A stretch of DNA of 63,864 nucleotides, the filler included, from Lenisia limosa (lineage: Eukaryota; Protista; Breviatea), in NCBI GenBank assembly GCA_001655205.1. It is 11 parts of 11 records of this genome, joined end to end, with 100 filler letters (N's around TTAATTAATTAA, not from the genome) between each part and the next. Parts side by side here need not be neighbours in the genome. Positions count along the whole stretch, not along the records: positions 12,225 to 37,465 come from LPNZ01010842.1; 10 more parts are not named here. One strand, written 5' to 3'. Shown here one piece after another: positions 1 to 63,864 of the stretch; position 1 is the first letter of the stretch; every line of letters starts with the position of its first letter. The notes under the pieces are model-generated. The model did not search any database. It was not told the DNA's origin and saw only the letters and a list, made by a program, of their open reading frames with translations. A program made the translations under genes and the position numbers.

Positions 1-366
1 CCACTACCTGTTATATTGCTGATTATAACTGTATTGATTTCATTTATTTAAAGGAAATCTTAACTGCTCTGCTTTTCCTGAAGTTTCGAGGGTCTACTAA
101 AGTTTAACGACACTACATACCGAATTTATTCAGATTTGATATATATCTGGTTTTTTGATATTTCATATCACTGATTAAGAAAAGTCTCTACACTAATATT
201 GAGCTTTATCTTTAGTCAATCGTGACAGGACTTATCGCAGACACTGTTTATGATATATATATATGATATATATTGAAACTTTTGACGCATTTATCGATAT
301 TTACAAAGGGATCATCAAATATCTCGTGTTGTTTACTCACTCACTCCTTGGCATCTCACTTCATAG

Positions 367-3300
367 GAGCAAGGCAAAAACTTCAGTGTCGACCTCAAAG
401 ACCTTAAGGTGGGCTTAATATACTGGCTGTGTGGACATACGATTCTTCTTCCTGATACAGTATTTTGAAAAATCGGGCCCATATTCTCTATACAGTTGAA
501 CACTACGGTAGAGTGACTGGCCTNNNNNNNNNNNNNNNNNNNNNNNNNNNNNNNNNNNNNNNNNNNNNNNNNNNNNNNNTGTTTGTTTTGTTTTACCAAC
601 CCTCGTGTGTTTTCAACCAACAGAGTTGATGGGGCTTTTTTGTTTCATAAATTTCCTTCATTTACCCCCCTCCCCCCACACCAGTTGGTCAGGGAGTTGG
701 GCAGCGGAGTTGGAGGGGCCGTGTCCCTAGTTCGACACGTGCCTTCTGGCAAAATGCTTGCTAAAAAGGTGAGGGAAGTTGATTATGGACATATTTGTCA
801 GCGCTTTGTTCTTTTCACTTCTGGGAATGTTTTTTCATATTATAGTTACAGCGATATTCATTTAACCCCGGTTTGTATTGCTTGTTTTTTGTTTTTGATT
901 TTGGTTTTTTGTTTTGTTTGGAGTTTCATATTATTCGGTTCATTCTTCATCGAAATTTCCTTCGTTTTGCCTCCCTCCATACGCTGGAGTGGTGGGATGC
1001 GGTGCTGCAGAAGCAAGACTGGCTTGGGTTTTATTTTGTTTTGTTTTCAACCCTTGTGTGTTGTCAGCCAACAAAGTTGATTTGGGTTTTTTTTTTTTGT
1101 TGACTAATTTTTCCAATTTTANNNNNNNNNNNNNNNNNNNNNNNNNNNNNNNNNNNNNNNNNNNNNNNNNNNNNNNNNNNNNNNNCGTGAGAGTGCAGGT
1201 GGTGAAGGAGCTGAAGGCGCTGTACGACTGTCAGGATGATCATATCGTTCAGTTCTATGGTGCTTTCAACACTGAAGGGTAGGCAGTCATCGACCGACTA
1301 TGGCATAATAAATCATTAATGAAGATAAAATTTATGAGAGTGACCCTTGCAGGTCTGTTGAGAAGCACGTGAAATGTCATCAATAATGCAAAATGAGATA
1401 TTTTATAAGTATACTATAGAGTGGAATCTTTTTTCCGTCCTTGTATCTTGGGCTTCACTTTGGTTCGAAAAAGACCGTTAAACTATTGATAATTATCGAG
1501 AACTCGGGAAATTCAGGACCAATCGGGAAATTCAGCGAACCAAAGTGAAGTCCTAGTTGCAAACATGCATTAAATTTATGAGATTGTAACCCTTGTAGGT
1601 CTGTTGAGATTGTGATGGAGTACATGGATGCCGGTACACTTTTGGACATTGAGGCGATGGGAGTTGTCATTCCCGAACCCGTAATTGCACGGGTCGCGGA
1701 GCAGGTTAGCTTGAACCACTTTTCTCACTTTGCTTGAAATTATTATGTGTGGGTTTTTTTTGGTTCATCTATTTTTTTTATATCTAATAAGTTGCAAGGA
1801 AGGAAATAATAATTTCGCTCTACTCTAGTATGCTCATTAAATCTCTCAGTTTGCATCAATAATGCTATTTCTTCGGTTTTGATCAGCCCCATGTTGACAC
1901 TTTCAGAGTCTCAAGGGTCTGGCTTACCTCCACCATAAACGCCACATCATTCATCGCGATATCAAACCCTCCAATATCCTCATTAACACCAAGGGTGAAA
2001 TCAAACGTAAGGGGGTGGGGGCTACTTCCCTTCTGTTTTGAGTTGAGTGTAACTGATTTATACACTATCGATGTCATTTTTTTGTTTTTATGTATTTTCT
2101 CACCAACTCCCCCCCCCCCCNNNNNNNNNNNNNNNNNNNNNNNNNNNNNNNNNNNNNNNNNNNNNNNNNNNNNNNNNNNNNNNNNNNNNNNNNNNNNNNN
2201 NNNNNNNNNNNNNNNTCAGCTAACTCCTGGGTCGGAACCGTTACATATATGAGTGTAAGGGGGCATGTTGTCTGCGAGCTATATCAATATATGCTGGAGA
2301 GGCACGCAGAAAGCTGTCTGCACAGGGTTGTAAGGCAAATGATCGGGTGAATTAATATTATACTATTATTCAATATCTCTTATAAGCGTGTTGGTGTGGA
2401 CGGCTTCGGCCAGAGGCATCCTTATTTTTATTTCTCATTGCTATATACTATATATTTACTAATATACATATGCAAGATACTATGGACGGCTTTGACCTGA
2501 TAGCACCATTTGTATCTCATTTCAACATAGGGCTTCACTTCAGTTCGAAAAATTCTGGTAAAATATCGATAGTTTTCGAAGATTATCGAGAGATTCAGTC
2601 TTTCTTCGAACCGAAGTGAAGCTTTATCTCTACGTCATTTGTTACCTTCATCCCTCTTCGTATATAAGCTTGAGAATGTTGACGGTTTCAGCAGAATACT
2701 TATTACCTCAAAAACCAGCCCTCTTTGTTGCGTATTTCACCGCCTCAAATACCAGTCCTCTTTGTTGCGTATTTCACACAATAACACCAACCCTCTTTGT
2801 TGCGTATTTCACACAATAACACCTGTGTAATAAGATTACAGATATTATATATTATACATACATAGCTATATGTTCGTCGGACACAAATACATCATACTAT
2901 ATTATATGTACTAAGTGATATGCAATAGATGTAATAGTATGTGGATTTATAGCGATGATACAATATGTATAAAACTGAGATAAAAAAAGTTTTTCTTGGT
3001 CGAAATTTCAAATAACACCGCAGCCGGAAAGAATCCAGGGAGACTCTCACTACCACATTGACAGTGACATTTGGTCTCTTGGGTTAACCCTGGTAAGGGG
3101 AGTTACAATTGTGCTCTGGTAGGGGGGCTATATTATATTATATACTGTACATACTAACATATATTATATCATATGATATAGTATATTACATAGTATATGA
3201 TATAATATATACAGTGACCGGATAAGTCTTGACCGATTTCCCTTGATAAATCACATAGCGTCAAGGCGTATCCCGGTTACTGTACATGCATACATATGTT

Positions 3301-4346
3301 ATTTTATTTTTTTGATATATATATATTTTTTTTTTATGGGGGGGGGGGGTNNNNNNNNNNNNNNNNNNNNNNNNNNNNNNNNNNNNNNNNNNNNNNNNNN
3401 NNNNNNNNNNNNNNNNNNNNNNNNNNNNNNNNNNNNNNNNNNNNNNNNNNNNNNNNNNNNNNNNNNNNNNNNNNNNNNNNNNNNNNNNNNNNNNNNNNNN
3501 NNNNNNNNNNNNTTCTTTACCGTTAATGGGGGTATCCATTGTTTTCATTGTGATTCACTTTGTAAAATATACTGGAATAATGTCAATCGAGAAATTCAGT
3601 CTTTTTTCGAAACGAAATGAAGGCCTATTTGCATACCTTGGATTGGGGTGAGGGCTCTTGTCTAGTACGTGATTGAACGCGCTGAGTCTTTATGCTAGTG
3701 CATCACGTACATTAGCCAGGATAAGTCTTGACCGATTTTCAACATAAAACCATTATGAAATCAGTCAAGACTTATCCCGGTCACTGTATGTTCTATTTTT
3801 TTTTCACAGTTGATTCTCACACCTCAGCTGCTTTCCTATATTGTGGAGCACCCGCCGCCAGCTCTCAATCCTGAGTTCTACTCTGCCGATCTGTGCCACT
3901 TCATTGCTCAAATGTTCGAAGGGTTCTTTTTTTTCATTCTTGCACAAACAACACATTTCTTTCTCTTTTATTATTTTGATCTCTTCACTGCATCACTTGA
4001 CATTTAAGGCTGAAAACCGACCCTGCCGAAAGAGCGTGTGCAACCGATTTACTGGAACATCCCTTCCTCATTAGGCATAGTGAAAAGGTTTGTCACCCCC
4101 CGAACCTCACCCCCCCTTCTCCCTCTTTGTTTTTGTTCAGAATTCATCATCCAATTTCACGGGTGTCCTCAAATGTCAAAAGAGTTGATTTTGGGTTTTA
4201 ATGTAAAATCACATTTCCATTAACGCCCCCCCCCCCCTCAGGTTGACATTAGCCCTTGGATTATTCAGCTCAAGGAAATGGGTCTCGGGTCGGAAGCCGT
4301 AACTGAGCAACTGACACAGCAGTTGCCAACGGTCCAACTTCCTTAA
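367..4346 (+). CDS. MAP2K: MAP kinase kinase (MEK1/Ste7-type), multi-exon, 5' end upstream of window or incomplete; one or more exons hidden in N gaps
   Basis: Spliced exons give [16 protein letters not shown] (G-loop), [74 protein letters not shown]|[32 protein letters not shown]; stop TAA at 4344-4346. Confidence 0.93.
515..684 (+). mobile_element. Acceptor-terminal intronic repeat, family I (gapped copy)
   Basis: CAACCCTCGTGTGTT..AACAGAGTTGAT..CATAAATTTCC..C-run-CCAG ends exactly at the acceptor of the LVRELGSG exon. Confidence 0.75.
921..980 (+). repeat. Intronic repeat family II (ATTCTTCATCGAAATTTCCTTCGTTTT-C-rich)
   Basis: Matches 9970-10004 (+) and 21097-21179 (-). Confidence 0.6.
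984..1121 (+). mobile_element. Acceptor-terminal intronic repeat, family I (most complete left end)
   Basis: CTGGAGTGGTGGGATGCGGTGCTGCAG..GACTGGC..TTTTCAACCCTTGTGTGTTGTCAGCCAACAAAGTTGATTTGGG..AATTTTCCAATTTTA, then N gap before the next exon. Confidence 0.75.
1448..1555. mobile_element. hAT-type MITE family A
   Basis: TIR GGGCTTCACTTTGGTTCG / CGAACCAAAGTGAAGTCCTA, in a MAP2K intron. Confidence 0.8.
2371..2445 (+). repeat. Intronic repeat family D (ATCTCTTATAAGCGTG..GGACGGCTTCGGCCAGA..TTTCTCAT)
   Basis: Near-identical to 9199-9275; related copies at 14845-14897(-), 18793-18850(-), 44870-45005, 48357-48395, 48735-48790, 56950-57005. Confidence 0.7.
2528..2626. mobile_element. hAT-type MITE family A
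   Basis: TAGGGCTTCACTTCAGTTCGAAAAA ... TTCGAACCGAAGTGAAGCTTTA. Confidence 0.85.
2712..2822. repeat. Intronic minisatellite, 3 units of ~37 bp (CCTCTTTGTTGCGTATTTCAC core)
   Basis: Directly visible tandem copies. Confidence 0.85.
3212..3282. mobile_element. Tc1/mariner-type MITE family C
   Basis: TA|CAGTGACCGGATAAGTCTTGAC ... TATCCCGGTTACTG|TA. Confidence 0.8.
3710..3786. mobile_element. Tc1/mariner-type MITE family C
   Basis: GGATAAGTCTTGAC ... GTCAAGACTTATCCCGGTCACTG|TA; left end degenerate. Confidence 0.75.
4176..4241 (+). mobile_element. Acceptor-terminal intronic repeat, family I (degenerate)
   Basis: AGAGTTGATTTTGGGTTTT..TTTCCATTAACG-C-run-TCAG abuts the last MAP2K exon. Confidence 0.6.
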
Positions 4347-4705
4347 TTGGTCCTGTGGGGTGAGTGTCCGTTTTGTGCGGCGTTTGGTGCTGGCATGTCG
4401 GGGTTAGCTTTTCGGTTAGTTTTATGTATTGTTTCTCTGCATCCCTCGCTTTGCCTACCCATACCTGAAGTGTAAATCTTCGCCAGGAAGAGAGTTGGTC
4501 AACAATAAACATACGCTGTGCATGTGTCGAATATGGCCTTTTTAATCATATTGTTTGTTATGATCATGTTATAATCTTGTAATCTTTAGGAAAAGCACAT
4601 AAGAAACTTTAAATGACCTTGCTGGTCTATAAAACCCGCAACTAAAAAAAAATTCCACCACTATGATGCAATAATTGTTTATTAATATGTCACTACTGTT
4701 AAAAC

Positions 4706-6780
4706 TCACAAAACACCAAATGCCACCAAATCAGACATCAGCAGAATAGCGTAAGAGGACATTGTGTCGTCAACCGATGCTCCTCCTAAATAGGTCACAA
4801 GGATTCGAGTTGTGAGTTTGATAAATTGCCAGTGTTGCACAATAGCAATCATTTTTAGAGTCAATTGAGATAGATGAATGTAATATGGTACCAGGATGAG
4901 TTCTCGAATTATTATCAAAGAACCACTTGAGTTGAATACGTGGTTCGGTCTAATATGGCCCTTTTAAGATATTCATACTCAAAAGAAGTGGAATTCCGCC
5001 CTCATTGAGACTTGTCGGTCAATTATCATACGAGTGGAGATGAGGTACCATATCACTGAATGGAAAATGAATGTTCGCACATGTGAAAATGATCCAAAAA
5101 GTGATATGATCATACCCAGTAAATATGTATGTAGTCCTTGTCTTACTTGGTGCTCATCGATCGCATCACTTTTTCTTTTGTATTCAGAATATGACGCCAC
5201 TGCTGAGTCATAAACCTAAATATGTTAAAATAAAGGCCTTCCTTAACAGTCTATTATTAACAAGTTTTAACAAAAAAACAACAATGGATTTTGTGATAGA
5301 TATAATGTTTTTACTACAGCTCCTGTGTGAAGATTATATTAATATTAGTGGATACAACACGTGATTCCAAATACAATTGATAATTCCTAAAAATGTTGCA
5401 ATTTATTATTATCCTCAAAAATAATGATGAATAAAATTACCAACCCAAGAACCTCTGATCCCTTGGAGAGAGTACAATTTATTTTTTCAATCAACTGGTT
5501 CATTTCATCGTTTTCGGTGCGGTATAAATGGCTCGAGGACCTAAAAGAAATGATTTACATTTAGACAACACACTTTCATTGAATTGTTATCTCAACTGAT
5601 AAAGAAACATGAAAGGATAATCAAAAATGATGATTTGTTGATGAATTCATACTTCTGAATCCCCCAAATAAAAACCGTAAATGATAAGATTTAGAAGAAG
5701 AGTAGATATATATTATATATTAACACCACATACAGGAAATTATCTATATCTGCTTGCTCCACGGTTGGTCTGAATTGTCAAAATCAATAAAAAAGGTTGT
5801 AAGTTGAATTAGATCCAAAATTTTCGCTGTAAATATTCCAGAAATCATAATAACAAGTTTGACCAACACGGTACACGGCATGAGCATCCACTTGATGGTA
5901 TTGTCGTAAACGGATTTGTCATTGCAAAGTGCGCTGGGTGTGTCTGAAAGTTGAATTTGAGACAAATAATAGTAAACATTCAAAAATGTTGGAGTAGTTT
6001 GTTTTTGAAAACGGCAAAATGGCCACCTTCTTGCTGAAGGCGATGACCGTTTCATTGGTTACATCGACTTGTTTTGAATGTTCTCTACAGTGTAAACAGC
6101 GCATGAATATTTCATCTGCATATATTTTTTGTTATTTTATCATTTTGAGGGCTTAGGTAGAGTGAGTAGCAATTCCCAACTTGACATAAATAAAATTTAA
6201 TTATAAGATGTCAAGTCGACTATAGAGGCTTTTACTAACCAAAAAGGTCTAATCATCTAAGTGCCCACCCTTCAGTCAGTTCTGGGAACATGAGCAAGTA
6301 CATCATAACTGCAAGACGTTGGAACAACAGCGTACTTCCCGTTGCCAGGGTATTGAGATGATAATTATGGTTTTGTGATGGTCTTGGAATGGAAAAAAGA
6401 AATAAAATGAAAATGTTTCATGATTACAAGATTTTTAATTACTCTCATAGATAGTTGATATCATATTCATAATCCTTTAACTTTAAGGATAGCTGCAAAA
6501 AACATAAAATAACATTCAAGATAATGTTTGAACAACCAACCTTTTCTTTGATACATCTTATAAGCGGAGGATGTCCATTTTCCATATACAACTATACTTA
6601 TGAATCTGTTAAAATACAAAGACTTGAATAATATATTCTAAAACAATTATTGGGAAGTCTGTACAATAAAATGGTCAAAGCTTGTTACAATGATGATAAA
6701 TATTCCTCAAACTTCAAAATCTGCAGGTAAATTCTCGTCAAATGATGTAGCAAGTTTCTTGGATTGTCCCTATAGAACAT
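4706..6780 (-). CDS. Hypothetical multi-exon gene
   Basis: Several open exon-like segments with GT/AG ends (e.g. HLYRTENDEMNQLIEKINCTLSKGSE, LFQRLAVMMYLLMFPELTEGW); family not recognised. Confidence 0.3.
5049..5108. repeat. Small inverted-terminus repeat family E (CATATCACT...AGTGATATG)
   Basis: Second copy at 59351-59408 shares GTGAAAATGATCCAAAAAGTGATATG. Confidence 0.6.
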
Positions 6781-6866
6781 TAATATAAAACATAGATTTG
6801 TGTAAATTAAATATGAAAATAGAGTACATTCTACTAACATGTGCTATGTATACCACATACACATAA

Positions 6867-7960
6867 GTCCCCTAGTCTGAGTGCGATCGCAAGTATGAGT
6901 GCGATCACCAGTTGAGTGCGATCACAGAAGAGTTGAATTTTGATAATATGCAAAACAAGCAAACAGTACATGTGAATTTAAACCACCATTTTGTCCTTTT
7001 AAATCTATCAAATCATATCAAGTCATACTCAGAGTACAAACAACACCAAATTAGACACGTCCACGTCCACGACCGCGTCCACGTGCTCCTTCATCATTCT
7101 TTTCCTTCTCCATCCGAGCTTTCTCTTCTCTACGAGCCTTTGCAATTTCAGCTGCAACTTCAAGACGGCGTTTGTCAAAGTCCTCTGCAGTCTCGACAAC
7201 ATCAATTGAAGTTCGACCAGAGCCAAGCTCAGGGGATGGTGATCTTGCCGAATTTGATTCAGAAACCAACGGGCTGTTGTGCCAAGGTAGAAGACCATGT
7301 GGCTTCCGCATCTCGTAATCGGCCTGCTCACGAGCAGTTAGTGAGTGTGCTTGGTTTAATAAAACAGCAGTTTTGATACTGTCTCCTTGTGCAGTGCCTT
7401 CCTTGTACGTACGGACACTCTTTCTGGTAGGGGTATCGTTGAGGACAGTGCTTTCCAAAGACTTCCGCTTCAGTGGAGATACAGGTTCGTCAAGATCGGT
7501 CACACCAGGGCAACGCTTGAGAAGGACTGATGGTCTAATCGCAACACGTGGGTCATCAGAAGTAAGGGTATTGCCAAAGATCTCTACACGCTCAAATGCA
7601 TTCTGGACAGAAATCGGGTCCAAAACCTGTGTAAGTGCGGAGAGACCGGCTGCAAGAAGCAGAACACGCAGCTCCAAAGACTTGTTGTCAGACTGGATGG
7701 GGTTTGAAATGCGGTCAAGTTTTGCGGATAACTATGCCTTAAAAGCGACAAATGTCATCAATTGATATTCCGCAGTACGACGCAATATGTTGACTGTGTA
7801 AGTCGATACAATCATTGCATCAATTGCGCGCCTTGCGACGGTCGGAACACACTCCGGATGAAAATGAAGCTTATTTACTAAGAGTATAAAGAAAAAAAAG
7901 AAAAAAAGAAAAAACAACAAAGAGGGGAATTAACAAAAAGTCACCATACCGGGGTTGGAA
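6867..7960 (-). mobile_element. Truncated DNA-transposon-like element: terminus with 3 x TGAGTGCGATC and an ORF ending in RGRGRGRV
   Basis: Repeats at 6878, 6896, 6913; ORF 7051-7677(-); same layout as 45758-47034; other end lost at the contig break. Confidence 0.5.
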
Positions 7961-8004
7961 NNNNNNNNNNNNNNNNNNNNNNNNNNNNNNNNNNNNNNNN
8001 NNNN

Positions 8005-8016
8005 TTAATTAATTAA
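8005..8016. other. Artificial contig linker TTAATTAATTAA in a 100-bp N spacer (also at 12169, 37510, 38708, 42015, 44140, 50836, 55946, 61435, 62570)
   Basis: Identical 12-mer with stops in all six frames, each flanked by 44 N on both sides. Confidence 0.97.
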
Positions 8017-8063
8017 NNNNNNNNNNNNNNNNNNNNNNNNNNNNNNNNNNNNNNNNNNNNCAG

Positions 8064-9645
8064 GTTACCTTCGGTACCCTTGATTCGACAAGCCACCACG
8101 AGGTTGCTGGGAGGGGGTTGGAAAATTTGACAATTTTGTCCTAAATAAAGGGTTGAAAGGGGTAGTTTGGGATGGTTTTCAACCCTTGTGTGTTGCTAGC
8201 CGAGAGAGTTGATTTTGGTATTATTTTGTTTCATAATTTTCGAATTTACCCCCCTCCTCCAGTTTTTAGCGCGCTTCGGCTTCAATGATGAAGATTCATC
8301 TGAGCCTTTCTTCTCCTTCATCCTCGACGACAATCGCAAGGTATAACAGGGGGGGGTGGTATTTTAGATGGGGAGTAAGATGCAATTCTTTCTTATGTAA
8401 TCCTTCGACATGCCTTGTCAAAATCAATAACAAATACTGGTCCGTCATTGCTATATTATATGTATATCGAGAAATGTACATAATTACATATACTGTAGGT
8501 ATCATATACTGTTTTTAAATGTATCTCTAGATATATACATGTATATCATGTATAATCTAGGAAACCCGTCTCACATTTCAGGTTCACTACGAGGGAAGAT
8601 GGGTGTCACATTCCCGTCAGTTTGAGGACTATCTTACGGACTTCGCGAATGGTGAACTCCAGGCAGAGGTTGGGGGGATGGTATACCTTATTCAACAGGT
8701 CGTGAGGGATAAAATTATGTTTATGAGGTTGGATGGATAAGGTTTATGTTATTTACACTGACCGCGAAAGTCCTGGCACAACTGGCTAAAGATAAGGCTC
8801 AATTTTTTGGTCGAAGGCAATTTTTTATCTATCGCTATCAGGGCTTCTTCGGTCCGAAAAGACTCTCGATAGTTTTCGAGGATTTATCAAGAAATTCAGT
8901 CTTTTTTTCGATGCCAATAATATCTATCATGTAGATAAATTTTCAAAGTTTCTTCGACTTACCAAATAGGGAAGTGGCGCCGGAATGACTGGTACTATTT
9001 GGTACTATTTGGGAGACATTCTTGAGCCTCTTCTCATGGTCTCTCGTGAAAGCCCAATTCTGGTCCTCTCTATCATTGGTGCCTCCATCTTCCTCTGCGT
9101 TCAAGTATACGGGTTTTTTTTATCATATTATGGCCGTTTAATAACACGAGGTGTTTAAAAATATATATGTAGCTATCTTAATATTATACCATAATCCAAT
9201 ATCTCTTATAAGCGTGATGGTATGGACGGCTTCTGCCAGATACAACCTTAGTTTTTTTATTTTTCATTGCTATAATATGATATATAAGGGCTGGGGGTGT
9301 TAGAATATTCTATACTGTCCCTTCAAGTACATGGATGAGAAAATATTCGTTTGATATTGCTGTATGTTTGAAAGAAACTATNNNNNNNNNNNNNNNNNNN
9401 NNNNNNNNNNNNNNNNNNNNNNNNNNNNNNNNNNNNNNNNNNNNNNNNNNNNNNNNTGTCTTAACTCATAACAGTTACACATTTTGCTCCTTTTACTGTC
9501 ACAGAGCTGTGTGGGAGCCCCGGAGTCAGACGAGATGGTTTCTGAGCCCGACAATAAGGAAGAGAAGAAGGACAGGAAGGTGTCCAAGGCTGAGGGCAAG
9601 AAGAAGGAGAAGTCCGAGCGATTTATGGAGAAATCTCTGGAGTAG
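8064..9645 (+). CDS. 3' part of a PDI/thioredoxin-related transmembrane (TMX-like) protein
   Basis: Exons VTFGTLDSTSHHE|FLARFG..FFSFILDDNRK|VHYEGR..FEDYLTDFANGELQ|..PILVLSIIGASIFLC (TM)|Lys/Glu-rich tail, stop 9643-9645; resembles a PDI b'-domain plus membrane anchor; catalytic CxxC not visible. Confidence 0.45.
8107..8262. mobile_element. Family I element forming an almost wholly palindromic intron (intron 8103-8262)
   Basis: Left CTGGGAGGGGGTTGGAAAATT..AAAGGGTTGAAA mirrors right TTTCAACCCTT..AATTTTCGAATTTACCCCCCTCCTCCAG; the flanking exons join in frame. Confidence 0.75.
9199..9275 (+). repeat. Intronic repeat family D
   Basis: AATATCTCTTATAAGCGTGATGGTATGGACGGCTTCTGCCAGA... Confidence 0.7.
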
Positions 9646-10237
9646 ACTGTTGTTATTTTCATCTGATTTAGATAAACTCACTGACTTACATAATGGTAAT
9701 TTGTTGATCTGAAACCCACTGTCACCTTTGCTTTGCGTGTTTAAGTCTGAAGATAAGGTACAACATGTATTTTAGTCGATAATCTTGAATAAACATCGAT
9801 GTTTTACCGGTCTTTTTCGGACCGTAGGGAAGCCCCATATATTAGCAAGTAGAATTAAAGATGAGGTTTCCGTCCTGTCAAATTTCAAATTTGAAAATAC
9901 AAGAGTCGCTCGCTCCCTCTCTACTACGAAATAACAGATTAAGGTTCCGAATTAAATCTTGAGTACCTCAATATTCTTCATTGAAATTTCCTTCGTTTAC
10001 CCAGTGCCTTTGGTTTTGGGATTCGGGTGTACATTTGTCAACTAACCTACGGCATTTCTCCTTTTTTCAATCAACTGACTGTAACAAACATCACCACTTC
10101 CCTTTAAGTTTGACCATTTTAGCGACTATTCAACCCCTCATTCTTCATCAATACACGACATACAGTAAGCGCGGTCAACTAAGATGAATGCATGCAATCA
10201 TGTTTCTTAATTTTTTTATTCTGTCATAATGCTTTAG

Positions 10238-11703
10238 ATGGAAGACAGCATTGTTGCTCTAATGATAGAGCATGAAGCGGAGATTTCTACACCACGAATC
10301 ATCCTGAGGTTTGAAAGGTTGCTCTGATGGTATTTTGGTTTCGTTTCTCTTTTATAATCTTCAATCTTTCTGTGCTATTTTGTTTTTATTTGGAATAAAG
10401 TCACAATTCCGATCAAGAATTTAGGCTCTATCCATTCTATCAATAGGATAAATTTTTTTTCTCTTATAATAACATGTTAATGCCCCCCCTCCTTCTCACT
10501 TTTTTTTGTTGGCATGTCATGTTTTTAAGTTTTTAACGTTTTTAGTGGGTCGATATTCAGACTCACCAATTCCAAACGTTAAATCTGAGATCTGTGGGGG
10601 GGGGGGGTATTTTTCATCCTGAATCTAATTTCACACATATTGGCTTAACTTCGGTTCGAAAAAAGACTGAATTTCTCTATAAATCGCTGAAAACTATCGA
10701 TATTTTACCAGTATTTTTCGAACCAAAGCCCTGTAATCTAGTCCACATGTATGTATATCATATAGTATATGTATGTACATGTATTTATATGCCGTTTCTA
10801 AGGGGAAATTCCCTTTTACTTTTCAGTGTCCCAACTACAAGACAGCTCTACATGCGTATGTTTTTGCAGTCAAGGTGAGGTGTTACAAGATGATGTGAGT
10901 ATTGTTTGACATCATTTCAATTATTCCTTGTAAACAGGCAAGTTGTACCTGAGTATAAAGAAATTCATTTCGGTCTGGTTGCATTTCTCAATCAATACCG
11001 ATTATCTTGTAAATATATATAATAGTATATAATTATATATCTATAGATATATATATATGATAAATATATACTAATCGATAGTTGACTTATCTTTCAACAG
11101 AGCAAAGCCCTTCCCTTGTGTATGTGTGTGATATATGTCATGTGACTACATAATATATATTATATCAGAACTATTTGAGACCATTGGTCTGCTTCAATAA
11201 CTTCATTTAGGAAGAAAACATAGGGCAACTAGACGGGTTTCTCGAGGCTAAGGATGTAATTGATCCGCTTCATCTGCTGCCTATTATTTTTGCCCCTGAA
11301 CAGTATGGGTGGGTTTTATGCATTGTGTGGTTCTCTTTTGCTTTTCGTTTTGAGTTTCTTATTGATTTCTGGTTTCTGATTGGGGGAGGGGGCAATAAAA
11401 CAATATTTCAAATTTATAATAAACTTCCTTTCTACCTACTTTTTGCAGTGTTTCATGCTTCAGTGCCTCCAGCTACATAGATTTGGACAAGCAAAAGTGC
11501 CCCCTCGAAGTTGACCCCAGTTAGAGGGGCATCTGCGAGTTGTGTTAAACTGGGGAAGGCTTGTTTAAATACGCAGACACAAATAGTCTAAAACTCATGC
11601 CTTTTTTTTGAAACAGCTCTATCCCTCTTGTGACTGCTTATCTTTCAGATTCTACGTGGCCGGATTATCGAGGCTTGATCCAAGACTTTGATAATTTGAA
11701 ATC
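10238..11703 (+). CDS. Hypothetical multi-exon gene
   Basis: Chain of GT-AG bounded open exons (MEDSIVALMIEHEAE.., CPNYKTALHAYVFAVK, EYKEIHFGLVAFLNQYRL, DPLHLLPIIFAPEQ); family not recognised. Confidence 0.45.
10640..10733. mobile_element. hAT-type MITE family A
   Basis: ACTTCGGTTCGAAAAAAGACTGAATTTCTC ... TTTTTCGAACCAAAGCCCT. Confidence 0.8.
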
Positions 11704-12415
11704 TCGTGTCCTTTATCACCTATAGCATTGTTGTTTTAAGTTTGTTCATTTTTGACTGTTGGTACTGTTTTTATAGTTTTTCTCATTATGATACATATGG
11801 TATACCCCCAAAAAACACACAGACACACACCTTCAAGTCTTATATTTCACTATGTGAACCCCTGGATAAAATCTTCCCTGTTTTATTGGCGCAGAAAATC
11901 GTTGTGAAGTTTGAGGAAAATTGCAGTTTTAAGACTTGCTGAACTGACATGTAAAAATTGCAGTTCAACCACGCCTTCTACACGGCACATAATGTCCATA
12001 GTTTACGTGGGAATCCCGACTTTATGGTAATTCGAAGAAATTTATGGGATTCTGCTGATATTACCCAGTAAGGGTTGAAAAGTTACGGCTGCTCAACTTG
12101 GGCCATTTTTTCTGTGTGTAATATNNNNNNNNNNNNNNNNNNNNNNNNNNNNNNNNNNNNNNNNNNNNTTAATTAATTAANNNNNNNNNNNNNNNNNNNN
12201 NNNNNNNNNNNNNNNNNNNNNNNNTAGATTGGATTACCCCCTCCTTATCTTGATTTGATTTTTTTTTTTTTTGAAATTTTGATTTGGATTCAGTTACCCA
12301 CCCCCAGTTTTAACACATATAACATAACAACCCGCCTCAACAGAAGAAATCCAATACTCCTCTCACATCAGCAAAACCAGAGTAAAACAGAGACCCTCCC
12401 TCCCCCACTGTCACT

Positions 12416-14619
12416 ATGATCACAGTTGGTTTGACAGGTGGGGGTGGGGGGGGGGGGNNNNNNNNNNNNNNNNNNNNNNNNNNNNNNNNNNNNNNNNNNN
12501 NNNNNNNNNNNNNNNNNNNNNNNNNNNNNNNNNNNNNNNNNNNNNNNNNNNNNNNNNNNNNNNNNNNNNNNNNNNNCTGGCTTTGTGGAGTTAATGAGAC
12601 AACTTGTCATTCCCCCAGCCCCCTCATATGCCTGTCATTCTCTCTCCCCCTCTTTTTCTCTTCTACTGCTAAAAACTGACCTTTCCTTTTGTCTCATTTT
12701 TCCCAAACCCTCGAATGCATTTTTAACATTGAGGTTGAATGTATAGCACTCCTCTCCATTTAACTTTCTCTTAAGTTCTGGATGACCCTTTACTAGGGCT
12801 CCGTGCAATTAATTTTTTGAGGAAATCAATTGACAAAGTTTGAAATGAAAGTGTCTGGAATAGGGTTCTCGTTACACTACATCCCACTTCAAATTTTGAA
12901 ATTAATTTGTTGATTAATTGCACGGAGCCCTACTCTTTACCATGATCTCTAGGCGGAATAGGGAGTGGCAAAACCGCGGTAGGAAGAAGACTGGCCAAGG
13001 TCCCGGGCTTTGAGGTGAGTCACTATCAAACTATTTCTTGTATTGTTGTTCAATCTGTGTTTTTAGATATCCGGGACACATTGGTTTGACAACTCTATTC
13101 TTTATGAGTATCAGGTGGTGATGATGGACCTAATAGCCAAAGATCTGATGGACTCATCTGAAGACCTGAGGTGATGTGGTTTTTCCAGGGTTTACGTGGT
13201 TGATTGGTATTTGTCTTACCGTATATCTAAACAGGACGCATACATGTCATATTATATGTAGTGTTAGGTGAGGCTTTTAATCCATCTAAGATATCTGAGT
13301 ATCCCCCCTGTAGGAGAAGGAGGGGTAGTTCTCTTTGTTATTTTCAGATCCAAGCCACACAAATATCAGGCAGCGTATCACATTCTAGACAAAAGCTAGC
13401 AGCTGAGTTTGGAGACAGCGTTATAAGCAACAACGCAGTCAACAGACCCGAACTGGCTCGGATTATCTTTTCCAGCCCGTCCGCCACAGACCAAGTCAAT
13501 GCCATTGTCCACCCGCTGGTCTTCAAGGAGGTCCGAAGACTACAGGAGGAGTGGGGGAGGGGGGAGAGGTAAATGCTGTTTTTTTTTGAATGGGGAAACA
13601 AAAGAGCGAAATATACTGAGATATTACATAATGTCAAAACAGTTATGAACCAGTGAGGGTGAAAGCTTGAATTACACTTATGAGTAGGGCTTCACTTCAG
13701 TTCGAAAAAGTCTGCTAAAATATCGATAGTTTTCGAGATTTATCGAGAAATTCAGACATTTTGAACCGAAGTGAAGCCCTACTTATGAGTGTTGTTTTTT
13801 ATAGTGATGGTCCAAACTCTAAATGATACATACCCCGATAGACCACATGAAAAAAGCCCTCTTAGAATGCTGTTCTACGTCTCATGCCATATGTAACATT
13901 TTAGAGCCAGGAAGAAGGGAACAAAAGTGTTCATATCAGAGACTGCTCTCCTCTACTCAACTGATGCGCATACGGTGCAGGAGGGAATCTGATATGAGTT
14001 TGTTCACCTTGTCCGAATACAAAATACAACATATCCACTGATACAATAACAATTATGGCTTCGGTCTGAAAAAAAGACTGAATCTCATCCTCGAAAACTA
14101 TGGATTCTGTCTTTTAACGCATCAAAGTCATGACGGATTAGCGTGGAGCAACATCATCGTCCAGTTCACTTCTCTTTCCTCTGACTATTCAGCGAAATGA
14201 TTACAATGTTCTCATTGAGTGTCCGGAGTCAGTTCGACTATCTCGAGCAATGCAAAGGGACTCTTGTGACAAAGAAAAGGTCCGTAATAGTTTTTTTGTT
14301 TGTTTTTCTCAAAGTTGCTGGGTTCTTTATTGTTTTCTGTAGTTGAAAATACAAAGGCAATAAGTCCTCTTACAGTTATCTTTTTGAGCACCCCCCCCTT
14401 TTTTTTTCACTCCGATTGATGCATTAGGTTAAGTCACGCATGGCCCTCCAAAGTAATTGGGACGAAGTGAAGGAGAAAGTTGACAAGGCTGTTTTCAATG
14501 ATGGTTTGAGGCTTGCTATGCTAGAATTATGTCTTTTGGTTACTTCTAAAGGCTTCGTAGGGAGAACGTCGGAGGATTCAGCGGAGGAGATCAGGAAATG
14601 GCTTGCTTCAAAGCTCTAG
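12416..14619 (+). CDS. coaE: Dephospho-CoA kinase (CoaE/DCAKD family)
   Basis: MITVGLT|GGIGSGKTAVGRRLA (Walker A), VNRPELARIIFS..QVNAIVHPLV, LIECPESVRLSRAMQRD, VKSRMALQ; stop TAG at 14617-14619. Confidence 0.92.
12794..12932. mobile_element. hAT-type MITE family B
   Basis: TIR TAGGGCTCCGTGCAATTAAT / ATTAATTGCACGGAGCCCTA; 8-bp TSD CCCTTTAC/CTCTTTAC. Confidence 0.88.
13685..13781. mobile_element. hAT-type MITE family A with perfect TSD
   Basis: Perfect 8-bp TSD CTTATGAG at 13677-13684 and 13782-13789. Confidence 0.92.
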
Positions 14620-14767
14620 GCTGCTCACTTCTTCATTGACAAGATGGTGTCTATGGCAAGACGGGTTTACAATGACCATTAAAATGTATTGCCAAAGTTA
14701 CAAACAATGACACGGAAATGAAATATGAAGAAAAATAACCCCAGCGAGTCACACACTCTCTACAGAA

Positions 14768-17700
14768 CTACAGCGGATGGTCCAGCGTATCATACGACGC
14801 ATGTTCATCAAAAAGATGGTTGTTAACTAATGGGATTAGAAATAAAACAAGGTTGTATCTGTCGTCGTCTACACCACCACGCTTATAAGAGAGTATTAAA
14901 GAAGAGTTAACTCACCCTCATCCGATTCGAAATTAGCCGATAACTTCTTCCGCCTTCTCCGCCTGGGCCTGGTCTTGGACTCCTCGAAAGTCATGGGTCC
15001 CAGTGCGCGGCCACGCATTTGGCGTGCGTGCACCATTTGAGTCCACGCCTCACTACACACCTCGTTAGACCGTGAAAGATGGCCAGTTTGAAGTGGTGAA
15101 CTGATGAGAAGAGCCATATTTAAGAAAAACACAATCCTCAACGGGAAAGACAGGTCAAAACACAAGTATGACTGAATATGCAATAAAAACGTTGGCCGAC
15201 CGAGACGTTTTCGGGTCAGCCAGCGGGGTGATGTTTGAAGCAGTGGTGGAAGGTGTGAAGCCGGAGTACTGCGCACTTGACCCTGGAGTGGGCGTCTGTA
15301 AAGTGAGTTTGATGATGATTGATATGAAACTGAAACACCTGATAATTCCCAAGCCGCGATTCTTTTTCTAACCTGAAGGGTGCTAGGGCTGAAGATTTGG
15401 ACGGGGGTAACTGGTCTTGGTCTTCGCCTTTTCCTGCGAAATAAAATAATTCTCAGGTCCACTCACCCCCATAATATCTCTACTCCAAATATGAAAATGT
15501 GAATAAATATTGCCGAAGCCACCATACTTCTTTGAGAGAACGTCAACAATTGGATACTTATCCTATTTCATCCCATCACCTGCCACCCTCAAGCCACCCT
15601 CGATACACATCGATGTTTCACCATCTTGATTGAACCAAAGCAAACGATAACCCGGCTCACATGTCACTATCGGGCTCAAAGGCCGTCGGCATCATCGGCA
15701 TGATCGGCATTTGTTCGGACGAGACAGAATCCGACCGCCGAGGCCGCAGCTCCGGACTGTTCGAGATATAGGACACGGATATAGCCCTAGTACGGGTACC
15801 GGGTTTAGAGGGGCTGATGTCAGAACACACCATGGGGATGAAGGGGACTGCGGGGCTACTTTGAGGATTAACAACGGCCTTCACAGAGAGCGCTTACAAG
15901 GTGGGGGGAGGCATGTCTAAGGGATTCATATAGCGCTTGCTGAAGACGGCAATTTGGGGGTTCCTCACTAAAGTGAAGCACTTCAACCATCTAAAGTGTC
16001 AATGTCGTGAGGCGAAATGCACACCTTTTCTGAGCCATTGAGATGACGAGTTCGCCTCTATCCTGGAGCTTTTTGCCTAAAGCCATGAGAACTACTTTAC
16101 AGGTTTGTTAGCACAAAAAAGACTCCCAACATATTCCAGATAACCATCAATAGAGAGGTGTAATTGTGAGTTATGGACCCCTCAACGCATACAGTACAGA
16201 AGAGACACACAGAAGGCTCGGATGATCGGGTTGTTGTATCGCTCGTGGAGGAGAAGCATCGACATAACTACACGTGAGCGCCAGATTGTTTGAAAGCAAA
16301 TATTGTTCAAAAAGTTCACAGTAGAAGAGATGAAAAAGGAGTTGGCGTAGCCTACAGATCGAGTAACTCTCGTCACTCCATGGTGAAGATGACAGTTCAC
16401 GATCACATTGGCCCTGAATAGCCATGCAGTGGTCTGACCGCGCAAATCGAAGGAAAAGCTGGACAATCAAACGCTAATCATTCGCCGAGAAATCGAAAAG
16501 AGTCTTATTATACATCATGCTTCAGACCCCCCACCATAACTATCCTGAAGATCAGCAGCACAAGGTTGTTGACAAAGCCGCCGACAATATACACCAAAAA
16601 GATGAGGAAATCGTATAGCGAGAACAAATTAAACCTGTGGAGGTCAGAACGATCTCAAATGAACAAACTTGAGAATGCTTTCACGGTTGTCGGTAAAGAT
16701 GTACATAGCAAAGACGGGCATGAAGAGACGGACCAGGATCGATGCCAAACCTGAGAGGGAGGGTTAAGGGGGGTATGACTTCTTAACGTATGTGGGGAGG
16801 TGGGGAGGTGGGTAAAAGATAACTTAGGACTTTGATTGTTGAAGATATTCTTTGTATTATCTGGGTCATTCTCACATCACTGTCCCAGGTGGATCACCAT
16901 ACCGAAAGTTGACGTGAATAGGACAATTTGGCCAGCGTCAGGACCACTCGATGAGTTGCCGGCCGAGATGAGAATAAAAAAGACCGGAGTGGCCAAGAGG
17001 ATGATCATGAAGAATGACAGGAACGATCGAGCTACTTGGTGGCCTAATGGGTCAAATGAGGAAAAGTGATCAATGAGACTGTGAGGTAATATTTCGTCCC
17101 CCTGAACGGGTATATTCCCAATGAATGTTAAGAAAAAGGCAAACTTACCCATGGGAATATGTATCACATGTTCGGTTCAAAAAAAGGCTGAATTCCTCGA
17201 TTAATCTTCGAAAATTATCGATACTTCACCGGTATTTTTTGAACCGAAGTGAAGCCCTTATCACACAGGAATATGATATCACAACATCAGGGAATCTCAA
17301 GAACGGTGCAAACCGGTATAGTAGGGAGCCATCCACGGGGAGTACGTGTGCTTCCTTCCAAACCACCTTGAACCACTCCTGGTTTCCATAATCTGCGTGA
17401 AGTGTCAGAAATACCGGAGGGGAGAGCTGAGGCCTCTTGATCAATCCTTGAATATGCTCACCTTGAGCCTGTAGGACTTGAACATCGCTACCCAGGAGTA
17501 CAATGCAGCAACGAAAGCAATAAAGGCTGCAAGCGCCAGAGCGACATTCAAGGTGTGGAAGATGGAATCAATGCTGCTGAACACCTTGATAAGTAAGAGA
17601 AGCTAATATCACCAATCAGCTTACCTGTCCCTTCTTTGTCGGGATGTTGAGAATGAAATCGGAGTCGATGAAGGATTCTGTTCCTAAGTACGATCCAAAC

Positions 17701-20700
17701 AATGACGACACCCCTAGACGGTCACAAATGTTTCGCTTTTGGCCAAATGGGGCCAAGGCTTGGTCCAAATAAGACTCTTTCACGACCGCAGATATATCAA
17801 ATCATTCCATATTTGCAAAGCAAGGAGGCCCCATTGCCACAAACCGAAGACAAGCCAGTGAAGCGAAGGGGACTGCAAAAGTCCCATGCCATTGTCCCCA
17901 AGACTGCGGCTCGCGCTAAACTGTACCAACGAGCCTTGGAAAGTGGTGTACAGATGCTCGAATGTCGAATACGCTAAGCCAGTCAACAGGAAGCTCAGAA
18001 AAAGACCGGACGCCCTTTTTGCCTACTTTTGATTTTGGCATCGAAGGAGTAAAGTGCTGAGATGCGAGCAATGAACTCATACAGAGCGAGCTTGAGGTTG
18101 GACGAAAAGATGTTGAGCCACATGGCAATAGAGGCCAAGCCTAGCGCCAGAACCACCAGGAACTACGTATTAGAAGAAGGGGGGGGGGGTAGCAGAACGA
18201 AGCAAAGCCCGTAAAATGACCGAAAAAAGCTTTTCGGGTTCATATATAAGTTGAAGCAACTCACATAGAAAGTTAGGAGGCTCGTGAGAATGAGGCGAAT
18301 AGGGTACCGGAAAGGCTTGTCAAAAGGCTCGTGGGGGTGTGGCAAATCGGGGTACAGCCACCGCTTGAGGACTCTCGAGATGTAGTACGACAGGTCCCAC
18401 CAAAATTTTCTGAGGAAGCTGGCCGTGTGGATGGGGTGCTGAAGGGTATTAATTAATCAATGACATGGTTGGGAAATTTGTCTGCGGTACTATTTTCAAA
18501 ACTGCCTTTACAATGGGACTTTTGGCCAAAAATCTTCAGGTGACTGAACCACCTTAAGCTAACCAACTCTCCAGTTTTGTAACAAATGTCCCGCCACCAA
18601 TACGTTATTTATCATATTGTATTATTTTACCATGGAATTTTCTCAGTTATGAAAATATCCCATGTATGCGCACCTCATTGTTTGCCTCGGCCTTGAGTCG
18701 AGCCACTTCATCCTCATCCGCCGAGGTTGGCGATAGACACAGCAAACTTGCTATCACACTATACAGTTAACGCGTCACACGTTGCAAAAAAATAGAGATG
18801 AGAAATACAACAAAGTTGTTCAGGCCGAAGCTGTCCACACCATCACTCTGAAAAGAGAAATGGAATGGATAGCACAATATTAATTCACCAATTTATTTGC
18901 CTTACAACTCTGCTATTCATGGAGGTAGTTCGCTGTTTAACGCTATACTTACTTGGCTCCGCCTACTTTTTGATCGGTTGTTTGGGGACCTTGCGTTCGA
19001 TCTTTGCTGCAGGTGTCAGCAGCCTTTTGACAACGTTGTAGCTGAAACCGTGGGGGGCTTCCTTGCGCTATAGTGTCAGGAATCAATACTATTGCAATTA
19101 AGAATTCGACATTCTCCTACAATGAAAGGCTTAACGAAGCCTTTAAACGTGATGTAGAGATAGCCGAGGACAGTCATAACAAGGAAGAGTTGGGCAATAC
19201 TCGTCAGGATAAACTCAAATACGTCCCTGTCTGACAGCTTCGTCCTAAATCGTTATCATGTGTTGCAGTGAGAAGTGATAAAGAGGCTACAGGCCTTTGA
19301 TGAGGTCAAGCTAGCAAGACAACTCACTTGAGAATGTCGTTGTTGAACGTGTAGAAGAAGTAGACCGAGACAATGAGGCCGCAAAAGACCCAGGCAATAT
19401 GACGGCTTCTTCCGGTGCCGAGAAACATCGGGATGGACAGGACAAAATAGGTGTAGATTGACGTCTCGAGTGCCACTGGTGATGAGCAGAAGCAGAAAAT
19501 ATCGATCAAGATATGAACTTTCAAGCACTCACTTAGGTCACTGGCATCGAAGAGATGGGTGTTGACAACGGAAATGGGCTTGGAAACCACTTCCGAGGAG
19601 CCGCTGAAGCTGATACCTAGGCAATAGTGTCCCGTGTCTCCTGATGTGAACCTGAATATTGTTCAGAATGGTGTACAATTAAAAATTTCAGTAGACAGTA
19701 AATACTTACTATTGCATGGCTTTGCGCCTGCTTACCTCAGTTGCTGGAATTGGTAGTAACCCTCAGAATCGGTTGTCACTGAGAAGTCATAGGCGATGGT
19801 GGCCTTCGCCTCAACTCCCTAAAATATTAACATGGATNNNNNNNNNNNNNNNNNNNNNNNNNNNNNNNNNNNNNNNNNNNNNNNNNNNNNNNNNNNNNNN
19901 NNNNNNNNNNNNNNNNNNNNNNNNNNAACCTTGCAATCAGTGACCACCACATCTGGACGGAGGCCTGACACAATACTGTTCTCCAAGCTGAAGTCTTCAA
20001 ACACGTCTTTGTTGATAACCACCTGAAGTGTCACATCATCAGAGCCAAAGACAGCAAAGTCACAACATCAGAGCCAAAGAGCAAAGTCACAACATCAGAG
20101 CCAAAGACAGCAAACATGAACGATCGGCTGAATCAGATCCGACTCGTCCGCCTCATCAAACGATATTTGAGTCTACAAGGGTTAATAAGGGAGCCATTTC
20201 GAGCAGTTCTTTGTTGAGTTGAAGTCCCACGGAGTCTTCATGCGAGCGGTACTGTTGCGTGCCCTGCGGCTGTGTCATAATATCTGGGGCCATGAAGGGG
20301 TTGACGGCTCGGAAAGGCAGCGACCGGGCAATTGCCATGGACGTCGCCGTTTTGATTTGATACACCCCGCCTGACAGGTTAGAAAGGCAATTATTTTCAT
20401 ACCTATCGAGAATACACACAGTGACTGGAATAAGTCTTGCCTGATTTGCTATAGGATTTCCCCAAAGAAAATCTGTCAAAACTTATCCCGGTCAGTGTAC
20501 ATATCATATGCATATGTTGCTATATTATCTCACCCCTCTCCCAGACCATGCTGAGCTCTGACCAGAGTGGAGAGGAGAGAAATGTAGCCTTCCTCATCGA
20601 CCGGAAAGTGAAGCACTGACAACAGGCCGGGTTCAACAGCGGCTGAAGAGTGACGGAAAACAGAAACTTTGAAATGATCTGCAGCAAAAGAAAGAACCCC

Positions 20701-23700
20701 GTACATGGCACTTTTGATTTGCAGATGGAAGGGCACTTATGCAAAACCACCGAGAGGAAGAACTCCGGAAAGGCGTAAGCGCTTCCGTTGAAGGAGTTGA
20801 AGGGAATGTGGTTTTGTTCCAAACAATGCTGACAGTCCTAATGGAAATTAGGTCACCACCATCAAACTCTAAAAGAACATACAGTGACTGGAATAAGACT
20901 TGACGTCTTTTCCTTGGGAAATCACAAAAGTAAATCGGTCAAAACTTATCCCGGTCACTGTATATAATCATAAAATTCCTTCAATCCCTTTGCATTCAAC
21001 CAGTTTGCCATGGCAGAGCACCCGGCATACAGGGGAGTAGAACTCAGTGGGACTAAGCTCAAATCGAGCAACATCCCCTCCAACTGACGTTCCATCCTGA
21101 GGGGAGTAAAACGAAGGAAATTTCGATAAAGAATATTGGCGTAAAGGTACTAATCACGAACCGAAAAATCTGAAACTCTAGGAGGGGGGGGGGGGANNNN
21201 NNNNNNNNNNNNNNNNNNNNNNNNNNNNNNNNNNNNNNNNNNNNNNNNNNNNNAAAGAGGCATGGGAGACTCACTTCCAATTCGAAATGCACCAAAGCTG
21301 GTATGTTGTCTGAAGACACCACTACTCCTTTGTTTCTCTTTTCTACACTGTTATTTGTGTACCCATAATAGAGTATTACAATTGTCCAAAATACATAATC
21401 TTAATCCCCTTGCCAGATATCACCAACACTATTTGGTTGCAATGGAATGAGAAAGAACAGAATTTAGGGCTTCACTTCGGTTCGAAAAAAGACTGAATTT
21501 CTCGATAAATCCTCGAAAACTATCGATATTTTACCGGTCTTTTTCGAACCGAAGTGAAGCTTTAGTAATTATTAACTTGAGTGAAATGAACAATGCAGCA
21601 ATATATGTAATTCATAGCTTGGGCTTTCTTGTGGTCCCAGAAAGACTGGATTTCTCAATAAATCCTCGATAAATATCGATTACCGGTCTTTTCCTTTCCG
21701 CCCTACCGTCATCGACTTGGTTATTGAAGACAATCCGTTCGGCTGTTGTTTTGACTGTGAGGTGGAAGGAGCTGGTAACTTGGTCGAAGAGCTGTGAAGG
21801 TAAGGTCGCTTTCAGATTTAGATAGGATTATGTTATTGCTCCAAATGAAATTAGTGTATTTAGTTTCCATTTTACAAGTACAAATGAGACAAATCTCTAT
21901 CGTTTACATAATCTCCATTGAAAGAGATATTGATTATAGTAGTGACAAACCTCCATTCTCAAATCCGCCACAAATGCTGGTGTTGCTGCTTGGAACCTGC
22001 GGGGGTCAGACACAGAACCTCAAGTCTCTCTTTCTAGTTTCACCATCGTCTGTCACTGCCTCAATAGCGGTCAAGTCTGTCTTGAGATGTTCACCATCAC
22101 GACCGGAAGAACCAAGGGCTTACGCGAGGCTTTGGAACGTGGCCGAAGTTTGGTCGATGAACGTGGGGACGAGAGCGTTGGACATGGTCAACTGCAGAGT
22201 GTCTGGGGAGGGGGGGGGGTGAGGGCTTGACTCTATTTCGATGATTTATTGGGGGTGAAGGTATTCGGATGACATTGTTAATATATGCTCGAGGTCCTAA
22301 ACTATGTCGTTAATTCGAAATATTGTCGTAAATTCAATTATCTGTGACTGTCTCTTTTTCATGTTACGGTCAACTTCACAACAATTTAACNNNNNNNNNN
22401 NNNNNNNNNNNNNNNNNNNNNNNNNNNNNNNNNNNNNNNNNNNNNNNNNNNNNNNNNNNNNNNNNNNNNNNNNNNNNNNNNNNNNNNNNNNNNNNNNNNN
22501 NNNNNNNNNNNNNNNNNNNNNNNNNNNNNNNNNNNNNNNNNNNNNNNNNNNNNNNNNNNNNNNNNNNNNNNNNNNNNATGAATAGCTGATTTGGCGACCG
22601 TAAAAAATTAACGACATAATTTTGGACCTTGAGATATAATAGTGAGGCAAATACGCTTACCATCGCTTGAGGTGACAATTTCAAAGTGCTGCGCCAGCTT
22701 CGGGAGAATGTCGACTAAGAAGTCAGTGTTATTTTGAGGGGGAGAAAGAGGTACCCTTCAAGTTCAATGAAACTCTCTTGTTATTTCGAATTATTAGCAG
22801 CTGAATATCCGGAAATACACTACGGCGCATTGACGTGTTATTCATATGAGAAAGTATTCTCATTATTTACATCAGAAATCCATGTTGCTATATAATTATA
22901 AGGAAATCCGAAGAAATATTTGGGATTCCCTAATACTACGTGGGAGTTCTAAATCGATGCGCCTTAGTGTAACGTAAATTGTTTGATCTCCCCGGGACCC
23001 ACATTGGTCGAAGCCGGGATCCATAATAAACTTGACGATGGGTGGGACAGGGAAGGGCGATTGTCGCGCAATAACACTGTTTTTATGAGAATGAACAGAA
23101 TAATATTCCAACTATGCCACCTTAAAACGTTTCAAATTCGTTGCCCAACTTACGCTGAAGGCTTGTTGGCCAAGGCGATAGTGTAGAGAAGCTTCGGCTT
23201 GGTTATAGCACCGGGGGCAATGCAGGAGGACCGTGTCATTCCAGGCAAGCATATGATGGCCTCAAATTCCTACAAGATGAACTCCCTCTTGGAGTGAATG
23301 ATACTCGGGTAATTCCAGAACAATATGACTGTTTGAAACAACATTCATTTGTTGATGACAAAGTAGTCAGGGCAGAGGTTGAAAATGGGACGAATCCATC
23401 CCCCCCCCCCACTTGATCCGGGTCTTGAGAGACCCCAGGGCAGCTGAGCACAGAAATGCGGTGCGTTTCAGCCATACTCAGCCCTTCACTGTCCTCAAGC
23501 AGACAAGGCGACACAGTAGATGTTCGAGGGAGTACCATGAACTGAGGAGTTACGAACCATCAACATCTTCTAGTTTATTCCAAATATATTCAAAAAGTTC
23601 AAACTTTACTTTTTCAACAAATGACAGGTTGAGCTGGTGTCAAAGGCATGGAAATTTACAGAAGTGAAACAGTGGGAAAGTGGTACACGATCATGGGATA

Positions 23701-26700
23701 TAATAAGCAAGAGAATAACCAACATGGTACGGTGCAGAGGTGTTGGTGCCTGTGTCAGTTTTAACCATGACAGTGGGGCTCTCAAGTACTGCTGGCAGGC
23801 CAAGAACGTCAGGTATCTGGGTGGTGAGTATGCTACAAAAAAAGAAGCAGTCAATAACACATCAGCAGCCAGACATACAACAAGGGCAGATTGGAGGGAA
23901 AAGTCTATTTTGCCTGATGTGCAGTGGATTTGGACCATATTACTAAACCGTTACAGATCCGGTCAAAAAACTAATATATAATATATTGATCACACTAAAG
24001 AGCGTGCTAAAGAAGCGATCTTAGATCCCCACCTCCATACGCCGTCCACAACCACAGAAACAGTGATTGAGCCAGTGAACCAAATCGGAAGTTTCAAGCC
24101 CGGCCGCGAGGTCAGTTTTGAGGAGCCAACCTGAGGACATCAATTGGATTGATAATAAATGAAATAGGATCTTACAAGTGGAATCCCCTCAACCTGGTGA
24201 CTTGTTGGCGAGTCGATAATGTTGCCATCAATGTACACACTCAAACTAAAATGGTTATACTCATAAATGCAGGTTACAATTGGCGGAAATTCTCAAAGGG
24301 ATCATGGTATGAATTGATCTTTCACTGGCAATCTTCCCTTCCAACTTTTCGGTCGTGTAAACTGCCGTCATTGGGAGGCTGTATTGCACTTGGACAACCT
24401 GAAGATGTTACTAGGAAGATCCTGTGAGTATTTGAAAGAACCTTCCTCTTTACCTTGATGGTTGAATTTGACGTGGTTGTGATCCCTGAAATGGTGACTA
24501 CGAATGGAATGAGAGAGAAAAAAAACTAAGAACGAGGAAAACACTGGGTTATCAAATATCTCATAATACATTACCCTTATTTTATTTCTCATTTCTACGC
24601 AGTATTATATGATATGATATAATATACCACAACTAGCCCCACCATTCGAAGGCTCCACCAATACAGGAAGTAATACAGTCGTTCCACCAATGCCTAAATA
24701 GTAACATGAAGATTGTCAGTACGCTTATTTGCTTTCATAATCCTCATTTAATACTTTGTGAATTATTACATATCATATGTATGATTATAATGTTTCTGCA
24801 GGCTTAACACTGAACTGACCACTAAAAGAGTCGCTGTTGACAATGACCGTCTTAGTACGTGATGCCAGCTCCGCCTCGGCCAGGGCTGGGGTGTTAACAA
24901 TTAAAAGATTCGAGGATAAGCATTGGCAGAAATGGGATAGCCACAAAATGGATCATCTAAAAACTCAGAAAACTATAACGTGCCATCCTCTCTGGGCAAT
25001 TGGCAATACAAGGCAGCCTCATACGTGAAACAAGACCGGTCTGCAACTTGCTCTCCAGAACCTGGGTGAAGAGTGTCGGCTCATATGACCCAACCCAAAT
25101 GCGGAACATCATTGAGCGACCGGCTTCAAGGCCGAAGATCTTGGAACCCTTTCGGTCCGTTAGAACTGCAGGGTTAGAAATGATCACATGATGCAGGACG
25201 TACTTTGCATTTCGTTTGACAAGTGGAAGCCATAATGCGTGGACTAAACGGTGAGATAGTAAATAGTGACTCCTTATGAAGGCAGATCTGTCACATCCAT
25301 CTGTATAACCCTGCGTGAGCATTCCGCTCACATTAGTGCCATCAACACACTGCAACGTTGACACGAGATTAAAGGTGTGGAAGGCGCCAGCGGAGTACTA
25401 AAAAGTTACTTCCAGAGAGGCAAGTGACCTTGCTCTCCGATTGACTCCACATAGTAGATTAATTATCATTTGCTAAATATCTCTGACAGCACACAGCCTC
25501 CATGCTCCCCATACCGCTATTGTATTGTCAACAAGCTGGAGACAGACCGTCAGGCCTGTTAAGGAAGGCACCACCACATCTGCTGCCGTACGAGCCTAAT
25601 GCTATCAATTATCTTCAGTCTCATGAAAAAAGAGAGATTTTTAAAATAACACTTCTCCTCCATGATATCCATATTTGAGCGACACGAGACTTAACAGACC
25701 TCGATATTAACGGTGAAAGGATCCAACGTGAGTTTGGAAGGGAAAGGGGTCTTCTGAACAACCCGAATAGAAGCTTCGTCAGATGAACTGAATTGGTCAG
25801 TGCTGTTGTCAAAAAGAGACATCGAAGCATTCTTCAAAGCCATTACAGAGCTCAACATTCAAGACAGTACACACTCCTCAAATGCCCATCAACAAACCTT
25901 GGGATGATATCATAGATCTTCGAAGATAAACCGGAGGTCACACCCTGCACATCTACTCGGATTTGATATTGTCCTAAACAGTCAGTCAGGGCTACGCCCG
26001 AGCTAGGGGAATCTACAAAGTCTTCCATTGAAACGTAGGCCAACCGGTGATGCACGGGCGGAAGTTGCAGACGATGGACAATGGGAGAGTGTCGTCGTCC
26101 ATGACATGACTGCAGTCCAGGCGGCACTGAATAGTGACCTTGTCGAGCACTCAGACCGCTTTGCAAACACAATAAAATAAAAACACTGTCACTGTGCGTG
26201 ATTGTTAAGAAAGTTACAAGTTTGTTCCACCACTTTTTGAGTTCTCAGCCACACCCACAGTTTTATGGGTGTTGATTTCATAGGCAGTCACTGAAGAAGC
26301 CAGGTACTTCGAGAACGATCCTAAAACTGTTAAAAGATCCCGGGGCGTGGGCCTTACGATGCGGTACCCGGGTGGCAGAGATCGTTGAGATTTGGAACAG
26401 CAAGGGCGTCTTGAAAGACTCAGTCACCTGGGATTGTAAGACTAACACATATCATGCAAAACATCCTTCAATATCGCATCATATTGTGCCAAATAAGCAA
26501 GTGGCTCGTCAATTTCGTACGCAGTGCCACTAAGGCTTCACTTCGGTTCGATAAAAGACTGAATATCTCGATAAATCCTAGAAAACTATCAAAATTTTCC
26601 CGCGTTTTTTTCGAACCGAAGTGAAGCCCTACAGATCCCAACATACCATACAGGTGTAGCCGTTCTCGCAAGTTGGTTCCTCAACAATATTGGCCTAAAG

Positions 26701-29654
26701 TGTCAGATAATAGATCCCAAAACGCCCTCCTTCTTTCAGCCCCACAAACAGTGTAGACACTTGAAACAATGGTGAATGAGAGCTCATTTGAGACCTTCCC
26801 TCCCGCCCTGGCAACTATCGAATACTCTCCAGACACTCTGTAAATATCAGGTTTGGATTGAAAGTTCTCAAAAATAAGAACTTTAGAATGAATGGATGCT
26901 CTCATCCCCCCCCCCCCCNNNNNNNNNNNNNNNNNNNNNNNNNNNNNNNNNNNNNNNNNNNNNNNNNNNNNNNNNNNNNNNNNNNNNNNNNNNNNNNNNN
27001 NNNNNNNNNNNNNNNNNNNNNNNNNNNNNNNNNNNNNNNNNNNNNNNNNNNNNNNNNNNNNNTGCAAACTCAGACGCTGGCCGGCTGGGGGTGGGGGGGG
27101 GGGAGTGAAATTGGATAATTTATGAAACAAAAACAAAAAAAAATGCCCAAAATCAACTCTGTTGGCTAACAACACAAGGGTTGAAACCAACAAATACACG
27201 AGATGGCTCATTAAGCTATCAGCCCATGGAATATTCTATTCTAATTCTCTTCAGGATCATAAGAACCTGCAAATAGTCCCACAATTTTACTTTTGAGGTA
27301 CAATAAGAGCAGTGCTAACCAGCTTTTGTGAGAAACAGGGTGACCCCAGCCCCAGAAATCGGGTGTCCATTGTCATCTTCCACCTGTACCGTAACCAAAA
27401 AACAAAGAGAAATGAAGAAAAAAGAAAAGGGAAGAAAATAAGACCATTGCAAATACAAATGACAATGACGAAACCGATACGAACCAAAACAGAGGGCAGA
27501 ATACGATCGAATTCGGTGATAATGGTGCTGCTTTCGTGGAAGAGTTTAATCTGAAGAATTCATATGGGTGAGGTCTGGAACTGGAACGGTATGGAAATAT
27601 GTAGTGTTCCATAAGGCGGGTGGGATGTAAAATGAAAACATTGACAGAAGTTATCCCCCAACAGTGTTGACGGAACTTGTGACTCGGATTGTGGCGCGGG
27701 TTCCATCCTTCCAAACTGTGTATCTGTCTCCACAAATGGCAATGATGCTCTAAAGTGTCACAAGGAGAAGTATAAAGAAAAAGTGATAAATTTGAAATTG
27801 CAATAAAGTGAATTTAAGGCCAATATCCCAAAAATCTTAAACGATTTGATTTTGTAATCAAAAGGTAATCCATGATGTTTATTTGCCAAAACAAACCTGG
27901 TGAGAATGGGAGGACGAAGAAAACCACACGTCTTTGAAAGTGGCCACGCCATCCATGTTCGTCTGGGCCTGGCTTTCAACCAGAGAGCCTGGGATGACGT
28001 AAGGTGGAGCATAATACAACATTGAACGGAAGGAAGAGAAGCAGGAAGCAGACCGTAAGCGTCACCACTGCTGTAATCAAGAGCTCCAGAGGGCTGAGGC
28101 AGGGTAATCAGAGATACCGTCATGTTGGAAATCTCTCCTGTTTGTCCGTTTAACGGTGTGGCTTGGACCTAAACAACAATAAAAACAAAAGAGCACGACT
28201 CTTGAGATTCCTGAGCTAAAACCGTGTCGCACCTTGAAATCGGCGAATCTTTCATTGATGCGAACCGAGGACGGTAAAGGGCTGTCAAACTCCAAGTCCA
28301 CAGCCACTGACTCTGAATGTGTAACATTACAAAAGAACGGAAGTGAATGATCAGCAAAATACCACGAATATGAGACAGCAAGAAACGTGGCTCATCATTT
28401 CCAGCAAAATCACCTACCAATAGTGATCATCGACGTTGGAAGGTCCAAACTGAGTGCGGAATCCGACAGTGGTACAAGAGTCAATTTATAGATACCGGGG
28501 ATTGCCGACCGGATCGAGAAACTATCAAATGTTGCCGCCTGGTCTGTGATCAACTGGACTAGCCGCAATACAAACAGTGTGTGTTATCATCCGTCACTAC
28601 CCTCATTGTTTTTTTTTTTCATAGTGCCGCTTATTATCTTTCCGTACGTATCATATGATATGATATGTATAATCATACTACAACGTACCCCATCTTCCGT
28701 TGTGGTGGCAACGTTGCCGACAACTTCAATAGAACAAATGGACTTGAAGCGCGAGTTTGTCAAAGAATCCTCAGCAGTTCCTAGCGGTAAGCCCCTTCAA
28801 TACATGCAAAACCCCCAAACAAACACCTACCAAGATAGTCTTCAAAATGGGAGTACTTCTCCAAACAGACAAAGCCGAAGTAGGGGTCCTGCAGGGTGAG
28901 CACTGGAATCAAGGTGTCATAATGGGCTTTTGCACAACTGTGATATCAAACAACAACCTGAAACATACCTGCGCAGAAATGAGCTGAAGCTTCGCTTCCA
29001 CCTCCACACCTGGTACACCATACCCTACGGTGTTGCGGAACCAGACCTGGGGGGGGGGGGGNNNNNNNNNNNNNNNNNNNNNNNNNNNNNNNNNNNNNNN
29101 NNNNNNNNNNNNNNNNNNNNNNNNNNNNNNNNNNNTGGAAAGGGGGGACGTAGATTTCAAATATTGGTTTCCCGAAAAATAAACAGCAAAAGAGACAGCC
29201 CATCTCCCAACAGAAGGAAAGATGCCGGTACTGAACTCCGCCTCGCTTCCAACGCCAATGATCTCCGGAAACGGAACAATGACAAGAGCCTGCGAAGGTT
29301 AGTTGCCCTTGTTGAGGTATGATACACAATCCTCCAATAGAACGACGTGATAAAGGCAACATCTAGGCTTGTTCAAATACTCAAGGTCATTCTTGCAAGG
29401 CAATAAAACAAGAGAGTTCTACAATCAATCAACCAACCTGGGTAATTAGAGGATTCCCTCTCAAGTATGTTGGGTCGTAAAGAATCAGTGGCAAGAACTC
29501 TGCGAAAGTTGTGAATAAGGCACAAATCAATTTTGGAAAAAAACACTCATATTTTCATGTGCTTACTGGCAAATGTCAGCGTGAAGATAAGCATCACGAT
29601 AGAGACGGTAAGAGTTCGAGAGCGCGTCTGAATATGGGTCAAATGCAATTTCAT
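14768..29654 (-). CDS. Large receptor-like protein: signal peptide + long Ig-like/prealbumin-fold ectodomain + STRA6/RBP-receptor-like multi-pass domain (3' end approximate)
   Basis: ATG 29654 MKLHLTHIQTRSRTLTVSIVMLIFTLTFA; beta-sandwich motifs (GNVATTTEDG, AQTNMDGVATFKDV, ATFDSFSIRSAIPGIYKL, VTTDSEGYYQFQQL); STRA6-like motifs FRYPIRLILTSLL, MLLLHERYNNPIIRAFCVSLL, MAQKR|WLKCFTLVRNPQIAVFSKR. Confidence 0.8.
17171..17260. mobile_element. hAT-type MITE family A (left end trimmed)
   Basis: TTCGGTTCAAAAAAA ... TTTTTGAACCGAAGTGAAGCCCTT. Confidence 0.8.
20030..20113. repeat. Intronic minisatellite, 3 x ~28 bp (ACATCAGAGCCAAAGACAGCAAAGTCACA)
   Basis: Directly visible tandem copies. Confidence 0.85.
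20419..20497. mobile_element. Tc1/mariner-type MITE family C
   Basis: CAGTGACTGGAATAAGTCTTG ... ACTTATCCCGGTCAGTG|TA. Confidence 0.8.
20882..20960. mobile_element. Tc1/mariner-type MITE family C
   Basis: TA|CAGTGACTGGAATAAG ... CTTATCCCGGTCACTG|TA. Confidence 0.85.
21097..21179 (-). repeat. Intronic repeat family II ending at an acceptor
   Basis: Minus strand AATATTCTTTATCGAAATTTCCTTCGTTTTACTCCCCTCAG|GATGGAACG (exon DGTSVGGDVARFEL). Confidence 0.65.
21465..21564. mobile_element. hAT-type MITE family A (consensus-like)
   Basis: TAGGGCTTCACTTCGGTTCGAAAAAAGAC ... GTCTTTTTCGAACCGAAGTGAAGCTTTA. Confidence 0.9.
26531..26631. mobile_element. hAT-type MITE family A
   Basis: TAAGGCTTCACTTCGGTTCG ... 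CGAACCGAAGTGAAGCCCTA. Confidence 0.88.
27085..27200 (-). mobile_element. Acceptor-terminal intronic repeat, family I
   Basis: Minus strand TTTCAACCCTTGTGTTGTTAGCCAACAGAGTTGATTTTGGGC..CATAAATTATCCAATTTCACT-C-run-CAG, in the minus-strand STRA6-like gene. Confidence 0.8.
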
Positions 29655-30270
29655 GGACTATTTTAGCTTTAAATTTTAAATATAACATGATATAGCGCCA
29701 CTATACAGAGGGAGGGGGGCAAAGGTTACAAAAGAGGAAGAGTAGCAGTTATTCCCCCCTTACATCATCCATCACAAGGTCAAAATAAGGCTAAAAAATT
29801 AACATAAGTAATATTTCAAGGAGACAAACCGATACAACCCATTGCCTCCTCGGAGAAGAAGGAGACATTTTGTATTTGGACAATAGTCAAGCTTTGACAG
29901 TGATAATACCACTTTAAATAATAAAGCTAGGTCAACAGCATCGTCAAAAAGAGCTATTTCTATCTAAAATAGTCGACTACCTACAACCTAGAGCGGTAAA
30001 TTCTGTCTTTGAATATATATCTAAATATCACACCACAAATGATAATATCCGAAAAAAACTAAAAACCCAAAAAGCAAGGAGAAAAAAAACAAGCAGCTGT
30101 GCCCATAAAAAATATGTAAGTATTGTTCTGGTGCGATCTTAAAATTTTGGCCTTTTTCTACCATTTAGCTTAAATAGTGTTTATCTTCTTGAGAATCTTG
30201 AGTTTTCTTTGAGATATTAGATATTTGAGCACTCTCCCCCCGTTACCCTAATTGGTGTTTCGCATTCACA

Positions 30271-30903
30271 ATGGCTTCTGTTAAGATCAACCTTGGTGCT
30301 GGAGAAATCTCCCTCAACGCACCTGCAACTCCTTCTGAGTTCCCAGGATCACACTGCCGCGGCTTGATCCACGACCTGGAGTACTTCCGTGAACACATTG
30401 AGAAGTTGATTGTGGAGAAGATGTCTGGAGATGACGCGAAGGCGCTGAGAGAGGACGATGCCCTTGAGTGTGAGGAAATCCTTGCTGATGACGAGGAGAC
30501 TGAGAAGAAGGAGCTCGAGATCGAGACCAGAAAGCGTGAAGAAAAGAGTTGGGGGGGGGGGGGNNNNNNNNNNNNNNNNNNNNNNNNNNNNNNNNNNNNN
30601 NNNNNNNNNNNNNNNNNNNNNNNNNNNNNNNNNNNNNNNNNNNNNNNNNNNNNNNGCAGAGGGGAAGGAACCGACTTAATATTTAATAAGTATCATATGT
30701 TGAAATGAGATATCAAACAAGGTAGTAGTATCTAGCGGAAAAATAGTATTATGAGAAAGAGGACTCAATTTGGTTCTTTTGTTATTATTTAATTTTGTTC
30801 CATTTGGCGCTGTATTCCAATACACTGGTGTTTTTAGTCTCATTGATTAGGTGCCGCAGCCGTGATTGCCATTCACAAGAGCAAGAAGAAGCGCACCATG
30901 TAA
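30271..30903 (+). CDS. Small acidic protein with probable C-terminal membrane anchor
   Basis: Exon 1 MASVKINLGAGEISLNAP..EEK with a GT-G-run donor; last exon AAAVIAIHKSKKKRTM*; middle in N gap. Confidence 0.55.
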
Positions 30904-30967
30904 CTTCTCTTGATTAAATAGCTGATTTCATTGTTTCCCCCACAGGTTTGAGTTTGAGTGATATTAT

Positions 30968-31056
30968 CTAGGCTTCCTGATGGTCCGAAAAAGTCCGGCA
31001 ATATCCAGGATTTATCGAAACATTCACTCTTTTCTTGGGAACGTAGGGAAGAACTA
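30968..31056. mobile_element. hAT-type MITE family A (subfamily A2, degenerate)
   Basis: TAGGCTTCCTGATGGTCCGAAAAAG ... GGAACGTAGGGAAGAACTA. Confidence 0.65.
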
Positions 31057-31217
31057 AATATGGGACACATACCTGTTTTGTAGGAGAAATATCCACTCAT
31101 CAAAAGTTCATGTATAGTATTGATATGTCTTTTGTTCATCAAAATCTCTTGTCGAAACAAATTCATGTTAACAAATAAATAAGACATCAAAGGCCTGTCT
31201 TGCCTTGACCAGCCGCA

Positions 31218-34200
31218 TTAGTTCAGCAAAGAGTCTAAGATCATTTGGTAGCCTTCAAGGCCATCTTCCAAACCAGTGGCAACCATCATGCACAACATTG
31301 GCAGGTCATTCTACATATCAGTGCTGTCTCAAAACACTGACCTCACCTCAACGTCAAAATGCCTGGAAAGGTACAGGAGTAGATGAAAATCTGAGATCTG
31401 CTGATGGAATGGCTTCCCTTTCTGAGCCTTCATGTGAGCCTAAAAACGTCAAATTAATTGACCAATATGGATCATCAATTTAATGAACGGTGACAAATTG
31501 TGTGTTGATTTCCACTCCCTCATACTTTGACGAGGGGTATTGACGGAACAGTCATTCGGTTTTCGATTGCGAACGGCTTCATAAACATTCCCTTAAATGA
31601 CTGAATGGCAACCTAAATGGGTCAATATGGTCCCTCAATAAAATCTAGCGAATTCTGTAGTACCGGCTTACAGGGTTATAGCACATGGCAGCATCTAAAG
31701 TCGTCTCTTTACGGTTCTCAACAATAATCTAAATGATCAACATTCATATTCCGCCAATATAAATCCTTTTGTAATTGCTCACTTCTTTGGTAGTCTCAAG
31801 CATTTTCCTTCTGCTTGGGGGCTTAAAATATCCTTCTTCTTGGAGGTTCACTGCTTGCCGTGAAGTCTGGAAATGCATGATAAGATCATCACATGGTGGA
31901 CATCAATCATATTTCGTATTAAAAAATATAACGCAACGAAATGCCCTCTAATTAATGCATTTAGAGGTAGACGTTACCTGGAAAGCTTCAAAAGAGGAAT
32001 GGCCACGTTTATTATCTAAACAGTCAATGTAAACATAATGTAATAATTATGTGAAGAAATGTCCACAAATACGAAATCAGGGTGTTCATTGGTCCTTGTA
32101 AACACAAAGAACCCTGTTATATTCTAGCCATCCCCTTTCTCATATCCCCGTCTAAACGCATTCGAGGAAATGATTTATTTTTTTTGCATTCCCCTTATTT
32201 ATATACTATATCATCATATAATTAGGGCTTCCCCGCAGTCCCACAAAGACTGAATTTCTCAATAAATCTTCGATAAATATCGATATTTTACTGGTCTTTT
32301 TGGGACCGTAGGGAAGACCTACACTTAATCCTCTGGGACAAAGGCGGTGCTTCCAATCATACATGATAGAGTTGCGGTTACGAATTCCGGCCCGTATTTA
32401 GCCTGATGTGTAGCGGCTCGCATTACGTCAGAGGATGTCATGTTGTAACGACGAGGGGGGTGGGAAAAGAGGAATCCAACCTGGGGGGTGACGTCAATTG
32501 GAGAGAGAGAGAGAGATACGAATGGAACATTATAAAACGAAAAGAAGAAGCTCACAATCAACTCTTGGTCAAAAATATGAGAAAAACCTGATTATTTTAC
32601 AAAACAAATAAGGCCTGATATCTTGAATTAAGGTTTAGTAATGAGAGTCTCAAATCCGAATTGTCTTCTCCCCAACAAAAAGGAAGTATCAACCGGAAGC
32701 CCACAACAGAGAGTCCCATTGCTTCGCAAATGACATCAACAGCCCGGGTCTCATCAACACTTTCTTGGGGTGTCACCTGAGTTGTCAACTCAAAAACCAA
32801 ACTTATCAACTCACATCAGTTGCTGTGCCGCGTTGAGGAGGCTCGTAAATCGCCTCCACAACCACAGCCTTACGGAGGGCCCGCACTTTCTTGGCTCCTT
32901 CCTCAGCCGTCTCTGCAAATATGAAGGTGAACAAACAGAGGAACTACTAGGTCTAAAGGAATTTTTGGGTGAATAATCACAATATGGAGTAGTCAAACTA
33001 ATTTGAAATAATAGAATATGTTTTCAACTCAGGAAAAGATCGCTTACGGTCACTTTTGGCAGCCGCTTCCGTTTCTTCGTCTGTCAACTTGTCATCTTCA
33101 ACTCTGGCTATCAGAAAAACAGGATCCCAAAGGGTCATTATCAGTGCTTACCTTCCTATCAACCAACCGCATCGTTGAACTGAAAAACCGGTTTCTTGAA
33201 GATATGCCTGAATTGTAATTCAGAGGAGACGCGCTTTAAGGTCTCGAAAATTAACCAGTTCCACATTGAAATAAATTACTTGGGTGAAAAAGGGCCATCT
33301 GATTGGCAAATGGAAATAGAGTGTTAGTAAAAAGAACACCCAATCCACTTGGAAAGAGTTAGCAGCGTCATTCGCAAGGCGTAAGGACGTAACGGGTACC
33401 TCATCCTTTAAATGTAAAAGAAATTGTTAAAAAAAATTTCTTTTAAAAAAACTCCTCCACCCACTTGGTGCCTGATTTTCGGGAGCAAACTGTCAGTCCT
33501 AACAACATTAGTATAACGATTTACGGAAAAATGATAGCATAATTTGGAATAAGACGCTTGGATATCTGGGCCCATGTACCAAGACATGCATTTCACGCAA
33601 GAGCCTTGGGGGCCGTGGGTGCTGCATGGTGGAGGTCCGCTCTACAAAGGGTCAGGCCTTCGTTTCAGTAAGAATGCCAAAAAAAAATCATTTTTGATGA
33701 TAATGTCAAAATCAACCAGAAAGAGGGGTCTGATAAAATACGGCATGAAAGTCATTACTCCACAAACCAATTTCTGCCTCTCTCTCCGTTCCATTTCTTC
33801 AATATCCCCTTCAGTCATATTTTTCTTGTCAACTAAAAAGGTCAATGATGATTAGCCAAGATGTCCAAGGATTTGGACATCCCGAATAATCGATACATTG
33901 CAAAAAAAGCAGATCCCTTGTTTGCAGTAAAGTCTCAATTGAAACTAGGATCATAGAGATCCGACGGTTGACTGTACACAAAGAAAACACCCACAGAAAT
34001 TATTCCCCAAATAGTATATTCAGCCACACCATTACTCACGTGTTGACTGGATGCACTTTGAGCACTTCATAGACGCAGGGTGTACGCAGCCAGTTGAAGA
34101 CTCCTCCTTATGCGAAACATCGTAGTTGATACGTGAGGGGCCTGGAAATGGTTAAAAAACACCAATACACGGAGCAACTGACCTTCATGCATTTGCTCTC

Positions 34201-34496
34201 CTCCCATGTGCGGGTTTACAGCAACCAGTATGTCACCATTCCTGTTTTGATGAACACATCTCTTCAAAAACATGACTTCGGTCCAAGCATACTGAAGTGG
34301 AAGGTTTTTGATCAGGCTATTGAAAGGAACAATTTCATTTGACTTTCCTGAGAGAGAGATTGCCATTTTGGGAACTCCAGCCTGTCAAGAGTAAACGAGG
34401 CAATCAAAAACCTACATCTTCCGCAACGTTGCCGATTGTCATTCCAGGAGAAACCGTCACCCGTTTAAGCCCCTGTGGAGTGCGTACTCGTAGCAT
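31218..34496 (-). CDS. NPL4: Nuclear protein localization 4 (Cdc48/p97-Ufd1 cofactor)
   Basis: MLRVRTPQGLKRV (UBL), VVVEAIYEPPQRG, VDVICEAMGLSVVGF, SFEAFQ, FAIENR, ISDFHLLLYL, EGYQMILDSLLN*. Confidence 0.9.
32223..32321. mobile_element. hAT-type MITE family A (subfamily A2)
   Basis: TIRs plus degenerate 8-bp TSD CATATAAT/CACTTAAT. Confidence 0.85.
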
Positions 34497-34909
34497 CTGT
34501 CGTTATTATAGGAAAAGTAGAAAGGTGATATATCTCTGGAAGGAATTGAAGTTAAGCGAGACTGACAAATATTGTCATCAATATGTACACCAATTCTGAG
34601 GGAAATTACATACTCTCACTCACAATCTCACAATTTTGAATGATTATGGAACAACTCCTGCAATGACCCCCTCACTGTCAACAGATTTCTTAAAAGAATA
34701 GTGCAAGGAATTTCAATTTTCCAGGTTTTCTGTCTAATTTCTATTTTTAAATAGCGTTTAATTTACTGTACACAGAAAAAGAACAAGAGAGGCCTGACAG
34801 AACGACAGAAACCAGAACAAAACATGAGGAGGAAAAACACTGGTCCTGGCCTTTTTAGTGAACGATTTTCGAAACGAATTTCCCTCTCTACTTGTTGTTA
34901 TTACACAGT

Positions 34910-37465
34910 ATGCTTCAGGTTGGGTCCGTAATTGGAGCACGCCTTGGCTATCAGGCCAGCCGTGGCCTTGCCTCTCGTCTCTATGCCACTTCTCAGTGTG
35001 TTCGCACTGTTTCAGGAAATAGAGGTCTTACTATTAACGAAAAATTGATCTTTGAGCAAAGTAGGTTGATTATTCTTCGGAGTATACTGCCTTTTTTTAA
35101 CAGGAATACTACTATAACGCGTAGTACTTTGTCAGATTACATTATATGACTTATTCATTTCAGCTAATTACGTTGTTTAGGCCAGGAAGGTATCTCAGGT
35201 GTTGATCTTCCCAATGTTCCTGAGTTCCCTCCCTCAATCCCAAAGGGAACTCTCCGTGAGGGTGATGTTGGACTTCCAGGCCTCTCTGAGGCACAAGCCA
35301 TGAGGTAGGGTTCTCAGGTTCAACAGATTTATCCTCTCACAATCTTCTTAGGCACTACGTCAGACTTTCTCAGAAGAATTTCTCTATTGACACCGGAATT
35401 TATCCCCTTGGTTCTTGCACCATGGTAGGCATCAGATGTGGTATCACCATACTAATAGGATCTTAGATTTTTCCAATTTCTATTTATAATATGCTCAATC
35501 AGTGAAAGGTTAAAATAAGGTATTTTGTCCTGCATAATATCATACTTTTGGCATGGAAATGAATTCCGTTGACGCCGCCAGAAATACAACCCTCGAGCCA
35601 ACGAGAGCTTCGCACGCCTCCCCGGCTTCTCTGATGTTCACCCCCTCCAGCCGGTGTCTACTGTCCAGGTTGGGGGGGGGGGGGNNNNNNNNNNNNNNNN
35701 NNNNNNNNNNNNNNNNNNNNNNNNNNNNNNNNNNNNNNNNNNNNNNNNNNNNNCTCAATTTTTGGGGTGAATATCATCTGCATCAAGATTCTAACAAAAA
35801 AAAACGCATAAAAGGATTCAGATAGCGATATGTTGAAATAATGTTCTTCAGGGAGTTCTTGAGGTGTTCTACGAGTGCGGCCAATGGCTCAAGACACTCA
35901 CCGGAATGCCGGAGGTTTCTGTCACCCCCGCAGCCGGATCCCATGGTGAACTCATTGGTAGGCCATGTACTGTTCTGCATTTTGAGCATCAATCATTTGC
36001 CATCGCTATTTGAACAATGTGAAAATAGTGTGACATCGTAGGCTTGATGGCCATCCGCCAAGCCACTCGCGCTGAGAACCGAACCACCATCTTGGTCCCC
36101 GAAGCCGCCCACGGTACCAACCCTGCCTCCGCCATCATGTGTGGTTTCAAGACTAAGGTACGTGAAATGAGACAGCATACACGTCCAAGCAAACTAAATC
36201 TAAGAATTACACGCCTTACCCGCTTTGATGTTCATTGTCCAGGTTGTTCCCGGAAACAAAGACGGCCGTATTGATGTTGATGCTTTCCTTGATGCTATTG
36301 AGTGAGAGGGGCTTTTATAAACACACCAGCAACTGACGCTAAATAGCTTTTTTTAAAAAAAGAGCTTACTTGTAAACTTTATTGTGTTACGTGAAATAGT
36401 TAAAATTGTGATCTTTTCTTTTAACATGATAGTGACACTGTTGCTGGTACTATGATCACCAACCCCAACACCTGCGGACTTTTCGAGAAGGATATTGTCA
36501 AAATGGCTGACGCTATTCACAAGGCCGGGTATGTCATGGGTCTGCTTTTATCTGCTCAGACCGGAAGCAACAGCAAGATAACTGACCCCCCAGTGGCTAC
36601 CTCTATATGGACGGCGCCAACTTGAACGCGATGATGGGCCACGTGCGCCCTGGAGACCTTGGCGTCGACGCCATGCATATCAACCTTCACAAGACCATGT
36701 CCACTCCCCACGGTGGTGGAGGACCGGGAGCCGGACCTGTTGTCTTCTCTGAGAAATTGTCTCACGTATGGGGGCTGCATTTGGTTATTATTTACCACCG
36801 TTCTGTTTTGTTTCTGTTTTGACATTTCAGTTCGCACCCCTCCCCCGCATTGTGAAGAAGGATGACGGCACTTTTAACCTTGTCGAGGTATGCANNNNNN
36901 NNNNNNNNNNNNNNNNNNNNNNNNNNNNNNNNNNNNNNNNNNNNNNNNNNNNNNNNNNNNNNNNNNNNNNNNNNNNNNNNNNNNNNNNNNNNNNNNNNNN
37001 NNNNNNNNNNNNNNNNNNNNNNNNNNNNNNNNNNNNNNNNNNNNNNNNNNNNNNNNNNNNNNNNNNNNNNNNNNNNNNNNNNNNNNATAGAGAAAAAAGC
37101 AGCTGAGCACTGAGCCTTTCAGACTCGTACCGAATGTGAATGCCCCTCAGTCGGCCGCATCAAGGCCTTCCATGGCCAGACCGGAATGCTCATCAGGTCC
37201 CTTGCCTATATGATGGCTCTTGGCGGCGACGGTCTCACACAAACCACTGGTGGGCTTTCCAGTCAATACAACGATTATTTTTTAATTTTATTTTTTGATT
37301 TGCATGATAGCAATTGCTGGGAGTTTTAGTTTGTTTTGGTATTATCAAGATGTGCAATCCCTGCCTTGTATGGTCTTTGCTCACCATTTAGCCGATGCTG
37401 TTCTCAACGCCAACTACCTTATGTCCCGTCTGTCAAAGGTCATCCCTCCTGCCTTCGGTGCCGAG
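34910..37465 (+). CDS. gcvPB: Glycine decarboxylase P-protein subunit 2 (split GCS-P) with mitochondrial-type presequence; 3' end cut by contig break
   Basis: [98 protein letters not shown]; Arg/Ser-rich N-terminal extension with no acidic residues. Confidence 0.93.
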
Positions 37466-38806
37466 NNNNNNNNNNNNNNNNNNNNNNNNNNNNNNNNNNN
37501 NNNNNNNNNTTAATTAATTAANNNNNNNNNNNNNNNNNNNNNNNNNNNNNNNNNNNNNNNNNNNNATATTTGGGCTACAGGAGACTTACAACAGATAGAG
37601 AAGAACAGAATCCTCCAAGAAATTGAACTTTTGGTCAACCTTCCAATGGATTCCCCCTTCTCAAGCCGATCTTTCACCTTATACCCAATGCCAAGTAACT
37701 ATGCTATTCGAGTGCCGGAAACAAGAATAAGAGAAGCTGCTGATCTACTAAAGAAGACACGTTTGGTGGACCAAAGTGATGAGAACATTACCTTCCATGG
37801 AAGAACAACAGGAAGGCCTCCAATTTCCAAGAAGACTTTAAAGCAAGGGAGAGAGTCAATACGCCGACTGAGAGCTGTGAGTGGGGTTTCCTGATATTAT
37901 ATAACAGTTTTATATCAATTTTTTTAAAATAAAATAATTGTAACAGATGGGAGTTGCTGTTAATGCGCAAACAATCAAGAGAAGAATTAAACAAGATGAT
38001 CCCAAACGGAGCGAAAAAATAAAACTCTCAATCTAGGTGAACATAGTTCATGAAGTAGGTATCGTTCACCCATCTTTCGCAACTTTCTTCCTTTCCCCCA
38101 GCTTTCCCCTCTACTTTCCCACTCTCGGGTCTTCCTTTCTATGAGACTCTATGAAGATTGAATTATCATCAGGGCCACAGGGCTCCAGCAATACTGGTCC
38201 AATATTACGGTGATGAGTGATAGTGTGTGTGCATTATTTGGTGTTTGGGTATTTGTGTATAGTACATATCATATGCATATGTCATTTTATATACTAGTAG
38301 TGGTATATATCATATGCATGTAGAGTTTACATTGTGTATGAGTGTGTTCATCTCACATGAGAGAAACAGGAGAAAAAAGTTGCGAAGAAAGGAAAAAGAG
38401 AGAAGTGATTTTGCTACTCATGAGTTAATTAATGATTTATAACAAAAAAAAATGGCACAGAATTAGCTTATTTGTGTAACATATTTGTAAATTACTCTGA
38501 GGTCAATTTGAAATAGCACATTCGAAAGTGTGAAAAGTGATTGGCGTGCTGGCATAACTTAGTGGCTCTCTGGATTTCCCTTATTAGGTTTTTTTCGTTT
38601 ATTTGCCAATAGAAGCATATTCTCAATTTGACTATATGAGATTACGAGAGTGGTACTTGTGACNNNNNNNNNNNNNNNNNNNNNNNNNNNNNNNNNNNNN
38701 NNNNNNNTTAATTAATTAANNNNNNNNNNNNNNNNNNNNNNNNNNNNNNNNNNNNNNNNNNNNAAAGAATGAGAATCTTCATTTCAGCGGCTTACAGGCA
38801 TTGTAG

Positions 38807-40001
38807 GTTGATGTAATGGAGGATGTAGCTGTTGGGTTCGGCTTCAACAATATTCCCAGAGTTCGTGCCCCTTCTGGTTGGTACTGTTTTTTTGTTGTTG
38901 TTTTTGTTGTTTAAAGAACAGCAAACGTTTGTGTGATCCAGATTTATATTATCTTGNNNNNNNNNNNNNNNNNNNNNNNNNNNNNNNNNNNNNNNNNNNN
39001 NNNNNNNNNNNNNNNNNNNNNNNNNNNNNNNNNNNNNNNNNNNNNNNNNNNNNNNNNNNNNNNNNNNNNNNNNNNNNNNNNNNNNNNNACCATATTTGTG
39101 AACTTCTTCGTCCTGAAGTTGCCATGGCAGGCTACAGTGAAGTACTTAACTTCTCTCTGGTACGCATGCACCAAACACCCCTCCACCTCTTTGTCACACC
39201 TAACCCTTTTTTCAGCTTTCCCGTGCCGATCTGGGCTCTCTCTTGAACAGCCCGGAAGACAAAAATGCTGTGCATCTGGGCAACCCCAAAACCGAGGAGT
39301 TCCAGGTGAGATTCTGTTTACATCAAAATGCATTTGATCTTTTGTTTTCTTCAACTAACGAACCAAGGTGGCTCGTACCCGCATGTTGCCTGGACTGCTC
39401 AAGACCTTTCAATCCAACAAAAGCACAGCCCTTCCCTGCAAGCTTTTCGAGACAGGTGACGTGGTGGTGACGTGTGACAATGACGTTGGTGCCATTAACC
39501 AGCGCCACATCGCTGCCATCCACGTGGCCACTACCAGCGGTTTTGAACACATCCACGGTCTTGTTGACCGCATCATGCAGCTTCTTTCCATCCCCAATGT
39601 TGCAGTTGGCGATAAGTCTGGCTACTACATTCAAGAAAGTAACGGTGTGTTGGGTCGATTTTTTTTTTTAATTGATTGTGTTTTTATTCAGTATGTCTTT
39701 TTTTATGGGTGTGTTTTTCTCCCCTCTCCCCCCCTCCCCATTTTCCCACAACCTTTACTTAATAGATCCGGCATTCTTCCCCAAGCGCCGTGCTGATATC
39801 TTCGCTTTTGGTGAAAAGGTACTATCCTTTTCTTCTGCACTTCTTCGAATAATATCATACCTGAAATGACTCCTTTTCCAGGTTGGAACTTTCGGTATCA
39901 TCCACCCCATCGTTCTTGAGAACTACCAGATTCCTTTCCCTGCCTCAGCTCTTGAAATCACCCTCGATTCCATTGCTAAGGTTATCACCTTGAGGCCCTA
40001 A
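38807..40001 (+). CDS. FARSB: Cytosolic phenylalanyl-tRNA synthetase beta subunit, 3' part
   Basis: DVMEDVAVGFGFNNI, EVAMAGYSEVLNFSL, LGNPKTEEFQ|VARTRMLPGLLKT, LFETGDVV, FGIIHPIVLENYQIPFP; stop 39999-40001. Confidence 0.95.
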
Positions 40002-40319
40002 CTCCTAACTCAAATGTTCAATGTAGCTGGTATTGATTATTCCACATGTTTCGGGGTTTTCATCTTAAGCTTGGCTGCTGGGCTTCTTTTGATGACAATT
40101 TAATGGTCGACAAATCGTTATATTCCCTTTCTATTGTTAAGGGATATTACTTTACCTTTTTCCCAATTATTATATCATATCTGACACATTAAAACACATA
40201 AAACGTGCATGAAACCTGAATAAATATAAAATACATTTCAAAAACAAAAACAAATCAATACTGTACAATTGTCCCAAAAACCATGAACAAGAAACACAAA
40301 AAAAACCCTGTTAAACTCT

Positions 40320-41900
40320 AAAAACCCTTTGTATGAATCGAAGTGATGACTGGCCTGGCAGCCTGTAAGTGGTCAGAGTGAAAAGACCAGAAAAAAGATG
40401 TGCCATGAGTGTGCTGCACAGGACAGCACCAAAACATTTCATTGCAATATTCACCCTACTTGATGGAATGCTTGCGCTCTGCGCCACCCTTTCAACAAAG
40501 AATTTGTCTGGGAAGCAGGGTCAGGAGTCTCAACTTGGGGTGTTGTCAGTGAAGACGTTGTTAGTGTAACGCCTGAACGGAATAAGCAGGTGACCTCAAC
40601 ATGCAGCAGGTTGAATCTGAGTTGAGTTTACAAACCTGGAGTGGGTTGAGTCTTATACACATGGAAGGTGGTTTCAGCAACCGTGGGGGCGCCGAAGGTT
40701 GAAGAAGGGTCACATGCCAGATGGCCACAAGAAGAAAGGTAGTCAGTCTAGACAGTGATAAAGAATGAGTTAAGATTGCATGCAGTAAATCGTAAGTTTT
40801 CATTTTAAACTCTCCATCATACATAATTATCGAAGACAACAAGACCATCAGGATGATCTTCAGGGATTACTCGATCAGATGACGGGCGGTACTCGTTCCA
40901 AACAGCCACACATTTATGGTAAGCTTGCCAACATCCAACTCGTAGGCATGTTGGGGGTGTTGGTGCTGTGAAGTGAAAAAAGTCTGAGTAGAGGCTTTGG
41001 AAAGAGAGGAAAAAAAAACACTAAAAAAAGGCTTGAGAGGGCTGAAAAACATCAAACCACTTTAAAAGATCGTAGTAACTCTGTTTCTCTAACATACAAG
41101 ATTCTGGTTTTTCTTCCTCATCCGCTGTGTAAGGGCCAAGAGAACCCTGAAAGATGATAAGAAGGGAAAAGGCTGTTCAACTAAAAATATTATACTTTAT
41201 AAATTACATGTCGAGACATTATATAATATCATATGTATATATGATACAATTCCATGAATGAAACACCAGTATTCTAGAAATATAGATCAATGAGAGCTAA
41301 GTCAGCCCACAATAAAAGCAGGTTTTCCATTAGGGAGTACTCGTGAGGCGGCCAAGGCTGCTTCTTGTCGTAACTACATACTCAATGAACATCGGATAAT
41401 ATGTCGCAAAAAGAAAGTAATGAGTGTGTTGTAATGAAGATAAAAGACGATCTGAAAATGATTCACATCAGTAACCCAATACAAAACAACTGGCAATTCG
41501 CAGCTTTCTGCATACCTTCCCTTGCTGTCTTCTTTCTCTCGGAAGCATTGTCATCCATTCATAAAAGTGACTGTGATGTTACTCGTATGCAATCATTTGT
41601 ACAGAGGAGCACATTAGGGCAATTCTAAAATACAAACGAAATAATGTTTCGGTTTTGACGCGACAAAAAGCACCTTACAGTCAGCCTACTGGGTACAGTG
41701 CTTCGACCACATTGCATTCAGATCAGTTGGTTTTTCTGAAGTATCATTCTTGCATTGTGAAATGAGAATTACAATACCGGCCAAACACAGTCCATAAGAT
41801 ATTTTTATAGCTCACTATTAACTCACCAGTTCATCGGCCTAACACCATCGCACTTACTCGGATTAGAATTCAGTGACCCCTGACAGGCCCTCCTAACCCC
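40320..41900 (-). CDS. Hypothetical multi-exon gene, convergent on FARSB
   Basis: Open exon-like segments (EDHPDGLVVFDNY, GHLACDPSSTFGAPTVAETTFHVY, RQEAALAASRVLPNGKPAFIV); family not recognised. Confidence 0.35.
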
Positions 41901-42291
41901 TTTTTTCAGATGTTTAAAAATTAGAATTGAAGATATCAAAGGCCTATTCTTATTGGGAAGGAAAAATATANNNNNNNNNNNNNNNNNNNNNNNNNNNNNN
42001 NNNNNNNNNNNNNNTTAATTAATTAANNNNNNNNNNNNNNNNNNNNNNNNNNNNNNNNNNNNNNNNNNNNTATATTCTTCACCCCCCCCCCCAGGAATAA
42101 CTCTTCACAGAGTGGCTCTCCATCAACCTATCTATTTGATGCACTACGGCTTTCTGTAAAGCTGCAGACTTTGCGAAAGCGTCAGAAGCGGCAGCAGGTT
42201 TTTTGTTGGTCAGATCTCTCTGAGATTCGGACCAAAGCCCCAAAATAACCCAAATTTATTACGGTTTGTCGTCCCTGGGGGAAGCATTGTA

Positions 42292-43068
42292 TCAAATGAC
42301 GCTGGAGTTAGCGACAGACTGAGCTTGGAGGGCCCGGAGTTCATGGACGGGATCATGGTCAAGGAGAGGAGAGGAGCAGGTAAAGGTGATGGCGGAGTGA
42401 GGGGAATTCTTGATAAATTTCACGGTCATACTGGCCTCATTGCCGTCAAACTTGATGTTGTCTATGGTGGGACCTCTCTCAAGGTCTTTAGTGGTAGGGG
42501 GGAGGAAATCGCCCATGCGGCAGATTTCGTAGTAACCTGCGAGGTAAATGGCTCAGATGAGGATATTCTTCTTGTTGGGGCCAGTCAGGAGGCCGGTGCG
42601 TACGAGCTTGTGAAACTGGGCGGACGACCTATCGGGGGCCTGTTTGATTGGCTTGGACTTGTTAGCCTTGATGCTCAGGAGCATTCTGGATATTAGTAAG
42701 ATATGACTCGTAATTGAAATACCTTTGGGCTGCATAATAAACAATGATAAACTTTCTCTTCTGTAATGGGAAGTGGTTCCATTTTCACTTCCTCGCAGCA
42801 GTCCAAGTATGACTTGATGCCAGACTTGTACGTTTTTACGGAGGTTTTGCTGGCGGCGGATTCCAGGAGGTCCTGTTTGACACGCTTGCGGGTTAGGCCT
42901 TCGGACTCAGAGATGCCTTCTCGGCTGGTAGCATTGGTGGCCGAGGGAATGTACGCTAAGTGGAGCGTGGACGCGGTCTTGAGGAGGCAGTGGTTGAGAT
43001 CTCGCCTATCGGGAGACGACTCACGAAGTCCCTGAATGATGAGGTCAGCATATCTCTCGGGATACTGG
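42292..43068 (-). pseudogene. DIRS/Ngaro-type retrotransposon remnant: RNase H C-terminus + tyrosine recombinase (frameshifts and stops)
   Basis: LHLAYIPSATNATSRE (RH end), SKTSVKTYKSGIKSYLDCC..PLPITEEK (core-binding domain), LI*AIYLAGYYEICRMGDFL..IDNIKFDGNEASMTVKFIKN (YR Arg-I region). Confidence 0.75.
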
Positions 43069-44389
43069 TATATTTATCAATGTTTGCAAATGTAACACAT
43101 CAAAACCAGTATTAATTTGTCTCATCTAACAAAATAAATTTGAAAGCAGAGATCAACTTTTGTTCATCATAGTACGAACTTTAGTTTTTACAAACTGTTT
43201 TTAAACATCATAATATTTAATCATTCATCATTAGCGTTATTCAATCCACACTACAATATGGTCCTTTTATTCTTCTTGGTATTGCACACATATTCTAACT
43301 TCCTTCTCTGTGATACTGTGGTAAGGTGACACGTAACATTTCTGGTCAGATTTCTCTGAGATCCGCACCAAAGCCCCATAGGGCCCTATCATGTATTAAT
43401 ACAGTTGTTAGACATAAACACATTAGGTGGCACAAAGGGGTCTGCGGAGGGAGGGGTGCCGACAATGGGTTGAGAGGTTTTCTGTAAAAAGAGGGTTTCA
43501 CTAAAATACAAGTGAACTGAACTTGAAAATAGTCTCTCTAATTCTTCATAGAATCCTGATAGAATCTGGCTCGGGTGAATGTTGAAGCAAATTACATTAT
43601 TTATTGCTTCGGGGGTGTCATATTATATTGTCTTCTGACTTTAGTTTTGCTTATGACATCCCTATTCGGTGACAGATAATTTCAGCCTGATAATGAAGAA
43701 CAAGGCACCATTGTTCCATTTTTTAGAATTATGAATATGGTCAGCTGACCATTTCATGCATTACCATTTTTTTTGGGTATGATTGTTCTTTGTTTGTGGG
43801 TATCATTTTCTTCCCCTTTAGTACGTAATAAGGAGGAATTGAGATATTGACACCCGAGGTTGTTTGTTCAATATTTGCTGTTCCATATCTCGAATAAAAG
43901 CCATGTTAACCACACTTTTGCAGCTAAATCGTATTTTATTCTTCTTGTTATTACACACAAATAATCTTACTTCCTTCATTACTGTGGCAGTGCACTTTCC
44001 TCATTTGTTGCCTTGACACTCTCAACAAATACCGTTAAAAATGAATCTACACCAGAGCACAAATAACCTTGAACGTATGACACCAGGGGGGGGGGNNNNN
44101 NNNNNNNNNNNNNNNNNNNNNNNNNNNNNNNNNNNNNNNTTAATTAATTAANNNNNNNNNNNNNNNNNNNNNNNNNNNNNNNNNNNNNNNNNNNNGGATG
44201 CTCAGTTTTAATTTCAAGGAGGGGTGCACCAACAACACCAGTAACATTATAACATTAATATCATTAATAAAACCAATAACACCAGTTAATAATTAATCAA
44301 ACCAATAAGACCAGTAACATCAATAACATTAATAACACCAATAAGACCAATAACATGAATAACGTTACTAACATTAATAACATTAATAG

Positions 44390-47300
44390 GACGGAAGCTC
44401 GACCCTGGATGTTGAAATGACCCCCATGGAGACTGCCTTTCCGATGTTTGATGCTGGACGCGCCTTCGGTAAGGGTTATCCTTAGGGCTTCCGTACGGTA
44501 CCAAAAAAGACTGAAATTCACGATAATTCCTCGATAAATATCGACATTTTCACGGACGTAGGCAAGCCCCCTAGTTATGGGGCTACAAAACACACATGGG
44601 AAAATGACCCAAAAAGTGAGAACTTGTTTTAACCAACAGGCACCTCTTCTCTTGGAGAAAACGACTGGGGGTCTGCATCTCCTTCATTGATGTCGAAGGT
44701 TGGGGGGGGGGTGAGAAATATACATTGACTGGGATAAGTCTTGACGATTTCCGAAGGAAAATCGGTCAAGACTTAACCCGGTCACTGTACAGTGATCGCG
44801 ATAAGTTGTGACACAGAGCTGTAGGGATAAATTTTTATCTATTACGACAAATGATTATTCTACTACTATTATCCATTATCTCTTATAATCGGCTCGTTTA
44901 CTCTTTTCTTTCATAAAAAACGTTTCTTCACTTGCAAAGCAAAAATAATAATAATAATAAATATATAAAATTGTGTAGACGGCTTCGACCAGACCATCAT
45001 CTCTACATTTAACAACCGTCAATGTTTTCGATTTTGTTATGTCATATCTCAGATCACGTTTTCAACTATTCGGTTCTTCTGCTACGCTAACACACCGGGA
45101 AGAACCGTGCACTTTAAGTGGCTGGGGTTGTCTTTCGTCCCCCCTCTCCTTTTTTTTTTTTATAAAAAAACAATTATATTGGGTTTGCTCATTTTTTTTT
45201 TTATTTAAATGTGGCTGGTGTTTCATATTCGGCTTTTTGTATGGTGAACTCTGAAGAGTCATACTTTTCAGAATGGTGGGGAAAAAGGTGGATACTGTAA
45301 AATCCGCTCTCGCCCCCTGTCTTTCGTACATATGCATATCATCTCGTTTTGTATTGCAATGAAAATTAATAAGCATTTGAAATTGAAGATTTTTCAATTA
45401 TAATCTTCAAGGATGACAAGCCCTTCTGTCGTGGACTATTTCAAAACTGGTGAGGGTTTTTTTTTATTAAAACAAAACATATTTTAATTTTATTAAAAAA
45501 AACATATTTTAATTTTAAGAAAATTGGATGACTTCCTGTATTCTGATAAAAATATGTATGTTTTTTCCTCCCCCTCACTTATTTTCATTGTTTTGAAGCA
45601 CTTGAGGTTCATCATATGTCCAGCCACGGAGGGGAATAACTAGGGCTTCACTTAGGTTCGAAAAAGACCGGTAAAATAGTCATAGTCGAGGATTTATCGA
45701 GAAATGAAGCCCTAAGGATAGCCCAGTAAATCCTCGACAAATCCCAGAAATATATAAGGCGACCTATATGAGTGTGAATTCCAATATGAGTGTGAATCCT
45801 GACTTGCGATTTCTTGAAAAATAGAATGTCACAGCCTGTAAGTTATCTCAATTTTGACTGTTTTGACTCAAATAAACATATAATTGCATAGAATTGATAG
45901 GGCAATTTTTTCATTTTTGGAACAAATTCACGGAACTGAACTGAACTGAACTAAATTTGTCTATTTAAGTGTAAGCCCTTTTGCTCAGACTTCCTTTTTT
46001 GCAAGAGTTTACAAAGGTCTCAGCTGACAGAGTGGGAAATTGTATCGACTGTTATTCTTAATCAAGGGGGTTCGATTCCAGGCGATCTCATTTTTTGTGA
46101 CGTAATGGTAAGCTTGGTGTTCATCTTTAATTGTTGTCTGTAGGTTCAGTTAGACATTGATCAATTACCTGAATGGGCTACACATATTGATTTTCAATCA
46201 CTTTCCTTTAATACTGCAGTGGAGATATTATATTTTAATCAATTTGATGCCACACTAGGATCAAATTATTAATGCTATCTCCTTAAATGTTTTGAACCAT
46301 CTGCCAAATTGGGCCCGACGTGCTTCAAGGAAAATTGAAAAGGATATTTTTGATCAGTTGATTTTTACTGATAAGGTTTGAATAGTTATTTGTAATATTG
46401 ATCAAAGAAATTAGTCAGCTCAGAGGTCTTGAAGGGGGAAAATTTTATATCAGAGATTTGGCAGATTTGAAAACCAAAGAAGCAAGACAAAAGATGAAAG
46501 AATCCTGATGAATTACCTTGTTCTAATCATCCAAATATGTTTTCTGATGATCCCACTATTCAATTGGAAAATGCTGACGAAAATAACCGCACTGAAAATG
46601 GAAGGACTTGTATCAAACCAACGATGTCTGAGAAGGAAGCCTTCCAGCATCTTCTCAAGAAAAGGAAGCAGGAAGAAGCCGAATCAATGAAAGCAGCTCA
46701 AAAAAAGAAAAAGATCAAAGATGATGAAATACATATTCAAGCAGGAGCTGAGCGCGCTTTAACTGTTGTTAATAATGTTGAACCTGTCACTATTGCTACT
46801 CGAGGCCAAGGTCAAGGAAAAGGAAGAGGAAGAGGAAGAGGACGTGCAAGGGGAAAGTAAAAACTTGATTAATCTATATATTTTTAACTATGTACTGCTG
46901 GGGAGCACAGGAATTGTCTATATTTTCAAAAAAATAATTCATAATTATCATATAATTTTAAGAAAAACAAGTCAGGATTCACACTCATATTGGGATTCAC
47001 ACTCATATTGGGATTCACACTCATATAGGTCGCCCAGTAAATCCTCGACAAATCCCAGAAATTATATATTATTCAGAAATCCTCGAATATTCACCATATG
47101 GTGGTTCTTTAGGGAGGATAATGATTCAAGTTTATTCATAGAAAGAGGGGAATAATGATTTAAACTCTTGGTAATGGAAGGAGTAATGATTTAGGTTTAA
47201 CACAAAAGTAAGGCTTCCCTACGGTCCCAAAAAACAGAATTACTGGATAAAATCCTCGATAGATATCGATATTTTACCGGTCTTTTTCAGACTGTAGGGA

Positions 47301-48260
47301 AGCCCAATACATAAGGAATGGAGAATAATGATGTTGAGTCACTTTCCTTATTTTCCTTCTTAATCCCGGCGGTTAACTATACAAACAAAAAGCACCCCGA
47401 GATGAGGTTCACATGTTCAGGTACTATGTCGACAAGAAACCAGCAAATCCTTGACTACAAAGTAGGCGTGGCTTATCAACACTCTGAACAAACTTGTATC
47501 GTGGATGCTTTTCTCATAATGTTATTTTTGTCTTTATTGTGTTGTACATCTTGATGAAAACCTTCTCGCTTTCTATATTCTATATAGCAACATGATGTGT
47601 ACTTAATATGCAGTATCTTTACTTTTTGTTTCAGAAAACGTTTTACCCAGCCCAGGCTGCTACATTGCTAGAAGGACACAACGCAGTGATTCCCCATGAT
47701 TCGGAAACAGTTTGCTTCTGGCTTACAACGCGATTACTAAATTAAATGCAATTTTGAGGAAATAAGAAATATGAAGCATAGTTGATATATATGTACATGT
47801 TAGGGATTTTCTCTCTCACCATTTAATTATTTCGTAACTATTTGAAATTGTGTAGTATCAGAGTTTTTTTTCTTTCTTTAGTTTCCAGATCTTGACAGTA
47901 TTTCACCCCCCCTCGAGGATGCGGTGCTGCAGCGAGTGGCCTGGCTTTTTTTTTTTTTGTTGTTATCAACCCTCGNNNNNNNNNNNNNNNNNNNNNNNNN
48001 NNNNNNNNNNNNNNNNNNNNNNNNNNNNNNNNNNNNNNNNNNNNNNNNNNNNNNNNNNNNNNNNNNNNNNNNNNNNNNNNNNNNGCCCCCCCATCAGGTG
48101 GTGACAGCAGTTCCCCAGACGAACTACCCAATGATGAGTCATACCGTATACGTCCCCAGTATGAACCACTGGGTGCTTCCCGACCCTACTTACACGGTAT
48201 ACCTGGGGGTACGAGAAAGCTGTGTAGCAAGAGCTGTGCGCTTCAGCGCGTTGACTTGAG
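44390..48260 (+). CDS. Hypothetical multi-exon gene fragments interrupted by MITEs and a 1.3-kb element
   Basis: GT-AG bounded open segments at about 44390, 44640, 45050, 45410, 47630, 48098; frames not resolved. Confidence 0.35.
44483..44573. mobile_element. hAT-type MITE family A (subfamily A2)
   Basis: TAGGGCTTCCGTACGGTACC ... GGACGTAGGCAAGCCCCCTA. Confidence 0.8.
44723..44787. mobile_element. Tc1/mariner-type MITE family C
   Basis: TA|CATTGACTGGGATAAGTCTTGAC ... GTCAAGACTTAACCCGGTCACTG|TA. Confidence 0.85.
45641..45714. mobile_element. hAT-type MITE family A (internally deleted)
   Basis: TAGGGCTTCACTTAGGTTCG ... GAAGCCCTA. Confidence 0.8.
45758..47034 (+). mobile_element. 1.28-kb TIR element with subterminal TATGAGTGTGAAT repeats, carrying a degenerate RG-tailed ORF (46537-46860)
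   Basis: TIR GGCGACCTATATGAGTGTGAAT..CCTGACTTG (45758-45806) mirrored at 46968-47034; ORF ends RGRGRGRGRARGK*. Confidence 0.75.
47209..47307. mobile_element. hAT-type MITE family A (subfamily A2)
   Basis: TIRs plus degenerate TSD CACAAAAG/TACATAAG. Confidence 0.85.
47912..48097 (+). mobile_element. Acceptor-terminal intronic repeat, family I (gapped)
   Basis: CTCGAGGATGCGGTGCTGCAG..TTATCAACCCTCG, N gap, C-run-ATCAG|exon. Confidence 0.7.
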
Positions 48261-49139
48261 ATTCTTTGAAAATGCTAGGGCTACAATAATTTACCTGGGA
48301 GTTTCATGTAATTGGATGGAAATCCGAAGAATATTTTAGAATTCCAAGTTTATTAATGGTGGAGTGGACGGCTTAGGCCAGATACCTATTCCACATACGA
48401 CCATCCATTCAGCCTCAACAAAAGAAGACAAGAAGGGTTTAACTAAAGGGACATGATTTTGAATATCTCTTTTAGACTGATTGACTAATTAGCCAGTTTA
48501 GTCGCTTCCTGATGGTGATGATGAATTTATTTTAGAGATTAATTTAATGACTTTTAGAGGCTTGATGAAGATTGATTTGGTAACGCTTCTAGAGTCGCTT
48601 CTATTGTGACGATACTGGTAGTGCCAGCCCCTTGAGCAAGCATCACATCTGGGTCCAGTAGTAGTTAGTCTGTATAATTATGTATTAATATACGCAATTG
48701 CTTACATTACAATCGAAATCTGTATTCTGCTTAATGGGGTGGACGGCTTGGCGACGCTTATTATTATTATTTTTTTTCATCTTAGTATCGATAGTACATA
48801 TTCAGAGAAATGATATTTATTATGGAGTTCGTATAAGTTATGGCGGATGGTGCAAACTACTGCTCNNNNNNNNNNNNNNNNNNNNNNNNNNNNNNNNNNN
48901 NNNNNNNNNNNNNNNNNNNNNNNNNNNNNNNNNNNNNNNTAATGTGATTGTTTTTCGAGTATTGTCCCTCGAGTTGATCCCCCCCTTAAATTCATTTTCG
49001 AAAGAAGAACCACGTGAATCGTTCAATTCGCAATTTCGAACAGCATCCGAAATTTTCTGTTAAACGTGTGTGTGCGGGCATATTTTAGGCCCCGTTCAAC
49101 GAACAATTTCAGATGCACACATAAAAAAAAGACTTTATT

Positions 49140-50460
49140 AAAGATGCTGAAGAAGACAAACACAAAACAAGAAAAGCCTAGAATACAGCAGCGACTCCTA
49201 GGGACTCCCATATCCATATCTGAAGAAATGAAATAATTAGATACGATTTACAAAGCACTTTTTTGAATTACTCCCATCCACAGACCCGGAGATGAGAAAT
49301 ACAATTGTAAATGAAACAATATCATATGACGTTATCTATGATATGATCTGCATTCAAATAGCCCTCCCTATTGAGAATGGCACATATGAACAACATGGGG
49401 AGAAGACATGGGGCGGAAGGATTATCAATAGGGATTCCTTAGAGTCCCAAAAAGACCGAATTTGCCGATAAGCACTAGAAAAATAGCGATATTTAATCGG
49501 TTTTAATCGGACCATAGGGAATTCCTACTTATCGATGATTAATCACAAGGTTATATTTAATGTAATTTTCTGATTTCAAAAAAAATATGAACATGGTAGA
49601 GTGAACCAAAATAATGGATTGGAAGAAGTCCCAATGAGACAATACCGACTTTTCGATACTTCTCGAGAGATGGTAAATGCGCTGTCATCCGAACCATTTT
49701 CGAGCGATTCTCTGGAGATTGTAAACAGTTGTCTGATAATTGTGAAACAAAATAAAATAATAATATTTGTAAATTGCAAATAGGTGTCTGAAAATTGTAA
49801 ATCTTTGTTAAATAACTGTCATAGACCCCCCCCCCTCACCAAGGAAGGACAGGAGGTGCGCCAGTGAATCTGACAGGGTTTCAAGCTGCTCTCCAAATGA
49901 GTCGATGTTTTGGGTAAACTGGAGGAAATAAAAATAAAAATAAAATAAATAATAATAATAAATATATCATGAAAACTAAAGAGGTCCCCCTAAAATATAT
50001 ATTGTATATGACATGTAATAATAATATAAAATGAAAGAGGTCCCCTAACCTTATCAACTACCAACTCCAATGCAGAGGCCTGAGGCAGAATACCAGCGAA
50101 ATACTGCTCTGCAAACTTTATGTTCCCCTTTAGGACTGACTGGATTGTTAGGGGGAATACTCAGGACATCTTGAAGAGTGACGGAAGGGAATATCCACTT
50201 GTGATATGGTCATATGATGATAGAATTATTCTTCCACAGATGGAATATTTAGAAAACATGCAGTTGTAAAAATTGTCATGTATTTTATTTTACTCATAAA
50301 AATACCACCTAGCTATATTACCTTTTGTTTTTTAACAGATACTCAAAGTACAATACCACGCCATTTTTTTTAGATGAGCTGACGTTTTGGTAGAGAACAG
50401 CGGCCCAGTCAGAGTCTCGAGTGAGGCCGAAATTGCGGGAGAGGCTGTAGGAAATCTACA
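49140..50460 (-). CDS. Hypothetical multi-exon gene
   Basis: Exons such as IKFAEQYFAGILPQASALELVVDK and FGEQLETLSDSLAHLLSFL with GT donors. Confidence 0.4.
49429..49527. mobile_element. hAT-type MITE family A (subfamily A2, degenerate)
   Basis: TAGGGATTCC ... GGAATTCCTA; TSD ATTATCAA/CTTATCGA. Confidence 0.75.
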
Positions 50461-51084
50461 AAGGTGACTGAAACTCTATATTTGGGGACCAGGGAAATGA
50501 AATTGGATATTAATCTACAAAACATACATTTACAAATGATATTATTTGCAATATAGTCTCTCTTGAAACTAGGATGATATGAAACAGTACTATATCATGC
50601 TATGCCTCTTACATGGAAATCCCAAGTTGATGAGAATTGATACCTTAATCCCCAAAGAAGAAGGCTGGCCCCTGCACCTCCTCAGAGAGCATGAGGACCC
50701 AACAACGCTTCGACGCTTCCCCCGACATATGGTCCTAATGTGTATTTGTTTCCCTTGTCTTGTATTCAACACATTTTTTACCCCCCCCCCCNNNNNNNNN
50801 NNNNNNNNNNNNNNNNNNNNNNNNNNNNNNNNNNNTTAATTAATTAANNNNNNNNNNNNNNNNNNNNNNNNNNNNNNNNNNNNNNNNNNNNACTAAAACG
50901 AAGGACAGCAAATGTAAAGATCAGAAAAACAAGGTATGTCGATTTTAGTAGAACGATATTAATTCAATCATTTGCATATCAACGCTGTACAAAGCTTTCT
51001 ATTGAATAATTTAAAAACAAAAACAAAAATAGAAAAAGAAAAAGAAAAAGAAAAAGGAAAAGGAAAAAGAAAATACCAAAAGGC

Positions 51085-51990
51085 AGCAAACTGACCGAAG
51101 AGTCCTTAAGCAGGTACTCTATTGAATCTGCCAAGGCGGGACAACAACAGATTGGTTGTATAAGACAAAAACAAGCTTAAGAAACCTCGGAAATGGTTGA
51201 AAAATTCATTGACCAATTGGAGGTAAACGATGACCACCAACATGGTAAGGGTTGGTAGATCTCACGAAGCAGTGAAAAATTGGAACCTCTTGTAAAAGAC
51301 GCCATGAAAACAGTCTTACTTGGGGGTAACCTGCAGGTAAGAGCGTTTCTTTGGTCTTATGTCACCCTATTCAGGCTATCGGATCAGACAATGCGTCTAA
51401 GGATGGGCAGTTTCTAACTAACTTGGCCAAGGAGTGTTATGCTGTTGGCAAAACTCTTTGAAAAATAAACCCATCATTCCACTCTTTTTTTTTTTTTTCA
51501 AGAAAAAACTTGACTGATATTAGGAGGGACGCACAAGATCAAGCCCAATTTCATCCAGCGGCACCTCCTCTGATCCCTTCGATGCCGTCTATCAGGCGAA
51601 AAGGGTGAGGATGTCCTTTAAATGACATCATCTGTAAATGATATCACCTTTGCTTGTTATCACCCAGATACCATGCTATCCTCAATTTCAAGGTATGACG
51701 AAGCGTAACTATTTTTTTTGTCAAGAATCCGTCCCTTCACGGCAGATATGATGGCAACATCACCATTAAACATGGACACTGCGCTCAATCGGGAGTTCAA
51801 GGACGCAGTGATAATGGCATGGAAGTCGCCGGTTTATTCTGTAATTAACCAGGAAAACCGGACCATTGCGATTAAGAAGCGAATGGAACGTCTCCTCAAA
51901 GGAGCACGGCGAGATCTAGCGGAGGTGGGATAATTGATATTATTTCACGTGGGCTTAGACCTTTTTACAAGGCTGTTCTACAGATTCTGT
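51085..51990 (+). CDS. Hypothetical helical protein, 3' part
   Basis: Short-intron chain: EMVEKFIDQLE|ISRSSEKLEPLVKDAMKTVLLGGNLQ|AIGSDN..|ENRTIAIKKRMERLLKGARRDLAE|AVLQIL*. Confidence 0.45.
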
Positions 51991-52420
51991 AAACGGATTT
52001 GGTAATAATCTTCCGGCTTTTATTCAAGATGATGTTGTTCTCTTCAAGTAATGTAGCACTAGAATCAATTCAGATTTTAAAGTTTCTATTAAAAGCTCCC
52101 AAAAATAAAAAGCAGAGTAAGGAGTGCGACTCCACAAGTTAACTTGAGCCGAGCTTTGAGAACCAACTTTTCAGGCAATTTCTTCCGTTCATCGTTTTAT
52201 TATTATTGGTCATACTTTGTCTTTGTGCAGGGTTATTTTTGTCTCATACAACCTCGAAAATAATATGGGAAAGATATAATGATGATACAATCAGGAACAA
52301 TAAAGAGAAAAACAAAAACTANNNNNNNNNNNNNNNNNNNNNNNNNNNNNNNNNNNNNNNNNNNNNNNNNNNNNNNNNNNNNNNNNNNNNNNNNNNNNNN
52401 NNNNNNNNNNNNNNNNNNNN

Positions 52421-52980
52421 TATACACGCAATATTCATTGGATACGCAGAGTACATCCGAAACAAATTTGCCAGCAATGGGGATTATAGTGAACTCCAGT
52501 AGGGCTGCAACATATTAATTTTGAGTCTGTTTTGTGTAATAATGAGAAATACAAACAAAGTTCACAAGGGATTGCGAGTATATCGAGTATATCGTTTGCT
52601 ATCTCGCAATTAATCCCGAAATATCTCATCTTTGTATTATCATTTAAATGCATGGAATACCGCTTTGTTCCTTAAGAGGAATTGCTTGATTATTATACGA
52701 AACAGACGACCAATACTATATTGAAAACCATGAGGGTTTGTAAATAATCTCAGTTCTTTTCTCTTCAGAATAGAGACCTACCAAGAGAACTACTTTCTCG
52801 TTTAGGATACGAGCGGCCCTGAGGAAGTCAAATGAAACAAATCTGTCAGCATGTCGATGTTAATTCACTGTCAGAAACACTCATCCACCTCACCCTCAGC
52901 ATGCCATCATAATATCTCTTACCCTTGCCTCCATTCCAACAAAACCATCATCATCACCCACAACCACAACGTTCACCATC

Positions 52981-53029
<49 letters not shown>

Positions 53030-53216
53030 NNNNNNNNNNNNNNNNNNNNNNNNNNNNNNNNNNNNNNNNNNNNNNNNNNNNNNNNNNNNNNNNNNNNNNN
53101 NNNNNNNNNNNNNNNNNNNNNNNNNNNNNNNNNNNNNNNNNNNNNNNNNNNNNNNNNNNNNNNNNNNNNNNNNNNNNNNNNNNNNNNNNNNNNNNNNNNN
53201 NNNNNNNNNNNNNNNC

Positions 53217-53267
<51 letters not shown>

Positions 53268-53414
53268 GATCTCATACCTCATCAACGTCATCGTCATCGT
53301 CATCTCTGCGGTACTCCGTTACGACCTGGCCGAGCTCATAGGCCTCTGTGCCACTAATGCCAACCTGCCAAATAAAAAAGGAGAATTAAGAGCCGGGGGG
53401 GGGGNNNNNNNNNN

Positions 53415-53467
<53 letters not shown>

Positions 53468-55480
53468 NNNNNNNNNNNNNNNNNNNNNNNNNNNNNNNNN
53501 NNNNNNNNNNNNNNNNNNNNNNNNNNNNNNNNNNNNNNNNNNNNNNNNNNNNNNNTGGAAACAACAGGGGTTGAAAACAACAAAACAAACAAAACCTAGG
53601 CCAGTCGCATCTGCAGTGTACCTCAAACTAAAACTCTTCACTCAAGATAAACAAAACTCAACTCAATCCAACAAAAAAACAACTCAATTAACCAACACAA
53701 CCAAATCGCACCTTGCCATCCCAGGTCCACGCAATGAAGCAGCTGTTGCCAGCACACGAAAACGTTCCCTTTGTGGGTGCGATCGAATTGGGGAAAGTGA
53801 TCTAATAAGTCAACAGGAAGACCGGGGGTACTATAACTAGGGCTTTAAAGAGGACTAAACTACTCGATAAATACTCGAAAACTCTCGATAAATCCTCGAA
53901 AACTCTCGAAAACTCCTCGAAAACTCTTGATAAATCCTCGAAAACTCTTGATAAAACCTCGAAAACTCTCGATAATTTCCCGAACCGAAGTGAAGCCTTA
54001 AATAAAACAGGCAAATCTTATTCAGCTNNNNNNNNNNAAGGACCAGGTGAGGGTTTTTTTTGTCTTTGTCCCTTGTTAGGTCTCCTCCTTTGTTTTTGTT
54101 TTTTTTTGAGCCAATTGCAAAGTATATTCAAAATGGCTGCACTAACGGAATTCAACTCAAAGCTAAAAGCTAATAGAACTACACTACCGCGTTGGAGATA
54201 AGGAGTGTGAGCTCAATAACTTATTACATTAATAATAGACTGTACGTAAATACATAAAATAAGGTAGTATCTGGACGCCGTCCACGGCATCAAGAGGAAG
54301 CATTAGGTAACAGGAGAAGGCCATTTACCCCCACCCCCACTTGTTTTAAGGGAAGGTCACTGACAAGAATAGCGATTGAGATCGAGCCTCCCTCGCTCTG
54401 ATCCGCTGTAATGCGGAATGTCGCAAAGTCTCCCAGTATGGGGCCTGTGNNNNNNNNNNNNNNNNNNNNNNNNNNNNNNNNNNNNNNNNNNNNNNNNNNN
54501 NNNNNNNNNNNNNNNNNNNNNNNNNNNNNNNNNNNNNNNNNNNNNNNNNNNNNNNNNNNNNNNNNNNNNNNNNCCAACTACTATGTATGATTCAACACAA
54601 TGATTTTATTAAAACTATTCAGGCTGGGATAGGGAGCAAGCATATGAAAGTTATCCTACAAACCTTCACTGAGAGAGTGGACGCGTTCTCCTCACTCACA
54701 GTCAAATTGTTACCAAAGATATCGGAGAGCTGAAGTAATCAGAGCACATACCCACAGACATCCCCGATTGGATGAGGGATAAAATTGGAATTGAGCAAAT
54801 CATGGGGGGGGGGGGGNNNNNNNNNNGTACCGACACAATACATGCCGTCAAGACCTAGAGAAATGAAGCCTTTTTGGAATCTCATATTAATTATGTTTGT
54901 ATGAGATTACAAACATATATTATATGTATGTATGTGCTGAAAAGGTTTTGGGTTGAAATGTCATATGTACTATTACGCCTATATATTATACACATGTNNN
55001 NNNNNNNTTGGCTGACAACACACGAGGGGATTGTTAAGACTTCTTCAATCATTAATTCCCCAATCAAAGCTCTCATATCCTCAACATTCATCCGCTCCAA
55101 ATATAAAAACACGACCTTCCACACCTATTCCCTTCCAATACCTAGGGCTTCCCTACGGTTCGAAAAAGAACGTTAAAATATCGATATTTATCGAGGATTT
55201 ATCGAGAAATTCAGTCTTTTTTTGGCACGGCAGGGAAGCCCTTAAATACCCCCCCNNNNNNNNNNNNNNNNNNNNNNNNNNNNNNNNNNNNNNNNNNNNN
55301 NNNNNNNNNNNNNNNNNNNNNNNNNNNNNNNNNNNNNNNNNNNNNNNNNNNNNNNNNNNNNNNNNNNNNNNNAGGCGACCGAGGCTGGAGAGGCCTCACC
55401 GGGCTGGACCAAAACGGACACTGCACCAGTGCTGATGGTCTTAACCCCCACCGCGACCGCAATGGCATTGATTGCTGAAT
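52421..55480 (-). CDS. Fragment of an Ig-like/filamin-type repeat surface protein
   Basis: Exons SAINAIAVAVGVKTISTGAVSVLVQPGEASPASV, LSDIFGNNLTVSEE, DFATFRITADQSEGGSISIAIL, ITFPNSIAPTKGTFSCAGNSCFIAWTWDGK|VGISGTEAYELG with canonical splice sites. Confidence 0.5.
52970..53467. repeat. Intronic (ATC)n microsatellite blocks flanking N gaps
   Basis: Long CAT/ATC runs at about 52970-53029, 53217-53268 and 53415-53467. Confidence 0.95.
53556..53616 (-). mobile_element. Family I intronic repeat (gapped)
   Basis: Minus strand CTGCAGATGCGACTGGCCTAGGTTTTG..TTTTCAACCCCTG; a C-run and acceptor follow at 53365-53404. Confidence 0.65.
53838..54000. mobile_element. hAT-type MITE family A with expanded internal 10-bp-period repeat
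   Basis: About six AAACTCTCGA/TAAATCCTCG pairs between TAGGGCTT and GAAGTGAAGCCTTA; TSD ACTATAAC/AATAAAAC. Confidence 0.85.
55143..55243. mobile_element. hAT-type MITE family A (A1/A2 chimeric TIR)
   Basis: TAGGGCTTCCCTACGGTTCGAAAAAG ... CGGCAGGGAAGCCCT. Confidence 0.85.
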
Positions 55481-55553
55481 CTGGAGGGGGGGGGGTAAAA
55501 TTGGAAAATTTATGAGACAAAAAAAGCCCAAAATCAACTCTGTTGACTGACAG
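55481..55553 (-). mobile_element. Acceptor-terminal intronic repeat, family I (cleanest right end)
   Basis: Minus strand GTCAACAGAGTTGATTTTGGGCTTTTTTTGTCTCATAAATTTTCCAATTTTA-C-run-TCCAG|ATTCAGC. Confidence 0.8.
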
Positions 55554-55640
55554 GGAGGGAGTGGGTATTATGAAGAGAGGAAGGGGAGTAAAAATGGATT
55601 ATCAGAAAAAAGTCCAAATTCAGAAGGAGGGAGTTATATT

Positions 55641-55716
55641 CACGAACTACTAAGTCTTGACTGGTTTTCCTTGGAAAATCAAAGAGCAAATTGGTCAAGA
55701 CACATCCCGGTCACTG
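55641..55716. mobile_element. Tc1/mariner-type MITE family C (degenerate)
   Basis: AAGTCTTGAC ... GTCAAGACACATCCCGGTCACTG. Confidence 0.7.
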
Positions 55717-56104
55717 AATACTTAAGCTTCACTCCCGGTCCGGTTTCGGGTCTGAACCGGAATATTCGGTTCTGGTTCTTTGCAAAAAACGTTTCGGTTC
55801 TGGTTAACCGAAAGTCAAGCTTTAATACACCCCCACCCAATATCCTAGGATTATGGCCTAATACATGACAGACATCAATCCTAGGATTATGGCCTAATAC
55901 ANNNNNNNNNNNNNNNNNNNNNNNNNNNNNNNNNNNNNNNNNNNNTTAATTAATTAANNNNNNNNNNNNNNNNNNNNNNNNNNNNNNNNNNNNNNNNNNN
56001 NTGCTGCATTCATTTTTCTGTAGTAACAGAAAAAATTCTCACAGAATTGTATCTGTGACTAAATTTTTGTGAATTGAGAGCCAATATTGTTTCTAATACT
56101 GAAG

Positions 56105-56853
56105 GTCTCCATGCATGTTGGTGCGATGCTATACGGCTTCTACCGGGGGCATGTTTCGAATAGGGAATCCCCTCGGAAATTGGAAGAACCGTGCAGTCTG
56201 ATGGCGAAAATGATGCACGTATGGAGCGAAGTCAAGGACAACATTGAACCGTTGAAATGCATCGGAGCGTTTGTCATGGTATTCGGGCTAGAAAATTTCC
56301 CTTTTTCATATCAATTTTCAGATTTCACCACCTGAAGTATTTCCAACAGTCGATTCAGGCTTTTTTTTTTTTGTTCTATTTTTACTTGTTTTGTTGTTAT
56401 CAACGTTTGTCAGCCGACAGAGTTAATTTGGGCTTTTTTCCATAAATTTTCCAATTGTACCCCTTCCATGTCCACATTTCACGCCATCAGGTATTTGGAG
56501 CCCGGTTAGCTGACGGCTGTTCCATGGGGCATGCCATATCCGGGGTTGCTTCTGGCTCTATACGTGGGGGGGGGGGGGGNNNNNNNNNNNNNNNNNNNNN
56601 NNNNNNNNNNNNNNNNNNNNNNNNNNNNNNNNNNNNNNNNNNNNNNNNNNNNNNNNNNNNNNNNNNNNNNNNNNNNNNNNNNNNNNNNTTATTTCCAGAA
56701 AATGACTGAATTTCTCGACAAATCATCGATATATTTCGATAGTTACCGATCTTTTTCGTACCGGAGTGAAGCCCATTTATTTGCTTAGATGCCATGTGTG
56801 CCTCTCTGTTCTTTGTAATGGGTGGGCAGATAGCCGAGGTTCTTTCCCCCTAG
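56105..56853 (+). CDS. YeeE/YedE (TsuA-like) sulfur-compound transporter family protein, 3' part
   Basis: Spliced CIGAFVM|VFGARLADGCSMGHAISGVASGSI|HAMCASLFFVMGG matches the family GARLAxGCxxGHxxSG motif; stop 56851-56853. Confidence 0.65.
56384..56490 (+). mobile_element. Acceptor-terminal intronic repeat, family I
   Basis: TTATCAACG..GTCAGCCGACAGAGTTAATTTGGGC..CATAAATTTTCCAATTGTACCCC..CATCAG|exon. Confidence 0.7.
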
Positions 56854-57498
56854 ATTCAATATATGATCTTTGGTCTTTGGTCTTGTTCTTGGATGTTTTG
56901 TTTTCAATTTGATCACAACTAGATGTCTAATATATGCTTATCTTGTTCAAACATGTGGACGGCTTTGTCCGAAAATAAACCTTGTTTCATTTCTCATCTA
57001 ATAAAAAATATTTAAATTTTCAGAGGCTGAGGTAAATGAGATGGTGGCCTTTTACATTATGACGATGATGCAATATGTTTGTACAAATGGGCAATTGTCA
57101 CCAAGAATTGTTTTCAAAGATCAACCAACGAGTGGATAAGTCCCCAAGCCCCCTTTACCCTATGCTGAATACCAGAATAATACGATTTAATTATTTGATT
57201 TTGATTGGGAAGTTATGGCGTTGTAATAATGAGATAATATGATACGATGATTGGATGATAGCATGATGCAAGCATGATGCAAGCATGAAGCAAGTGATGA
57301 TTGTGAAAGGCAATGACCAGGGCTGTGCGCCGCCACCGCGGGTGCCAGGGAACCGGTTTCAGTTTCTAGGGTGAATATACCCCCAGGTTATTGATGCATT
57401 AAATTACGTTTCATTGAATTTGTGATTTTGAGCCTGGGTTTTAGTTAGGAGAGGCGGTCAATTTTTCCAAAAACTATCATCATCAAAGTCAGTACACA

Positions 57499-60400
57499 AT
57501 GGACGAAGTTAGTTTCAACAAAGACCATCATATTCGGTTCTTTATGAACTCCTTGAACTGTCTTCCTTCTCCATACCAGTCAAGTGTAAGTCTGATTTGT
57601 TATAGTTATTGTATTTCAGGACCCCAATCGACTTACCATTCTTTACTTTTGTGTGTCTGCCCTTGATATTCTTGGAGCTTCAGACAAGCTCCCAAAGCAA
57701 GACATCATCAACTGGGTGATGGCCACTTACGTGAGCAATTCCTTTTTTTATAAATATAGTGGCTCTTCCTAGATGTTATCCGCTTGATACTACCTTTTGT
57801 TTTATCTTGCCTAAATTTGCATTTTCCATTGTGACCGAAACAGATTGAGACTGCGGATGGCAGAGCTGGTTTCCGAGGCGGCACCTTTTGGGGTGCACCA
57901 TTCTCTCCAGCACTTAATAAGTTGGGGGCTTAGTTTTGTTGACAGACATATACTTTTTTTTTTTTTTTAATATTTTTTTAGATGTATGGGAGGACATGAC
58001 AATCCCCATTTAGCGAATACTTATTGTGCACTCTGTATCTTGGCTATTCTGAGACACAACTTTGTAAGGATTTCTTTTTTTCTATCATCTTGTATTGTAG
58101 GAGGGTATTTCAATTGAAAAAGTGTTGAAGGAGGTTTCTTGTCGTCAAGCTGAAGATGGAGGGTAAGACTATTATAAGGAAACCTTGACAGGTACTATTA
58201 TAAGGAAAGCTTAACAGGTACTATTATAAAAGGAAAGCTTAACAGGTACTATTATAAGGGAAGCTTGACAGGTACTATTATAAGGAATTTTAACATGTAG
58301 CTTCTTCTCTTCTTCTTGGAGTGTTGAGAAGGACATTCGATTTACTTACAGCGCATTGGCAATTTGTAAGATATTAAGAAGTTTTGAAGGTACAGTGCAT
58401 TTATTGACATAACTGTACCTTCAGGAGTTAATAGGGAGCAAGCTGCCAAATATATTCTTTCCTGCCAGGTAGGAGGACGTCTACGCTGTGAATATTCAGT
58501 GACCGGGATAAGTCTTGCAAGGTGATTTCCCAAGGAAATCACCTTGTAAATCTGTCAGGACTTATCCCGGTCACTGTATATAACCAAAAACAATCGACCG
58601 GAACCCAAAAGTTTTACAAAATGATTGGGACTTACAATTAGGGCTTCACTTCGGTTCGAAAAATGACTGGATCATTCGATAAATCCTCGAAAACTCTCGA
58701 TATGTTACCAGTATTTTTGTAACCAGTGAAGTCCTACCTGCAATACAATCCCCCCAAGTAAGAATACACTGATCGCAATAAGTCCTGACACGGACATTGA
58801 GTTTCATCGTTGGTCAATCGTATCGGGACTTATCGCGGTGAATATGATATGTATTTGCTCGGTGTAAGTTCTAAAAACTGTTTTTTTTTGATGAACTTAT
58901 TTTTTGAGCAATTTGATGGTGCTTTTGGCCAAGAGCCTGGAAATGAAGGACATGGTTTGCTTAAGTGGAATAGATGTTATTGTTTACTATTTTCCATTTT
59001 TTTTAACTTTTAAGGAGGAGTTACCTTTTGTGGAGTTGCTGCTCTTAGCGTTCTTAATAAACTTGGTATGAGTTATTTTTGAAATCGTTATTTCTTTTCT
59101 GAAATCAAATTTATTTATGAATTATTTTCATTTTGAGTGTAGATGAGATTCAAAACCCGGATCAGTTACTGAGATGGACAGCAATGAGAGTTGTTTCAGG
59201 CTACCAAGGCAGGCTTCACAAACCTGCAGATACATGTTACTCATGGTAGTTTTTGGGGATTGTTTTGGTGAGACTTAATAATCTGTTGTGTTAGCCTTTA
59301 TCCACTATTGATAGGATCATATGACCGACTTTCGAGTGAATATGAGGAATCATATCACTGTGTGGAAAATGATAGTCCTCACGTGAAAATGATCCAAAAA
59401 GTGATATGAGAATTGTTACACTTCCACTCATATATAATAGTAATATAATTATCATTAGGGCTCCGTGTGGTTAATTTTTTTGAGAAAATTAAATGACAAA
59501 ATTAGAAAACAAAGTGTCTGAAAGGGGGTTCTGGTTACAATATGTATCTCGTGCTTGGAGCCCTAATTATTATAAGGTGGATTGGAGCATCCCAGCAGAT
59601 CTTGGGAGAGCATCTTTGTGCTCCCGTTCCGTTTGCCCTTCCCGAACATGTTATTCCTTTTAATTTAAGGTTTGTTTATAATTCGGTTCAGCCAATTAAT
59701 GCTCCAGACATCATTCAGAATTATTCGGATATTACAATAATGATTTGGACTTCCGTACGATCTCAATAAAGATCGAATCTCTCGATAAATCCTCGATAAA
59801 TATCGATATTTAAACGTTCCTTTTCAGACCGCAGGGAAGCCATTGTATATGATATAATAATACTTCATGATAATAAACTATGATATTGTTTTTAGTATGT
59901 CATAAAATGAAGTAGCTTATATTCATAATATTTTTTATGATTTTTCGAGAATAATAAGAAAGGACGACGTTATGGTTAGTTTATATGTATATTCGGAAAT
60001 ACGTGACAATTTTCTCGAACTATAACCTGCTTTAAACTTATCTAGTTTTCCCTCAGATTATCAAATGTTGGAAACCACTGTATTCTGCATATTATTCTCA
60101 ATATGAAGACACGGAGCAACAATCACTAAAAAAAATGGCAATAATATTGTTAGCTAACAGTGAACTGAACCTCGTCACCTATATATTATACAATTTAAGA
60201 AGCACTTTTCTTTTTGAATTCCTCTACTTTACTAATTCCTTTAATTATCACTTTCAACCCAAGATTTGTCTGCAGTTATGTAACTAACAATCAATAGTTG
60301 TTGTTCCAAATATGGCGGCTTTGGCAAGCATCCAGACACTTTCCCTGATTTGATGCATTCTTACCTCACGTAAGTGGCTGGAAGTGACTTTTCCACATAT

Positions 60401-60530
60401 GATGTACAGTTTACATTTATCATGTTTTTTAATAACTAGGATTGCTGGAATGTCTCTCCTTGGACAGTTTGATCTTCTTCCATTGGATACTGTCCTAAAT
60501 ATTTCGAAAGAAGCAGCAAAAGCCCTTTAA
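57499..60530 (+). CDS. PGGT1B: Geranylgeranyl transferase type-I beta subunit
   Basis: FNKDHHIRFF..LPSPYQS, NRLTILYFCVSALDIL, GFRGG, HLANTYCALCIL, FDGAFGQEPGNEGHGGVTFC, GYQGRLHKPADTCYSWWIGAS, GGFGKHPDTFPDLMHSYL; stop 60528-60530. Confidence 0.92.
58168..58287. repeat. Intronic minisatellite, ~5 x 26 bp (ACTATTATAAGGAAAGCTTAACAGGT)
   Basis: Directly visible tandem copies. Confidence 0.88.
58497..58576. mobile_element. Tc1/mariner-type MITE family C
   Basis: CAGTGACCGGGATAAGTCTTG ... CTTATCCCGGTCACTG|TA. Confidence 0.88.
58639..58736. mobile_element. hAT-type MITE family A
   Basis: TIRs plus TSD CTTACAAT/CCTGCAAT. Confidence 0.88.
59456..59565. mobile_element. hAT-type MITE family B (deleted copy)
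   Basis: TAGGGCTCCG ... GGAGCCCTA; TSD ATTATCAT/ATTATTAT; internal match to 12794-12932. Confidence 0.85.
59745..59844. mobile_element. hAT-type MITE family A (subfamily A2, degenerate)
   Basis: CTCGATAAATCCTCGATAAATATCGATATTT core and CAGACCGCAGGGAAGCC end. Confidence 0.7.
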
Positions 60531-62625
60531 TGTTCCTGTGTATCTTTGTTCTTGTGAATGCAAACGACGCATTTTATTAGGGTGGGTTTTGTTGCTTAGG
60601 CCTGGTGGCAACAAGTGTTTGCTGTTTGCCTTGAAAAGAACAGGTAGGGATCCTTAACCGTTTCATTGTTGAGAGACATAAATGTTATTGATATGTGAAA
60701 TACCAAGATGTAATAAAAGGCGTTTTAACACCGTCGGGCCGGGTCGATTTATGAGGCACTTCAAATGCTCTTTTGAGAATTCCGCAATCCTCAAATCAAA
60801 AAATAATAATCATAGCATCATATCAATGTTTTCTAATTTTGACAAGTATCTATGAATGTGACTGTCGGGGTATCGGGAGAACGCAAGCCATGTTCAATTT
60901 TCATCATTTCTACTCAGGTGGTCAACAAAATGTCAAATGAATAATCATTCAACAAGTTTACCCGATCACAAGGATCCTGCTCTTTTAACTTTCCATTTTT
61001 ATTCTCTCAGTCTTTCTTTATCCAGTTTGATACAGAGGTGTACATTAGGTAGTTAGGCTAAATTATTCGGGATTTAGTTCAATAAGGGTCCAGGAATAGT
61101 CAGTTGTCTTCAAAGAACTGCTCGCTATGTTCTAATAATGCACTCTGCAATACCCTCAACGAGTTCTGGTTGGCTTTAACAGCTTCTTTGAGTTGTTATG
61201 ACCAATATAGACCCTGAATGGAGAGATAATAACCCCTCGAAGAAGTTGAACAGGAAGGTGATCAAGGTTGGCAGTTGTAACTGTTGGCTGCATGTGACAA
61301 CCATTCGTCACAGGGACGACTTAGGATAATATTTGAAATGATTGATGCTTTTGGGCCTTGAGTAGTGCACCCTCACTCCCCCCCCCCCCCNNNNNNNNNN
61401 NNNNNNNNNNNNNNNNNNNNNNNNNNNNNNNNNNTTAATTAATTAANNNNNNNNNNNNNNNNNNNNNNNNNNNNNNNNNNNNNNNNNNNNCAGAACTAAA
61501 AAGGTAACAACGGGCAGTTTTAGTTTGAGATTGAATTGATAATTTGAGTATTTCTTTCTTGTTATGATAAACGTAATAATAAAACAACTTGGAATACAAT
61601 TGACCCCCCTCCCTCCTACTTGCCGTCAGGAAGTGCGAGGAATCCTGAAGCAGATCCATCATCCTACAGGAGGTAAAGAGGGAAAATGTTGTTCATTGAA
61701 TTGGAACAGATGTTTAAATGTAAAAGCACGCCAAAGAACACAGGATAGTAGCCTACTTTGCTTGGCGCTTCAGGGGCAATAACTGCACCCTCCTCTTCAT
61801 CCGACTCGTCAGAGTCATCTTCGGACGGCTCCACAATCTATACAGCAATGAGCAAGCCCATGGGAGAGCTGAAACAAGCAATAAGAATTGCATCACAAAC
61901 CATTGTTGTGCTGTTAATGATAATAGTGTTCTGTAACCAACCAAAGGTTTAAGCGGCAAATAGTGGTCATCAGCAAAGCTCAGTCTTTCATCATTCTGGA
62001 ATCTTGAAGGTGCACCAGGAACCTTCAGAAGCGACTTGCCCGGTTTGAGCACTCGAGGATCCGGGGTACTTCCTATTTGGGTAAATCTAGAAGAACCACA
62101 TAGTTGCGTTTTCTGTCCTCCCAAAAATATAAATTATATATAAAAAACATACGTATTATATATTATTCAATGAACTTGAGTTGATATTATGATAGTACAT
62201 ACCAGCAGGGGGCTTAGCACGTGGGCCTGGAGTCGTAGTTTTAGGGGCTCGTGGCTTGGACTAAGTGTGATACGGCATCAGGGTTTTCAAAATAAACGGG
62301 ACAGGTAACTCCAATTATTATTATTTTATTTGATTTCCAATTATTAAAAGTTGACAGCAAGGAGTGAACAATTATTAACGATGAGAGCAAGGAGTGAACA
62401 ATTATTGAGATCAAGGAGAAGCAGTGAACTGATCCAAGGCATCGAACAAACAACACCCACCCGTTTTATTGGTGGTGGTGATTTGGCACGGCTCTGCAAT
62501 GAGGAATGAACGGGACTTGCCTGAGNNNNNNNNNNNNNNNNNNNNNNNNNNNNNNNNNNNNNNNNNNNNTTAATTAATTAANNNNNNNNNNNNNNNNNNN
62601 NNNNNNNNNNNNNNNNNNNNNNNNN

Positions 62626-63446
62626 CAACACTGCCACGCCAGATTTGCGTACACGCATGCCACTCTATTCCACCAACCACACCATGGGTGAATCTGTGAG
62701 AGGGGGGGGTACAATCGGTTATCGATATATATCGAGGGTTTATCGAGGATTTATCGAGTGTTCATCGAGAATTTATCAAGGATTTATCAAAATGTTTGGA
62801 CCTGATCTCATTTCTTCCCCCTCAATTATTTTTTCAGGGGGGTTCTATGACCCACACGCATGAACCTCTCGCCAAGCTTCATACCCATGAGTGAGGGGGG
62901 TATAGCTTATATGATAGTATATTGTGCTATTTATTATCTGTTTGAGTGTTGGTGGTAAGCTTCCCCGCTGCCCCTCTGAGGCTGGGTCTTGGCCGTAGGG
63001 TAGGAAATGTTGGAACCGAAAAAGTTCGACGACCTTGCTTCAGGAAAAGATGTTAAACGAGGCTAATTGAACTGATTTTTGGGGAGTTCTGAAGAAAAGT
63101 CGTCGAATTTTTTGTCGAAATAGTTTCCAACCCTCAGCGGCCAAGATCCCCAATTATCATCCCAATCTAAAACATCGACATTCATCGAGGATTTATTGAC
63201 AAATTCAGTCTTTTTGGGGACTGTTGGGAAGCCTTCAGTTTCCTCTTGAACCGTCTGTCATTTTTTGTTTAAAAAAATCCCCTTCTGTTTGTGCTCTTTC
63301 TGATTCCTTGTTACACGATCTCTTGATATCCCTAATCACCGCTAATTTTCCCAGCATTTCACATGGGCACACCTGCGAGGGTTGCGAAATCCTCAAATCC
63401 GGAGAACATACCCATGCCACTTTCGAGTGGAAAGATAAAGCCTGGT
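62626..63446 (+). CDS. Hypothetical multi-exon gene fragment
   Basis: Donors at about 62686, 62890 (GTGAG + G-run) and 63447 (GTAAG); open exons; frame unresolved. Confidence 0.3.
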
Positions 63447-63473
63447 AAGAGGTTTTAAATAAAAACAAGTGTA

Positions 63474-63551
63474 CAGTGACTGGGAAAAGTCTTGACCTAT
63501 TTTCCTTGGGAAATCATATAGCAAATCGGTCAAGACTTATCCTGGTCACTG
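63474..63551. mobile_element. Tc1/mariner-type MITE family C
   Basis: TA|CAGTGACTGGGAAAAGTCTTGAC ... GTCAAGACTTATCCTGGTCACTG. Confidence 0.85.
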
Positions 63552-63803
63552 CATGCGTTGATTGGTATTAGGTTTGAAAAAAACAAATGCATGAATTGAA
63601 TCAAAGACCAAGGGAAAGATTTAAATTATTGAGCGCTGTGCAATTATTTGAAAAACTAATTGCAAGATTTGAGGTGGGCCATATTGTAATGGAAATTCAA
63701 TTTCAGACCCTCTACTTTCAGCGTAGGAGTGGGGAGAATTTCGGGGTAACAAATATATACATATGGATACATTTATGGCTTCCCTATGATCCGAAAAAGA
63801 CCT

Positions 63804-63864
63804 GACTGGGCTTTGTTTTTGTTGTTATCAACCCTTGTGTGTTGTCAGTCAACAGAGTTGTTTT
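63804..63864 (+). mobile_element. Family I intronic repeat running off the window end
   Basis: GACTGGGCTTTG..TTATCAACCCTTGTGTGTTGTCAGTCAACAGAGTTG. Confidence 0.75.

Follow-up and report, generated by a model that had tools for sequence, protein, structure and literature searches.

A candidate long gene of Lenisia limosa with a predicted beta-sandwich ectodomain, a multi-pass region and a possibly STRA6-related C-terminal end

A candidate gene of roughly 15 kb and many exons runs on the minus strand, from 29654 to 14768, through a window of Lenisia limosa DNA (the whole stretch analysed, 63,864 nt including filler, from assembly GCA_001655205.1), within the part that comes from LPNZ01010842.1 (12,225-37,465). 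The chances are about even that this is a single long gene encoding a repeat ectodomain, a membrane core, a C-terminal module homologous to the calmodulin-binding region of STRA6/STRA6L, and a tail. The resemblance to STRA6 is partly supported and, as far as sequence comparison goes, holds for the C-terminus only. It is found in the following module:

15898-16413, minus strand: cytosolic C-terminal module (exons 16413-16193, 16076-16025 and 15990-15898; splices RNA-confirmed)

This module holds NNPIIRAFCVSLL, which resembles zebrafish SHPVMKAFCGLLL, and KRWLKCFTLVRNPQIAVFSK, which resembles the BP2 calmodulin-binding helix of STRA6. On the minus strand, MLLLHERYNNPIIRAFCVSLL occupies 16259-16197, and AQKR followed by WLKCFTLVRNPQIAVFSKR occupies 16035-16024 plus 15989-15933. 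The top Pfam family for the RNA-confirmed spliced C-terminal peptide (65 aa) was RBP_receptor (PF14752), with E = 2.9e-4 against 24,736 families (~0.01 after correction for ~35 sequences scanned) and 20.1 bits, which stays below the gathering score of 25 bits. This match consists of two stretches, falls at positions 576-604 of the 605 in the profile, spans ~50 residues, and was reproduced with anchored constructs. The HMMER comparison with RBP_receptor proposed in the original prediction was run on pieces of at most 80 residues, set against a domain of ~600 positions; the spliced C-terminus responded, but the other pieces gave no match. When the same peptide was compared with PDB sequences by phmmer, STRA6 was not recovered and the best match was the unrelated TFIIE-beta (E = 0.022).

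The STRA6 C-terminal motifs named in the original prediction are real: zebrafish STRA6 (5SY1, the structure with calmodulin) carries SHPVMKAFCGLLLQSS at 556-571 and a second helix at 603-627. Apparent counterparts of both helices occur at the locus in the same order, after the last transmembrane helix, with a spacing of 18-20 residues versus 31. Over the 27 positions of BP2, the locus is identical to zebrafish at 7 and to sheep at 7, and zebrafish and sheep agree at 12; the residues W, T, L, N and P are common to all three. The BP2 calmodulin-binding peptides of STRA6 are quoted in PMC12714816, and calmodulin binding by the corresponding helix of the locus is putative.

Upstream of this module, the membrane region is made up of the following parts:

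19121-19475, minus strand: first hydrophobic cluster, about three helices (SIYTYFVLSIPMF.., HIAWVFCGLIVSVYFFYTF and FEFILTSIAQLFLVMTVL), exons 19475-19328 and 19244-19121

18265-18438, minus strand: exon closing a 118-residue basic loop (net +8) and opening the helix FRYPIRLILTSLLTFY, at 18312-18265

16439-18162, minus strand: remaining four to five hydrophobic helices, predicted exons 18162-18027, 17973-17845, 17713-17625, 17584-17462, 17101-16903, 16750-16669, 16634-16514 and 16473-16439

By hydropathy, the curated model, whose exons are partly uncertain, has 7-8 hydrophobic segments, about three before the basic loop and four to five after it. Net charge is -5 in the part near the ectodomain, +8 in the loop before the FRYPIRLIL helix and +14 in the region after the membrane, a distribution that plausibly fits an N-out, C-in topology. 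The original prediction had proposed a STRA6-like membrane domain, with FRYPIRLILTSLLTFY (the FRYPIRLIL helix) as the counterpart of the STRA6 segment FHLPLKLVLSATL; RFNLFSLYDFLIFLVYIVGG lies at 16636-16577 and RFARSD at 16449-16432, both on the minus strand. The C-terminal part of that proposal retains its sub-threshold match, but no membrane-helix segment matched the RBP_receptor profile, either alone or anchored, in pieces of up to 80 residues. Neither the FRYPIRLILTSLLTFY exon alone (Pfam and PDB) nor the exons at 18162-16439 (Pfam) gave a match, and phmmer of the exons against zebrafish STRA6 5SY1 was equally negative. The FRYPIRLIL and RFNLFSLYDF segments were also appended to the C-terminal anchor so that the HMMER filters would be passed. 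These constructs scored 19.9 and 19.2 bits with two stretches, adding neither score nor a further matched stretch for RBP_receptor, and the two segments are therefore not upheld as STRA6-matching. Sequence similarity to TM6-TM9 of STRA6 thus appears to be absent from the membrane pieces, and a very remote relationship could still exist.

The extracellular part begins with a signal-peptide-like exon at 29654, as originally predicted, and continues into a long array of short exons:

29568-29654, minus strand: first coding exon, with ATG at 29654, a basic n-region, a 15-residue hydrophobic core ending in ..TLTFA, and donor GTAAGC at 29566

19927-29567, minus strand: ectodomain, ~35-40 short predicted exons, ~1,150 codons, diverged repeats of beta-sandwich type (ab initio model, approximate)

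19533-19818, minus strand: membrane-proximal beta-sandwich half-domain, exons 19818-19736 and 19651-19533, with the N-terminal half in or beyond the gap 19838-19926

The repeats of this ectodomain would be strongly diverged beta-sandwiches, similar to the prealbumin/CarboxypepD_reg type or to bacterial Ig-like domains, at sub-threshold level. The spliced 67-aa peptide of the membrane-proximal half-domain matches CarboxypepD_reg (PF13620) at E = 0.0065 and 17.2 bits, over profile positions 30-70 of 82; this is the best ectodomain score and does not reach the gathering score of 32.3 bits. The same half-domain matches SdrD_B at E = 0.03 and has no PDB sequence match. Weak Pfam matches to Big_1, MG4 and CarboxypepD_reg occur at 27318-27545; apart from the best one, the ectodomain matches have E = 0.03-0.15, and the rest of the tested pieces had none. 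The proposed Ig-like ectodomain is reflected in matches to CarboxypepD_reg, SdrD_B and Big_1 that all stay below threshold, and no complete beta-sandwich domain could be assembled with certainty. The recurring motif of the T-D-x-x-G-x-A-x-F type is present but sparse: the strict pattern T[DN]xxGx[AVYFTS]x[FLIVW] occurs three times on the minus strand versus zero on the plus, looser copies lie near 28553, 25165, 23770 and 22170, and motif-bearing exons are present in each larger block. The repeats resemble one another only weakly (best E ~0.003, measured in a tiny database).

The link between ectodomain and membrane region is provided by a single stop-free frame, 19662-19327, in which the last CarboxypepD_reg-like repeat ends and the first of the hydrophobic helices follow. 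Because both lie in one open frame, the ectodomain is joined to at least the beginning of the membrane region. The proposal of one minus-strand gene of dozens of exons agrees with this frame and with a 57-exon parse; the junction is the only place where the two parts are shown to belong to a single gene.

That parse, splice-aware and self-trained identically on each strand, also served as a strand control: the minus strand reached a score of 345 with 57 exons and 5.5 kb of coding sequence, the plus strand 93 with 8 exons. In the blocks 29700-29136 and 22390-21254 the minus strand did not outscore the plus strand. AT skew is positive solely at ~15.2-30.2 kb and is continuous across the interval, which is flanked by plus-strand neighbours, one ORF ending at 14619 and a divergent ORF starting at 30271. 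Every peptide that the original prediction quoted from the minus strand was recovered in place. Scanning the piece for Rfam families and tRNAs gave no matches. A ciliate-type genetic code was rejected because G+C is ~42%; the standard code leaves the RNA-confirmed exons open, but as they contain no in-frame TAA or TAG, they do not discriminate between codes.

Towards the 3' end of the gene, RNA contigs, examined over 14700-19830, back five introns of the GT-AG type (16192-16077, 16024-15991, 15897-15859, 15200-15053 and 14915-14827) at a low depth of 2-10, and no RNA support was seen in them upstream of 16236. Confirmed introns in the STRA6-like region include lengths of 34-39 nt; the one at 16024-15991, of 34 nt, joins AQK(R) to WLKCFTL. 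The 3' model has 23 exons, all GT-AG, with the last 887 codons open to one terminal stop, and the automatic parse recovers all three RNA-confirmed introns of the STRA6-like region. An earlier ab initio parse, in which introns were penalised little, split the gene too finely and lost one confirmed intron, and it was discarded. Overall, the model contains ~55-60 short exons separated by introns of mostly 25-150 nt and encodes a protein of ~2,000 residues. Splice choices are doubtful at 17973-17625 and 16514-16413, and the curated model places the R of RFNLF, like the SD of RFARSD, in read-through of an intron. The 3' end of the gene encodes the following feature:

14768-15858, minus strand: Ser/Thr/Pro- and Arg-rich tail, exons 15858-15661, 15433-15373, 15295-15201, 15052-14916 and 14826-14771, stop codon 14770-14768

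This tail is basic, ~190 residues long and probably disordered. Its stop codon falls within an RNA contig spliced at 15200-15053 and 14915-14827 (extent 15246-15201, 15052-14916 and 14826-14700). The links from 15661 to 15433 and from 15373 to 15295 are predicted only, with the frame open to the stop; if the donor at 15660 stays unused, the alternative end is the TGA at 15659-15657.

Gaps and mobile elements interrupt the interval. It contains five N gaps, three of which adjoin poly-C/poly-G runs of 12-13 nt; the ectodomain is broken by those at 29062-29135, 26919-27062, 22391-22577 and 21197-21253, as well as by MITE insertions. Word depth at the high-copy elements is about 14,600 and 11,700 versus about 35.

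19838-19926, strand not applicable: assembly gap between an open frame entering it (..RPDVVVTDCKV) and an intron 3' end (acceptor 19820-19819)

17156-17263, strand not applicable: intronic MITE-like element with terminal inverted repeats and high word depth

21461-21569, 21614-21680 and 26527-26626: further MITE copies in introns of the gene

about 18792-18912, strand not applicable: second high-copy element, by word depth

The gap at 19838-19926 probably conceals a donor site and may contain coding sequence as well. A 3,710-nt contig (run X1) extends 1,108 nt beyond 19830, and the gap can therefore probably be closed from public data.

No family profile could be built because no homologue was found in the collections searched. 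A 94-aa frame (16185-16466) had 0 matches among 1.84 billion representative proteins by HMMER, a single exon being a poor choice of query. The spliced C-terminus yielded no candidate in a word-indexed collection, metagenome contigs held no relative, and two exons placed in the ESM Atlas had only chance-level neighbours, below 0.8. Exon-by-exon Pfam scans of 30 stop-free pieces returned weak beta-sandwich hints only and no RBP_receptor, and STRA6 was not among the per-exon phmmer matches in PDB sequences.

Among known systems, STRA6 and STRA6L (RBPR2) share with the predicted locus product a multi-pass region and, past its last membrane helix, a pair of cytosolic helices, ..P..(K/R)AFC..LL and W...(Y/F)TLV.NP.(L/I), the latter being the major calmodulin-binding BP2/CaMBP2 of STRA6. 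A basic cytosolic loop ahead of a long helix is a further likeness, and the N-out, C-in topology is plausibly another. About 50 N-terminal residues of STRA6 lie outside and the protein is not known to have a large ectodomain, whereas more than 1,000 extracellular residues are predicted for the locus. STRA6 is a dimer with nine transmembrane helices and one intramembrane helix per protomer (PMC7154012). The locus also differs in having about three predicted helices rather than five before the cytosolic loop, an extra tail of ~190 residues and a total score under the family cut-off, and the retinol-binding-protein-binding loop of STRA6 is not recognisable in its sequence. Surface arrays of the CarboxypepD_reg/SdrD-B/Big_1 kind resemble the locus in the recurrence of T-D-x-x-G-x-x-x-F ... 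G-x-Y motifs on short exons, and weak matches extend to CarboxypepD_reg, SdrD_B, Big_1, MG4 and Invasin_D3; however, these lie far under the cut-offs (best 17 versus 32 bits), and most repeats have no match. Polycystin-1-type receptors carry Ig-like PKD repeats in arrays, with a multi-pass region behind them at the C-terminus. Their likeness to the locus is one of layout only, an outside beta-sandwich array plus a multi-pass region, and PKD, REJ, GPS and PLAT had no match in any Pfam scan of the locus pieces.

It is a tentative reading, somewhat short of an even chance, that the product is a true STRA6/STRA6L member that does not belong to the retinol system of vertebrates and is joined to an adhesin-like array of over 1,000 extracellular residues, with the core and calmodulin helices kept and the N-terminal bundle reduced. 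We consider it rather doubtful that the multi-pass region instead represents an undescribed family unrelated to STRA6, whose short amphipathic end of calmodulin-binding type became alike by convergence or chance. Such an origin would suit a profile similarity confined to ~50 residues under the Pfam cut-off, transmembrane segments that contribute nothing to the RBP_receptor score, an N-terminal helix number unlike that of STRA6, and the chance-level TFIIE-beta match of similar appearance for the same peptide; it is opposed by the E-value, even after correction, and by two consecutive helices that match in their proper order, right where the profile ends and directly past the last membrane helix. 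The human KIAA1529/CCDC180 locus, which bears a STRA6L remnant, also speaks against it. KIAA1529/CCDC180 matches a non-transmembrane part of this profile and is the only other protein with such a partial match named in the literature searched (PMC9333335).

The interval could also be divided among at least two tandem genes on the minus strand, the upstream one for a repeat protein that is secreted or single-pass and the downstream one for a membrane protein of its own; the original prediction and the present parse would then have joined them. This arrangement is improbable: the lack of RNA support upstream of 16236, the five N gaps and the two blocks with coding signal no better than on the opposite strand are in its favour, but the frame 19662-19327, the motif-bearing exons in all larger blocks and the unbroken AT skew run counter to it. 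A decaying or non-functional locus, whose open frames would be relics and several of whose exons would stem from the mobile elements in the interval, is very improbable. Several MITE insertions, high-copy repeats, low RNA depth and the absence of relatives in the collections searched agree with decay, but the 3' exons appear in RNA with correct splicing and the frame kept, the 23-exon chain stays open over 887 codons, and the MITEs sit in predicted introns.

As a single gene with a STRA6/STRA6L-type end, the locus would encode, in order, a signal peptide, an extracellular beta-sandwich array, about three helices, a basic cytosolic loop, four to five helices, the two-helix module and the ~190-residue tail, with the N-terminus out and the C-terminus in. 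The ectodomain may capture an extracellular partner, and the membrane core, putatively a distant relation of STRA6's C-terminal half, might, like STRA6, hand a hydrophobic ligand into the membrane. Ca2+/calmodulin would bind the KRWLKCFTLVRNP helix and regulate the activity of this core. The lipid handling and calmodulin gating put forward in the original prediction are likewise putative.

By sequence, STRA6 is described as resembling no other transporter, channel or receptor (PMC7154012), and in amphioxus only STRA6-like genes occur, with no known function (PMC3184775). Both points raise the question of the role that the STRA6 fold had before retinol-binding protein. If the likeness ends at the C-terminal helices, the locus would be an orphan encoding a repeat-rich surface protein. 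If it is true, a divergent relative with calmodulin helices and a huge ectodomain would offer a concrete test object for this pre-retinol role, and would suggest that control by calmodulin predates the transport of retinol. A true STRA6/STRA6L member would point to an ancestral, pre-retinoid role in which a large extracellular capture device had this fold as its membrane end.

The peptides behind the original prediction of a STRA6-like membrane domain fused to a giant Ig-like ectodomain were all found on the minus strand, at the places given. The gene opens with an ATG at 29654, after which come a basic stretch and a hydrophobic core of 15 residues, and closes with ..DTLDHPL and a minus-strand stop at 14770-14768, as had been proposed. 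Across the assembly piece that holds it (12225-37465), G+C is ~42%. In the interval of ~15-30 kb the stop-free frames have little length, the minus strand holds more of them than the plus, and positive AT skew is restricted to ~15.2-30.2 kb, the pattern expected of one minus-strand transcription unit. On the plus strand, one flanking ORF stops at 14619 and another begins at 30271, which puts the interval between a convergent neighbour and a divergent one. Further on, ~35800-37465 (plus strand) presumably encodes a putative glycine dehydrogenase (glycine cleavage P protein), judged by eye from translated open frames. Two ORFs lie 3' of the gene:
13261-13572, plus strand, ORF
14440-14619, plus strand, ORF
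The latter stops ~150 nt from the gene's minus-strand stop, so that the 3' ends converge; an RNA contig reaching 14700 comes near it.

A strand control, in which the same self-training with generic splice seeds was run on either strand, scored 345 on the minus strand (57 exons, 5.5 kb coding) against 93 on the plus strand (8 exons). The difference was clearest in blocks 26918-22578 (99 versus 14) and 19837-14700 (160 versus 11); in blocks 29700-29136 and 22390-21254 the minus strand did no better than the plus. An initial dynamic-programming parse was discarded as over-split. Once the intron penalty was raised, the parse found all three RNA-confirmed introns of the STRA6-like region, none of which had been supplied to it. 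The hand-curated 3' model comprises 23 exons (19818 to 14768) and 887 codons with one terminal stop, every intron being GT-AG (25-360 nt). Its uncertain parts are the exon structure from 17973 to 17625 and the splice choice around 16514-16413, where a 40-nt and a 25-nt intron are used. The quoted motifs RFNLF and RFARSD are present on the minus strand, but the R of the former and the SD of the latter are intron read-through in this model.

Run X1 covers the whole stretch at a depth of ~35 and is apparently the DNA behind the assembly, and therefore gives no independent support. Run X2, a poly-A RNA library from the same study, was aligned to 14700-19830. One X2 contig joins 16236-16192, 16075-16025, 15990-15898 and 15858-15840 (before one ambiguous base is shifted), giving, after the shift, GT-AG introns at 16192-16077 (116 nt), 16024-15991 (34 nt) and 15897-15859 (39 nt). 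It bears out the predicted AQK(R)|WLKCFTL join and keeps frame from ..RAFCVSLLY through ..MPPPT. Another joins 15246-15201, 15052-14916 and 14826-14700 across introns 15200-15053 and 14915-14827; beginning at its 5' end, it reads in a single open frame as far as the stop at 14770-14768. X2 depth is low (2-10), and within 14700-19830 no RNA support was found upstream of 16236. Intron density is ~1 per 230 nt of the locus. The gene has very short spliceosomal introns, of 34 and 39 nt where RNA-confirmed and of 25-40 nt where predicted, as in the following:
16438-16414, minus strand, predicted short intron
16668-16635, minus strand, predicted short intron
17624-17585, minus strand, predicted short intron
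Within 15657-15662, an in-frame TGA forms part of GTGAGC, the donor predicted at 15660, so two alternative C-termini are possible: an unspliced form ending ..EPDSDM, and a spliced form with an extra tail of ~120 residues.

Several repeated elements lie in and around the gene. One is a MITE-like element about 110 nt long, whose terminal inverted repeats read GCTTCACTTCGGTTCGAAAAA ... TTTTTCGAACCGAAGTGAAGC; four of its copies fall inside predicted introns of the gene. Its copies and the other elements are:
13678-13737, MITE-like element
17156-17263, MITE-like element
21461-21569, MITE-like element
21614-21680, MITE-like element
26527-26626, MITE-like element
32218-32328, MITE-like element
~18792-18912, second high-copy element, word depth ~11,700 in X1, many chimeric joints to 14857-14892 and 17258
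20414-20503 and 20877-20966, short element with inverted ends CAGTGACTGGAATAAG ... CTTATCCCGGTCACTG, two copies 80% identical and 463 nt apart, in the ectodomain region
The word depth of the MITE-like element in X1 (~14,600, against ~35 for unique sequence) suggests a few hundred genomic copies. The open frame that the second element overlaps contains a hydrophobic stretch, ..NNFVVFLISIFL.., and might be wrongly taken for an exon.

Five N runs interrupt the predicted gene. Poly-C or poly-G runs of 12-13 nt adjoin three of these five gaps and six of the nine in the piece:
12458, gap edge with poly-G or poly-C
21197, gap edge with poly-G or poly-C
26919, gap edge with poly-G or poly-C
29062, gap edge with poly-G or poly-C
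30564, gap edge with poly-G or poly-C
35685, gap edge with poly-G or poly-C
They may be genuine homopolymer stretches at which the assembly breaks, or sequencing or assembly artefacts such as poly-G read artefacts. Similar runs also occur away from gaps (18179-18189, 22210-22219, 23400-23410). The gap at 19838-19926 has an open frame running into it on the upstream side and an intron's 3' end on the downstream side; it thus probably conceals a donor site, and perhaps also part of the last repeat's coding sequence. It is probably closable from public data, since an X1 contig of 3,710 nt reaches 1,108 nt past 19830.

The minus strand has three copies of the strict ectodomain motif T[DN]xxGx[AVYFTS]x[FLIVW] and the plus strand none; looser copies are present in all larger blocks. 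The repeats resemble one another weakly (best E ~0.003, in a tiny database). Against Pfam, the spliced membrane-proximal repeat matched CarboxypepD_reg at a sub-threshold E = 0.0065, and SdrD_B, Big_1, MG4 and Invasin_D3 matches were likewise sub-threshold (E = 0.03-0.15). Neither two more spliced repeats nor another ten frames had a match, and comparison with PDB sequences also yielded nothing. The description "Ig-like" is therefore usable only if taken broadly to mean a beta-sandwich.

As to whether this ectodomain and the membrane region belong to one gene, the stop-free frame 19662-19327 carries both the last repeat's C-terminal strands and the earliest of the hydrophobic helices. The CarboxypepD_reg alignment spans the predicted splice 19736|19651 into this frame. 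A repeat is thus fused directly to the beginning of the membrane region. The chain from that point to the STRA6-like end would run through predicted, phase-consistent GT-AG splices; upstream, the case for continuity is the parse, the recurrence of the motif and the asymmetry between strands. The single gene originally proposed is thus quite likely, its junction lying in one frame and the remainder following predicted splices and the parse.

A hydropathy scan of the curated model placed ~3 hydrophobic segments directly after the ectodomain, then a 118-residue basic loop (net +8), a long helix starting FRYPIRLIL, a 110-residue neutral loop and 3-4 more hydrophobic segments. Last comes the region with two STRA6-like helices, which is strongly basic (net +14), and the layout fits an N-terminus outside and a C-terminus inside. 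Compared with the human sequence, the membrane part would be collinear with the C-terminal half of STRA6, whereas its N-terminal bundle would have three helices and that of STRA6 has five. The STRA6 protomer has nine transmembrane helices and one intramembrane helix (PMC7154012).

Single-exon searches found neither RBP_receptor (PF14752, the STRA6/STRA6L family) in Pfam nor STRA6 among PDB sequences; exons gave nothing useful in the ESM Atlas, and frame 16185-16466 had 0 matches among 1.84 billion representative proteins. The human C-terminal motifs of the original prediction proved sound: as probes of PDB sequences they matched zebrafish STRA6 (5SY1_A, SHPVMKAFCGLLLQSS at 556-571 plus a stretch at 603-627) and the calmodulin-peptide entry 5K8Q. 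Zebrafish and sheep peptides of BP2, the major calmodulin-binding helix, are quoted in PMC12714816. The gene's 65-residue, RNA-confirmed spliced C-terminal anchor had RBP_receptor as its top Pfam match (E = 2.9e-4, 20.1 bits, two stretches), the better stretch covering profile positions 576-604 of 605, the site of the family's calmodulin-binding helices directly past the last membrane helix. Although 20.1 bits is below the gathering score of 25 bits, this profile match is still significant for a fragment of 65 residues, at ~0.01 after correction for ~35 scanned sequences.

The phmmer comparison of the anchor with PDB found no STRA6 and was topped by unrelated TFIIE-beta (E = 0.022), so a BP2-like motif alone is at about chance level in single-sequence comparison. 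Three 80-residue spliced membrane-region pieces had no Pfam match. Because HMMER filters hide weak matches, FRYPIRLIL.. and RFNLFSLYDF.. were also joined to the anchor; the resulting scores, 19.9 and 19.2 bits, showed no gain and still came in two stretches, so neither segment reaches even a per-comparison P of ~4e-4. Profile-level evidence for the proposed STRA6-like membrane domain is thus confined to the last ~50 residues, with none from the membrane pieces. The human KIAA1529/CCDC180 locus carries a STRA6L remnant, so non-transmembrane RBP_receptor matches may be family-specific. In the supplementary files of PMC9333335, KIAA1529/CCDC180 is the one protein described as matching a non-transmembrane part of RBP_receptor.

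No relative was found in the collections searched, which were representative proteins, a word index and metagenome contigs. Amphioxus has four Stra6-like genes and no Stra6 (PMC3184775), and sponges are reported to have a 'stra6' transcript (PMC7743902), so the family also exists beyond the vertebrates. The original observation is largely right and its interpretation partly supported; the STRA6-like membrane core, Ig fold, lipid handling and calmodulin gating are putative. In Lenisia limosa, profile comparison points to a STRA6-family signature, real though of modest significance, in the cytosolic C-terminus of a predicted multi-pass protein fused to a long repeat ectodomain.
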